Part shown: positions 1-62,266 of the stretch, one piece after another | How positions within the stretch are numbered: the stretch's first letter is position 1 | Layout: every line of letters starts with the position of its first letter | NCBI GenBank assembly: GCA_003614675.1 | Contig: ML002238.1 | Coordinates: 1 to 62,266 of the forward strand | Length of the DNA stretch: 62,266 bases | Direction of reading: 5' to 3' | From: Dimargaris cristalligena | Lineage: Eukaryota | Made by a program: the position numbers and the translations under genes | Notes under the pieces: model-generated | The model's database searches: none | What the model was told of the DNA's origin: nothing | Seen by the model: only the letters and a program-made list of their open reading frames with translations

Positions 1-294
1 TATATACCTTAGTAGTATCCCCTCAGTTGAAGGGACAAGTTAGTTTCAAGATAAACAAATAAATATCTGTTTTAACTTCACCAGATGATACCGACAATTA
101 CCTTCATGCAGTTTTACTTTGATTGTTATTATCACCAGTTCTATTTTACTTTATTAGTTTCATCTATTCAGTTCGAAGCTTTGGTATTTCAGAGTACCAA
201 ATTGATTATACTGTTTAAGCATAACATTTTCCTCATAATGTTTATTTATTTTTACTTTAACAACTGACAATGCAAGCCGACGACATACGACGCA

Positions 295-860
295 ATGGCT
301 GACCAGAACACCAGCAGCGACTTCCCTAAGGCCACCTCGGTCTCGACCCCCCCGAACCCAGCAAAGCCCAATGTTCCGTATTACATGACAAAATATGGTG
401 AGCCGTCAAGTGGAAAGAAACCGGAGATTCCCCCTCCTGCCGACTCTCCCAAAGGCGCACCAGCGGAGTCCCTCAAATCATTGGTAACACATTAGGCAAG
501 GGATATACAGTAGGCACACTTACTAGTCAGATACAAGGGCAGTGAGCATATATAGGGTTTATTAGAGTAAACTAGGGGGTATAAATAATCTAAAGGATTA
601 AACTGGTCCCAATGGGGCCCAGTTATATATATATAGGGACAACTCTAGAGGGAGGCCCCAGGGGAAGAATACTACTAAGGCTAAGGTATAGTAAAATAGG
701 CTAACTGGATGGCCATTATGATCTGGAAGACTCTGATGGTAACCAGAAGAGTCTTCAGATTAGTACTTAAGTGATTAGTGCAAAGAGATAAAGTCTGGAA
801 GGGGAAAGGTTATATGGTATAGGGTGATCCCATAATACTGGGGGTGACCATGGGAAGGTT
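295..860 (+). pseudogene. Degenerate ORF of unknown origin (Pro/Ser-rich N-terminus followed by many in-frame stops)
   Basis: ORF 295-495 (MADQNTSSDFPK...) is CpG-rich up to 465. The same frame continues with repeated TAG/TAA/TGA stops in TpA-rich, CpG-free sequence. No recognisable domain. Confidence 0.35.
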
Positions 861-861
861 A

Positions 862-1005
862 ATATGGAAGAAATTCAAACCAGCTGTATAAGGTTTTACA
901 TAATATGTGTGTGGGTGAATACATATGAGAATATCTTTTAACCAGTAATATTGGCCTCATCTAATGGATTTTTCATTATACAGCCTAAATGAACTTCTCC
1001 CATAT
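862..1005. mobile_element. 144-bp MITE-like element, copy 1
   Basis: Near-identical to 26167-26310 and 39590-39733. Imperfect ~30-bp terminal inverted repeats: ATATGGAAGAAATTCAAACCAGCTGTATAA versus the reverse complement of the right end, ATATGGGAGAAGTTCATTTAGGCTGTATAA (23/30 match). Non-coding. Confidence 0.85.
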
Positions 1006-1177
1006 GGCACTATAAGGCCTAATTGGGATAAACACTAAGGTGTCTGAATTAAGGTAGATTAAATAGTCCAACAGTCACTGACCAACTTTTATCACCTCAT
1101 TTTTTCTGTGGAAATCCACATTTCAATTTACATGACCATACCCCCTAACCTAACCTACCCCACTTGCCCTAATAGTT

Positions 1178-2441
1178 ATGTATACCCCCTCTCTAAAATG
1201 GATTACTCTGTCCCTGAGCTTAATGGTTGCAGCTAGTCAGGGGGCTTTAATCCAATCCCAGGGCAAGCCTATATCCCAATTAGCCAAGAGTGCATCACCC
1301 AAAGTAAGTAACCTGGTCCATTATCCAATCCTAACTACTTATCCCAATGCCCAGCTAGTTGAGATCCCTGGGTTTCAGATTAATTTAGATTGAAGCATCT
1401 TGACATCAGCTGTAATTAAATATTGATTTTAAACTCCTCAATTTCTATTATCCATTTTACTTGTACAGCTAGGCCATTGGACTGAGTCCAACCAACTGCA
1501 AGAAGCTAACTGAGCTGGCAAAGAAATTCCAGATTAGCATGGGTGACAACTTCAAGGACAACTAGGGTGATAACTCAGAGAGTAATCCAGTGGTCTATGA
1601 TACTGACTTACCTAAGAGTATCCTGGGGTGGATTAGCAATAACCTTACAACTCACACAATTATAGCTAATGCACCTTCTATTGACAACCAACCTAAGGCC
1701 TGGGCATTTGACTGGTGTCAACTAAATGATGACCAAAAGAGTCAAAAGTTCCCCCTCTTATGGTGTGCACCTTGGAAACTGGATGAAGCTCTGGCCTATG
1801 TCAAGGGTATCCAATGGCTGTGGGGTAGCAAAGGCATCAACTTGGTAGACTTCTAGGTCAAGGAATTAAGTGCCAGTGCCCCAAACATACAGCTGGACTT
1901 TGACACATTTAAGAAATACATTGAATAAACATTAGTCAATCAAGTATTTCTAGCCATCACCACCAACCCCAATAACAACACCATTTTGGAGGAGGTGCTA
2001 GACAAAATCTGGGACATGGTTGTTGACCAACAAGTCAGGACAGCTGTAATTCACCATATGTCTAAACCTCTTAAAACCACTTCTACCTTTGGGAAAGGGT
2101 GGTTAAAGGAGTCTCCTGATTTGCAACAACCAATAATAATATGCTGTGATACCCTTGGTTATAATAATGCCAGGCTGCGTCTGGATGAGCTTTCTAAGAG
2201 CACTCCAGATAAGGGCGAATTACACATGACAAAACCACTTGATGAAAAATCCTGCCACAGGATTCTAGGAATTGAGATGGGTGACATTTTGCCATTTACC
2301 AAAGCTCAAAAGTCGTTCACAGTGTGGCTAATTGACAACAAGGCAGTCCAGCCATCGACTGGAGGCTGGGCTTCAAACTTCAGAATGGTTACCAAAGACT
2401 GGACTTCAAAAATCAGCAGCTGGTTTACTAGTCACAGTTAA
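1178..2441 (+). pseudogene. Pseudogene of a secreted protein (two exons, three premature stops)
   Basis: Signal-peptide-like start MYTPSLKWITLSLSLMVAASQG. GTAAGT donor at 1304 and CTAG acceptor at 1472. Exon 2 (1473-2441) keeps one frame joining the 1590 and 1986 ORFs, broken only by TAG 1563, TAG 1854 and TAA 1926. Confidence 0.6.
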
Positions 2442-3449
2442 AGGCCAGTTGACAGGGCACACCCAGTGAGCACCTGCTTTGTTTTTTTAGTTTTATTTTA
2501 ATTTTTTAAAAAAAAGCTCTTGACATACAAGGCCGTTTAGTTATAGTAATAGTATGAGCACAGAACCACTGCTATGTAGTTAGCTGAGGGTTCAATATCA
2601 ACCAGCTGAGGTCCTGGGCTGCTTTATATGGTAGTATGTGTAATGCACATACCTACCAAAATATCCGATAGTTATTATCCTAGTAAACCACGCCAGCTAT
2701 TTATTGACATAGATATATTGGTGCGCTAATGATGCCAATGATACAAGAAAGAGGGACCAGAGCGAAGTGTATCTTTATAATACGGCCGGTGGGGGGGAGT
2801 ATATAGGATGATTGGAATACCCACAAGAGTCGGGATAGTTAATATTTAGCTAGCTAACTACTGGCAGTTATGGCCAAGGGGGAAGTCAAGCATTATTAGC
2901 CGACTTAGACCCACATGTCGCTAATAAGTACAGGGATAGGTGAATTAAGGAACATTATATTCATGCATAGACCTCCCTATTTGTCAGCAATCGCCGAGAT
3001 AGGCTTATACAGGAGGGTCACAGACTAAATTGGTTCAAGGTGTCAACCGCTGATGGACGAAGGCCTCCCCCATCTTGCTCTAAGGTGGTGGAGAGAGGAC
3101 TGCTTTTCCTGGTAGGTTTCAGCTAATACCACCGCCGCCCTATACTAACTAGTACCCCCCCTGCTATATCAATTTTGCTTGTGAAGAAGGGTCTCCGCTC
3201 TCTTAACTAGGACGCACTGGCTCGTGTTAAATTGATATCCCGGGCCAAGCTTAGCAAATTTAATAACGCCCATCGCCATCCTTTATCTTCCCAGCTGCTC
3301 TCCCCCTTTGGTTGCTGCTGCACTCTCCCCTTCTCACTACAGCCCGGTTTCATAACCCTCCTGACATTGCCACAACCTCCCCCTCATTCACTTCCCAAGT
3401 TCCCGATACTCGCTCATTCCCCCCTCGCCCTTTTATTCAGTCTCCCACC

Positions 3450-6039
3450 ATGTCCGCCACTTCGCTACTAGCTCGGCAGAGCCGGCCCTACGACATTGTC
3501 GGTAAGCAGCGAAGTCGCCCCTTTACTGGATTTGTATCTTTCGACTTAACAACCGCTTTTTTAGACCTCAGCGTTCTCGAATTAAACATGCCCTTGCCCC
3601 CTCCCAACTTACTCTATAACCTATATATATATTACTGTCCACACCCATTACCTCCCCCCATCCAGTTTGGGGCGCCACCGGCTTCACAGGAAAATACATT
3701 GCCGAATACCTTCTCCGCGAAGGGCCGCAGGTAAGGGGGATAAGCACAGACTAATTTTTGGTATTATCCAAGTTAAAATAGGCGAGCGTACGAAGTAGAG
3801 GGGGCTGCGGTGTTTGCTATTTTCGTTCGAATAGATTACACTGGAGGAGCCAGAAAGGCCGGTGTTCTGGGTATACTCCACCGTCCTTTGGAGCGCCTCC
3901 TCAGGCAAAACTCTACTCCACCCCACCGCCTGATGATCGGCGAGCTCTCCTTCCACAAGGCCATGGATTTAATATGCCACTCATATACCTTATCTTAAGG
4001 CGGGCTGTAATTCACCCCTGTATGTGTTTCCCCCAATAGAATCTCAAATTTGCCATCGCGGGCCGTAACAAGTCCAAGCTCATTGCCACTCAGGAGAGCC
4101 TTGGGGAATCCTACCCTAATGCCCTAAAGGTAATTTAATTCAAATGAAACGGACTTATCAAGAGGCCAGGTGGAGAAAATGCACATGGTGGTTTTATAAT
4201 AATACCATTTGAAGTTTAGTGGTACCGTGCTCTCTTACCGCTGACTGCCCTCGATTTCACTTAACCCAACAATTATGAGACACCTTTATCATCACTCACT
4301 CACTCTTATTACCCCTTCCCTTGGTGTACCCATCTGCAGCTGCCCCTCATCATCGCCGATAGTGCCAATGACGACCTGCTACAGGCCATGGCCAGGCAGA
4401 GCCGGGTGGTAATTTCCACGGTTGGCCCTTTCCTGCAGTACGGCGAGCCTTTGGTGCGCGCCTGTGCCCAGGAGGGGACTGACTACGTAGATATTACGGG
4501 CGAAGCCATCTGGGTGAAGCTGATGGCCGCCAAGTACCACGATTTGGCCGTACGAAACCAGGCTCTGATCGTTTCGTGTTGCGGCTTTGACTCCATTCCA
4601 TCCGACCTGGGCGTGTTCATGTAAGTAGCGACAATCTACACTAAGAAATCCGTTGTTACGGCATAAATTGGGGGTTGCATCATTACCATGAGCCCCGTGA
4701 TCATTTTCTCCTTGACAAACCTCCTAGACCCTTCTTACTTACCCCTTGGCTGAGAACCTTCCCCGCATGACATATCCCTTTACTCCCAACTGACCCGGCT
4801 ATGGTATACAATAGGGTCGTCGACTACATCAAGAAACGCTACGGCAAGGACACGGGTGCTGTGAAGGGGTCCATGGTTCAGCTTAAAGGTGGACTCAGCG
4901 GCGGCACCCTGGCCTCGGCCGTGGAGTCCATTTCTAATGGGGACAACCACATGAAACAGCTCGCCAGGATTTCGAAAGGTAAGTGACAATGTAGGTTATA
5001 ACCCCATGGTCAGCTCACCACCATTCAAATAGAGCAACTCGGCCGTATTATTTGAACCCATCCACCGACTTGCCTTCCCTTAACCAAGTAATATTACTTT
5101 ACCACTGCTCGGAATATTGGTAATATGCGATACACCTTTCTCTGCGAATCCCTGTAGATTCCAAGCCCAAACAACCCCGCCCTAAAAATATGCCCGGCGC
5201 TCCGTCCAAGTACCCTGTCTACTTTGACAACGACTTTGGTAAATGGCAGGGTTTCTTCTTCATGGCCCCTACCAACACGTCTGTTGTCCGATCTTCGAGC
5301 CATAACCGTAACTACGGACCTCTTTTCCGTTACGAGTAAGTCGACTCACTGCACAGTGTACACTGGCATCATTGTCCGCTATTTTGATATCGTATAGTAC
5401 GGCCCCCCCTGTTTCGATCTCCTTTGACATTCAACTAGCAATTTAGATTGTTATTTTAAAAGCCATTCTTTCGTCGGGCCACGGCTAACTCGCTTACTTA
5501 TTTTTATCTCACCCCCTCCTCAAAATTCATTTTATGTATGGCCAATTAGCGAGTCTTTGTCCTTTAAGAGTGCCTGGTCCTCGACCACGACGACCCTTGG
5601 TCTGATCTTTGCCTATTTCATGGTGAAGTTTTCGCCGACTCGCTGGCTATTGATGAAATTCCTACCTGCGCCGGGAGAAGGTCCCAGCCGGGCGGATATC
5701 GAAAAAGGGCACTTTACCCACCGCGTAGTGGGCCAGGCGGCCCCTGTTCCTACCTATTCGAACAACGCGAAGGCCACCGAGGACCCAAAACAGCCGAAGC
5801 AGGCCCCCGAAAGAGCTTACGCCGAGGTCGTGGGTACCAGCGACCCCGGGTATGGTGAAACAATCAAATATGTAGCCGAGTCGGCTCTGTGCCTCGCCTT
5901 CAATCGTGAACAGGTGGCTGCCGAAGGCGGTGTGCTGTCCCCCGCCGCCGCTATGGGTGAGGCGCTATTGACTCGGTTCCGTCAGAAGGGGATGCGCTTT
6001 ACGGTCAGCAATGAACCCTTCTTGAAAGCCAAGATATAA
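3450..6039 (+). CDS. Saccharopine dehydrogenase-like oxidoreductase (SCCPDH family), 7 exons
   Basis: Exons 3450-3501, 3666-3730, 4040-4129, 4340-4620, 4815-4978, 5158-5335 and 5550-6039 splice in frame with GT-AG. Motifs YDIVVWGATGFTG, AIAGRN, STVGPF..YGEP, DYVDITGE, CGFDSIPSDLG, SGGTLAS, PGEGPS, DPGYGET and GGVLSPA. Confidence 0.9.
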
Positions 6040-8499
6040 AAAATAAGGGAATATGGCAGTGGCACGATGTTATTTCCGCTTCCCCGTTTTTTTTTTCATT
6101 GCTGCTCGCTATATCCCGCTTCCGATATTTCCTTTCGGACGAAGCCTCCCAATTATGGCACCATGGGCAGGTTGTTTTTTTTTCCAATTTTTTTCTTCAT
6201 TGGTGCATATTATTGAATTCGGGGTTTACATTTACCTGCCATGTAGGGTAACGGCATTGGACACGGGCCCAAGGCCCCCCCCTGGCATAAGGATTGTGGT
6301 ATATACTCTGACTGCTACCTTAGTCACGTATACCTAGGCCTGCGTAACTACTATATAGTTTTACTTAACCTTAAATAGGATGTAAATACATCAACCTACC
6401 ACTACCAGTGGGCAAACGTGACATCCCCCCAAATACAACAGGGGATAGAGAGATGATCTGAATGGAATGCAACGGGATACCTTCCCTGGATCTTGTATTT
6501 TACGCTATTATTCACAATCGGGAAAACTTAAGCAACGTATGATGGCGCCTGCAACATAGTCATGGGGGGGAGGGATTGCGCCCCCCCTCCCTGTTACCCC
6601 TTGTATACATTGCCTTCTGGTGGGCTTTACTCGGCATTCTAGTTCATGTAATCTCCCCCGAGGTCTTAAAATATGTTAAAAAGGGAAGCCAAATGAGTGA
6701 ATGGGAATGATGTATTCGAGACTATTAGATTATGTTTTTAGAGTCGCTTCGACCATAGGTGTCGAATTACCCATGGACTACGGTTTTGGCTGGGGTGTCG
6801 TACTAATATCTCGCAACCGCGGAAGCTGTCGACCGACTTTGGTTGTTATGGGCTATATAATACCCAGTGGCATACCTGCTATGTCTTAGACGGGACGGTA
6901 TTTACCTTCTTTAAAACTATGGAACCTATCGGCAACATGTCATAATGGCTAAACCAGACATGTCCGCCGCGGTTTATAGAGGTGGCGGAGAAAAAAGGCG
7001 GTGTTGAGGGGCAGGAGGCGTTCCAGAGACAATTCGACCAGACCAGTCGACCCTTATAATTCGAAATACGAGGAATAGCTATCGAGGGACACAGCACATG
7101 GCTATTCACCCATATGATTAGGGGAGAGTTGAGGGTGGTGTGCGTGGATGTGGACGTGGATGTGAAAGATACGGAGGCAGACCTCTGAGGTTTAAACAAC
7201 CACTCCATCTCCTTGAGTTTTGAAAGAAGATGGGGGACATATCTAAATTAATGGTCTAACCTTGCCCAATCTTGGCCGGGTGCATATAACAGAGTGTAAA
7301 CTAAGAATAGTATGACCCACGTCCACAAATTACTTTTCTATACGCAAATATAGCCAGATAGAAGTAACGGTTCGAAACTTTAACTGTCCCAGTCCATTGG
7401 CCGACCCTAGTGCGGTGAACATTGGAGCATAAATCACGGACTTGCACCGCATCTATATAAACGATGCCTTAGCCCACATGCTTCCTCTCCGTGTTAGCGG
7501 GAATGGCTGAAACGCCAGTGTCGCACCACCGCGATGTCTTCTCGGAAAAGTGGGCTAATCCGCAAAGCCACACGTCAATATCGGCTAGGGGCTATCGATA
7601 CGCCCCGATTAGCATATCAGTCTAGACATATACGTGCATTTCCTAGGTGTGAAAGAGAGTAAAGGGGTTGGCGTAGGTAAGGATGCACCCCCCCTCCCCC
7701 CATCCCCATGCGGTCGAGAATACGGTAGAAGTCGACGGTCCTCCGTCAAATCTAATTAGCCACCATCATTTTTGGGAGTTGGCTGGAGCGTATAATATTT
7801 TATTGGTGATTTACTTGTGGTCAGTTGGCAATGCATTCCTTGAATCGGTTAAGAAAGGGGCCCTGTCTCTAGCCAAGCTAGGCCAAGTTAGTGGTTTGCA
7901 AGGGGAAGGGGCGCATGTGGCCTAATGAATGACAAGTGGGGTTGTCGAGACGCGACATTCGTACCCGACTGGCAGGCACTTCAACTCGGGTTTTGCTCGG
8001 TACAAATGGCCCATCCGATCCAATACGTACATAGACCCTCGACGAATAGCTACCATTCTGAAACTATAAATATTCCACAGCGGCCCTCTATTTTATTCCG
8101 CAATTCATTAATATCCCCCCATTTCTTATATCATAAGTATTGTTTTACATATTATCGATACATATCTTAAAGTCCTCTGGACCGTATATCACCTCACCAA
8201 TATTGCCCATTATTCACCACTTATACCCCCTTCAGTTTTGTGACCTTATGTCGATATTACCAGTTTTTCTATAGTCTGACTCAGTTTCCCATTGTCTCTA
8301 GTTGTCATTATTCATATCTCATGGTTTGATCCAAGCACTGGATCCCCATAAACCTATACATTGCAAACACTGCTGGCCAAATATATTCTTCTAGTTGCAA
8401 TTATCGTTGTCCATAACTAGTTAGTTCATTTCATAATTATTCATTGATTCCCCCCTTTTTTTTATTATCCCAATATTAACTTGCAATTTTTATTTAACC

Positions 8500-9622
8500 A
8501 TGAAGTCGAGTCTTACTTATCTTCTGACTGCTTGTTACGCCGCCGCTGTGGCTAGTCAGCCCACGGGCAGTAGTGACAAACTCGGCCATGAGCGGTCCCT
8601 CATTCAGGTCGGGGAGTCCCACATCCCCATCTGGATGATGGAGCAGGAAGTACTCGGTCTGATCCGCAGCAAAAAAACCTTCATGGATATCACTGGGGTT
8701 GCCCCATCCTGTCCCCAAGAACAACCTGCTACCCGCGATGGTCTACCCAACCGAACCGCGGCAAAAGGCCGTCGTGCAGGAGATCCACCAACTCCTCTCG
8801 CCGGACAGCATGCGCATCTTCCTTACCACCTTTTCGAGTTTCCCAAACCGGTACTGCCGGTCGCACTATGGCGTGAAGTCTTCCGACTGGCTGTACAACA
8901 CCGTGGCCGAATTAATCAAGAATAACCGTGGTACTTTGAACGTGTCCCAGCGGCGGGTACCCCATCGCCGCATCAGCCAACAAAGTATCGTGGTGCGCAT
9001 CGAAGGTCAGGGTAACTTGGCCTCCGAAGTCGTGGTCGTCGGGGCCCATCAGGATTCCATTAACCAGGCGAACCCTTACATGGGCCGGTCCCCCGGCGCC
9101 GACGACGACGGTAGTGGTAGTACCACTATTTTTGAAACCCTGTCGGCTCTCCTGCGGGCCCAGTACCAACCGGCCCGCAGTTTGGAATTCCACTGGTACG
9201 CCGGCGAAGAAATCGGCCTGGTGGGTTCCCAGGACATAGCCCAGGACTACGCTAACCGAAATGTCAATGTGCGGGCTATGCTCCAACTCGACATGACCGG
9301 TTTCACCGACCACAGCGGTAATATGGGTATCGTGACCGATTTCGTTCACCCCGAATTAACCCAGTTTACGCGCCAGTTGGTCCACACTTACTCCAATTTA
9401 ACCGCTCTGGACTTCCAGTGCGGATACGCTTGTTCCGACCACGCGTCGTGGAGTAAGTACGGGTTCCCCTCAGCTATGCCCTTTGAAAGCAACGAGATGG
9501 AACTCAATCCGTATATTCATTCCGATAAGGACACAGTTGAAACCGTCGACTTTGACCACATGCTTCAATTCGCCAAGATTGCTACTGGATTCGCAGTCGA
9601 GTTGACGCATACCTCAGAGTGA
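8500..9622 (+). CDS. Secreted M28 leucine aminopeptidase (LapA/Lap1-like) with a +1 frameshift at 8695-8698
   Basis: Signal peptide and propeptide ending FMDITG in one frame. The catalytic domain (GAHQDS, SPGADDDGSG, HWYAGEEIGL.GS, QLDMTG, CGYACSDHASW, PYIHS) is in the next frame. Removing one G from GGGG gives FMDITGLPHPVPK and a single ORF. Confidence 0.88.
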
Positions 9623-10883
9623 GATGGGCAATGAGAAACCATCGCGGTTAACTATGTATCAATTATCGAAATTTATATATATATATCGATATATATTATT
9701 TAATCTAGCCGTTCGTGGCTGACGACACTATTCATTTACATATCCATTATTTACCCAGTTCTATACTTATTTAGATTACCGAGCTTACTGGAATCCGTAT
9801 TGCTCTTATAATGTGAAGCTGACATGATTAGTTGGTGATACCCTGGAACCCTCCTGGATTACTTTTGCTTTTATCTTAAAATTATACGTTTTTACTCACG
9901 ACATTATTATTATATACACTCTTCAGCAGTTTGCTTAAGTTTTAAGTGTCGATTTCGATTTTGATTTTTCCACCAATTTTCTTTTTATTTATTTTTTTAC
10001 ATTATAAGAGTAAAAACTCCAAAAAAATAATAAAACCCCACGAACGGCATACCATTGTGAAGTATTATGATCCTCGAAACTGTGAGTAATCGGGGAATGG
10101 GGATCACGAAAAGGAACATATACATATATATATCGTGCTTTAATAGAGCCACAAAACAACTATAATTGTTTAAATTGGTATGGACTCTACCGCACAGGAT
10201 AATAATATAACAGTCCATGTAAATAGGGCGTACCGTAGGGTAGTGGCTAATATCCATCTACCAGCTATTATATATAAAAAACCATAAATCGCCCTTTCGA
10301 GTGGATTAATGGTAGATTTAGGACTAAAAGAGGTAGGCTAGAAGTGCCTTTCGAATCAGAACACTGCGTTTATAACACGGATAATTATTGTATACGTCGT
10401 TGAGAGTGCTAATTACCCCTGTCCCCCTTTAAATTTTCAATGGGAAAGTAGTGAACCCAAGTAACTTGGGGTTCTCCAGGCAATATGGGAAAAAGGATTG
10501 GGGCACCAGAGCCAATAGGACGAGGAGCCTTACAAGTGTAAACAAACCTTGCTGTACCCTCCACTAAAAGTCAACACATTGGCGAATGGGGAAGTGAAGA
10601 TCTACTCGCCTTATATGAAACCAACACTCCCTTAGACTTGCAGATTTTTAGAGCTATTGAACCCTTATTTCACCCCATTGTACTATCTTTTGCTTCCCTA
10701 TTTGACTTCCGACGCCCATTCACTTAGTCTTACGCTACATTTACCACCTGTCGCTCCACACGACACCAGTACTTTACTAGCTCACGTCCAACGGATTACC
10801 ACGGCCAACCCGTAAAATCACCCCGACAGCCAGTGCAGAGACTACCCACACCCCCATTGGCCAACGTATTACCAGTTTCCGCC

Positions 10884-13800
10884 ATGACGGATGTTAGCGA
10901 TGTTGATAAGCAAAATCTGATCGACGCCCGGCTGGGCTTCGTCCGTTACCAGGAAGGCCCCGAAAAACTAGGCTGGCTCGTTAATATGCAGGCAGTAAGT
11001 CACCTCTCCTTTTATCTGCTGTTGTTTTTTTAAAAAAAGCCATAGTCAGACGGACTTTGAGCTTTTACGACCAGTAGAAACCCCCCTACAGTTCTAGGTT
11101 TAAAACCTGCGGATTGATACCATGTGGATGCCAATTAAGCACCTCGATACGGTCTAACTGGTTTATATTCCCGGGCCTGACTTATCCCCTTACTCTACCT
11201 AAACAACCCCCTGATTAATCGATAGACCTCCGTGTTAGGCGCCGATAAGAAAACCGTTCGTTCCGCTGTGGATCTCTATTTTTTACAAGACGACGGCGAA
11301 TACTTCAAGTGTACCTTCATGTACAATCCCTACTTCTATGTGATGTGCAAGGTAAGGCTCGATTTATAGATATTCTTACTGGGCAACCGAATTGATCTTC
11401 AAGCACTGTCCAACACAAGTCGGTTTTCCGAAGCCGTGTCTGGGTTATTGCCAAATCTAAGTGATCTTAATGCAAACCTACTTACTATATTCTTGACTTT
11501 GTTCATTTTGGTTATGTAGCCCGGGACCGAGGCCGACGTCGATGAATATGTCCGCCGACGGTTCGAGAAAACAATCGTCAATGTGCATAAAGTGAAAAAA
11601 GTTGATCTAAACCAAGTAAGTGACTAACTATTACCGATATGTTCTAAATAAATCAGACATTAGTATCGTTGCCAACGAGTTTTTCTTAAAGAGCCTTGGA
11701 TTTGGGGATATCAAACCCAATACCATTTCCGTATTTTTGGGGGGTTAATTGACTACGAGTACTGTTTCCTTACAAATTCAGGGAATACTGACCCATACGT
11801 ACATACACCCACTTTCCGAAACTCGACTTTGTAGCCCAACCATCTGGCCGAGCCACCTCGCGTATTACTCAAGCTGGAGTTTTTAAACGTCCAGGACTTA
11901 CTCACAGTACGGCGGTCCCTCGACCCAATCGTAAAGCGTAACCGGGAAAAGTCACAGGTGATCGACACCTACACAGACATGCTGAGGTAGGGTAGCTGGT
12001 AATATTATCCACGGACTCGAGCACAGTGTTATAAATCGAATCGTCTTTTTCAATGTAGTCGCTAATTGTTTCCCCTGGACTTACCTCGTTAACTGTCCCT
12101 CCATCAACACTCCTCCCTTTTGTAGTCACCGCTCAAATCCCGTAGGATCAAGAATTGTGGATCCGGCCGACTGTATCCTTGACTTGCGGGAATATGACGT
12201 GCCCTACTATGTCCGTGTTGCCATTGATCAAAGTAAGTCCACGGTGGAATGCTTCCTACTTACAATCTAATTATTCAGACCACCCTTGTCACAATCAAAG
12301 CCAACAATACCCGTCTCAACGACAACTTGATGTCCAATACCCACCACCACCTACGTGTATGCCCTTTTCGTTGGATTAAATGTAAAACAATGAACCACAG
12401 ATATTCGTGTTGGTCTATGGTACGAAGTTAAAGTACTTACCGCTGGTGAGGTTCAGATCAAGAACCGGCCGGACTTGGTTAAACGTGCTGAACCAGTCGT
12501 CCTAGCTTTCGATATCGAAACCACCAAATTACCTCTCAAGTTTCCCGACGCCAGCATCGATATGATTATGATGATATCCTACATGATCGATGGCCAGGTA
12601 AGTGCAATATCTCGATTCCTAAATGCGAGTATTAAACGACCCGGTTCATCCATCGGCCTTTCTTGCGATCTGATTATTTGGCAGCCGAATCCCTCACCCA
12701 CGCATTCTCGATGAACTATAATGGCGCATGGATAGTGTCTGGTAGAGTCTTAGTGATTAACCACTATATTTTATACACCGCCTGTTGGTTTTTCTTATCT
12801 AATGTTATCTAGGGATACTTAATCACTAACCGCGAAATCGTTTCGCAAGACATTGAGGATTTCGAATACACTCCCAAGCCCGAGTATGAAGGCCCTTTCA
12901 TTATTTTCAACGAGAAGAACGAAAAGGCCCTTCTAAGACGCTTTTTTGAACACATTCAAGAAGCTAAACCAACTGTGGTAGCCACTTACAACGGCGACCT
13001 GTTCGATTGGCCCTTTGTGGAGGCACGTTCTGTCGTTCACGGTTTTGACATATACCAGGTAAGGCCCAGCTTTTTTTGGAATATTTTCCAAACTACCTTC
13101 AAGAATATACTGGGTCGGAATATAAATTCGCCGTAGCCCTTGATGTGTTTAGCAGCAAACCTTTATACTGTTGGGTGATGGGGGTTGAATGGGCCTAATC
13201 GGCGATAATCCTTCGACTATGCGAGTATCCCCTAAGGTCGAAATTGCCCGCGAGGGCACTTGGTTCTCAGGACATGGTGATACTATCATATTTTTACTAA
13301 TTGACTTGGGGATTTTCAACCTACTCACTAACGGCTTTTATCTTCACATTCCATCTCATACTCCGTGCTTGAACCGGCCCGCTGACATTTATAGGAAACC
13401 GGTTTTTACAAAGACAACCAAAATGAGTATAAAAGTAAGAGCGCGATTCACATGGACTGTTTCCGGTGGGTCAAGCGAGACAGTTATTTGCCGGCGGGTA
13501 GTCACGGCCTCAAGGCGGTCACTACGGCCAAACTGGGCTATAACCCCATGGAACTGGACCCGGAGGACATGACGCCTTTCGCGAATGAACAACCCCAAAC
13601 CCTAGCCCAGTACTCCGTCTCCGATGCCGTGGCCACGTATTATTTGTACATGAAGTACGTTCACCCATTCATCTTCTCGCTGTGCAACGTTATCCCGCTC
13701 ATTGGCGATGAAGTGTTGCGTAAAGGAAGCGGTACCCTGTGCGAAATGTTGCTCATGGTGGAGGCCTACGATGGTAATATCCTGATGCCTAACAAGCACC

Positions 13801-16800
13801 AAGAGCCATACGGTAAAATGTACGAAGGCCACTTGATCGAGTCGGAGACCTACGTGGGTGGTCACGTGGAAGCCCTCGAGGCCGGGGTCTTCCGTAGTGA
13901 TATTCCAGAACAGTTTAAGATTGTTCCGTCGGCTATCCAACAGCTAATCGACCAAGTGGACGCTGCCCTCCAGTTCAGTATCGTAACCGAAGCGAACCAA
14001 GCTCTGGAAAATGTCACCAACTACGACGAAGTGAAAGATGCCATCGTGAGCCAACTGAAACAGTTGTTGGCGGCTCCGAACCATACCGCGACTCCGTTGA
14101 TTTACCATTTGGACGTAGCGGCCATGTACCCCAACATTATTCTGACCTATCGGCTCCAGCCGGACGCCATTATTGACGAGTCCGCCTGTGCCCGCTGTGA
14201 CTATAATGTGCCGGGGAAGACGTGCGATCGCCGCATGACCTGGGCCTGGCGGGGCGAATACTACCCAGCTAAACGTAACGAATACAACATGATCCGGGCC
14301 CAACTGGAATCCGAGCGGTTCCCCAGCAAAGATGGGATGCGCCGATTCAACGACCTCTCAGCGGCAGACCAGGCCGAGCTGCTCCAGAAACGGTTGGGCG
14401 ACTACTGTCGTAAAGTCTACAAGAAGATCCGCGAAAATTCGGTGGTGTCCCGCGAGAGCATCATTTGCCAGCGGGAGAATTCCTTTTATGTCGATACCGT
14501 GCGGAGTTTTCGAGACCGGCGTTACGAGTACAAGGGTCTTCACAAGGTGTGGAAGGGTAAATGCGATGCCGCCAAGGATGCGGCGGCCATGGACGAGGCC
14601 AAGAAAATGATCGTGCTGTACGATTCCCTACAGCTGGCCCATAAGTGTATTCTGAACTCCTTCTACGGTTACGTGATGCGTAAGGGGTCCCGCTGGTACT
14701 CCATGGAAATGGCCGGTATCGTGTGTTTAACGGGTGCCACCCTGATCCAAATGGCCCGGCAACTCGTTGAACAAATCGGCCGCCCCTTGGAATTGGACAC
14801 GGACGGTATTTGGTGTATTCTGCCCGCCTCCTTCCCGGAGAATTTCTATTTCACCCTGAAGAATGGCAAGAAACTGCCCATCTCGTATCCCTGTGTGATG
14901 TTGAATCATCTTGTCCACGCCCAGTTCACTAACCACCAGTACCACGAGTTAATTCCGGGGTCCGATCGCGAATACCAGGCCCGTAGCGAAAACAGTATAT
15001 TTTTTGAAGTCGACGGACCCTACCGGGCGATGATTCTCCCCGCGTCCACCGCGGCCGATAAACTGCTCAAAAAGCGGTACGCGGTATTTAACCACGACGG
15101 GTCCCTGGCTGAACTGAAGGGGTTCGAGGTCAAACGGCGTGGCGAACTCAAATTGATCAAGATTTTCCAGTCCCAGATCTTCCAGGTGTTCCTGGACGGT
15201 TCCACCCTGGCGGAATGCTATGCGGCCGTTGCGCGCCTGGCTGACCAGTGGCTCGACATTCTCTACAGCAAAGGGTCCAGCCTCCACGACAGTGAACTCT
15301 TTGAGCTCATTTCCGAAAACCGGAGCATGTCCAAATCCCTGGCCGAATACGGCGACCAGAAATCGACCTCCATCAGCACCGCCCGCCGCCTGGCCGAATT
15401 CTTGGGCGACCAGGTGGTCAAGGATAAGGGTCTGGCCTGCCGGTTCATTATCTCGAACCGCCCGTTGGGACTCCCCGTCTCCGAACGGGCCATCCCCATC
15501 ACCATTTTTTCGGCCGAACCCCCCGTCAAGAAACACTTTCTCCGCAAATGGCTGCGGGATCCGGGTCTGACCAATTTCGATATTCGAACCATCATCGACT
15601 GGAGCTATTATATGGAGCGCTTCGGTTCGGTCATTCAGAAACTGATCACAATCCCCGCGGCGATGCAGAAAATTGCGAACCCCGTGCCCCGCGTCAAACA
15701 CCCCGACTGGCTGGCTAAACGAGTGGCGGTGTTGAATGATAAACGCAAGCAACATAAGATTTCGGATATGTTTACACGTGTGGCCGCCCCGGCGTCGAAC
15801 GATGCGGCCGCCACCGCCACCGCGGCGAAAGTTACGGAAATCACCGAGCCAGACTTGGAGGACTTCGGTCGCCCCACCGCTCACCTGGCGGGAGTAGTAT
15901 CCCGACCGGTCGTGGTGAGTCGTAAACGGGCCCGGTCGCACACAATCGACGTGGCCCGACCCCCGCTGGACTTGTCGGGGCTACCCCCTTACGAATCGGT
16001 GCCTAAACCGGAAAAGAATTATGTGGCCTGGTTGAAATACCAAAAACTCAAATGGCGCCGAATGGCGGAACGCCGGACGGTGATGCGGGCCCGGCGTAGC
16101 CATGGGGCCGGAGGAGGCGGAGGAGGAATAGGGGGTTCCGGAGAAAGAAATGGGTCCGCTTCGGTCACCAGTGGTTCTACGGGGTCGGGACTGCCCCGCC
16201 GGGGCGTAGCGGGCCTATCCTCCTACTTCAGTCGTAAACGACAGATAATAGTAGAGTCGCCCTGGCAAATTATGCAAATCTTACCGACTGAATCGCCCGG
16301 GGTGCTCAAGGCCTGGATCCTGGCCGGGTCGGCTCTGCATGCGGTGTACATTGACGTTCCGCGGGTCTTCTTCGTTAATAGTCGGGTTACCAATCCCGTG
16401 GCCGCTGATTCGACCTACGTGACCCCCGTGCATAATTGGACGTTACCTCGCTCGCAACCCTGTTTGCACTGCTACCAATTCACGATGCCCGAACCCGTTT
16501 ACCAACAGCATATCAAATCGTTCCAGGCTTTATTCAGCCATCCCGATATTATCGGCGTATACGAAACGCAGATTGAACCGGTGTACCGCTTCCTGCTAAC
16601 GGTCGGGTGTACCACAGTGGTGACGGACCCGGCAGCCACTCGCCGGCCCCCCACTGCCTCGACGACATCTTCAGCATCTACCTCTTCTTCGTCATCGGCG
16701 TTTCCTGGGCCTTCGATATCTACCTCGGGGGGTGCCGCGGCCGCCCATCCGGACACTTCGTTTCACGTCGACCACCTGCTTCACTCCATTGGGGTGACCC

Positions 16801-19568
16801 GTACTAACCATCAACATTACCTCGACGCCCGTCAAACTACCCTCAACTTCCTATACCTATTCCACTCCACCGTTGATACCCGTAGCATTTTCGGTCTATT
16901 CAGTCCCGCCTTGGGTCTGACGGAAATCTTTGTGATGGAGGGGGTACAAGGGCGACTCCACTTGCCTAACCTAGAGACACCCTACGCCGAACGGCTGGCG
17001 GCAAGTCAGCTACCCACCGACGCTCAACAGCTGGCCCAGGCGAATGTAGCCAACGCCACCGATGGGTTTGCGTTCGCCTACCCAAAAACGCTGCGGTTCG
17101 CACAGCACCTCTGCAAGAGCGAGGCCCAAATCCATAAGGCGGTCAATACCCAATTGGGTAAATGGCTGGCCGAGAGTCGACTTCCTACGGTGGTAGTACT
17201 CCACTCGGCCTGGACGGCGCCCCAACTGGCTGCAGTCTGTCCAGCGCTCCACGATGCCCCGTACCTCACTATGCCCTACCACAAGAACGACCGCCAATTA
17301 CCCGCGCTCGACTGGCAGCGCTACGCTGCCCGCCGCATGCTGGGCCATTTTCTGAATGTCAGCCAGTGGGTCCAGGAACGCATCGCCCTGGCGCGGTATT
17401 CCGATACCCCCGTTGGCAACATCGAGGCCGACCCCGCCTTGTTTCTGGCCGACTTGTTCTTCGCCCGCAAACTGGCTAATCAGAACGTGGTCCTCTGGTG
17501 GTCGCCCACCCGCAAACCCGATTTGGGCGGACGTGAAGCGGACGAACACACCTGGCTTACCGAAGAAATGGCCCATCTGGAAATTAGTCACCCGGGGCTG
17601 TATCCCACCGTGTGCGTCGAGATTGAGGTTGGGAATCTGGCGATTAATACGGTCCTCCAGGCCCCGTTAATCAACGAGCTGGAGGGCGCCGCCGGCGTGT
17701 TTACGGGCCAGAGTTTTGCAACCGGGGAACAGCCAGCGGCGAAATACACGCTGCAGGGCCTGGCAACGGGGGAGGGAGCTAGCCGGAATTCTGATGAAGC
17801 GGTAGAGGTAACCCCATCCGGTCCAGCGCCGGGGACCGTAGCATCGTTGGGGGCATTGTCCGATGGGGCGATATCCCCCCATGTATTTAATTTACTGCGG
17901 GCGATGGTGCGGAGTTGGTACACGGAAGTGGCCCACCACCAGTACACGTCGACTCTGGGCACATCGACTAAAACGGCTGCCCCGTCCGTGGCTGAGGTCG
18001 CCGCCTTGGGGGCCGCTCCCGCCGCGAACTCCACCACCACTAGCGGACCCCCGGCGGCCTCCCCGGGCCACCACTACGCCGAAATCATGACCCAGCACTT
18101 TTACCACTGGCTGACCCACCCGGGCAGTCGCCTCTACGACCCTTGTCTCTACGCCATGGTCCAGGGACTGATTCGGAAAGTGTTTCTCCAAATGCTGGCC
18201 GAAATGCGCCGTCTGGGCGCCCGGATCGTATCCGCAAATGCCTCCAAGATTATCATCGCGACAAGCAAAACTACCCGTTCGAGCGCGGCGGCCTACACCC
18301 AGTATTTGCTCCGGACGGTGACGCGTCTGCCGCTGTTTGACCAAATTGACTTGAACCCGGTCGAAGTCTGGGACCGGCTCATATGGATGGACGGAGCCAA
18401 CTTCGGTGGCGTACTTTCCATACCCGCGCCCATTAATGTGGAGGAAGACCCCGTTGATGACTTTACTCCGCCGTCCGCTACCCCTACCGAGGGCACTTTG
18501 ACCCAGAAGATCGAAATGTCATGGAATATCCGGGAATACCTACCGCCGGCCTTGCACGGTGACTTTGACCTAGTTTTGGCCGAATTTATCTACGCCCTAC
18601 ACGACCACCATCGGTCTAATTCGTCTACCGAGCCCACTGACACTACCCCCCTTACATCTGTACCCGACGAGACTGCTGGGGAACTGGATGAGGACGGGAC
18701 CGATCAACGACCTAAAGAAGACCCCGCTTTCGCTCGGAAATTCATCAGCCAGACCCTAACCCGTAAACTCCTGCGCCTCATCCCCGATATCCAAGCCCGC
18801 TGCTCCACTGTCCCACGGCCCACTCCCATCGGGTCCGAGTCCACCACTCCGATTACGCGGGATCCTTCGGCCCCGTCCGAATGGTCCATCCGGTTCCCGA
18901 TCCTCCCGGGTTCTTACGCACAATTTACAAACCCGGCCCTCGAATTCGTGAAAAGTATCTGCGCTGTTTTGGACCTAGTCGCAGGGGCCCAGCGGGATGT
19001 ACGAATCCTGAAACGGAACTCCCTCGACCTCCTCGGAGTCCGAGAATTCAGTACTGAGGCAGTTTTCCATAACCCCAGCCAGACGCTCAAATTGCACCAG
19101 GTCATTTGCGAATACTGCAATTACTGCAGAGATCTGGACTTCTGCCGTGATTTGGACCTGTTGCCCGTCCCCGTCCAGCCCCCCGCTGGGGCTTCGGACT
19201 CCTCCACGCGCGACAGGACGACGACGACGGCGGCGACTGTTCAGTATCAGAGTCGACCCTGGCTATGCCTCGGCTGCCGTCACGAATACGATCGCACGAC
19301 CGTGGAATTGGCCCTGGTCAACCTTTTATTGCGCCGCCTCCAGGCTTTCCAACTACAGGATTTGAAATGTACCAAATGCCACATGGTCAAGGCCGAGAAT
19401 TTACTGCCCCACTGTGCCAGTTGTTCCGCCCCGTTTGCACTGGCTAAAACGACCCAGGTCGAGTTTATGCGTCAGCTCCAGGTGTTCCGAAATGTGGCAC
19501 GATTCCATAAACTGACCCTCTTGGCCGATACGGTCAATTGGGTATTGCGAACCGAAGTTGCTACTTAA
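10884..19568 (+). CDS. POL2: DNA polymerase epsilon catalytic subunit A, 8 exons, ~2400 aa
   Basis: Exons 10884-10994, 11226-11351, 11520-11615, 11835-11986, 12126-12232, 12401-12597, 12813-13058 and 13395-19568. Motifs GWLVNM, exonuclease [59 protein letters not shown] and C-terminal Cys clusters (CEYC..CLGC; CTKC..CASC). Confidence 0.97.
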
Positions 19569-20106
19569 ATACTGGAGTAGGGGTGGAACGGGAGAGAAGG
19601 AGACGGCGTGTGGACATATTCACGTACAGTTCGGGCATAGCCTCTCAATGTATTACAATTTTCTGTTGCACACTATTTATTATTGCCATGGGGCTTCATT
19701 ACTCCTACGCCATGCTATTACATACTATTTTAACATCGCCAATACATCAATGACTAATATCTCTTATTGGAGCTAACTGCTTTTTTGTTAAATTATTTAT
19801 AATTATTTATAACTATTTATATGTGGCTTTATATATTTATCTATTAAAATGTGTTACTATCGCGGGTAGGCTCCGCCAATGTTTGTCAACCAGTATCAGG
19901 TCCGGGGTTATAAATTGGACTAAATTTTGGCCCGTTTACTATCATACCCTACACCTAATTACACGATTCCCCCCGCAGTAAGTGCAATGGCATGAACCAA
20001 ACTCGCATTTTCTTCTTTTTTTATATAGTACTATTTACGTAGTGTCATTCGGCAATAACCTTTCACTTAATTTGCTGTTCCTTTTTAAATAAATAACCCA
20101 TTGACC

Positions 20107-22704
20107 ATGAGTTTGGCTAATCGCTTAACCCAGCGCTGGGCGCTCGTGCCCCTCCATAACCGACTTTACTCGTCGGCAACTCTGGGCATCAGTGGATTCT
20201 CGAAGCCATGGCACTTTGTAAACCGCACATGGCCGACTGGGCCTCGGCATGGACTCGAATCTCGGTGGTATTCGGCTGTACCCCCGACCACCCCAATCGC
20301 GACTACCCCCACCCAAGCCGAATCGGAGCCCGATTCCGAAACCCCTCTCACCAGATCTGATAGTGAGGCCGACAAGGAGCATCACATTACAGGTACGTAA
20401 TGAATGATGTATTCCAAAAAAGTGACATTGGGCTCTGTTGCCATATCGAATGTTCAATCATTGACCATCTAGCCAATTTCCTTTTCAGAGTGTATCTTCA
20501 CCGAGATTAATTGTGGTAGTATATATGATTTCGCCCTACCTGAATATGGGAACCCCTAATGAATCCTATAATTTGGACTGCTTCACTCATAAACTATGAA
20601 TTGCTTTACTCCGATCCATGTATGTATAATTGGAATATCTAGATACAATGATCGAGCGGATCCTGGAGCGCCAATATGGCGCGAAATGGGAAAAAGCGCT
20701 GAATGTAGGTTGATAATGCCCAACTATCTCGAAAAAAGGATTTCTACGGATATGTAATCCCCACATGTGCAGTATGGTTGCAGTTTTACAAATATCACCC
20801 TAAATTGGTATATACCAATGCCATATTTTCTGTACCCACCGTTTTTAGTCTAACCGTAGCCCACGGTATTTTGGATTATATTGCTACCTATTGGTACATT
20901 TACATTGTGTGCCTGTAGAACCCATCTAAGCGCAAGAAGCTACTGGCCATCAAACCCACCTCGAATGTACAAGTTCAACTCGACCGCCTTGGTCTAGGTC
21001 TTATGCCAGGAAATACCACATCCCGCCAAAAACTGAAGCGATTACTGGAACCTGACCAAGACATCGGAGTAAGTTATAACTCACCTATAATTCGAAACTC
21101 CTTGAAGGAAGCCGGTGATCTGGGGGTAATTGGTTAGTTGTCCTGGTACCGTGGTAATCCGAAGCCCATTCATTCTAGGATCTAAAATTGATATGATATA
21201 ATCAAATTACTAACACCCTGGCTCTTATATTCTTTGCAATTGCAACCCGTATCCCTTGCCGGTGTCTATTGCATGGAATTCATTTTGGGATTATCAGTTT
21301 CCGCATATGAGCTTTTTCGCCGGAGCCAAACAGCCATCCTCCTTCCCCAAGCCGGATCTCCCCGAAATTGCGTTTGTTGGTGAGTAAAATATAAAATAAT
21401 GACCAACTTCTTTTTTTTATCCGTGCATCATTCGGTTTATATACAACCATTGGATGAGCAAATATTATAAACTATATAGGCCGCCGGCCGATTTCCCAAC
21501 TTGGTGATCACTAACTAATGTGTATACAAGTATGGGACCACCATGTCTACTAACATTTTGCCAATAGGTCGCTCTAATGTGGGCAAATCGACCCTTGTCA
21601 ACGCCTTGGCTCGCACCTCCGTGGTGCGTACCTCGGACAAACCGGGTCTTACTCAGCAAATCAATTTCTATTGTGCCAGTCGAGCCCTCAATTTGGTCGA
21701 TATGCCTGGGTATGGATTCGCGTTCACTAGCCCAGAGACTCGGGACGGTTGGCAGGCATTGGTAAGTACCTCCAGATAGCCTACTTCCTTTTGTTACAGT
21801 AGCAAGGTTATTGTATATTACGGATTAATTTGGGACGCTGGTGATGGTTGATATTTTTGGACGGACTTTAACTGAAGAACTTGTGTATATCAACTGTGCA
21901 CTATTACATCGGTCTACCTTATAGATCGATAATTACTTCCAGAACCGCCCTACGCTTAAACGGGTATTTGTTCTGATTGATGCGCGTACAGGTAAATCGC
22001 TAAATATTTAACATTTGCCAATCTACACTTACTTAATCGGGCTACCGTGGACCACATCCAAGCAGTATACCCTCTACTGCCTAGTGCCCCCACTAACCTA
22101 GTTAAGAACGCTTTGATGTTGGTCACTACATAATTTATTGTTTCTACGTACAGGTTTCAAGGTCATTGATGCCGCGTTCGTCGCTCGACTTTCAAAGTAA
22201 GTATCTTAGATATTATGGAATGTCGACCACCATGCTAGCTCTTAGCCTACCCGCTCTATAGCAACATCACCAGTTAGCCTACTCGTTGATGGGACACACC
22301 CCTCCCACCTATGATGCTCTTTATCCGTTCTCTAACTATGCACTTACCCCTCCACACCCTTCCCCTACCCGTATGCCAACTATTACCCGCTCTTTAGAAT
22401 GAAAGTCAAGTATACCCTGGTCATGACTAAGTGTGATTCGGTGCCCCGGCCAATGTTAGCCAGCCGGTATATGGTACTGTCGGAGATTGCTCAGAGTTAC
22501 CCTCACTGTTTGCCGCATGTCTTCATGGTGTCGGGCAAGTATATGGTAGCCATCAATGATCTGCGCAAAGAAATCCTCCATTTGGCGGGAGTGGGCCAGA
22601 AATATTTAAGTGAGGTTCGACAGTTTCGTAACGAACAAACACGGTCGACCAATGATACCAAATTCCCAAAGCGTGGAAAGCCCAAGGCCCGCCAGGTGAA
22701 GTAG
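20107..22704 (+). CDS. YihA/EngB-family GTP-binding protein (GTPBP8/Mrx8-like, probably mitochondrial), 8 exons
   Basis: Exons 20107-20392, 20643-20704, 20919-21068, 21298-21379, 21568-21761, 21925-21991, 22154-22196 and 22398-22704. PEIAFVGRSNVGKS (G1), KPGLTQQIN (G2), LVDMPGYG (G3), LIDAR, TKCD (G4). Arg/Ser-rich, presequence-like N-terminus. Confidence 0.88.
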
Positions 22705-22716
22705 GGGGGATGTAAT

Positions 22717-22764
22717 GGAGGAGGAGGTGGTGGTGGTGGTGGAGGAGGAGGAGGAGGAGGAGGA
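22717..22764. repeat. Compound (GGA)n(GGT)n(GGA)n trinucleotide microsatellite
   Basis: Visible run GGAGGAGGAGGTGGTGGTGGTGGTGGAGGAGGAG... immediately after the GTPase stop codon. Confidence 0.85.
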
Positions 22765-24245
22765 GTATGAAAATTTGGACGACCATCTCCTAGACTCTGG
22801 GAAATTCCAATCCCCGGTTCATCAAACCAAACCAAACCAAATGATCTGCCAATCCCTTTGCCAAGCTGAACCTAACCGGCTCAATAGCGAGCCCCAGTCA
22901 CATGGGCTACTGAGAATAGAGCCCCCCCCCCTGTTGATAGCCCTCTACGCGCATCTACCTTGCCCACAATCGATTTCATCCGACCCGTTCATTACAAGTA
23001 TAAAATGATGACCTAATCATAAATATTGAAACTGCTGCGATCATAGGCTTTGACAAATAAATAATTTAAACCCTTATTTTTTAAAATCCTGGAGGCTGTA
23101 TATAACGCGTGACCCATTTGTCCGTAGAAGACATTGTGAATTTGTCAAATGAAGCGCCTATAACCCAGTAATTCAATGAGTGGGTTCTTTTGTGTGTCCT
23201 CCATTCACACGAGACTTAATTACATTTGGCATGTATCATACACTGCACCCCAGTTCATACTGATATATATATTTTTTCCAAAACCACACAGTCCTTAAAT
23301 ATCCGAGTGAGTGGCAGCACCTCTGTAAATTCCCACCATTCTTTCTATTATAGTGCAAAGGCCATCTTAAACCTCACATTATCCGCCCGCCCACATTATC
23401 TGCCAAGTGCGTAATACCCGAATAAAGCAGGTAGGTGGGGGAGGGAAGTGACCCAGCAACGTACCCTGTCTGTACGACTGGTAGGAAAAAGGGCCCCAAC
23501 CATGCTAAACCACGCTATATTGTATGAAGTCCTAGACACGTTTGGGGACTCTATTGTCTTGATTATATGTGAATGTATGAGCTAAGAAACGGGTTTTAGC
23601 CAGCGAAGATCTATGCAATGACTTCCACCCTGCTCTTCTGGCACGATTGACTTAATACCCTCTCGCCCTCTTTACCCCATTCTTACGAAGGGATATATTC
23701 GTTAATATGGTGACCCTATAGTCCATATTTGTACTCACCAATGCGTAAAATGAGAGAAATACGTATAAAAGCGAAGTCAGCACTTGTGGGAGAGGTTGGT
23801 AAGTAGTGAAAACCATGGCGCTGAGGTATAATTGTGTCCGTGGGGGAACTAATCATGTATAGGATTGAATATAGCATCAGCAATCCTGGGGTCTATCATA
23901 AAAGAGGGTATTGGAAGAATGGGATGACAATCCTTCCAACGCTCTATGAATAAGTGAATACCAAGAGCCATTGCGTTGCCGATTTTTTGCTACACTCATC
24001 TTTACAACTTATGGCTAACCTGGCCAGCAACCAACTGCATTAAAAATGTTGCTACCACATTATTATGATCTGAATGATTTATTATTGGATGTTAGATTGC
24101 AAATGGGTCAAAAGAGGTGGTACAAGTCAGTGTGTGTGGGGGTGGAGGAAAATGCGTTGAAAATGTGTTTTTGGTGTGATAGAGGAAGCAGGGGAAGACA
24201 ACAGCCATTAGGCACAGTAAGCCCAGACAGTGGGTATACATTCGG

Positions 24246-25193
24246 TTATTGGAAGTATTGGGCGTGACCCTGAGCCCCTTTGAGATGCCGCCGGCATAAG
24301 ATGCGGTAAATGTAACCCCAGATGTAAAAGAGAGCACCCACGCCCACAATGGCGGAGTACAGGTATAACCCAACGGGTTTTTCCATCAACACCGTACCGT
24401 AGGGGTTGATGGCTTCACTATTACCGGAATCATCCACCTCCGCGGCCTTTTCGAAATGGGCGGTTTGTGTAATGGCACTTCCACCGCCGGTCTGAGTGAC
24501 CGAGTCGAAGGACTCGTTGGCTTTGCGGGATAATTTGGTGAAGGCGGCGGGCTGTTCAGTGGCCAGAGTATCGAGATTCACCGGCCGGATATCTTTGGGA
24601 AAGCGAGAATCGACGATAACTTGAACGCCCTCTTCGAGCGGAAGGGAATGGGCTGAACCCGATGGTTTGGAACTATCGTAGGCGCGGAAGTCGGAGGGCC
24701 GAAGGAACCGTGTGATATTGCTCGATTTGGCGGTGGCCAGGGCTGAGTCAGCGGCGTTAAGATTAAGCCGATATGTGATGGGGAAGTTGGCGACATTTAA
24801 GTAAGTGAGGGCAAAGAAATTGGGGTGGGAGTCTGAGCTCTCAAACGTGCCGGCGGACGAGGAAAACTCGTCAATGGTAAGGGGTACATCATCGGGGGTA
24901 TCCCATTGTAGTTCGAGGCTCCAAAACTTGTCAGTGCCACTGGGGGGAATAAAGGAGTCGCTTTGAGAGAGGGATTTGTTGGTATCAACGGTGAGCTCAA
25001 AGCCGAACTGGCCCAGGTCTTTGTTCCACCATTTGACGTCGTAGGTAATAAAGATAGGCTGACCAGCAGCGGAGGCGGGGGCTAACCGTTCGGGAGACTG
25101 GGTGGCGGGAAGAGGAACCGCGGCGGCCTGTAGTGCTGGGGCTAGAAGGGCTACGAGTAGCCAGACGAGTAGGGTATTATATAACGACGGCAT
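24246..25193 (-). CDS. Hypothetical type-I membrane protein, 315 aa
   Basis: Uninterrupted ORF with a signal peptide (LLVWLLVALLAPALQAAA), a beta-rich ectodomain and a C-terminal hydrophobic helix (LYLYSAIVGVGALFYIWGYIY) followed by a basic tail. Confidence 0.75.
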   Translation of the reverse strand: MPSLYNTLLVWLLVALLAPALQAAAVPLPATQSPERLAPASAAGQPIFITYDVKWWNKDLGQFGFELTVDTNKSLSQSDSFIPPSGTDKFWSLELQWDTPDDVPLTIDEFSSSAGTFESSDSHPNFFALTYLNVANFPITYRLNLNAADSALATAKSSNITRFLRPSDFRAYDSSKPSGSAHSLPLEEGVQVIVDSRFPKDIRPVNLDTLATEQPAAFTKLSRKANESFDSVTQTGGGSAITQTAHFEKAAEVDDSGNSEAINPYGTVLMEKPVGLYLYSAIVGVGALFYIWGYIYRILCRRHLKGAQGHAQYFQ

Positions 25194-26166
25194 AAAATAA
25201 AAAGGATACGCTGGAGGAGACCGCAGCCTGGCGGGGGGAATAACACTAGGTTAAGTATAAGGGGTTCGGAGGGAAATAACAGACTACGAGGGGTTGCCCT
25301 GTTTAGCCACGGGCAAAAGGACAGGTTGTATAGGAATAGGTAGATGGTGGTGGATTTGTACAAGGGCAGCCCAGTGCAGGGAATGGATGGCGAAGGAACT
25401 GCTGGACTCTAGAAGAGCGCGGCCAGACACGTCAATAACTGGTAGTGGGGTGTCCCTGTCAAAGGGCGCGGGATTACAAGGAGGTAAAGTGCGGTGTATA
25501 AATTGACTATTCAATAGAAAAAGGACTAAATAATAAGAGAAGGTAGAGAAGAAGGGATATATTGATTATAAAAGCGTAGTAGCTGAGGAGGGGGTATATT
25601 ATATGCGAAGCCTTCGGGAAGGAAAATAAGAGAAGGGAAGGTTGGTTGTATATATAGTGTGCTAGTAATAGTAATATTAGTATAGTGGTTGTATGCAGTT
25701 CAATTGGTGGACTGAGAGCAGTACACAGCAGCTATATGCGCATTGGTGATCATATCAAATCGCAGCAGCTAATGGCTGAGAAGACCGGGAATAAGGCGTA
25801 TTCTATAATAGAGACGGTTGGTTGGCGGATGGGCGTAGTTCCCAAGTCAATCGGCAAATATACAACAGTACGGAGAGAGAAAGAAATAGGGCAAGGAAAA
25901 GAATGGCTGGCACTCTTGTACACAACCTGGGCCAGGGCGCCCTGGGCTTTATATACCGGCGCCGTAGGCCAATGGTGCGTGGCTCCACTACCAGGGGGGC
26001 GCTACCCACTGGATCTCTCTGGCCCATCACACTCTTTCTTGCATACGCCAATCGGCAAATACTCCCCGAATATGGGGAGATAATAAATAGTACAGACTAT
26101 TTCCCACCGGTTCTCCGTCTCACTCCCTCGCAACACCAAACGGGACTATAAGAAATACTGTGCTCT

Positions 26167-26310
26167 ATATGGGTGAAATTCAAACCAGCTGTATAAGGTT
26201 TTACATAATACATGTATGGTTGAATATATGTGAGAATAGCTTTTAACCAGTAATATTGGCCGCATCCAATGGATTTTTCATTATACAGCCTGAATGAACT
26301 TCTCCCATAT
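26167..26310. mobile_element. 144-bp MITE-like element, copy 2
   Basis: Same length and nearly the same sequence as copies 1 and 3. ATATGG...CCATAT ends; unrelated flanks. Confidence 0.85.
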
Positions 26311-28442
26311 ATATTCCATGCCCAGGAGGGCTTCAGTCCGCATACTGATCAATGTGGAGCACGAGAATGGTCCTCAACTGACAGCGTAGCAAAGACTCCC
26401 CTCGCCATTATTCCATTGGCTCAGCTGGTATAAACAAGTTAAATAACCTGTCCATAAACCCCATCCATCTCCACCCGATTAATTTCTTCATTATTTGCTG
26501 TGATGGCTCATGTGCGTTTAAAATGATCACCATCTAACACCAGCCAAATGTGGGGGACGACCATCCCCATTCACATCTGTATACAGCCTTAAACCAGGGG
26601 CCCTAGGCAGATGATGATCTCGTCCTCCTCGATGTCGGCAGGTCACTAACTGCACCTCACCCCTGGTGGGGGTTGTTTAGGTGCTCTAACCTGCCTACGG
26701 TTCCAACCAGCATGGATGGATATCCCACCGCCCACAAAGAGCAGTGCGGTTTGTTATAGACCCCTCAAGAGCGGTGCCGTGGTCATGCAATAACATAAAC
26801 ATTCCTAAGATCCAATGGCCCCCCCTCGGTGCGGGTAGTATATGAGGTTGCGGACCATTAGATACACTATCTCTTAGCTCTGTCCGAAGGGCGGTTTTCT
26901 ACCTGTGCATAGTATACTGCTAAACCCCAACCTGACTGACGGATGTGAACGGAAGATGAAGAGCCACGCGCTATTAGAAATGGCAATATATAGAAATACA
27001 TGCGAAGGGGGAGTAAGAGCTCTGGGGGTCCTCCACACCCCAACTACTTTTGTTCGACCTTCGGTTTCAACTCATCCAACTCACCTTGGGTCAAATTCGA
27101 TAGATCTAAAAATAGAAATATTCCACTCTCTTACACCTGGGTGGATCATCGACTCATTGCGGCCTGAGCGCCTCTCCATCTAGTAAGGGGTGCCGAAATT
27201 CACTGGTCCGTCGATTCCTAGTCGAATAAAAATGCCAAACTTGGCAGCCGCAAACTCTAGAGCTTTACTAAACAAAAAAACCCCCGGCGATACGGTGTCG
27301 ATTTTTAGGAAGTAAGGGAGCCAAAGCAGAAATGGGAGCGACCCTTTTTTACAGTTGTTTTTATATATCTTGTGCTCCACTGGACTGAACCCCGATCGGC
27401 AGCAACGGAGAGGACCCTCACTTACACTTACACTTACACGTAAACACCTCCATATAGGCAGGTGGTAGTCTCGCTCATCTTACCTCATTATCACCATATT
27501 GGGATCCCTGACGATTAATTTAAGCGAATCCAGTCACAATTTCTTTAGCCAAATAGTCACACTTGTATATTTAGGAGGACCCTTGGCAATGAATACGATG
27601 CAGTAGTATACGCACAAATTAAGTGCTGCCAAATATGGCGGGAGAGAGAGAGAGCCCCTCCCCTGTTGAATACCAGGCAATTTAACCCTGTTTAATCCCG
27701 CCGTTACCATCGCCAACTCTTTCCTATCTTACTCAGGATCCCATTTAGTAGGTCTCACCTACGAGACGATCCTCCTCTTCCATTTATATTTAGTAATTGC
27801 CCACAGGAATGTAATACCATTATCCTCACATGCCTGGTTTACAAGGGCAGTTGATGCGTCTCTCATTCTTGCTCCAAATATGTACTCTTTCTTACTGAAC
27901 CCAGAGAGGTGCTTAAGATGGTGCCTTTATAGGATCTTCGTGTCAGACTCACGCTACCTACTCCTACGGGTCCTTACTTATTGACAACGAAATGAACACC
28001 ACTCCAACTATCCCTTGAGAGGATTTCCCGAGTTTTAGTTCCAATAAAAGCCGCAAAGTACCAACGTCATAAAATACACATCATAGAACTGTCTATTTAA
28101 TAGGTCGTTTACACTACAATTGGGTGGATTGGAGGTAAAAATAAGTCACCAAAGCCATGGTATAAAGATGAAACACAGCATAACTCAATGCGATAATACA
28201 CAGGATAGCCTTCCGAATCTAATAATAAAAACGGGTAAAGGTGGGTTAACCTGAAAAACCCTGAAAAAAAAATGACCAAAGGCCTCGTCGTGTAAATAAA
28301 TGGGCATAAATCAATGTACAATAATAGTGACAATAGGTATTTAAAATTATGGCATATGTATATAAGCAGTAAACCAAGTGCACAGGAGGCCCCGGGCAAA
28401 CTAGTCGATCGCCCACTGAGAAACTGATTGAGCAGCCAGTAG

Positions 28443-29957
28443 CTACTGTTTATCGTGGACATGTACCGAGATCGGCATCGATATTGGGGAAGGGGTACGC
28501 GAACCGAGTGTTGGCTTAGCTGGAGTATCCGGGGTGGCCAAAATCACGGGTTCTTCGACAGGTGAGGCCATACATTCCGGACAGGGATCCTGACACGGCG
28601 GCGAGCTTGATACATTCCGATAATTAGGACAGCTGGGGGAGTGACGGTGGAACCGCAGATACCGGAAATGATTGTGTTGATGGCGACTCTCGTCATACGG
28701 GAAAGGCTGGAACCGGGGCCGGGTGGGGAAGTATTTGAAATAGGAGTTGGAAATGGCAAACAGACTGTACACGATCAGCCCCAGGCCCAGCAACCACAGG
28801 CAGAATTTACCCGCGCTGGTGGTGGCCAGTTGGTTGATGGAAGCACCGACGGTGAAATGGTCTTGATCCACATCGTCGCTGATGGACCGAATGACCAGGA
28901 CTGCTACACACAGGAATACCCCCGCGCGCGCCAGAAACCCAATGTGGCCGGCCGTGCGTACCAGATAGCGAACCCACCGTTTGCAGCGGCTGAGCCGGAG
29001 TTCATGCCTGAAGGCCCCCGTGAGCGCCGGTATGAGTTGGGTCAGGGTGGCAATTAGGAAGGCTACCCCAATAAACCCGAGGCCGATGCGGCCGATGGTC
29101 GATGTGTTCCAGCAGGAGGGAAAGCACCCGCTGCTGGGATCGGAATCCTTGTCCTCGGCCCTGTTTTTGATGGCCACGAAAATGATGTAGAATAGATACG
29201 CGGTGTAGACACACCCCGATACAAAGGGACTGAGCCGGTATTTGAAGAAATTCTTGGGCGACGAGAAGGTGGCGTCCGCTCCTTGGCCTGTAATGGCCTC
29301 CCAGAACCGCCAGATGATGTAAAACAAGAGACCGACGGCCATGACGATTAACAGGGGTATACCCACTGCGTCGGCACTTCCAATGAGAATGAAGGCGCCC
29401 TGCGGGGAAGCGTTATTCTCGGTACCGGCGGGACTGGGGGCGTGGGTGGCCGTCGCAATTGTAAGCCCGCCAATGATACCGTAAACTACACCCTTGGCGA
29501 CAAACCCCACCTGGCCGAAAAACCGTACGTGACGTTGGTGTTCCTTGGTGATTCCGTCGGGGGCATTGAAGTCGTCCAGCCATCGCTGAATCGAAAACAG
29601 ACACCGATCCCAGGCCCGGGGAATGCGAGCCCAGCCCTGGGCCGGGATTTGCCCTTCCTTCTCGGTAGCTTCCAAATCCCGTCGCGCTCGCCGGAGACGG
29701 CGACGTCGCTCGGCTGGCGATTCTTCATGGTCATGGTCATGGTCTTGGCCTTGGTGGTGGTGGTCGGCCGTATTAGTGGCTAGACAAGTGCAGGGGACTT
29801 CGCCGACCTGGTCTTGGCTGGGAATGACGGTAATGGGGATATCGGACTCGGAATGCCGCCCGTCATTAGTAACCGCCGTGGCTAGTTTTCGTTCACGCAT
29901 TTCGGCTTCCAGGACCTGGGGGTCCAAGACCAGCCGGTGGAACCAATCAAATATCAT
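28443..29957 (-). CDS. DUF1206-like polytopic membrane protein, 504 aa, intronless
   Basis: About six hydrophobic segments. Repeated motif GQVGFVAKGVVYGIIG / GHIGFLARAGVFLCVA, plus G..LL.VMAVGLLFYIIWRFWEA and GKFCLWLLGLGLIVYSLF, matching my recollection of the DUF1206 repeat consensus. Confidence 0.7.
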   Translation of the reverse strand: MIFDWFHRLVLDPQVLEAEMRERKLATAVTNDGRHSESDIPITVIPSQDQVGEVPCTCLATNTADHHHQGQDHDHDHEESPAERRRRLRRARRDLEATEKEGQIPAQGWARIPRAWDRCLFSIQRWLDDFNAPDGITKEHQRHVRFFGQVGFVAKGVVYGIIGGLTIATATHAPSPAGTENNASPQGAFILIGSADAVGIPLLIVMAVGLLFYIIWRFWEAITGQGADATFSSPKNFFKYRLSPFVSGCVYTAYLFYIIFVAIKNRAEDKDSDPSSGCFPSCWNTSTIGRIGLGFIGVAFLIATLTQLIPALTGAFRHELRLSRCKRWVRYLVRTAGHIGFLARAGVFLCVAVLVIRSISDDVDQDHFTVGASINQLATTSAGKFCLWLLGLGLIVYSLFAISNSYFKYFPTRPRFQPFPYDESRHQHNHFRYLRFHRHSPSCPNYRNVSSSPPCQDPCPECMASPVEEPVILATPDTPAKPTLGSRTPSPISMPISVHVHDKQ

Positions 29958-32696
29958 ATTTTAGGTGTCGCTGGAGTATAACGCTGGAGGGGGAGAGTGA
30001 ACGAATGGGAATGAGAACGGGTGAGAGAAAGAGTGAGTTAGAGAGAAGGTGCGAATTCGACTGCTTAAGTAAAAAAAAAACACCCTTTAACGCAGCGGTC
30101 CAAATGAATTGGGGAAGGCCTGGATAAATGGAAGGGTAGTACGTGGACGCAAAACGAGGACAAGCGGTGTTAAGGTACTACGTCGCGTTGTTCAAGGCCA
30201 ATTAGGCCGTTGCGAGGGAGGGCTCGAGGCTAATGGGCAGCGTGGGTCACAAATAATACGGAGAAAGGAGGCGAGGTACCACTCTGTAAGTCGAATAAAC
30301 GTATTCAGCCGAGGTTACTTGGGCAGAACCGAAGTGTGCGTAGGTATATATATTGACCCTTGATGGCTGACACAATGTTTAGATTCGGCCAAATGACACT
30401 GTGGGAGTGCGCGTAATTATGCCCAGACTATAACAATGGTCCAACACTAATGCCTTATTATTTTCAACAGGGGATAATAATAAAAAATGGATTTTGTAAA
30501 ATTATATACCCTAAAGCAAAAAACAGAAATTAAATAGCGTACATACAAAAGGAGCAGTTTTTAAGCAGAAGGTGGAGGAGATGCACTGCATGGATACGCA
30601 GGCGGTTACGTAACTATGTGTGACAACAGCGAGGAGTGAAGAGCACCGAAACTATATATATTAATGGTATTAGAGATTGCGAGGCCTATGCTGGTGATGA
30701 CGCTGAAGGGGGCTTTTTTGTTAATGGCGTGAAGATGAAAATATTAGAGTAACGCGGGCCGCCTCGCCAACACCTAGTATTTATATACATAATGGCAAAA
30801 TAAAAGGGTTGTGAGGGCTGATTTGGATTTCTAGGCGGAATATGGGACCAATGGAAAACGCCCAGGGCTTGTATTGTTAGTTCCGGGTTTTTTTCACACT
30901 CTAATCACAAATTCTTTATGGTTAACCAGGAGGGACAAGGAAAGTGGGCAGCCATATAATATCAACAATCATACTGGCTAGACACTGATTGTAACCAACG
31001 CATTGTATTTGTCAGACGTCCCCTTGGCTGGGGAAGTCCTGTTCCTTGCTGGTGGCGTAGTCATCGGGTTTGTGCACCAGTCAAGGGATACGGTATTTTG
31101 CCGACGGGGCTGAATGCCGCCGAGGCTTTTCTTCAGAAAAAGCGCCAGCTCTCTCAATTTCGTTCTATTCAATCGACTTACGTGTGGGGAGGAGGGATAA
31201 TCAGTTCACAAACTCGGGGGGTTTTTTTGCCATTGAAATTTTCATTTAACCCCTTTCCCGACCCTAATAACGAGGCAGGTTGAACGAAACGCGATCTACT
31301 CCCCAAATTATTGAATAGATAGTATAATTAACGTCGCTGAACTATAGTGAGTGATACTAGGTCCGAGAATATCGTCATACATAATTTACGGATAATTGGT
31401 TGTTTCTCAATGGAATATTACTTCGGTATACTAACCATGTAGGTACTGCCTAATCACCGAGTTTCATGAATTCTCAGTTATTTAAAACCGTGAATATAAG
31501 GAGGTACCGCCGGGTCAGGCGTGTCTAGAGTATCCAGAAAGTGAATAATAACCATCTTACCTTTACCTGTTGAATATTACAAGACTTCTGACTTACGATG
31601 TGATGCATATTATATTACAATGTAAATAGCAAAAAATAAATTAATCAACTCTTTTAGTCGTGCTGTAATCTATGATGAAATATGTATTTTATATGGTAGG
31701 TCATGTTTCTCCATATCACTACTGAATGTAGTCGTTTTGCTATATTGTTTCCTATTCTCCGAAATAAACTACTACTTGCAGCCACCAAATTCGTGAGGGA
31801 AGCCCACTAATTCTTTGTGTCCAACTCCCCTCATCTCTGGATCTTTATCGGCATATCTTATTAGATACGTTATCTACCAGCCATGGAAGGCTCATGTCGC
31901 TATTTTTGAAGATAGTCTAAGTCGATAATGCCACTTCGTTTGCGCCGGCAGCCATCTCAAGCTAAGGTGATATATATGTCCTTACGGTTTGCGCCTGCAT
32001 CAGCCACAGTCCTATAAGCCTGAGCTGGTTTATCAGGCAATAACCACATGCCTCCTCGGAAAAGTACTCAGGCAAGCGCGTGCGGGGGTTATTCCATACC
32101 CAAAAACCCACAATATTTGCCCATCATTGCTTACCCAGTGTCACAAACAAGGGTTCAATCCGATTAACAAGGCCGACTGTTGGACTTGATTGTACAGTTA
32201 TTGCAGGAATGAGGAATAACTCTGCTATGCCTGCTTATAGTCAAGAACCTGGGTTTGCTAATGAGATGTATCGGCGATTACCAGGGTCTCAACAAAATGT
32301 CACTAAGAGGTTTGCAATGTGGCAACATAGATAGACTACCACCCGTTGGTGGCATGGGCAGTAGCGTAAGTTTGGTTTTAATAGCGACTCATCGTACCTT
32401 ATGCGGACTATTACAACCCCCCACCCCTCCCCGCGAGCGCGCTTATCTTTGGTCCAGTCGCCTGAGATTTTTAGTGACGCGATGGATTATTGGCCTTTTG
32501 CAACGGCGGATTTGGCCCGCAAATGGTTAGATTTGAGTCATTTACCCCCTATTATTATATACCACTCCTCCGTTGAATGGTGTGGTTTCTGTAAAGATGG
32601 TTCCATGCAACCGTATAGGACTAACACTCTTTGGTCCGGACATCGGCTTGGCAAAGGGAAATCCCAGCGGTTTGGTGGTGATGAAAAGTGCGCGCT

Positions 32697-32698
<2 letters not shown>

Positions 32699-32741
<43 letters not shown>

Positions 32742-32742
32742 A
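32699..32742. repeat. (TA)n(TG)n microsatellite
   Basis: Directly visible dinucleotide run. Confidence 0.9.
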
Positions 32743-35010
32743 TGGGAGAGGATCAGACGAGCAATAATAACAATGGGGCGGCGAAGGCCAAGAGAGTGGG
32801 GGAATTATTCATTTTTTATTATCGATACCCAGAGGATTTCCCCCCACCCATTCCTCCTATAACCAGTTTGATTTCCGATGACTTCAATGTGGCGGTCATT
32901 ATACCCAACCTCCCTCTCTACAAGCCGTTAACCCAGACTTCCAACCAGAATTCCAGGACTGGCGAGCCTATCCCCTTTTCCTCACCACCCTTTTGTCACT
33001 AATCTTCTTGGTGGGGGGGGGGGCAATGGGTACAATCGAAAGGCAACTCCCCCTTCCGCCTTGTCCACCACCACCCCTCATCCCCCATCGTGATTGGATC
33101 ATGCCCCATTTATGGGGGTTTCCTGAGTGGGGCAAATCGAGGGGGAGGGGGAGTAGCTCGATAATCGCCGGCTATACGCTCTTCCGGTGCGCCACGGGTG
33201 TATACAGTTGGGAGAAAGGGCGGCGACCGGTGGCATGCCTACTGGCAATTGGTATTATTAGCCCAAGGAAATGTATGCTGGTAAATGCGGATTATCTGGG
33301 ATAGGAGGGGTTTGTTCGTCACCATTGACTCACCTGCATTCAACGAGTGTTGCTAAGGACGGCATACTCCAGTGCATTGCACCTGTTGGTCATTAAACCT
33401 GGACCAATTTCATTGTCGAGCATCCTTCGATTTTCGACTGGTCACCAGCTCCTCCCAATCCCGGTAAAAAAGCAAGGCGGGGGAAGTAAAAAGTGCGAAA
33501 TGGGATGTTTGTCCAGCACCTCTAAGACGGGCTGTGTGGATACGTGTAGAGGGGAGAGAGGGATGGTGATATGCCTTGCGCTTGGTCTTGGGCAATCGGG
33601 GCCCCTTCTAGATGGGTTCCACAACACACAACGGTTCCTTAAACGGACGTGGTCGCTACGAAAAATCACATACGGAGTCCAGCTGTCGAAGCGATTGGAT
33701 GGCATTGACGCCTGTGAAAAGCAGTGCATACAACTCGGCTCTCGTTAATGTACAATAAATGGGAAGAAGACGAGTGAGAGGTGAGCGTATCGAGAAGGGA
33801 AGAGCAGCTTATCCCCCCCCCCTCCCAAATTGCGGGATGGTGTGGTGATGATATGCTCATGCATACAATAATATATGCGTCAATGTGCTGGTCCTTTCCA
33901 TGTCGCCTTAGTTGGCTGGGTGTCATCTTCCGTATTTAAAGGCGGGGTCTGCCTCCCTTAGCTGGTTCTTTTCTGCTTGCTCCTGTTGTGTATCCAAACC
34001 ATTCAATTCCCTTTCTATACCACCACCTTCCTCCCTTATTTGATCACCGCTCCTAATCATCGATTCGAATAGGCGCGTTTACTAGCATATTGTAAGTATT
34101 CGGCCGACCGCTATACCATTGGGTTTATCACTGTGGAGTGCCATTGTCCTCCCATTTTAGCTTCCTTTGACTTGTGCTGGTTACACGACCGCCTTGGACT
34201 GCAGTACTTTGGAAGTGCTCCCGCCCCCGGCTACCATCAGCAAGTCGCCACCCTGGTGCAACTTAGCGCATTTATTCCCCCTTCCGCCACATTTGCCCAC
34301 TCGACAGGAGTCAAATTTCGGAGTGACTGCCCTCCTTACTCTTCTATTGCTTTATACTGACTAACCACTGTTACCTTATGGTCGGTGTTATATTCCTCTA
34401 GTCTGTCCTACTCTTCCTGGTTGTAGGTGACACTCGCTAGCCAGCGGCGGACCAGCCAAGCTCGGGGTCTCCACACCGCTTACTCGCCCAACTGCTATTA
34501 CCCCTCTCTTGTGCTCCTCCTTTTCACCTCCTGAGCCTTTACTGCTGTACTTGGAACTATACTTTAGGTTTCTCCTGCTTCGCTCTATTATCGCCACCTG
34601 AATTTTCTTATCACTAAGTTTCCTCCTACCTTCTGTGGTGTCTCACATCCCTTTCCCTTGACTTCCCATTCCCACTCGCCTTTTGGTCTAGTCGCTTAAC
34701 CCCTTCCGCCACCGCCTTCCCCCTCTTTTATTTATTTAGCGTGACTACACCCTCCCCGCATTTGTACCCTCTTCCATTTCAGTACCATTTCCTACACACC
34801 TGCCAATTGCTTCGTTTCAGTGGGGTGCTATACCCAAACCTCCCTCCGTTCCCCTGGCTTCCCCACCCCGTTATGCCCCTTTAGTTATTGTCAATCCGAC
34901 TACATAACCTCCCCCTTCCCTCTTCTTCACTGCTGTTGTTTGCCCTTCCTTAGGTCATTCTCATTTCTTTCTCTTACTTCCATTTTTCTTTTTAGCAAGG
35001 CCTATTCACC

Positions 35011-37515
35011 ATGAACGGCAGTAATCCACAGCCCCCGCCAGGCGGACCTCGCCGCAGTTCGCGTTCTGGCCGCTTACTGGACATAACTCCCATTCCAACC
35101 AACCAAACGACCAGTAGTACGGCTTCTAACCTCCAGGCTACCTCACCGCGCTCCTCAGTCGGAACCGACCGGTCCCTATCCACCCGCTCCTCCGCCTCCT
35201 CCTTACATTCGGAAGGTTCGAGTCCTGATCGAACCGCCGATGGGTCTCGCCGGCGTTTCGGGTTCAAATTGCCCTTCTTCAGCCGTAAGCTGAATTTCTC
35301 CCTCGACCTCAAGAAGAGCAATGCCGACTCAACCGACAGTGCCCGCAGTGGTCGCTCGGTTAATCGTAGTCAGAGCCACCAGCCGCAATCGTCGACCCAC
35401 AAGCAATACTACCCGTCAAGTACGACCCGCTTCCCAAATGGGACCCACAAATCCTCGAAACATCGCAATCGTAGCAAATCCCGTCAGCGCACTCGAGCCG
35501 CCTCCGTGACTTACCTGGACTGCGCCGACCTGGATGCCATTGACCCTCTGACCCCCCATGAGCTTCGTGCCATGTTAACCCAGAATGCCGCTGCGTGGAC
35601 GGGTTCGGAGTTGCGCGACCCCGTGTTGGCCAACACGACTTTTAATTCCCCCACTAACATCGTTCTCTCTAGTGTTCCGGCTATTCGAATCTCGTCTGTC
35701 CATAGTGCCTCACCGCCCCTTACGGACCCCTCCACGGGTTCCTCCCCTTCAGTTGAGGGCATTGCCTTCAAATCCGGTCTTACTCCCGGTTTCGCCCATC
35801 CTTCTAGCCATACACACCCCAGCGTGATTCGACGACTGGACTTTAACCAGGTTCCGAGCGCCAACCCCGTGGAAGACCGCTACAGCCGGACGCACGTCAC
35901 GGACGATAAGGGTCAGATCAGATGGCACATCATCGGTATCTACGATGGCCACAGTGGCCACCAGACTGCCGAATACATTGCCCGCTGGTTGCCCGAGCGG
36001 ATTGCTACTGCCCTACGTACGGCATTTTACCCTCAGTCCAAGAAGCAGTCCGATGGACCCACTCCGTTGAATTCCAGCCTTAGCCACTGTTCCAACCCGC
36101 AGTCCACATCGGGGAAGGGGCCTGCCCCCGCCCCATCTTTGGGTTCAATTAATTCTGACCCAACCCAACCGGATATTATCGAACTGCTAAAGCAGGCGTT
36201 CATTGACATGGACCGCGAAATCGTTCATGATGCTCTCCACTTGTTTGTGGATGAGCCCGAAACGGTGCGCCCCATTCTATTCCCGGCCATCACTGGATCC
36301 TGTGCCGTGGTTGCACTGATTGATGAAACCACTAAGGAGCTCTACGTGGCGCACTGCGGTGATAGTCGAGCTATTCTGGGAGTACAAAAGACCGCCCAAG
36401 TCGTACCGGACGACCCGTCTATTAGCCCCCGTCTAACGACCGGTAGTCCCGCCGCCATTTCCACCCAGATGGCTGCTGTGGTTTTACCTACCAAGCCAAA
36501 GGCCCACGATTCTCCCTGGGCCTGGAAGGGGATACAACTCACCAGTGATCACAACGCGGCGATTGAACTCGAACGGGTCCGCCTGTCCCGGGATCACCAA
36601 GACGGCATGTCCGTGGTGGTGGGTGACCGGGTCTTGGGTCTTCTGGCCGTCACGCGGGCCTTCGGGGATGCTAGCTTTAAATGGCATCGCCACCTGGTTC
36701 AAGCCATCTACCCGGGGCTCTTCCCCGATAAAAAATGTCCCGATCCCATGGCGAGTATCTCCCCGCCTTACATTACGGCTCGTCCCGACGTGATGCGCCT
36801 AAAGTTGCGACCCCAAGACCGGTTCTTAGTGCTGGCCTCGGATGGCCTTTTTGAGGGCTTGTCGAATGAGCTGGTCGCTGAGTTGATGGGCGGCTTTTTT
36901 GAGCAAATTGTGTGCCCCAATCCCAACGAACAGACCATTCCTAACCTGCCAATATTTGGGGCACCGGTAGGCACTACTGGGCTTATATCTGATCCACTGC
37001 AAGACACGGCTAGCAGTTTGGATAAATCTTCTATCACTAGCCCCGACCCTCAATCATCGGAATTCTCAACAATTGCCATCAGTCCCACTATTACCGATTC
37101 TGCTGGTTCGGAGGGACCCACCCACTATAGTCAAGCCAACTCCGCCGGGACCCTCTCGCCTCACATGGTACCTGGTTCCGCTGGGCCACCTGTCCCCGGC
37201 TCCCCGCGGGCCGTCAGTAGTAACGGCGGTGACCCCGACGACAAGTTTAACTTTATCATGGATGATCCTACCTTTACTCCTACCGAAGAACGCCGACTCT
37301 ACTTGGATGCCGGACTCGAACATGGCTTACGCAAAGGTGCCCCAATTTACCAGGAAGGGCAGGAAAATGAGCAACGTATCAATGCCGCCACCCTTCTCAT
37401 CGAAAATACGTTCAATATCATTTCCAAGGGAGCCACCCCTTCCTTGCTGGCCCTTAAGGCACCCGATAGTTCCAATTACCGTGATGATGTCACAGTCGCC
37501 GTTATATTCTTCTAG
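35011..37515 (+). CDS. PP2C/PPM protein phosphatase (Ptc5/pyruvate dehydrogenase phosphatase-like), 834 aa
   Basis: Motifs SANPVEDR, GIYDGHSG, TGSCAVV, AHCGDSRAILG, LTSDHN, RVLGLLAVTRAFGD, PPYITARP, LVLASDGLFE, NAATLLI and YRDDVTV. CACCATG start context. Confidence 0.9.
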   Translation: MNGSNPQPPPGGPRRSSRSGRLLDITPIPTNQTTSSTASNLQATSPRSSVGTDRSLSTRSSASSLHSEGSSPDRTADGSRRRFGFKLPFFSRKLNFSLDLKKSNADSTDSARSGRSVNRSQSHQPQSSTHKQYYPSSTTRFPNGTHKSSKHRNRSKSRQRTRAASVTYLDCADLDAIDPLTPHELRAMLTQNAAAWTGSELRDPVLANTTFNSPTNIVLSSVPAIRISSVHSASPPLTDPSTGSSPSVEGIAFKSGLTPGFAHPSSHTHPSVIRRLDFNQVPSANPVEDRYSRTHVTDDKGQIRWHIIGIYDGHSGHQTAEYIARWLPERIATALRTAFYPQSKKQSDGPTPLNSSLSHCSNPQSTSGKGPAPAPSLGSINSDPTQPDIIELLKQAFIDMDREIVHDALHLFVDEPETVRPILFPAITGSCAVVALIDETTKELYVAHCGDSRAILGVQKTAQVVPDDPSISPRLTTGSPAAISTQMAAVVLPTKPKAHDSPWAWKGIQLTSDHNAAIELERVRLSRDHQDGMSVVVGDRVLGLLAVTRAFGDASFKWHRHLVQAIYPGLFPDKKCPDPMASISPPYITARPDVMRLKLRPQDRFLVLASDGLFEGLSNELVAELMGGFFEQIVCPNPNEQTIPNLPIFGAPVGTTGLISDPLQDTASSLDKSSITSPDPQSSEFSTIAISPTITDSAGSEGPTHYSQANSAGTLSPHMVPGSAGPPVPGSPRAVSSNGGDPDDKFNFIMDDPTFTPTEERRLYLDAGLEHGLRKGAPIYQEGQENEQRINAATLLIENTFNIISKGATPSLLALKAPDSSNYRDDVTVAVIFF

Positions 37516-38830
37516 TAACGACCTTGAAGCGCTGCTTTTAGATGTTTCTTAAGAATATCGTTCGACCAATTGGCTAGCCCTTTGTTGAAACCGGAGTCGA
37601 ATTCCCCCCTTCTCACTAAGTGGACTAGACGACACCCTCCCCCTTCCACCTTGCCTTCGTATAGTCTTGGTGTATTCCATATATATATATATATCAATAC
37701 TCATACATACACATATGCTTATATATGTTGATACATTTCCCCATTTTGACTGCATACGTAAGTTTCTTCACTGATACATGTTTTCAGGCCAAATTGTATT
37801 TACTTATGAATTATCTGTGTATGGATCCGACATTTTTTTAACACCCGTTTTCGCTCGTAGGTTATTTTTATTTTTCAAAACTTTATATTACATTCAGTAT
37901 GGCTCGTTTTAATTGTTGGTATTTCATTTCGATTCTTAATGCTGTAACATTCCAATGAAGGTCTATTTGTGCTTCCCAGTAGCAGCAGTGGCATTTACAG
38001 AAGTATCACTAAGCAACAGTGTTTCCTGTTATTACGTGATCATCGAAGGCTTTGGGGGCAATTCAATCGGAGCCGACCCGAGTAGTGGGCTTTTTGGGTA
38101 TGGGTCCTAAGTTTGACGAGAGCAGGATGTGTAATAATAGCCAAAAATGCCCAATTAACCGCCAGTCGGAAATATTATGGAATAGCTATTGAATTTAAAA
38201 CCATGGGGGTGTAATAAAGTCAAGCGTCCCGTTTTATAATTACAAATAGGCACTGGATCTCAGATAAATATAAACATAGTGTAGGAGGAACAATGAGTAT
38301 GTCTTTATTGGTGTATCTAATAATGTTTCGCTGGAGAATTGGTCTAAGTGATAGTTCGTCGTTACCCTGCCTCTAATAATGGCCACCACTCTACTTTCAA
38401 GGAATACTAGACTTAGTAGATATCTCATATATGGCCAAAAAGAGGAGTGTATACAGTTAGATCTTTAAAGAAACTCCAAAATGAAACGCCATTTAAAAAT
38501 AGAGTAGGAAGAAGGTACGTGTCATATGCGCTATGCGCCCCCCCCCTCCCGGTTTCGGCTCGTCTCTCAAGCCAATAAAAAAATGCGAGTCTTGATCATG
38601 CGAAGAGATTATCCTTAGCTCTTTTATTTCATTCGGCCAACTGCGCCCAACATCGCTCGGAAGAAACTCGCTAAACTAATTTTGCCTAGCCCCCCTCCCA
38701 AAAAAAAAATGCTAGCCGAATATATTATATCTACATATATTAAAATGAGAAGAGAGGATGAGAGAGAGAGAAGGAAGAGGAGTGGCGCAGGAACATTATA
38801 ACCGACGGGGGGGCGAGGGAGAGGCTGGAA

Positions 38831-40905
38831 TTAGAGAATGGTAAATCCCTTCTTTTTGGCGACGGGTTGATTGGTCCACGGGTCGATCACCACTCTCGGC
38901 TGCCTCACTTTGAACCACCAAAAGAGGAAAACCGCCAGACCGAATCCGATGACCACGAAGACTGACACTAGAATAATGGTGGTCTTATGACCCTCGTCGT
39001 CCGTTGGCTTGGGGTCTTTAACGAACCGGTAGAGAGAATAGTCGCGGGCGTCTTCGGGGATTTTCATAGCGGCCCGGAGGTCTAGGGCGTCGAGAGACTG
39101 GTAGTTGTTGCTGCCATCATCATCATTGTCGTTACCGGCACTACTTTCCAACTCAAGCGCAAAAAAGTCCTGGCTGGGGTGGCCATCCTCGGTACGGCCG
39201 AAACTAATGAGGACTACTCGGCCCAGTAAATAGGCCGAATGGCTATAACGAGCCGCTAAATTCGCCGGTAGGTTCGTGGTGGGGGCGGTATCCCACTGCC
39301 AAGGCATTTGGGTAGTGTCCAGAGTGAGAATATTCGATACGAGAGAGCCGTCATTGTAGAGACCGCCAATAAAGATGATCTTACGGCGGTACACTAAACA
39401 CCCCGAAACACGGATCAAAGGGAGGAAGTTATAATCATAGCATGCCAAATCCGAGTCAATCGAAGGTGTTCCATGAATTATGGAAGTGACGGTAACGTAC
39501 AAAAAATGATAATCGGTTAGTTCAATGAAATAGATATTGCGAAATGGGCGGGATGAACCACGTAAGAGCAGCAACAGCCGAATTCAAAAATATGGAAGAG
39601 ATTCAAACCAGCTGTATAAGGTTTTACATAATACGTGTATGGACGAATATATGTAAGAATATCTTTTAACCAGTAATATTGGCCTCATCCAATGGATTTT
39701 TCGTTATACAGCCTAAATGAACTTCTCCCATATTTTGTGCCGAAATTAATCTATCTCTCTCTATTCGGAGATTTACCCTGAATGGATTCAACCACTGGTT
39801 AGTGCGTAGCCCCCCCCTCTTCCCTGCTTTCCATTCCTTCTTTTTCCAACAGATGCAGCCTTTAAAGGTAATGGCCGGATTGGATATTGTCTACTAACCG
39901 ACGTTGGCGAGGAATATAACGGGAACTCGGAGGGATAGGGATAGTATAATATTTGAAAAACTTACCGACAGCAGCGGTTGAATAGATGGAGCCGAACGTG
40001 GCACCACTTGTAGGCACGAGTGACCAGGTCTTCTCTACCGTATCCAGAACGTGTACAAGCTCGACATCAATCGGGCCCTTCAGAGAATTCCCCCCAACCA
40101 CGGCCATATGGGTACCATTGATCATGACCGCTGTGTGCAAAAACCGGGATGATGGCGTGTTGTCTTGGTGGTCTAGAGTGAATTGGCTACCATCCACCAT
40201 TTTGTAGTAGGTCGTACTTTGGGTTTGGATGATGGATTGCCCCTGGCTCCCACTGTCGCTGTTGCTGTCACTGTTGCTCGAGTTGGTATCGTTACGGCTG
40301 GCGATGATAGTGCTAGTCATGAATTGGCGATAGGCTACGGGGTCCACCCCCCCGAAATAAACCGTATAGCCCGTCGCCCCCGAGTTAACCCCCGACTGAC
40401 CGTACCACCGGCCCAGACGACTTACTTTGAGGGTGCGTCGGCTCCACACGGGTCGATTGAGTTCCATGTATGCGTAAAAATCGGTCCGCTGCAGTTCCGT
40501 TTCGGGCCCGTCCCCCCCGTAGGCGGTCAGGAACCCGCTGTCGGTGTCGGTGGTATTAAGGACCACGGCCCCGCATACCTGCGGGTAATTCACCGCCGGG
40601 TCGGTAGGGGTCCAAGTGGGGAAGCTGATGTTCGTCAGATTGGTGAGGGATAGGGTCCACATGCGGTTGGAGAAGGCCTCGGGGGCGTTGGTGGCTCCGC
40701 CGTCCTCCGTAGTGGGGGGAACTTGCGTGCGCCCCCCAATAATAAAGAGCGTATCCTGGCGGACTAGGGAACCGTGTTCATAGAGAGCTGGAATTGTGTC
40801 GGCACTTTGGCCCTCGTCGCTCCCCGAAATCACATTGACATATCCATTAAGGAGAATGGCCCCCCAGAGGAATGGTAACCAGCTGAGTGAACTAAAAGTC
40901 CGCAT
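38831..40905 (-). CDS. Kelch-repeat type-I membrane protein, 2 exons
   Basis: Exons 40905-39966 and 39393-38831 join as AAV-V-YRRKIIFIGG. Signal peptide, kelch motifs (LFIIGG, YFGG, RFLHTAV...VVGG, RYSHSA...ISFG) and TM helix IILVSVFVVIGFGLAVFLFWWF. Confidence 0.82.
39590..39733. mobile_element. 144-bp MITE-like element, copy 3 (inside the kelch gene intron)
   Basis: Same element as copies 1 and 2, lying within intron 39394-39965. It retains CpGs lost in the other copies. Confidence 0.85.
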
Positions 40906-42461
40906 ACTGGAATTACGGGTGATGGTACAGGACTAGGTTTGGCCAAGAACTGGGATATGATAATTTAAATAGTAAGTAAGGCCAGTTCCAAGGTTACTAA
41001 AGATTCCTTGAATAAAATAGCACACATAAACTGATGGGTAATTTGACGAATATATACATATAAATATATAAAATGAACGAGCCTTAATAAATAAAAAAGA
41101 GTAATCGAATAGTTTAATCTAGAAACTATGAATAGCCATGGATAGATTATAAGTATAGATGGTAAGCTACAGAATGTATATGGCTAAATATGTCGGGAAA
41201 ATGCAATAGGAAATTAGATAATGCAGATATAACTAGGTTAATAATGAGTCTAATGCAAATATTAATGCGAAAGCGTTATTGGTGGCAGTTATATACAGAA
41301 AAAAAATGGTACCGAGGCAAAGTGTAGGCAACGAAAAATCGCTAGAAATCCTATCGGCAAGACATACCTATATATATATATATAATATCACACCCCTTCC
41401 CCGTATACGGAGACGAGCCCAGTGGTACACGCGAGCAATAGGAATGTGAATCAACTTTGTGGTATGACCAAGCCCTAAGTATTCGGGACAGAAACAGGGA
41501 TAATACGGCGAGAATGAGGGAGCTGGGTGCATCCGGTTCAACACCACCCGGATTGTCGCAAAACGGCGGAAAATGCGGGCGGCGATCAATTCATTGGGGT
41601 GTTGGCAAAATGATCATTTCTGAGTTACAACCTCCCTCGATTAGATTGGACCATTTGTCCCCGTTTAACTTGTGCTAGGCAATGAAAATCTCCGATTATA
41701 CAACTAGAGATAAATGGCCCAGCTGGTACTGCCGTTTTGCAAAGACTTTCCGGCTAGGAAAAGAACAATTGGCTATAAGGAGACTGCACGGCATCGCCAC
41801 AAAGAAGCGAGATTGCCAATATTGGCTTAAGCTTGTTGGTTAGTTTTTCAGGATTGATGTAATCTCCCGCCTCCATCCTCTCTCTCTTTCTCTTTATCTC
41901 TGATGTACGTACACCCTTGCTTCGACCACTAGTGTAACGCTCGACTCAAATAAATGACACTAGGCAAATTCGAATTCCTTTGGAAGTAAGAGGTAATATG
42001 CAGCTGTTCGATACAGGATAAAAACCCGTTAGACTAATACGTGCCCGTCGATAGGGGGCAGGTCGTCTCTCCTGTGGATCGGCTAATCCAAAATGCACAT
42101 TGGCCACATAGCCTTGTAACGATAATCAAGCGAGCACAAGACTTCCGTTTAGTTTGTAGAGTGAGCTTCCCTGATTTGCCCTGGTGGAGTGATGATAAGT
42201 CAACCGATTTCTTTCGCAAGAATAAAGGCAGGAATTGCCCATATACATTTTATTTTTGCAAGTGTATAATTCGACGGCAAACATTGACCGGGATACTAGC
42301 CATATTATAAGCCGAAGGGTAGGTTCCAACTGAAGGCACCATTACAATAGATAAGAAAATAATAGAGAAACCATTAACTGGCTGTCTGTCTTACCAAACG
42401 GATTCAGCTAGCTATGCACACTCCAATCAAATACCTTCCACATTGAAGGAGGACCCCCCCC

Positions 42462-42470
42462 AAAAAAAAA
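42462..42470 (-). terminator. RNA polymerase III oligo-T terminator of tRNA-iMet
   Basis: T9 run on the minus strand 4 nt downstream of the tRNA 3' end. Confidence 0.8.
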
Positions 42471-42474
42471 GAAT

Positions 42475-42546
42475 TAGCGGTGCTACGTTTCGATCGTAGG
42501 ACCTCAGGGTTATGAGCCCTGCGCGCTTCCGCTGCGCCACACCGCT
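42475..42546 (-). tRNA. tRNA-iMet (initiator, anticodon CAT)
   Basis: Minus strand reads AGCGGTGTGGCGCAGCGGAAGCGCGCAGGGCTCATAACCCTGAGGTCCTACGATCGAAACGTAGCACCGCTA. It has an A1-U72 pair, three G-C pairs in the anticodon stem and an ATCG T-loop, all eukaryotic initiator hallmarks. Confidence 0.97.
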
Positions 42547-43028
42547 CTATATTTTATGGAAGATTATTATACAACTTTATTGTATTACGCCAAAGTACTC
42601 TATTTAGTCCAATAATTTCTAGCCTGATTTGAATTGTCCTGTGACTAAACCACCATTACCTTGAAACGTCAGCGAAATTAATACTTAATAATCCACTCGA
42701 ATATCTTAAAGTTGGCTATAGTCGGTCGCCGCATTTAATTAGAGCTATCAGTGATAGTATGAGGTATATCCTGCACCTATAACGGATTCCCATCTTCGCC
42801 AGTATAAATTAAAGAACCCCTTTACCATTTGCTAGTTTTCATGTGACCCCCCCTAGTGTGTAAATTACTGTATTGTTCCGATTGTATATTGAAGGTGTAA
42901 TACTCTCAAATTTATAAGTCAATTGGATACGCCGCTGAAATAAAATGACGAGAGACAATCTAGTGTGGAATTACCTATACCCCAACACGCACACTTCAGT
43001 GGACGCGGCCCACCATATCACTAGTTTA

Positions 43029-45536
43029 TTAAATGTCTAGGGCGTACTGCAGAGGCTGTCCCTCAATACCCGCTACCACATGGTCAATCGCCAAATTGCC
43101 CATGGCATCGCGGGTTTCCACCGTGGCCGAAGCAATATGGGGCAAGACTATACAGTTCTTGAATTTATACAGGGGATGGTCGACGGGCAACGGCTCCGGG
43201 GTAACCACATCCAAGCCCGCGCCGGCGATGATACCATTACTCAAGGCCGCGACCAAATCCTCCTGTTTAATGACTTCCCCGCGGGCCACATTCACGATAA
43301 TGGCGGAGGGCTTCATTTGGCGGAAGGCGCTGTAGTCAAAGAGGTGGAAGGTGGAATCGTTGAGACTGCAGCAGAGGGCGACGACGTCGGATTCGCGCAG
43401 GAGTACGTCGAGGTCGACGTAGTTCGCGTGGGCGCGGAGAGCAACGTCGGGCTTGGGGCGGCGGCCGTTATAGAGAATCTTCTTAACCCCGAACGCGCGT
43501 AGACGGGTGGCAAGCCCCTCGCCAATGCGGCCTAAACCAATGATGCCGGCCGTCTTACCGGTAAGTTGGTGGCCTAAAGCGAAATTGAGAGTTGATGAAG
43601 AAGAAGCAAATGATTCGTTAGAATATATAGGACATATGTATTTCCGTAGAGTGGTACTGCAGCCTATGGCCCAAAGTAGAGGCCACATTCAAATTCAAAC
43701 GCGCCTTGCTCATTGCATCGGAATACCTAGAGAAATCTACGGGAGAGCCCATCCCAGCTAAACTCAACTACGACTTTAGACGTGGGACCGCAGTATAATA
43801 TGGCAAGAACGGTTCACTTACCTAGTAAAAAATTGGGCTGCATGGTGATCCACTATCAACGACCAGCAAGTTCACCAAAAGTACGGCAATCGGGTAATAG
43901 TGCGAGGTTATTCGAAGGTGAGGCATTAGTTTACGAGTAAGGTATCGGCGAATTCAAATAGGCCACTTGGTCGACTATATCGTAAAATCTGTCACGTTGC
44001 ACATCCAAACATAATATACTCCCCTCCTTTATCTAGGACAATCGGTATACTTACCCCGCCCGTTTTGGCCGTTTCGACCGCCTAGATTAGATAGATTAAA
44101 TTCAACAAGCGATTATAAACAATCCGACAATACTTTAGCTACTACCGATAAAGTGGGGGACGGAAATCGAACCGTGTATTACATATCGTAATATGTTTGT
44201 AATGAAGGGCCTGGGCAGATTTATCTCCATTCCCTGGCATCACCTTGAGAGGGGGAGCACCAAACAGCTAAACGTACCTCGACCAAACGACGAGAGACCA
44301 TAAGAACCAGAGCCATAGCCAAATCGGCCACTGCATCGGTCAGTACATCGGGAGTGTATCCCACGACAATACCACGCTTCTTGGCCTCGACAAGATCAAT
44401 GTGGTTATGCCCTACACTCATGGTGGAAATGACCTACCCGTGGTTTTGAATTGGTACATACAATAGATTTTAGCAAAATGGTTCGGTTCGACTCATCATA
44501 ATTGATAAGGGGCATGCCTATTTGGAGTAATAAATTGGCAGCAGTACTTTATATCTATGTTTAACATGTGGCTATGCACCCTACTTACTTTGAGAGAGTC
44601 ACCTAAAGACGAGTATACGCATTAATTAGAAACGTGGATAATATGAACCGAGTAGCCGGGGTAGACGAAGTATGCTTTAGTTTAGCCCTCAGGTGATCTA
44701 AGTGGCGTTACACTACCCTTTGCATATCTACAAACCATCCAATATATTGTAATTTATATCGGGAATATTTGCATCAACCCAAAATTTGCTTATAATTTAC
44801 CTGCCGCCTCCATGACTTCTTTGTTGATCTCGTTGGAGGAAAGACAAAAGATACCGTGTACGCCTGGTTCATGGGGAATAAAGTAACAATAGAGCAGGTT
44901 TATCAATCAACTTGAATATTATCATTATTGAAAGCATAATATAGCGGCAGATATAAAAAATATATCCCGCAGATAACGCATCGTTTATTAAGAAAATTCC
45001 ATGCAAAGCATGCTTCGGTGAATAAGTCGCACGATCACAGAAACGTACCTTTTACGCATTTCAATAGTTCTTCATGGGAGAGGGGCCCTGTCTCCCATTG
45101 ATCAACGTCGTATCTGGTAATAGCAAAGGACAAGACGGAGGGGATATCGTGGGGTCATCGGTGGTAACGATAGTGCCAATAACACATCATAATTATAACA
45201 TATGCAGGAGGTTTAGTCCAGTCGGATAGCGCGAAATACCTTTAGTATAGGCAATTTTACTAGTTAAAAGCACACCATCCTCGGGATTATATCGTGTATA
45301 GTTCATTCAAAATCCTCTCTACAGTGGTGTTGAACCCTCCCCCATGGGTAGGCAAAGTCTTTTGTCAATACGACTCTACCTGTTCGGCCGGCTCCAAAGC
45401 CTGTCCCAAATACCTTTACATATTTAGAGTTCTATATGGCGAATGGCGCTTACTGGGTGAGACTCTCTAGGCGCTTCTGGGTGTTGTCAGTCAGACGCTG
45501 GGTTACAAATATACGCTTGCGGGGTTGGGCTGCCAT
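43029..45536 (-). CDS. Glyoxylate/hydroxypyruvate reductase (D-2-hydroxyacid dehydrogenase; GRHPR/Gor1-like), 8 exons
   Basis: Exons 45536-45454, 45113-45049, 44863-44801, 44602-44589, 44433-44278, 44081-44055, 43852-43822 and 43573-43029 splice in frame. Motifs [47 protein letters not shown] and LPHIASAT. Confidence 0.92.
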
Positions 45537-46500
45537 TGGTAAGAAGGTGCGGAATGGGGTGTGGGAGGATGGGTGGGAAAGGGATAAGTAGGCAATGCGT
45601 GCGAAGAAACAAGGCAATGGAATTAAGCTATTGCGTAGTGGGTAGTACAACAATGAGGTGATAGACTGAAAGGTAGGGGAGCTGTTCCATATATATATAT
45701 ATATACATATTAATAAACATACCCATTTCAAGGCCCAGCGGGTATAATATTATTGTCGCTATCGGCGGGAATAACTCCTTCGCCCGCCGCCCATTCTCTT
45801 GATTGTTGACTCAGCGCCTATACAAATCTGCGGGTATTAGACAGGTGAATACACTTGGGCGCGCCTATTTTTAGCAGCGAATCACTCCCCCCAAGACAAG
45901 GCAAGGTGGATATTGGACAGTATACCGCACCCCCCCTACTGTAGTTGCCAAAGTCCCCTGTAATAATCCTTTCATTTGCTCCTTTCTGACTCATATCGAT
46001 GGAGTGCCCTTCGTCGTTAAATGCGAGGCCCTCTTGCCTGGCTTGATGATCCGATAAGGTCAGCGTGTATCGCTGATTGGAGCCTCGTACGAACAATGGA
46101 GGTACTGCCAGACCCCCATCATTAAGTCAATCACTGACGTAGCCGGGTTGTATAGTCATTGCTTCGTCCCATTCGGAGGGGGGAAAGGGTGCAATATCCA
46201 CGTGTATAGGGGAATAAGGGATGTAATTTATAACAGTATTTATATGTTGAGATATTTATAGTTCAGATAAAGAGGTGGGAATCTGCTAAATCAATTAAAA
46301 GTAAATCACCTAGATTGGCTACCAAAGTAGAGCGAAGGAAGAGAAGGAGCCGCAATCCCCGTTTGGCTTAAATGCCACAGCGAATCATTCTACTGACTCC
46401 CTTCACCGCCCAACAATTAGGCTACGAACTAATCCAAAACGAATGCCTAGTTAATATTCGTTTTTACCCAATTGGTACCTAGCACTGGTCCGAAGCAAGT

Positions 46501-48726
46501 CTAGTCTTCCAGCTCCATGATAATGTCGTCGGCTCCGACCGTATCGTTAGCCGCCACATGGATAGTCTTGACCTTACCGGCCTTGGGGGCCCGCAGCACA
46601 TTCTGCATCTTCATCGCTTCCACCACCACCAGTTCCTCACCCTCGGCGATCACGTCGCCCTCCTTGACGTTCAAGCTTACCACACGACCAGGCATGGGGG
46701 AAAGGACCACCTTGCTCAAGTCCAGGGGCGCCTTCTCCTTCATGAACCGTTGCAGTTGGCTCTGGGTTTCGGACAAAATGGAGAGGTCAAAGTGGGTACC
46801 GTAGTGCTGGAGACGCATGCCCAGAGGTAAAGTGCTGAGGTACTGCAGGGTAATTTCGGCAGGGACGGCAATTTCGGGGGACGCCACGTCCAGGAAACGC
46901 AGCCGGATGAGGGGGGATTCAATAGCCCATTCGACGGCGACCCGCTGGGGCGTACCACCATTGATGGAGACGGTGAACTGGTTGGTGGCATTGTAGACGA
47001 AAACGTCGCCTTGGAGGGCCACGTGAATGGAGGCCTCGGTGGTTTGGGCCGATTCGCCTTCCGTCGTGGCCGAAGTAGGACGGCGCACCAGGGCGGACCA
47101 TTCACGCAGGGCGGGGTAGTAGGTCAACTCACCGGGACCGGTCCGGTGGTCTTCCCGATCCAGGGTGGCATTACGGATCTGGCGGATAGCATGCACGACA
47201 GCGGCACCGGTCGCCAGTTCGTTCCAGGTGGCGGCAGTGAGGCGGTGGCCGCGGAACCCATTGGGGTAGTGTTCGGCCAAGAAGTTGGTGGTCAAGGCCC
47301 CGGCCTGGAAGTCGGGTTGATCCAGCACATCCCGGAGTAGGGGGATATTGTGGGTGACCCCTTGGATCACGTAGTTGTCCAGGGCCCACTTCATGTTGGC
47401 GATGGCCTCGGTACGGTTGAGTCCGTAGGAGCACAGCTTGCTGATCATCGGATCGTAGTGGATACTGATTTCGCTACCCTCCACAATACCCGAGTCGCAC
47501 CGAATTTCGTTCAAGGGGGTCTGGGAGCGGGGTTCCTGGTACTTGCGCAGGGTACCGATACTGGGGAGGTACTTCTCGGGGTCTTCGGCGTAGACGCGGG
47601 ACTCGATGGCCCAACCCTTGAGGGGCACTTCGGGTTGGGTGAGTTTCAGGGGGCGGCCGGCGGCCACGCGGATCATTTCTTCGACCAGATCAATACCGGT
47701 GATATATTCCGTGATGGGGTGTTCGACCTGCAGACGGGTGTTCATTTCCAGGAAATAGAAGTTGCGGTGGGCATCCACCAGGAATTCCACGGTACCGGCC
47801 GAGGAGTAATTCACGCCCTTGGCCAGCGATACCGCCTGTTCGCCCATAGCCTTACGGGTAGCCGGGTCCAGTTTGGTGCTGGGTGCCTCTTCGATCACCT
47901 TCTGGTTCCGGCGCTGGATCGAGCACTCCCGCTCGGGCAGGTACAGGGTGTTTCCATGCTTGTCGGCTAGAATCTGGATTTCAATGTGGCGGGGCTCTTC
48001 GATGAACTTTTCAATCAGCAGACGGCTGTCCCCGAAACTGGACTGGGACTCGGTGGAGGCCAACTTGAAACCATCAATGACTTCCTGATCGTTGTGAGCG
48101 ATCCGCATACCCTTACCACCGCCACCGGCGGAGGCTTTGATCATGACAGGGTATCCAATGTCACGGGAGATTTCTAGGGCGTGATCAGTATCACGCACGA
48201 CACCGTTGAAACCCGGGATGATGTTGACACCGGCCTGGCCGGCGATGATTTTACTCTGGATCTTATCACCCATGGCGGCCATGGCCTCCACCCCGGGGCC
48301 GATGAATGTAGCACCGGCCTTTTCCAGGGCCCCGACGAAGGCGGCGTTTTCGGACAGGAAGCCGTAGCCGGGGTGGACGGCCTGGGCACCGGTATCCTTA
48401 ACGGCCTGGATGATGCGATCCATGTTGAGGTAGCTCTGACTGGTAGGGGCGGGGCCCACGTTGACGGCCTCGTCGGCCATCTGCACATGGAGGCTGTTGA
48501 CATCGGCGTCGGAGTAAATGGCCACGGTCTTGATACCCAGCTTCTTAGCGGTGCGCATCACGCGGCAGGCAATTTCACCCCGGTTGGCCACCAGGATTTT
48601 GTTGAAGTACTGTTCGGCATAGCTGGAGGAGACATGGAAGGAACGGCGGGTAGAGTGGCGGGTGGTCCAAGTGGCCCGGAGGGGCGACAGGCGGGCGGTC
48701 GCTCGGAAGGACTGGACAAGCAGCAT
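46501..48726 (-). CDS. PCCA: Propionyl-CoA carboxylase alpha subunit, mitochondrial, intronless
   Basis: Presequence, biotin carboxylase domain (KILVANRGEIACR, HPGYGFLSEN, IKASAGGGGKGMR, ERECSIQRRNQKV, FLEMNTRLQVEHP, ISIHYDPMISKL) and biotinyl domain (SPMPG, EAMKMQN). The adjacent beta subunit is of the PCC type. Confidence 0.9.
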   Translation of the reverse strand: MLLVQSFRATARLSPLRATWTTRHSTRRSFHVSSSYAEQYFNKILVANRGEIACRVMRTAKKLGIKTVAIYSDADVNSLHVQMADEAVNVGPAPTSQSYLNMDRIIQAVKDTGAQAVHPGYGFLSENAAFVGALEKAGATFIGPGVEAMAAMGDKIQSKIIAGQAGVNIIPGFNGVVRDTDHALEISRDIGYPVMIKASAGGGGKGMRIAHNDQEVIDGFKLASTESQSSFGDSRLLIEKFIEEPRHIEIQILADKHGNTLYLPERECSIQRRNQKVIEEAPSTKLDPATRKAMGEQAVSLAKGVNYSSAGTVEFLVDAHRNFYFLEMNTRLQVEHPITEYITGIDLVEEMIRVAAGRPLKLTQPEVPLKGWAIESRVYAEDPEKYLPSIGTLRKYQEPRSQTPLNEIRCDSGIVEGSEISIHYDPMISKLCSYGLNRTEAIANMKWALDNYVIQGVTHNIPLLRDVLDQPDFQAGALTTNFLAEHYPNGFRGHRLTAATWNELATGAAVVHAIRQIRNATLDREDHRTGPGELTYYPALREWSALVRRPTSATTEGESAQTTEASIHVALQGDVFVYNATNQFTVSINGGTPQRVAVEWAIESPLIRLRFLDVASPEIAVPAEITLQYLSTLPLGMRLQHYGTHFDLSILSETQSQLQRFMKEKAPLDLSKVVLSPMPGRVVSLNVKEGDVIAEGEELVVVEAMKMQNVLRAPKAGKVKTIHVAANDTVGADDIIMELED

Positions 48727-49518
48727 CACGACAGGCGGACCTTGGGGCTAGTCAGGACGAGTGGGAAATGGGTTGGGGCAGGGGAGTAAGCTGTGGTAGA
48801 GGATAAGGAAAAGGAGGTGGAGCTGGCCACGAGACGAGGGAATGTATGAGTAAGAAGTAGAGGTGGAAATGGGAGAGAAGGGGAGAAGAGTCGCTAGAAA
48901 AGGGGTGGTGGGACGGGGGTTTGGCCGTTGGGAGGGCAAGTCACGCGAGGAATAAAATAGATAGAAAGGGCCGCTTGGGCTGGAAAGGGACAGTCACTTC
49001 AGTCAAACACACGCCGACTGGATAATACAGCTTTGTTGGTGCATTTAATTGGGCGTATTCCCGTTGCCACTGCTCAATAAATGATCAAGGAACTCAGCTG
49101 GTTAGTCCGCAGGGTGGGCGATTAGATAAAATGCGCATATACCTCCGAATCCAATGGGGCGCATTTATCCACAACATCAGAGTAAAGGGATGGGAATAAT
49201 CTACGAGGTCTTTGGCACACCTTGTGACTGGCATTACAGAGAAGCCCAGCCCCATTGGCTTGTGGCTATCTATCGCGCTCCCCAGGCCTACCGTAATACC
49301 AATAGTCACGGTGGGAACGTGGTAGAAGGGAGGTGTATGTCGGCCCCAGTAGTAGTCCTCCAGCCTCCTTAGTCAGTGACCGTGCTTGCCCAACCTACTC
49401 AAGTCCCCTCTCTCCTCCATTTGCGCTTCACCTTTATTCTTCAGTTATTAAGTTTACCTTCCATCCCCCGACATCTCCTCTCACCAACTACCCCACTGGC
49501 CGTCCTTTGCCCACCACC
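48727..49518. promoter_or_regulatory. Putative bidirectional promoter shared by PCCA and PCCB
   Basis: 792 bp between divergent ATGs. Purine-rich on + near PCCA (a pyrimidine-rich leader on -) and pyrimidine-rich on + near PCCB. Confidence 0.55.
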
Positions 49519-51520
49519 ATGGCCCACCTCCGCGCCCTGCGTATGGGGCTTACCCGCCGCACCGAGACCGCCCTCCCCCGCCTGCTGACCCAGCAAGTGC
49601 CCCGCTCCCTCAGTTTAGCCCGGCCCTACTCCATGCAGGCCCTGAAAACTAACGTAAGCTAGCCGTCCCTACCAGCATTGCCCTCCTAACCTAACCTCGC
49701 AAGGCACATATATATGCAGACAGGTGTTGGTTCTGGCCGACTGGCTCCACACTAAAGGACGCCTTAGGCTCGCTATTATTTGTCCATTTATAAAACCATC
49801 TGCCCCGACTATTTTGTATCCTAAATATCTATGCTTCTCGGAATATCACCAACAGCCTGTGGCCCAGAAGATTGAGGCTAAACGCCAGGCCGCCAAGTTA
49901 GGAGGCGGAGAAAAGCGAATCGATGCCCAACACAATAAGGTAGGAAGCGGATACGCAAACCAACGTTCGTGCAGATAATCTAATAATCCTGATCCCCCCG
50001 CCCCGCTAGCTTTGAATACTAATTAGCATAATTAAACCGCTCCCCAATCCTTTTGATATTGGACCCCTTGCTCTTTTCTCCGCCATTAGGGTAAGCTCAC
50101 CGCCCGCGAGCGAGTTGAACTCCTCGTCGACCCCGGCACCTTCCGGGAGTACGATGCTTTTGTCGAGCACCAGTGCGAAGATTTCGGTATGCAGAACACG
50201 GTTATCACGGGCGACGGGGTGGTGACGGGTCACGGCAAAGTCAACGGCCGGACCGTCTACATTTTCAGCCAGGACTTCACCACCTTCGGTGGCAGTTTGT
50301 CCCGTACCCACGCCGCCAAGATTTGTAAAATCATGGACAAGGCCATGCTGGTAGGGGCCCCCGTGATTGGTCTCAATGACTCCGGCGGTGCCCGGATCCA
50401 GGAGGGGGTCGATTCACTGGCCGGCTATGCCGATATTTTCCAGCGCAACGTGCTGGCCTCAGGGGTGGTGCCCCAAATCTCCCTTATCATGGGCCCCTGC
50501 GCGGGTGGAGCGGTCTACTCTCCCGCTCTGACGGACTTTACCTTCATGGTACGTGATACTTCGTACCTGTTTGTCACGGGCCCGGATGTAGTCAAGACCG
50601 TCACCAATGAAAGTGTTACCCAGGAAGAACTTGGAGGAAGCAAGGCCCATACCGCCAAGTCCGGGGTGGCCCATCAGGCCTTCGATAATGATATTGAGGC
50701 CCTCGCCCGTCTCCGCGACTTCATCGACTTCCTGCCCTTGTCGAACCAAGAACCGTCCCCGCGGCGCCATACCGACGACTCTGCCACCCGTGGTGACGAA
50801 GCCCTCGACACGATTGTGCCCGCCGATTCCACCAAGGCCTACGACATGAAGGACGTAGCCTCCCGTCTGGTGGATGACGGTAATTTCTTCGAGATCATGC
50901 CCGACTACGCCAAAAACATCATCGTCGGGTTCGCCCGTCTTGATGGCCAGACTGTCGGTGTGGTGGGTAACCAGCCGTTAGTGTCCTCCGGTGTCCTGGA
51001 TATCAATGCCTCCGTCAAGGCCGCCCGGTTCGTCCGTTTCTGCGATGCCTTCAACATCCCGCTGCTCACCCTGGTCGATGTTCCCGGCTTCCTACCCGGC
51101 ACGGCCCAGGAGCACAACGGCATCATCCGCCATGGCGCCAAACTTCTCTACGCTTACGCCGAGGCGACCGTACCCAAGCTCACCGTGATCACCCGCAAGG
51201 CTTACGGCGGTGCCTACGACGTGATGAGTTCCAAACACCTGCGGGGCGACGTTAACTACGCCTGGCCGACCGCCGAAATTGCCGTCATGGGCGCCAAGGG
51301 GGCGGTGGAAATCATTTTCCGCAACCAGGCCAACATCGAGGAGCGAGTGAAGGAGTATACTGATAAGTTCGCCAACCCCTTACCCGCTGCTAAACGTGGC
51401 TTCTTGGACGACATCATCCTCCCCAGTGTTACTCGTAGCCGTCTGATTGAGGACTTGGCCATTTTGGCGACCAAAAAGCTGAGCAATCCCCCCAAGAAGC
51501 ACGGTAATATCCCGCTTTAG
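49519..51520 (+). CDS. PCCB: Propionyl-CoA carboxylase beta subunit, mitochondrial, 3 exons, 549 aa
   Basis: Exons 49519-49653, 49856-49939 and 50090-51520. Motifs [64 protein letters not shown] and the PCCB-type C-terminus KKHGNIPL. Confidence 0.95.
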
Positions 51521-52458
51521 AAGTCATGCGGGAAGGATATGCTAAATTCGTTGACACCCAATGCCTCTTTTTGATGTGGGAGATGGTTGGGGTAATTCAA
51601 GGCGAAACAGTCTGGCCTATCCTAGCCTCCCTCGCTCGTCATTTTTTTGTTTGTTTGAAAGATCATTTTACCCCTTAAATACCATAATACATACACCCAT
51701 TTACATACGTGTACCTGTGCGCCTGTTTGGAGAAGTATACGGTATTTTCGATTAGTTTGATCCGCTCGAACTAATCCTAAAGGTGTATACCCACTACTAG
51801 AAGATTTGGTGAGCAGCCTCTTTAAATGGACTCCCGGGTTCCTTTAAAATACAGCACTTGAAAAACTCCGCGCATGATTTATGTTTGGCGCGAGCACGCA
51901 CGTTAAGTATACTGGCCTGTAACTAGAGAATTAGCCGACTGATTCTAGGTATTTATGGACCTGAGAAGACCCGGGTGCTTTATAAGCGTTTATTCATGGT
52001 AGCTTCACCCTGTTTTACGTGGTTCATGAGTATCTCTAGTGACCAAATGGGTCCACAACCAGAATCTGCACCCATGTTAATTTTATTCCCATGGTGGTCC
52101 CCCTGCTGAATTTTCTCTCTACAAGGAAGGAGTTGAGGGCAATAGTATTGGGGGGGAAGACAGGGTAAAATCGGCGGAGGTATAACCCGAATGCGGCCCT
52201 CCCCAAATTTGGATTCAAGCCAACAACCCCACACCCACTTTACCCATTAAGCCAACCTCCATGAGATCCATCCGATTCCTATTGAGTGCCACTCTTACTT
52301 CGATAAACCTTCGCTTCGTTCCGGATCAACTTATAATTTGTACTATACCTTTATACTCCCCTAACTTCCCCCACGCTATTCCTTAGTATACTCCTTTACA
52401 TCCTCTTACCTATTATCCGCACTCTTGCGCCCATTTCTAGCCCATTAACCCAACCACC

Positions 52459-53009
52459 ATGGTATCCGGTTTCGTTCCCCCCAAGGTCCCCGCTTTCCAG
52501 CGCTATTCGGCCAAATTCGTGGGCGCCACTTTGTTCTTTTGGATGTTCTACCAAATGCGGGAAAACGGTGCCTATCTGATTGTAAGTTAGCCACTATACC
52601 CCGTTTATTTAGTATCTTTATCATTTCGGGAGGCGGGAGTTGTCGTTATTTTTATATATATTACGAACAGCCACTCTGTACCAGCGCTTAGACCACTCGG
52701 AATGGGCCGCCCCCCTCTCGTTAGGGGAAGGGGGATATTGTCAGACCTAATCAATTTAGAAGAGGACCCCCTCAAACCTATTGCATCGGAGTACTCTAAA
52801 TCTGCGGATTTTAACCATCTAAGCTCCGATATTCAGTAACTGTGCCTTCACCCACTCCATTTGTTCGCTAACACCTTCCACTTTTTAATTTCTTAATTTG
52901 ATGCTTCTTCTTTTTTACACAGGGGGCCAAGAAGCCCTGGGAGGAGACCCATGGCCATGATGACCACCACGACCATCACCACGGTGATAAGCGTGACAAG
53001 AAGCACTAA
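52459..53009 (+). CDS. Complex I accessory subunit, NDUFB2-like, 2 exons, 69 aa (absent from the ORF track)
   Basis: Exons 52459-52581 and 52923-53009 give MVSGFVPPKVPAFQRYSAKFVGATLFFWMFYQMRENGAYLIGAKKPWEETHGHDDHHDHHHGDKRDKKH. The GAT.FFWMFY....G..L.G..PWE pattern is typical of fungal/plant NDUFB2. CACCATG context and GT-AG intron. Confidence 0.8.
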
Positions 53010-55971
53010 TTCGGACTTATCGACTATCTCTACCTAGACTACGTATTACCTACATGCTTTCTGGCGCCCTATTGTAGCCCGAATCCAGGGGTAAATCTGC
53101 TGGTATCTCCCGAATTTGACCATTGGGCGGATGGATACCTTCCTCATCCCATACCCTGTCCTAGAATATTTTTACACGTACCCCCTGAGCCGCCTGAAAT
53201 GGGCGGTTTTGACACTCATTGGTATCTATTTAAATAAAATTCATTGAATTTAGAACACTTGGTTTGCTGAATTAGCAACATACCATTGGTAGATAGAGAG
53301 CAGCGGATTTGGCGTGATGGTGGTTCCAATGAGATGGAGATGAGAGGGAGTATGTGGGACTAAAACCCACCATGAGCACCATCTACCTCCCCCCCTCGCT
53401 TTGGGCGTCCATTAATGTCACAAATATACAGATTAAATCACCAATGAATCATTCAGGTTTTTGCTTCTCTAGTGTAAACCATGTCGAATATAATGATCAA
53501 AGCCTAGTAATCGCCCCCGCCCGCAATACAACAACTTATCTATAGGACATTCGTTGACAATCCCTCTTTATAACCGCATTCTTGCATCCTAGTTATCACA
53601 CTAATATTAGCTCGCCAACAAATTAAATATATATATAGCTGTAGATGTGCCTATGGATCATAGCTGGGATTAGCGCTGCTGCTTTCTATACCTAAGGCTC
53701 GTTAATCTTGAAAGAGATTCCTCCCCTAAAGACAAACGGCTGGAACAATACCTTATTGTGACGGGAATTGTTGGGCGGCATCGTTTGGAGAGAGGGAGGG
53801 AGGGAATGTTTTATTTTATCTCACGTCGTTCTGATAAGACCATTGTCGACGAGCCTGTGATAAATTTGCCTCGGCTATGCAATGAATATCCTGCTTATCG
53901 GGGCGGGGTTTTCTGTTTGAACACCCAATCCGACGAACTTTCCCATTGCCGTTTTGTTTAAAATCCGGCATACAGCAATGCTAAACATCGCTTATCAGAG
54001 ACAGTACTACTGAAGGCGGTGGCGGGATTTAGCCATGTAATAGACCCACCCATTGGATAGGAGGAAGGTGGGTAATGTACACTAGTAAGCAAGTATTATC
54101 GAATCCAAAAATGAGTGGGAGGGAGGATGCAAGCCGAATTCATCATGGCACAGCTGACTGCAACCGGTATAAATATTAGGGAAACAGCGCTAAGCGGTTG
54201 GGGGGGACTAGACTAGTATCCAGCGAGGAGGATAAAGGAGCCAAATGAGAAGGAAGGGGTGTTTAATAGCTGTGCAGAACAATCAATGGGGAACCGTTAT
54301 CTGCACCGGCATGCATGAGTGATTCTCTAACCATCCCGAACTCACCCTTGCCTCGACCTTCTCCCCTCATCTCCTCCTCCCCAGTCTCGCTCCTAAAAGT
54401 TGCGTTTTGATAGACTTTCGGACATGGCACCGGTTTTGGACTACTGCTTTCTGTAGGACCGGATTTGTGGCGACGGCCTCCTTTTCGGTAATTCGAATTT
54501 TGAATCCCGGCCATCACCGCATTAGAAAACAATGATATAGCCCACCAATAAGCCCAGTACGAGGGTAGACGATGGGGCTGGGATTTGGGGCAAAGATATA
54601 CCTGCTCTACAGCCTCGATGGGGGGCATCGCACCCTACAGATTATCCGTGGCGATGCAATAGACCGCCACCGCGCAGGCTTCACAGATTTGGGCAAATAA
54701 TCTGCGTTGGAGTCGCAATCCCCGCTGTAGAGTATGGTGAGGAAGAGAACCGCATTTCTGCAAGACATAATTTCTCGGTCACTGGACCCTCCTCCCTCCC
54801 TCTCCCACTTCCATTCGAGAGCCCCACCCGGCCAGAGTAAGTGGCTAAGCAAAAATGAGGTTAAGGAACCCTGATAGAAACAAGGGATAACTCAACTAGG
54901 GCACAGGTCGAAATATAAATAGTACGGCTCATATAGGCCGTTTTTATAGGGACATCTGATCATTGCTGAAATTCGACGACCAATTAACGTAGGGTGGTTT
55001 TTGCTTCGGTGGATCGACCGCCGTTCCCATTCGAACGTTCTTAGCAGGGGGTGTCTATCCCCACATTGTCCGAGGAAGTCCTCAGGACCCGTTCCAAAAA
55101 AAAAAGGATGGGAGGAGGGCGAAAACGGAAGCGAAGCCAGAGCCGTGGCGCTCACTTGGACGAGCACTTTACTCGAGCGCTAAAGCGGAAGGAGGGGGCT
55201 GACGAACCGGCAGCGAAAGAGAGGAAGGAGAGGGAGAGGTCAATAGAATAGGACGATCCCGGCGGGCTTTCCGACTACTTAATAAACAGCGGGTCGCCTA
55301 TTGCTTCATTTAATCGAACTACCGAGCAGTACTATTTATCGGGCCTACCGCCTACTGTTATCCCATCAAAAGATATAGTCTCCTCTTCCCTTCTTCCCCC
55401 CCTCTCTCTCTTTATCCTACTTTCTTTAGGCTTCTTGGCCCATTCATCCCGTTTAGCATTTCAGTGAACCTGGCTCGCTAGTTTATCATTGCCTAACTGA
55501 CCTTAGCTCTACTCTCGTTTATCGCACCTAAGTTGTTTATCCTGCTGTGACCTCCGCGTCATTCCCTTACCCTCTAACTGTATTGTTCCGCACAACTCGA
55601 CTTCGACCCCGTACACCATTACCACGGTCCCCGCTCCGTCGCATTTTCCCTCTCTACGTGTCTGTGTATGCGTGTGTGTGTGTACACCAAAAGTATATAA
55701 ACTCCGCCCCCTTGCCCCCCTTAGCATACACTCGCTCCGGCTGTGTAACTCGCTCATAACCACTAAAACTCCGCCCTGAACCCACCACCTCGTCGCTACT
55801 GTGGTCTTTTTCTACTCTGTGGCTCATCTCCACCAACTCTGGGTGTATATTCTGTCCCTACTCCCTGTGCTCTATTTTCCCCTTAGTCCCACCTGGCGCC
55901 GTTCGGACCCGGTCTTTTCCGTCCTATATTTACATTCCAATATTTATATTTATCGACCCTGTTTTATCAGG

Positions 55972-55973
<2 letters not shown>

Positions 55974-56002
<29 letters not shown>
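55974..56002. repeat. (AT)n microsatellite upstream of the septin ATG
   Basis: Directly visible dinucleotide run. Confidence 0.85.
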
Positions 56003-56007
<5 letters not shown>

Positions 56008-56044
56008 ACAAGAACCCTTTTCTTCTCCGAACCCTGTCTACAGC

Positions 56045-57538
56045 ATGATTGGTCAACACCGCCCGATGCCCCCGCACCTATCGACCATGCCGCCCGCCAG
56101 GGCCGTGCCACCGTCCTTAGCCGCTCACGTCAACCCCCGCCGTCCCGTCACTGCTGACGCACCCAGAAGCGCGGGCGCCCTGGGTTCTGAGGGTCCCGAC
56201 AATCCCCTCCTGCGCAACTTCAAGCGCAGTAAGCCCCGGGTTCGCGGTCGTCACATCATTGACTACTTCAACCTGATGGTGGTGGGTCCCCGCGGCTCCG
56301 GTAAGACGTCCTTCCTCCAGACCCTGAGTGCCTCCCTGGCCTCGGCCCATGCCACCCAGCTGGATCTCAAAAACAGCCTCCGCCGCTCCCATTTCATCGG
56401 CGACGCCCACAAACCCACGTCCAGCAGCAGCAGCAGAAGTTCGCCCGTGTCGCGTCGGCCCACCGGCCCGCAGAGCCCCGTATCCCCCCTCCCTACCAAC
56501 GGCTTCCCGTCCCCCACCCCCCAGTACCAGTCGGCCCCCAACACCCCCACTCAGCCGGCCGCTACCCCTCGCATGCTGACCGACGGAATTTCCATGCAGA
56601 CGCTGACCGTGGACGAGTTTGACGAGCCCATCCTACTCAATTTGATCGACACCCCGGGCTGGGTCGCCGACGATAACGGCGAAGATGCCGCCCGCGTCTG
56701 CACCAACCTGGTTGCCTTTCTCGAAGAACAAATGGATAGCCGTGTGATTGAGGAACTCAAAGTGCGTCGGGACAAATACGCCCCCAACTTGATTGTGCAC
56801 GCCTGCCTCTACTTTATGGACCCACTGCACAATGAATACCGGGCCACCGATATCCCCATCATTAAGGAATTGGGCACCCGCGTTAATCTGATCCCGGTGG
56901 TTGGCAAGTCCGATCTCATTACGCTGACCCAGAAACTCCAGTTCCAGCTCGAATTCATCAACAGTATGAAACGCCACGCCGACCAGGTGAGTCTCTTTGA
57001 CCTACCGGGCGACTCGGTGGACGCGAACGAGTCCATGACGGGCGATGTTCCGCTGACCATGAGTCGGGACAGTATCACCTTCCCGATGCCGGGAGACAAG
57101 GGCGGGGAAGGAGCGGGGCCTACCCTGATGATGCCCTTCTTCCTTTTCAACCACGAGCCCATTGACCCCGTCGCCCTATCCGCGTTTGAAACCACCGGTG
57201 CCCAGGAGAAAAACCTCCCCGGTTTCCGTTCCGTATTGGCCAATTTAGCGCGGACGTTCGACAAACACCCGGATTTCCTGGGACGGTGTTACCCCTGGGG
57301 CCGGATTGACTGCATGGATCCCGACCAGAGCGACTTTGCCGTCCTGCGCACCATGCTCCTGGAGAGTCACCGGGATATGTTGCGCCAGCATACCGTGTCA
57401 TCCATTTACGAGGAGTACCGGTGCCGCCAACTGCAGTCGAAGAAACGGGATGACTTGCTGCAACGGTGCGGATCCCTGAAGCTCCGTAATGCCTTTAATA
57501 GCTCCGCCCTGGAACTTAATGGCCATCGCCAAGTTTGA
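56045..57538 (+). CDS. Divergent septin-family GTPase, 497 aa, intronless
   Basis: FNLMVVGPRGSGKTSFL (G1), LNLIDTPG (G3), VHACLYF, VNLIPVVGKSD (G4) and the septin unique element GRCYPWG...SDFAVLR..LL.SH...L......YEEYR. Confidence 0.85.
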   Translation: MIGQHRPMPPHLSTMPPARAVPPSLAAHVNPRRPVTADAPRSAGALGSEGPDNPLLRNFKRSKPRVRGRHIIDYFNLMVVGPRGSGKTSFLQTLSASLASAHATQLDLKNSLRRSHFIGDAHKPTSSSSSRSSPVSRRPTGPQSPVSPLPTNGFPSPTPQYQSAPNTPTQPAATPRMLTDGISMQTLTVDEFDEPILLNLIDTPGWVADDNGEDAARVCTNLVAFLEEQMDSRVIEELKVRRDKYAPNLIVHACLYFMDPLHNEYRATDIPIIKELGTRVNLIPVVGKSDLITLTQKLQFQLEFINSMKRHADQVSLFDLPGDSVDANESMTGDVPLTMSRDSITFPMPGDKGGEGAGPTLMMPFFLFNHEPIDPVALSAFETTGAQEKNLPGFRSVLANLARTFDKHPDFLGRCYPWGRIDCMDPDQSDFAVLRTMLLESHRDMLRQHTVSSIYEEYRCRQLQSKKRDDLLQRCGSLKLRNAFNSSALELNGHRQV

Positions 57539-59211
57539 CCCGGTTGAGCTGATGACTGTCAAAATCTTTACTCTCTCCCCCCTCTCCTACTTTGTTTTGT
57601 CGTAAAATCCTCCCCTCCGTACGGTTACATTTATGATATGGTGGGGGGCCTCCCAGTATTTTTATCTTCCTGCTACAGTATATCCCCCCCTCCATTTTAT
57701 AACTAGCTTATTATCAGCATCAATTTCATGTCAGTTCTTTTGTGCCATTTAAAAAAACCACTGGGTTTTTTTGCTTTCTTATTTTTATTATTGCCTTTCC
57801 ACCATGTCCTTAACACCCCTTTACAGACTATACCCTACGCCCGCTTCCCCGCCGTACCCCATTCCTCCTACTACTCTGTGTCCTTACTAATTTGACAGGC
57901 TATGTTTTTTTTATTCATTGCTTACCTCTCCCCTCCCATCTATATTCAACAATAGTATTTCTGCTTTGAGTACATGTTAGCCGTCGTCCACATTTTTTCG
58001 TCATTGAAATATTTAGTTCTCGCTTAGTGCATGCACTGCACACGTCGATCCCCCAAGTAGTACTATACTGCCTTTTAACCAGGAAGTCAGCCCGATTCTA
58101 CTGGTGGACAGCGAGGCCAATCGTTTCCATTAGCAAGCTCTGTAAACGGAAGGAGGGGTAGATGTACTGTTTGGGCAAGTAGGTATTCAACAGCAATTTA
58201 TTGGCGTAGATCAATTAGTTGTCTGACGTCAAATAGGCAGATGGCATGGGTAGTATAGCTCCCGCTCAGTTTACTATTCGGCAACTCCTAAAGTCCTCCT
58301 CCCCCTTCCCCTCCCTAGATGATCCTATATATCCCAATTACTTCCCATTCAAGGCCGTATTGGTAACTATGTTGATTGTAACAGGCTGGCCTAAGCCATT
58401 TTAGGAATCGGTGCACATTGTGACTGTGCTTCTTGTGCGGGGGTTTATATCACCCCTTCTGCACCCCCCCTCACTCCCCCTCCCCTCATTTATTATATCT
58501 TCAGTCTCCCACCAAGCAGTGTTGCGAGTCCAGCAAAGACGAGAACTAAAGCCATTGCTAATCAATGAAACACAGTCCCGAAAACCACATTGTCCGGCTG
58601 ACCAACAGTCAACCAACCCTTGGCGAACCGCGTTTCATATTTATCCACCCCCACCCTTGTGTGTAATTTGCTCCGTTTTGGTGGGCCTTTCGCATATTAT
58701 GTAATCTCTACTTGCTTCGGTCATCTCACAGTAAACAATTTGAATCATTTATCCCAATGCAATGGGTTGGTAGCATGTGTCACTGGGCAATTAAAAGCGA
58801 GTTCGGGGAAAATTGCCCTAGAACAAGCAATGCCAATTACAGTGGATGCTTCATTATACAGTAATCAGCGATATTAACTAAGATCTCGTAAAACACCCTC
58901 ATTTTCGGCCACTTGTAAATACGGAGGCATTCCGGTGATAACCCATACCCCAAGTACCGTAAATACCATGGTGGTTGTAGCTGCGGTTTGTTGAGTCTAT
59001 AAGCTGTATTCTCCTGATTTCCGTAATATCACTTACTACCTTACGTATCTTATTAGTACAATGTATCTATTTGGTAAAGACATAATCATGCCCGAAAGAG
59101 TTTTACCCAATACCGGCTACGGGTCTTAAAAAAATAAAATAACTTCCCGCTCCCTTGGACGAAATAATAATGTAGGTCATTTTAACGATTGATTGCTGGT
59201 GTATTCAGTAA

Positions 59212-59689
59212 TCAGTGGGCCTTTGGGCCACGGAAACGCCGCCGCATATCTAACTGGAGAATGGCAAACACAAGAGGGTAGATGAATGCAGCACGGTCTT
59301 ATATTAGCTAAGTTAGAATCAAAACGTATCAAGTGGGGTCCCCTCCCTTTTACCTCCTCCACCCGTGGACCGAAGGATATGCGAGAACAAATAGATTCCT
59401 GCCCAAAAAGGTACTGCTGGCGAAATGCAGACGGGTGAGCACCCATTGACATGCACCGACTGAGAATGGTGCGATAATAATAAGAATAATAAGAATAATA
59501 GTAACTTACCAAGCTACGTTTGCATTCTACGAAACTCCGTCGAATCGCCTGGCAATCCTCGGGTAAAGTTTGGGTAAGTTCGGGCTTCTGTAGACATTCC
59601 TTGACGGTGTGCTTTTGAATTCGAACGCAGTCGGTCTTCAGGATGCATTCGATCATAGATTCGCGTATCGCTTGGCAGGTGGTGGGCAT
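59212..59689 (-). CDS. PET191: Cytochrome c oxidase assembly factor COA5/PET191 (twin CX9C-type), 2 exons, 73 aa
   Basis: Exons 59689-59510 and 59253-59212 give MPTTCQAIRESMIECILKTDCV...ECL...CQAIRRSFVECKRSLLDMRRRFRGPKAH, the characteristic CKR..LDMR.RFRG end. Confidence 0.9.
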
Positions 59690-62266
59690 GGTGAGCTAGT
59701 CGCGGTACTCAAGAGAAAAAATAAAATAAAAATAGTGTTGGGCGGGGTGTACAAATTGAAGGAATGTAGGGTAGGCGAGGGTCAGAAGGAAGAACGTTGG
59801 GAGGCACACAACCCGTGAATGGGGCAAAATAAACGTTAATGGGTCGGGAGCTTAAGCTTTTGAATTTATGTTTAGCAGTGGGGTTTAAGTTGGCCTGATG
59901 CCATGCCAATAGCCAGCACCCAAATGAGCCCAGCTGCATACACCCTCCTCCACAGAGCATAGAGCCCAGCAGGCTGGGTATGGGCATCTCACCACTTGTG
60001 GTTGCTATGGGAGCCAAACGGTAGGTAAAAAGATCTATACGAGTCTCTCTGACAGCCCCTTTAATGCAAAATGACAGTTATTTAGTCAGGTTGTAACATT
60101 GACCATAACACAATGTACTTCCCGTCAAACCTAGGATGCTTTGGGAGTGTTAAGTGGCGGTACAACATCGATAATTCAGAGTCAGGCGGCTGAACTTCAC
60201 GTGTACCTGCTGGAGCATTTCGTACGCGAAACGGAGACACCAGCAGCGCAAGTTGAGTTAATGTCACGATTCTGGCGTAGTATAACCTCCGGTCCGAGAG
60301 GAGCAGTTGGGCCGAGGTATGGCAGCTATATCCTTGGTGCATGGTAAGGCGGTGCCAGTGCTTCCATATTAGTCAGAAAAAATAGCTCATCGATGGCCAT
60401 TGCGACAACCGTAAGGTCTCCCGATACGTTCGGGCGAAGAACATTTTACTGCTCACTCCGAATAGGTGCAAACTACCGTGATGGGGCCTTCAGAGTCAAT
60501 CTATTACACGGGGACATAGCCGGGCTTATTCATTTCCCTCCCCCCTCATGCCACAATGGGGCTGGCCCATTTCGTCTTTTAATCTGGATAGAAAAATGAA
60601 TATACAAGTGTTGGTGGGCTACAGGGGGGAGGATGGTGGAATATTGAAATTGCCAATGCTATTCCGCCATGAGCAGACCCCAGATGAAATAATCGGGATG
60701 TGAATGGGGGCTGAACAACTCGGAGGAACCCCAGTAACTTAGGCCTAACCATCGATTAGGGTACTTTGCTGAATAAAAGCAACATTGTAGGTGCGGTTGC
60801 GAGTGATAGGGGGGGGGGATTCACGCGTAAAATAAAGGGGTAAGCGGCTTGGGGCTGGAATTCAATTTCCCCACCCATTGCGACTCGGCGGGTATAGTAT
60901 CATCCACCGGCTCGGTTTCATTCCTTTAAGATCTTGAAAGATCAAACCGTAGCTGGGCCGTTGTTCAAAGTATCGTGAATCGTGAATAGCAGGGGTAGTG
61001 GGGCGACTTTGGCGAACCAACTCACCCATGCGTTTTTTGTATAATAATATTCAAAGACCAAGATCGTTGAATGAGTAGCCCTATTGATTTTAACTCCCCC
61101 TCCCTCTCCCGAACAATAATTTGAGGAATATTTAGCTGTCTTGTGTTCACAGCGCTCTGTATTTTCGTCTCATGCGGCCATTAGGACTTGCACCGGATAA
61201 TAGTAAAGCCGACTCTCAATATCGCTGGCCAACCGGATGAACAAATCGATGTTTGGTTGTGCTCTACCACCCTCTTTCCCTCTTTCCCTCATTTCCTCAT
61301 TGCCTTTTTATTATTATTATTTTTTGTCTTTTGGAGTTTATAAAAGCCGATGATCTACTGGTAACCGGCCAACACCACCCCCCGGACAGAGGGAGCGAAC
61401 GTGCGCCTACTGGTCTACATTTCCGTTCAAAGGAGGGTAATCGGAGTCTGTGGGCCATCTACGAATTCTTATTTAAGCTTACTTTCGGGGCGACCGGAGG
61501 TCCCTTAAAAACTACCGAGAACCGGCTGGCACATGGGCAGTTTCGTGAGGGAACTGTTGTAGCTCGTTGACCGCGCATGCTCTCATTCCACCAATGTTAA
61601 TGCCCTGTCCAAATCGGCCCAATGTGCTCTATTATCAAGATAATTGGAGCTGGCAACAATCCGGTAGAGCTAAAATTGGAGTGACTGTTCTTCGCTGGCT
61701 AAATTAATGGAAATCAATTAGGGATGGGTAATTTAACCTTATCGACATATTTATGTGAATGTCGATAATGCTAGGGTTAGAACCGTACATTATGTAGGTG
61801 CGATGAGGTGGATTCTCAAAGGGAGTCTTGCCTCCAAAATAATACCTTAGTCGTGTGCTCCATAGGGGCCCAACTGCACTTACTCTGGTTAGAACTATGG
61901 TCGTGACTGGTGAATGTATCGTAGCTGATAACCCAAGTCAAACCACGGAATTGCACATTGAAATTTGCCGCTTCTCCTGATCCTTCAAGTCTCCAAACAT
62001 AATCGACAAATTCGTCAGTCCAATCCCACCTGAGTTTTAATCAGTGTGAGATTGGTGAACAGGTGGAGTGGGTTTTTGGACCATCGAGCCCAACCTTAAC
62101 GGCCAATATGGATTGTCAATTAATTCTCCGGTCGATACTACTTTGGCCGCCTAATAGTTTCCTATTACGGCTTCCTCGTGCAATGGGTATATTCCCCGCG
62201 ACCCCTGGCTACCCCCATTAGCCTATTTAATTTATTCGCCTTGCTTGTCCCCTCCGCCGGTGCTAT

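Follow-up and report, generated by a model that had tools for sequence, protein, structure and literature searches.

A CpG-free tract next to repeats in Dimargaris cristalligena: probable scar of local cytosine methylation

A 1.7-kb tract near the end of a Dimargaris cristalligena contig has lost every CpG dinucleotide and is probably the mutational scar of local CpG cytosine methylation that spread from repeats. The loss is complete and specific to CpG, is directed to TpG and CpA, and spares other cytosines; it adjoins repeats and fades on its right-hand side. The earlier note took the DNA for that of an early-diverging fungus, and D. cristalligena indeed belongs to the Zoopagomycota, outside Dikarya.

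Extent of the CpG-free tract

The window is the whole stretch of DNA analysed, 62,266 nucleotides of contig ML002238.1. The tract (465..2177, strand not applicable) contains no CG in 1713 bp and has a GC content of 0.406. The flanking CGs are located at 464-465 and 2178-2179, leaving a CG gap of 1714 bp, in comparison with 216 bp for the second-longest gap within the 62-kb window. The absence of CG between 466 and 2177 reported in the earlier note is thus confirmed, and a gap of this length is unique in the contig. The expected number of CGs in the tract is ~71 from base composition and ~62 when scaled by the CpG density of low-GC window DNA with matching GC content (Poisson P ~1e-27). Every one of the other 1713-bp windows of the contig (n = 573) holds at least 49 CGs. 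The flanks and genes, previously described as CpG-rich, are CpG-normal, with a CpG observed/expected ratio (o/e) of 0.87 at 268-464 and of 0.89-1.09 in the eight window genes.

The tract consists of a repeat mosaic with a nested MITE (493-1050) and a single-copy part (~1051-2177) that carries the bulk of a pseudogene along with its promoter. The latter is single copy at a likeness of at least 80%, save for 207 bp (1185-1391) that are ~82% similar to one paralog contig. Single-copy DNA makes up more than half of the tract, indicating that more than repeats was affected. The repeat-targeted C-to-T process on CpG postulated earlier holds in its CpG specificity and in its link to repeats, since positions 1-1050 are highly repetitive (hundreds to thousands of matching contigs per run), but not as a description of the whole tract.

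The left edge is sharp and coincides with the point at which a multi-copy gag-like fragment breaks off. The sharp boundary that had been placed inside ORF 295 is correct by position; however, this ORF represents the truncated N terminus of a gag-like gene with multiple copies. On the right, the loss declines gradually over ~1.1 kb through unique DNA. In this recovery gradient (2178..3300, strand not applicable), the CpG o/e is 0.31 at 2178-2700 and 0.60 at 2701-3300, reaching ~0.9 beyond, where the next gene, a saccharopine-dehydrogenase-like gene, follows from ~3450.

One contig of DNA run X1 carries 976-4500 without interruption or difference. A contig of run X5 spans 977-4500 with six differences and one gap, from which the tract is old and stable. 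In runs X2 and X3, 976-4500 is divided among several exactly matching segments, X2 leaving short gaps. Among the exact contigs listed, none bridges ~429-617, where the gag fragment meets the tract; thus, this join rests on the assembly. For the unique part, a foreign or host-derived origin and an assembly chimera were both rejected, as homologs occur only within the lineage and several runs have contigs over 976-4500. An Rfam search of 1-3500 returned no match.

Repeats at the left edge

The first repeat, R1 (1..489, forward strand), is a fragment of a multi-copy element, in which an AT-rich 5′ part (1-294) precedes the N-terminal piece of a gag-like ORF that starts with the ATG at 295 and whose homology stops at ~483-489. 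Matches to 1-455/489, at 80-99%, occur in many contigs from four DNA runs. A 394-residue partial protein of the same species, with a CX2CX4HX4C knuckle, shares 88% identity with the ORF. The Pfam zf-CCHC match of the gag-like protein is weak (E 0.0035, 17.8 bits vs. a cut-off of 20.8), and no pol domain was seen for the element. The CpG content of R1 is near normal (the o/e of 0.87 given above), yet CpG loss is under way: in comparisons of the copies of 1-464, 10 of the 18 variant sites are exchanges between CpG and TpG or CpA, as counted, like all variant sites within 1-1050, from the best-supported 40 of 357 variant rows.

The second repeat, R2 (493..~1050-1075, strand not applicable), is a mosaic of short elements with very high copy numbers; the MITE interrupts it, and it continues from ~1006. 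Its left end is marked by loose ends at 493-498, and its summed depth ranges from 1e3 to 2.5e5 vs. ~200 in single-copy DNA. Copies elsewhere in the genome are without various internal pieces; the joints 861>1002 and others represent genomic copies that lack the MITE or internal blocks. Only one of the 17 variant sites in 465-1050 restores a CpG (best 40 of the 357 rows), suggesting that this part is possibly CpG-poor as a family trait rather than decayed in place.

MITE copy 1 (861..1005, forward strand) is ~140-145 bp long with the terminal inverted repeats ATATGGRAGAARTTCA. A blastn search of 1-3300 against the remaining window found two further copies only, both on the forward strand and in CpG-normal DNA: copy 2 (26166..26310, 91% identical to copy 1) and copy 3 (39589..39733, 93%). 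The element is short and non-coding, shows terminal inverted repeats in the alignment and has very many matching contigs besides the three window copies, as is typical of MITEs. The consensus contains one clear CpG, at 906-907, which reads TG in copy 1 and CA in copy 2 and is kept in copy 3, so that it is lost in two of the three window copies; most other copies have C at 906. The differences first noticed between the copies, TAATATG in copy 1 vs. TAATACG in copy 3, and CATCTAAT in copy 1 vs. CATCCAAT in the others, are correct. Together, the variable CpGs in the copies of the gag-like repeat and in the MITE point to CpG hypermutability in repeats more widely.

Structure of the pseudogene

The pseudogene belongs to a family of secreted proteins and lies on the forward strand. 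Exon 1 (1178..1303) starts with MYTPSLKWITLSLSLMVAASQG and is signal-peptide-like by eye. The intron (1304..1472, GTAAGT...CTAG) is supported by the alignment with the paralog and by the deposited 128-residue model P0005, which uses the same exon-1/exon-2 join. Exon 2 (1473..2441) ends at a natural stop (2439-2441) and retains only four CpGs, at 2178, 2216, 2314 and 2356. The 1095-nt frame is interrupted by three in-frame stops (TAG 1563-1565, TAG 1854-1856 and TAA 1926-1928) without any frameshift, as had been noticed at first reading. A frame free of frameshifts despite the total loss of CpG from the tract fits either a fast process or a decay that took place while the gene still worked. The additional claim that each stop is one C-to-T step away from CAG or CAA is possible from the sequence, but the homologs do not show the stops to have arisen in this way. 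All three intact homologs have Trp in the 1854 column, indicating a TGG>TAG change, that is, G>A, while the 1926 column contains Lys, Lys and Thr and no Gln.

Direction and specificity of the CpG loss

The arginine codons record the direction of the change. In the eight window genes, 344 of the 354 arginine codons (97%) are CGN. In comparison, the pseudogene has four AGR codons and a single CGT, located in its CpG-retaining 3′ end. None of the nine arginines of the paralog is kept; these positions read Q, S, W, N, Q, T, N, H and H. At the three arginine columns common to two intact homologs, the pseudogene reads Q, W and H, as CGN>CAN/TGG changes produce. The arginine content is 2.7% in the paralog, 6.1% in the window genes and 5.3% in a more distant homolog. 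The latter value and the Q, W and H readings show that CpG was lost rather than absent from the beginning.

Synonymous positions changed in a similar manner. The NCG share of each NCN family is 18-28% in the genes and zero in the pseudogene, and the NCA share rises from 5-8% to 20-32%. Third-position C ahead of a codon starting with G falls from 0.38 in the genes to 0.00 in the pseudogene, with T rising from 0.18 to 0.40. Ahead of A, C or T, however, third-position C is 0.34-0.36 in the pseudogene vs. 0.37-0.47 in the genes. In the tract as a whole, the o/e is 1.16 for TpG and 1.15 for CpA, compared with 1.02 and 0.94 in GC-matched DNA. The amino-acid differences from the paralog show a suggestive asymmetry, with 36 changes explained only by G>A or C>T vs. 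23 explained only by the reverse. The tract has undergone CpG-specific C>T/G>A mutation. As expected from deamination of 5-methylcytosine (5mC), the loss is confined to CpG with TpG and CpA as its products, and non-CpG cytosines are largely spared.

Origin of the tract

The explanation that probably accounts for the tract is a CpG methylation domain nucleated on the nested short-repeat cluster at the contig end. Such a domain would have reached ~1-2 kb into the neighbouring unique sequence and taken in the greater part of the secreted-protein gene together with its promoter. The methylated CpGs would have changed to TpG or CpA far faster than other sites, to exhaustion. The gene, silenced or weakly constrained, would have lost all its CGN arginine codons, and the three stops may have appeared later. 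Both 5mC as the cause and its spread from the repeats, as well as the order of silencing and decay, are inferred. Consistent with this explanation, none of ~62 expected CGs remains, and the loss starts at the edge of the repeat block and fades rightward. However, the near-normal CpG content of the gag-like repeat indicates that repeats were not uniformly erased, which counts against methylation, and by our own estimate CpGs would have to mutate at least 15-20 times as fast as other cytosines for every one of ~60-100 to disappear. A CpG/non-CpG rate ratio of ~15-20 or more is within the range for methylated CpG in animals.

Active mutation of a RIP-like, CpG-specific kind is an unlikely alternative to slow methylation decay. 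Here a repeat-triggered enzyme, either a specialised deaminase or a DNA methyltransferase with deaminase action, would have struck in one or a few bursts and leaked over 1-2 kb, with the gene as collateral. The disappearance of all CpGs from a frame with no frameshift and only three stops agrees with this, as do the onset of the loss at the repeat block, its weakening with distance, and the dominance of CpG sites among the copy differences of the neighbouring repeat (best 40 of 357 variant rows). Related activities are also described in published reports, with TpCpG targets in Pucciniomycotina and RIP-index signals in Entomophthorales, which also belong to the Zoopagomycota. However, slow 5mC decay at the estimated rate ratio gives the same pattern equally, the greater part of the tract is single copy, and the paralog is intact without visible inactivation. 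The lost CpGs show no 5′ base preference either: T precedes one of nine polarised sites, a small sample from the best 40 of 357 variant rows. It is doubtful that D. cristalligena has a repeat-nucleated hypermutation of every CpG, as opposed to CpA or TpCpG, leaking more than 1 kb into unique DNA; such a system, RIP-like in its logic, would have removed all CpGs of the secreted-protein gene here with no frameshift, and would be the first case in Zoopagomycota.

It is improbable that the tract never was CpG-rich, being foreign or compartment-specific DNA, or a gene family and a repeat family that avoid CpG by nature, possibly joined to CpG-normal DNA by the assembly at the repeat-filled contig end. 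The copies of 493-1050 show CpG at only one of the 17 listed sites with TpG or CpA here, the paralog is arginine-poor in comparison with the window genes, and the join to the gag fragment depends on the assembly, all of which would suit an original lack of CpG. However, 976-4500 is contiguous in X1, near-identical in X5 and covered piecewise by X2 and X3, and the only homologs of the gene come from the same species or lineage. Moreover, the more distant homolog has 5.3% arginine, the conserved arginine columns read exactly Q, W and H in the pseudogene, and the right-hand gradient fades through unique DNA.

Classical Neurospora-type RIP, with CpA>TpA changes in duplicated DNA, was assessed by the RIP indices named as a check in the earlier note, computed for the tract and the contig windows. 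TpA/ApT is 1.05 in the tract vs. 0.90 in the rest, but lies inside the 0.57-1.21 range of other windows. The ratio (CpA+TpG)/(ApC+GpT) is raised to 1.26, giving a composite index of 1.05-1.26 = -0.21. Classical RIP is marked by a high TpA/ApT, a low second ratio and a composite above zero; this signature is absent. A few changes are in CpA context, namely CATCCAAT>CATCTAAT in the MITE and CCA>CTA at 646 (best 40 of 357 variant rows), and the TGG>TAG change at 1854 is CpA>TpA on the opposite strand. However, non-CpG G:C>A:T changes in the repeat part are, by our own reading of the listed sites, about evenly divided between CpA/TpG and CpT/ApG. RIP can spill over into neighbouring unique DNA. 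With CpA at an o/e of 1.15, third-position C outside CpG almost unchanged and the pseudogene part now single copy, although it may once have been duplicated, the CpA component suggested earlier is not borne out and classical RIP is barely credible.

Comparison with known systems

The possible novelty of such a process outside Dikarya was overstated at first, since reports of transposon CG methylation in Rhizophagus and of RIP-index signals in Entomophthorales have already been published. In Rhizophagus irregularis, also outside Dikarya, CG methylation is described as concentrated on transposons, alongside a DNMT1-related enzyme. Other Kickxellomycotina (Coemansia, Linderina) are listed as having CDCA7F, and the same paper reports CDCA7 almost always alongside DNMT1. 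According to a recent review, early-diverging fungi contain hardly any 5mC and depend on 6mA. In basidiomycete (Agaricomycotina) repeats, an excess of CpG transitions is ascribed to 5mC deamination. The Rhizophagus, Kickxellomycotina and basidiomycete reports lend plausibility to the methylation explanation. The Dimargaris tract resembles such fungal decay in the CpG-specific loss, the gain of TpG and CpA, the tie to repeats and the unaffected bulk genome and genes. However, its erasure is total over 1.7 kb and covers a unique gene.

The tract shares with RIP of Neurospora crassa and other Ascomycota the repeat-associated G:C>A:T transitions and the premature stops without frameshifts, but differs in its CpG rather than CpA target, its indices, its mostly single-copy DNA and its non-Dikarya host. 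The RIP-like TpCpG hypermutation of Pucciniomycotina (Horns et al. 2012, PMC3318451) likewise involves C>T changes in fungal repeats, at a target that contains CpG, whereas in Dimargaris the CpGs are all gone whatever the 5′ base (5′ T in one of the nine polarised sites listed). The Entomophthorales report (10.1101/2023.09.13.557621) concerns the same phylum and the same question of repeat-directed C>T change outside Dikarya; its signals are of the composite-index and TpA/ApT type, whereas the composite index is negative in Dimargaris and the signature CpG-specific.

A literature search found no published methylation data or 5mC map for Dimargaritales. A fully CpG-erased domain next to repeats, in a genome with CpG-rich genes, is a strong sequence-only hint, suggesting that this mycoparasite methylates, or once methylated, repeat CpGs, and that it lost a lineage-specific secreted-protein gene as a by-product. 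A precise locus at which to look for 5mC in Dimargaritales is available in the initial 3.3 kb of the contig, and the replacement of CGN arginine codons by Q, W or H codons and of NCG by NCA provides a simple signature for genome scans.

The secreted-protein family

The family of the pseudogene is lineage-restricted. Pfam searches gave no match for the pseudogene, its paralog (locus H4R33_006809) or one distant homolog, and a Foldseek search of the paralog model against the PDB gave no match at E<=0.001. The AlphaFold model of the paralog is poor (mean pLDDT 55) and all-helical. The homologs of the family include P0006 and P0007.

The CpG-free tract

The window contains 3285 CG dinucleotides (observed/expected ratio, o/e, 0.89). 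The longest gap between them (1714 bp, between the CGs at 464 and 2178) lies at the left end of the contig, and the runner-up gap in the whole window is 216 bp. The enclosed tract (465-2177, 1713 bp, GC 0.406) holds no CG at all, in agreement with the earlier note, which had seen none in 466-2177. About 71 are expected from base composition and about 62 at the CpG density of the pooled low-GC DNA in the rest of the window (Poisson P ~1e-27). Whether CpG-free tracts of this size are common elsewhere had been raised as a check; each of the 573 other 1713-bp windows of the contig has at least 49 CG. The edges of the tract differ. The left edge is sharp, since 268-464 still carries 13 CG (o/e 0.87), whereas the right edge is graded, with 7 CG (o/e 0.31) in 2178-2700, 19 CG (o/e 0.60) in 2701-3300 and an o/e of ~0.9 beyond 3300. 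Across the whole window CC and GG dinucleotides occur more often than expected (o/e 1.25-1.28), an excess that is larger still in the tract (1.50 and 1.68).

Outside the tract region the contig is gene-dense with normal CpG. Eight genes across 8663-57538 show a GC3 of 0.60-0.76, a CpG o/e of 0.89-1.09 and 82 CpG per kb, confirming that the genes are CpG-rich. With CGN at 344 of 354 Arg codons, the coding DNA is strongly CpG-rich, an argument against germ-line CpG methylation across most of the genome.

Loss of CpG in the pseudogene

The broken secreted-protein gene (1178-2441, + strand) consists of exon 1 (1178-1303), an intron (1304-1472, GTAAGT...CTAG) and exon 2 (1473-2441), and its N-terminus is signal-peptide-like as judged by eye only. 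The three in-frame stops noticed earlier are present at 1563 (TAG), 1854 (TAG) and 1926 (TAA), with zero frameshifts. The deposited 128-aa model P0005 (1178-1856) has the same first intron, bypasses the stop at 1563 via an invented second intron and terminates at the stop at 1854. Thus, the annotated protein is an artefact of the broken gene. The pseudogene belongs to an orphan family. A profile search of 1.84 billion representatives returned only four proteins, the window's own model among them, and a Pfam search of the family gave zero matches. An AlphaFold model of the paralog was poor (pLDDT 55), and a PDB search with it gave no match. Within the species there is one paralog (P0003/P0004, 44% and 38% identity); two further homologs (P0006 and P0007) are more distant.

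At the density of the eight genes, ~89 CpGs are expected in the 1095-nt gene; the pseudogene has four, all within its last 264 nt. It has five Arg codons, four of them AGR and one a CGT that lies in the CpG-retaining end. At the positions of the nine Arg residues of the paralog it reads Q, S, W, N, Q, T, N, H and H, with no Arg kept. At the three Arg columns common to two intact homologs the pseudogene reads Q, W and H, which are the products of CGN>CAN and CGG>TGG. In the four-fold families of Ala, Pro, Thr and Ser, NCG falls from 18-28% in the genes to 0 in the CpG-free part of the pseudogene, and NCA rises from 5-8% to 20-32%. Third-position C before G falls from 0.38 to 0.00 and T there rises from 0.18 to 0.40, whereas third-position C before A, C or T is 0.34-0.36 in the pseudogene vs. 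0.37-0.47 in the genes. The Arg, NCG/NCA and codon-boundary patterns thus show that CpG changed to TpG/CpA on both strands and that other cytosines were for the most part spared. If codon usage in the ancestor is taken to match that of the other genes, these fractions suggest a rate of change for CpG cytosines at least about 15-20 times that of the remaining third-position cytosines.

Repeat units and comparison with sequencing runs

Contigs of four DNA sequencing runs (X1, X2, X3 and X5, from two studies) were aligned to 1-4500 at ≥80% likeness. Matching contigs numbered 856, 1469, 1635 and 2663 per run, nearly all within 1-1050. The summed contig depth is 1e3 to 2.5e5 over 1-1050 vs. ~200 from 1051 on, and the DNA from ~1051 rightward is single copy. 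Run X1 has 976-4500 in one contig with zero differences from the window, several exact pieces from X2 and X3 cover this unique stretch, and the X5 contig shows six differences and one gap. Two of the five listed X5 differences in the unique part, at 2357 and 4150, are CG in the window and CA or TG in X5; the paralog contig likewise carries A at 2357.

The repeat R1 (1 to ~489) is multi-copy and contains ORF 295 (295-489), inside which the earlier note had placed the left boundary of the tract; the ORF ends where the CpG-free mosaic joins it. ORF 295 shares 88% identity across its full length with a same-species 394-aa partial protein that extends beyond the end of the window ORF, so by sequence ORF 295 is a truncated N-terminal piece of a multi-copy gag-like gene. 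The 394-aa relative has a CX2CX4HX4C knuckle and a Pfam zf-CCHC match below the cut-off. R2 (~493-866 and 1006 to ~1075) is a mosaic of short repeats; joints and loose ends of contigs show that its copies elsewhere begin at 493-498, preceded by unrelated sequence, and that various internal blocks are missing from them. No exact contig among the matches listed bridges 429-617, so the R1/R2 join comes from the assembly alone. MITE copy 1 (861-1005) is nested in R2, and R2 copies elsewhere join 861 straight to 1002, i.e. without the MITE. Copies 2 and 3 lie at 26166-26310 and 39589-39733, the latter between two tandem kelch-repeat genes. The family is ~145 bp long with terminal inverted repeats ATATGGRAGAARTTCA, and its summed contig depth of up to ~1e5 to 2.5e5, vs. 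~200 in unique DNA, places it probably among the genome's most abundant repeats.

Variant sites were classified for the best-supported 40 of 357. Among these 40, CpG is involved at 10 of 18 sites in R1 (1-464), only 1 of 17 in 465-1050 (site 906) and 2 of 5 in 1051-4500; eight of the ten in R1 are CpG in other copies and TpG/CpA in the window, and two are the reverse. CpG positions make up only ~1/10 of 1-464. The MITE CpG site, for which a contrast between TG in copy 1 and CG in copy 3 had been noted correctly, is CA in copy 2. The R1 variants and the MITE states indicate that CpG hypermutability also acts on repeats outside the tract, and R1 resembles a younger element part-way along the same CpG loss. 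As CpG-restoring variants are rare in 465-1050, that part may have been CpG-poor as a family beforehand. Unlike the TpCpG mutation pattern reported for Pucciniomycotina (PMC3318451), a 5' T precedes only one of nine lost CpGs of known polarity among the best-supported 40 of 357 sites.

Origin of the tract

On balance, the tract probably represents a local CpG-methylated domain. CpG methylation would nucleate on the repeat cluster and extend across the adjoining promoter and gene, and the CpGs of the domain would decay through 5mC deamination; the gene would lose its CGN codons, with the stops gained afterwards. The rightward CpG gradient and the age-graded state of R1 fit such a domain. According to a recent review, which does not mention Zoopagomycota, early-diverging fungi are nearly devoid of 5mC. 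As a counterpoint, Rhizophagus is documented to have CG-methylated transposons and a DNMT1-related enzyme. Kickxellomycotina carry CDCA7F, which almost always co-occurs with DNMT1 in the study that reports it. The main rival, an active CpG-directed, repeat-triggered mutator with leakage, would better account for total erasure without any frameshift; however, nothing in the data requires such a mutator, and we consider it unlikely. That the tract was intrinsically CpG-free from the outset, or is an artefact of assembly, is very unlikely; in the unique part both the Arg>Q/W/H columns and the contigs of several runs contradict this.

The earlier note had also suggested a RIP-like process with CpA as a possible target, and had described each stop as one C-to-T step from CAG/CAA. 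The TpA/ApT ratio of the tract is 1.05 vs. 0.90 in the rest, within the range of other windows (0.57-1.21), and (CpA+TpG)/(ApC+GpT) is 1.26. The stop at 1854 is aligned to Trp in all three intact homologs (TGG>TAG), that at 1926 to K, K and T, and that at 1563 lies within an insert relative to the homologs, so the stops fail to document CAG/CAA>TAG/TAA. Non-CpG G:C>A:T differences of the window's repeat copies from the majority show, on our reading of contexts at the best-supported 40 of 357 sites, no clear CpA preference. With CpA raised rather than depleted and a composite RIP index of -0.21 in addition, classical RIP is unsupported.

CpG decay at methylated repeats and the silencing or decay of flanking genes are already known in kind; what is new here is the lineage and how complete the erasure is. 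A full-text literature search for work on cytosine methylation in Dimargaris or Dimargaritales came up empty. Within Zoopagomycota, RIP-like signals have been proposed, with caveats, for Entomophthorales (10.1101/2023.09.13.557621).

Remainder of the contig

The window is the whole contig of a Zoopagomycota mycoparasite. The propionyl-CoA carboxylase beta ORF (50090-51520, +) is 100% identical to a Dimargaris cristalligena protein, with the next matches in Dispira and Dimargaris xerosporica (91-92%), which bears out the assignment to an early-diverging fungus. The alpha gene (46501-48747, -) lies head to head with it, ~1.3 kb apart, so the two may have a common divergent promoter. Besides these two subunits, the contig encodes a saccharopine-dehydrogenase-like protein, a peptidase M28, DNA polymerase epsilon, a DUF1206 protein, a PP2C, two kelch proteins, a 2-hydroxyacid dehydrogenase and a septin. 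(TA)n and (TG)n microsatellites occur in AT-rich intergenic spacers at 9675-9714, 32698-32745, 45689-45728 and 55969-56020.
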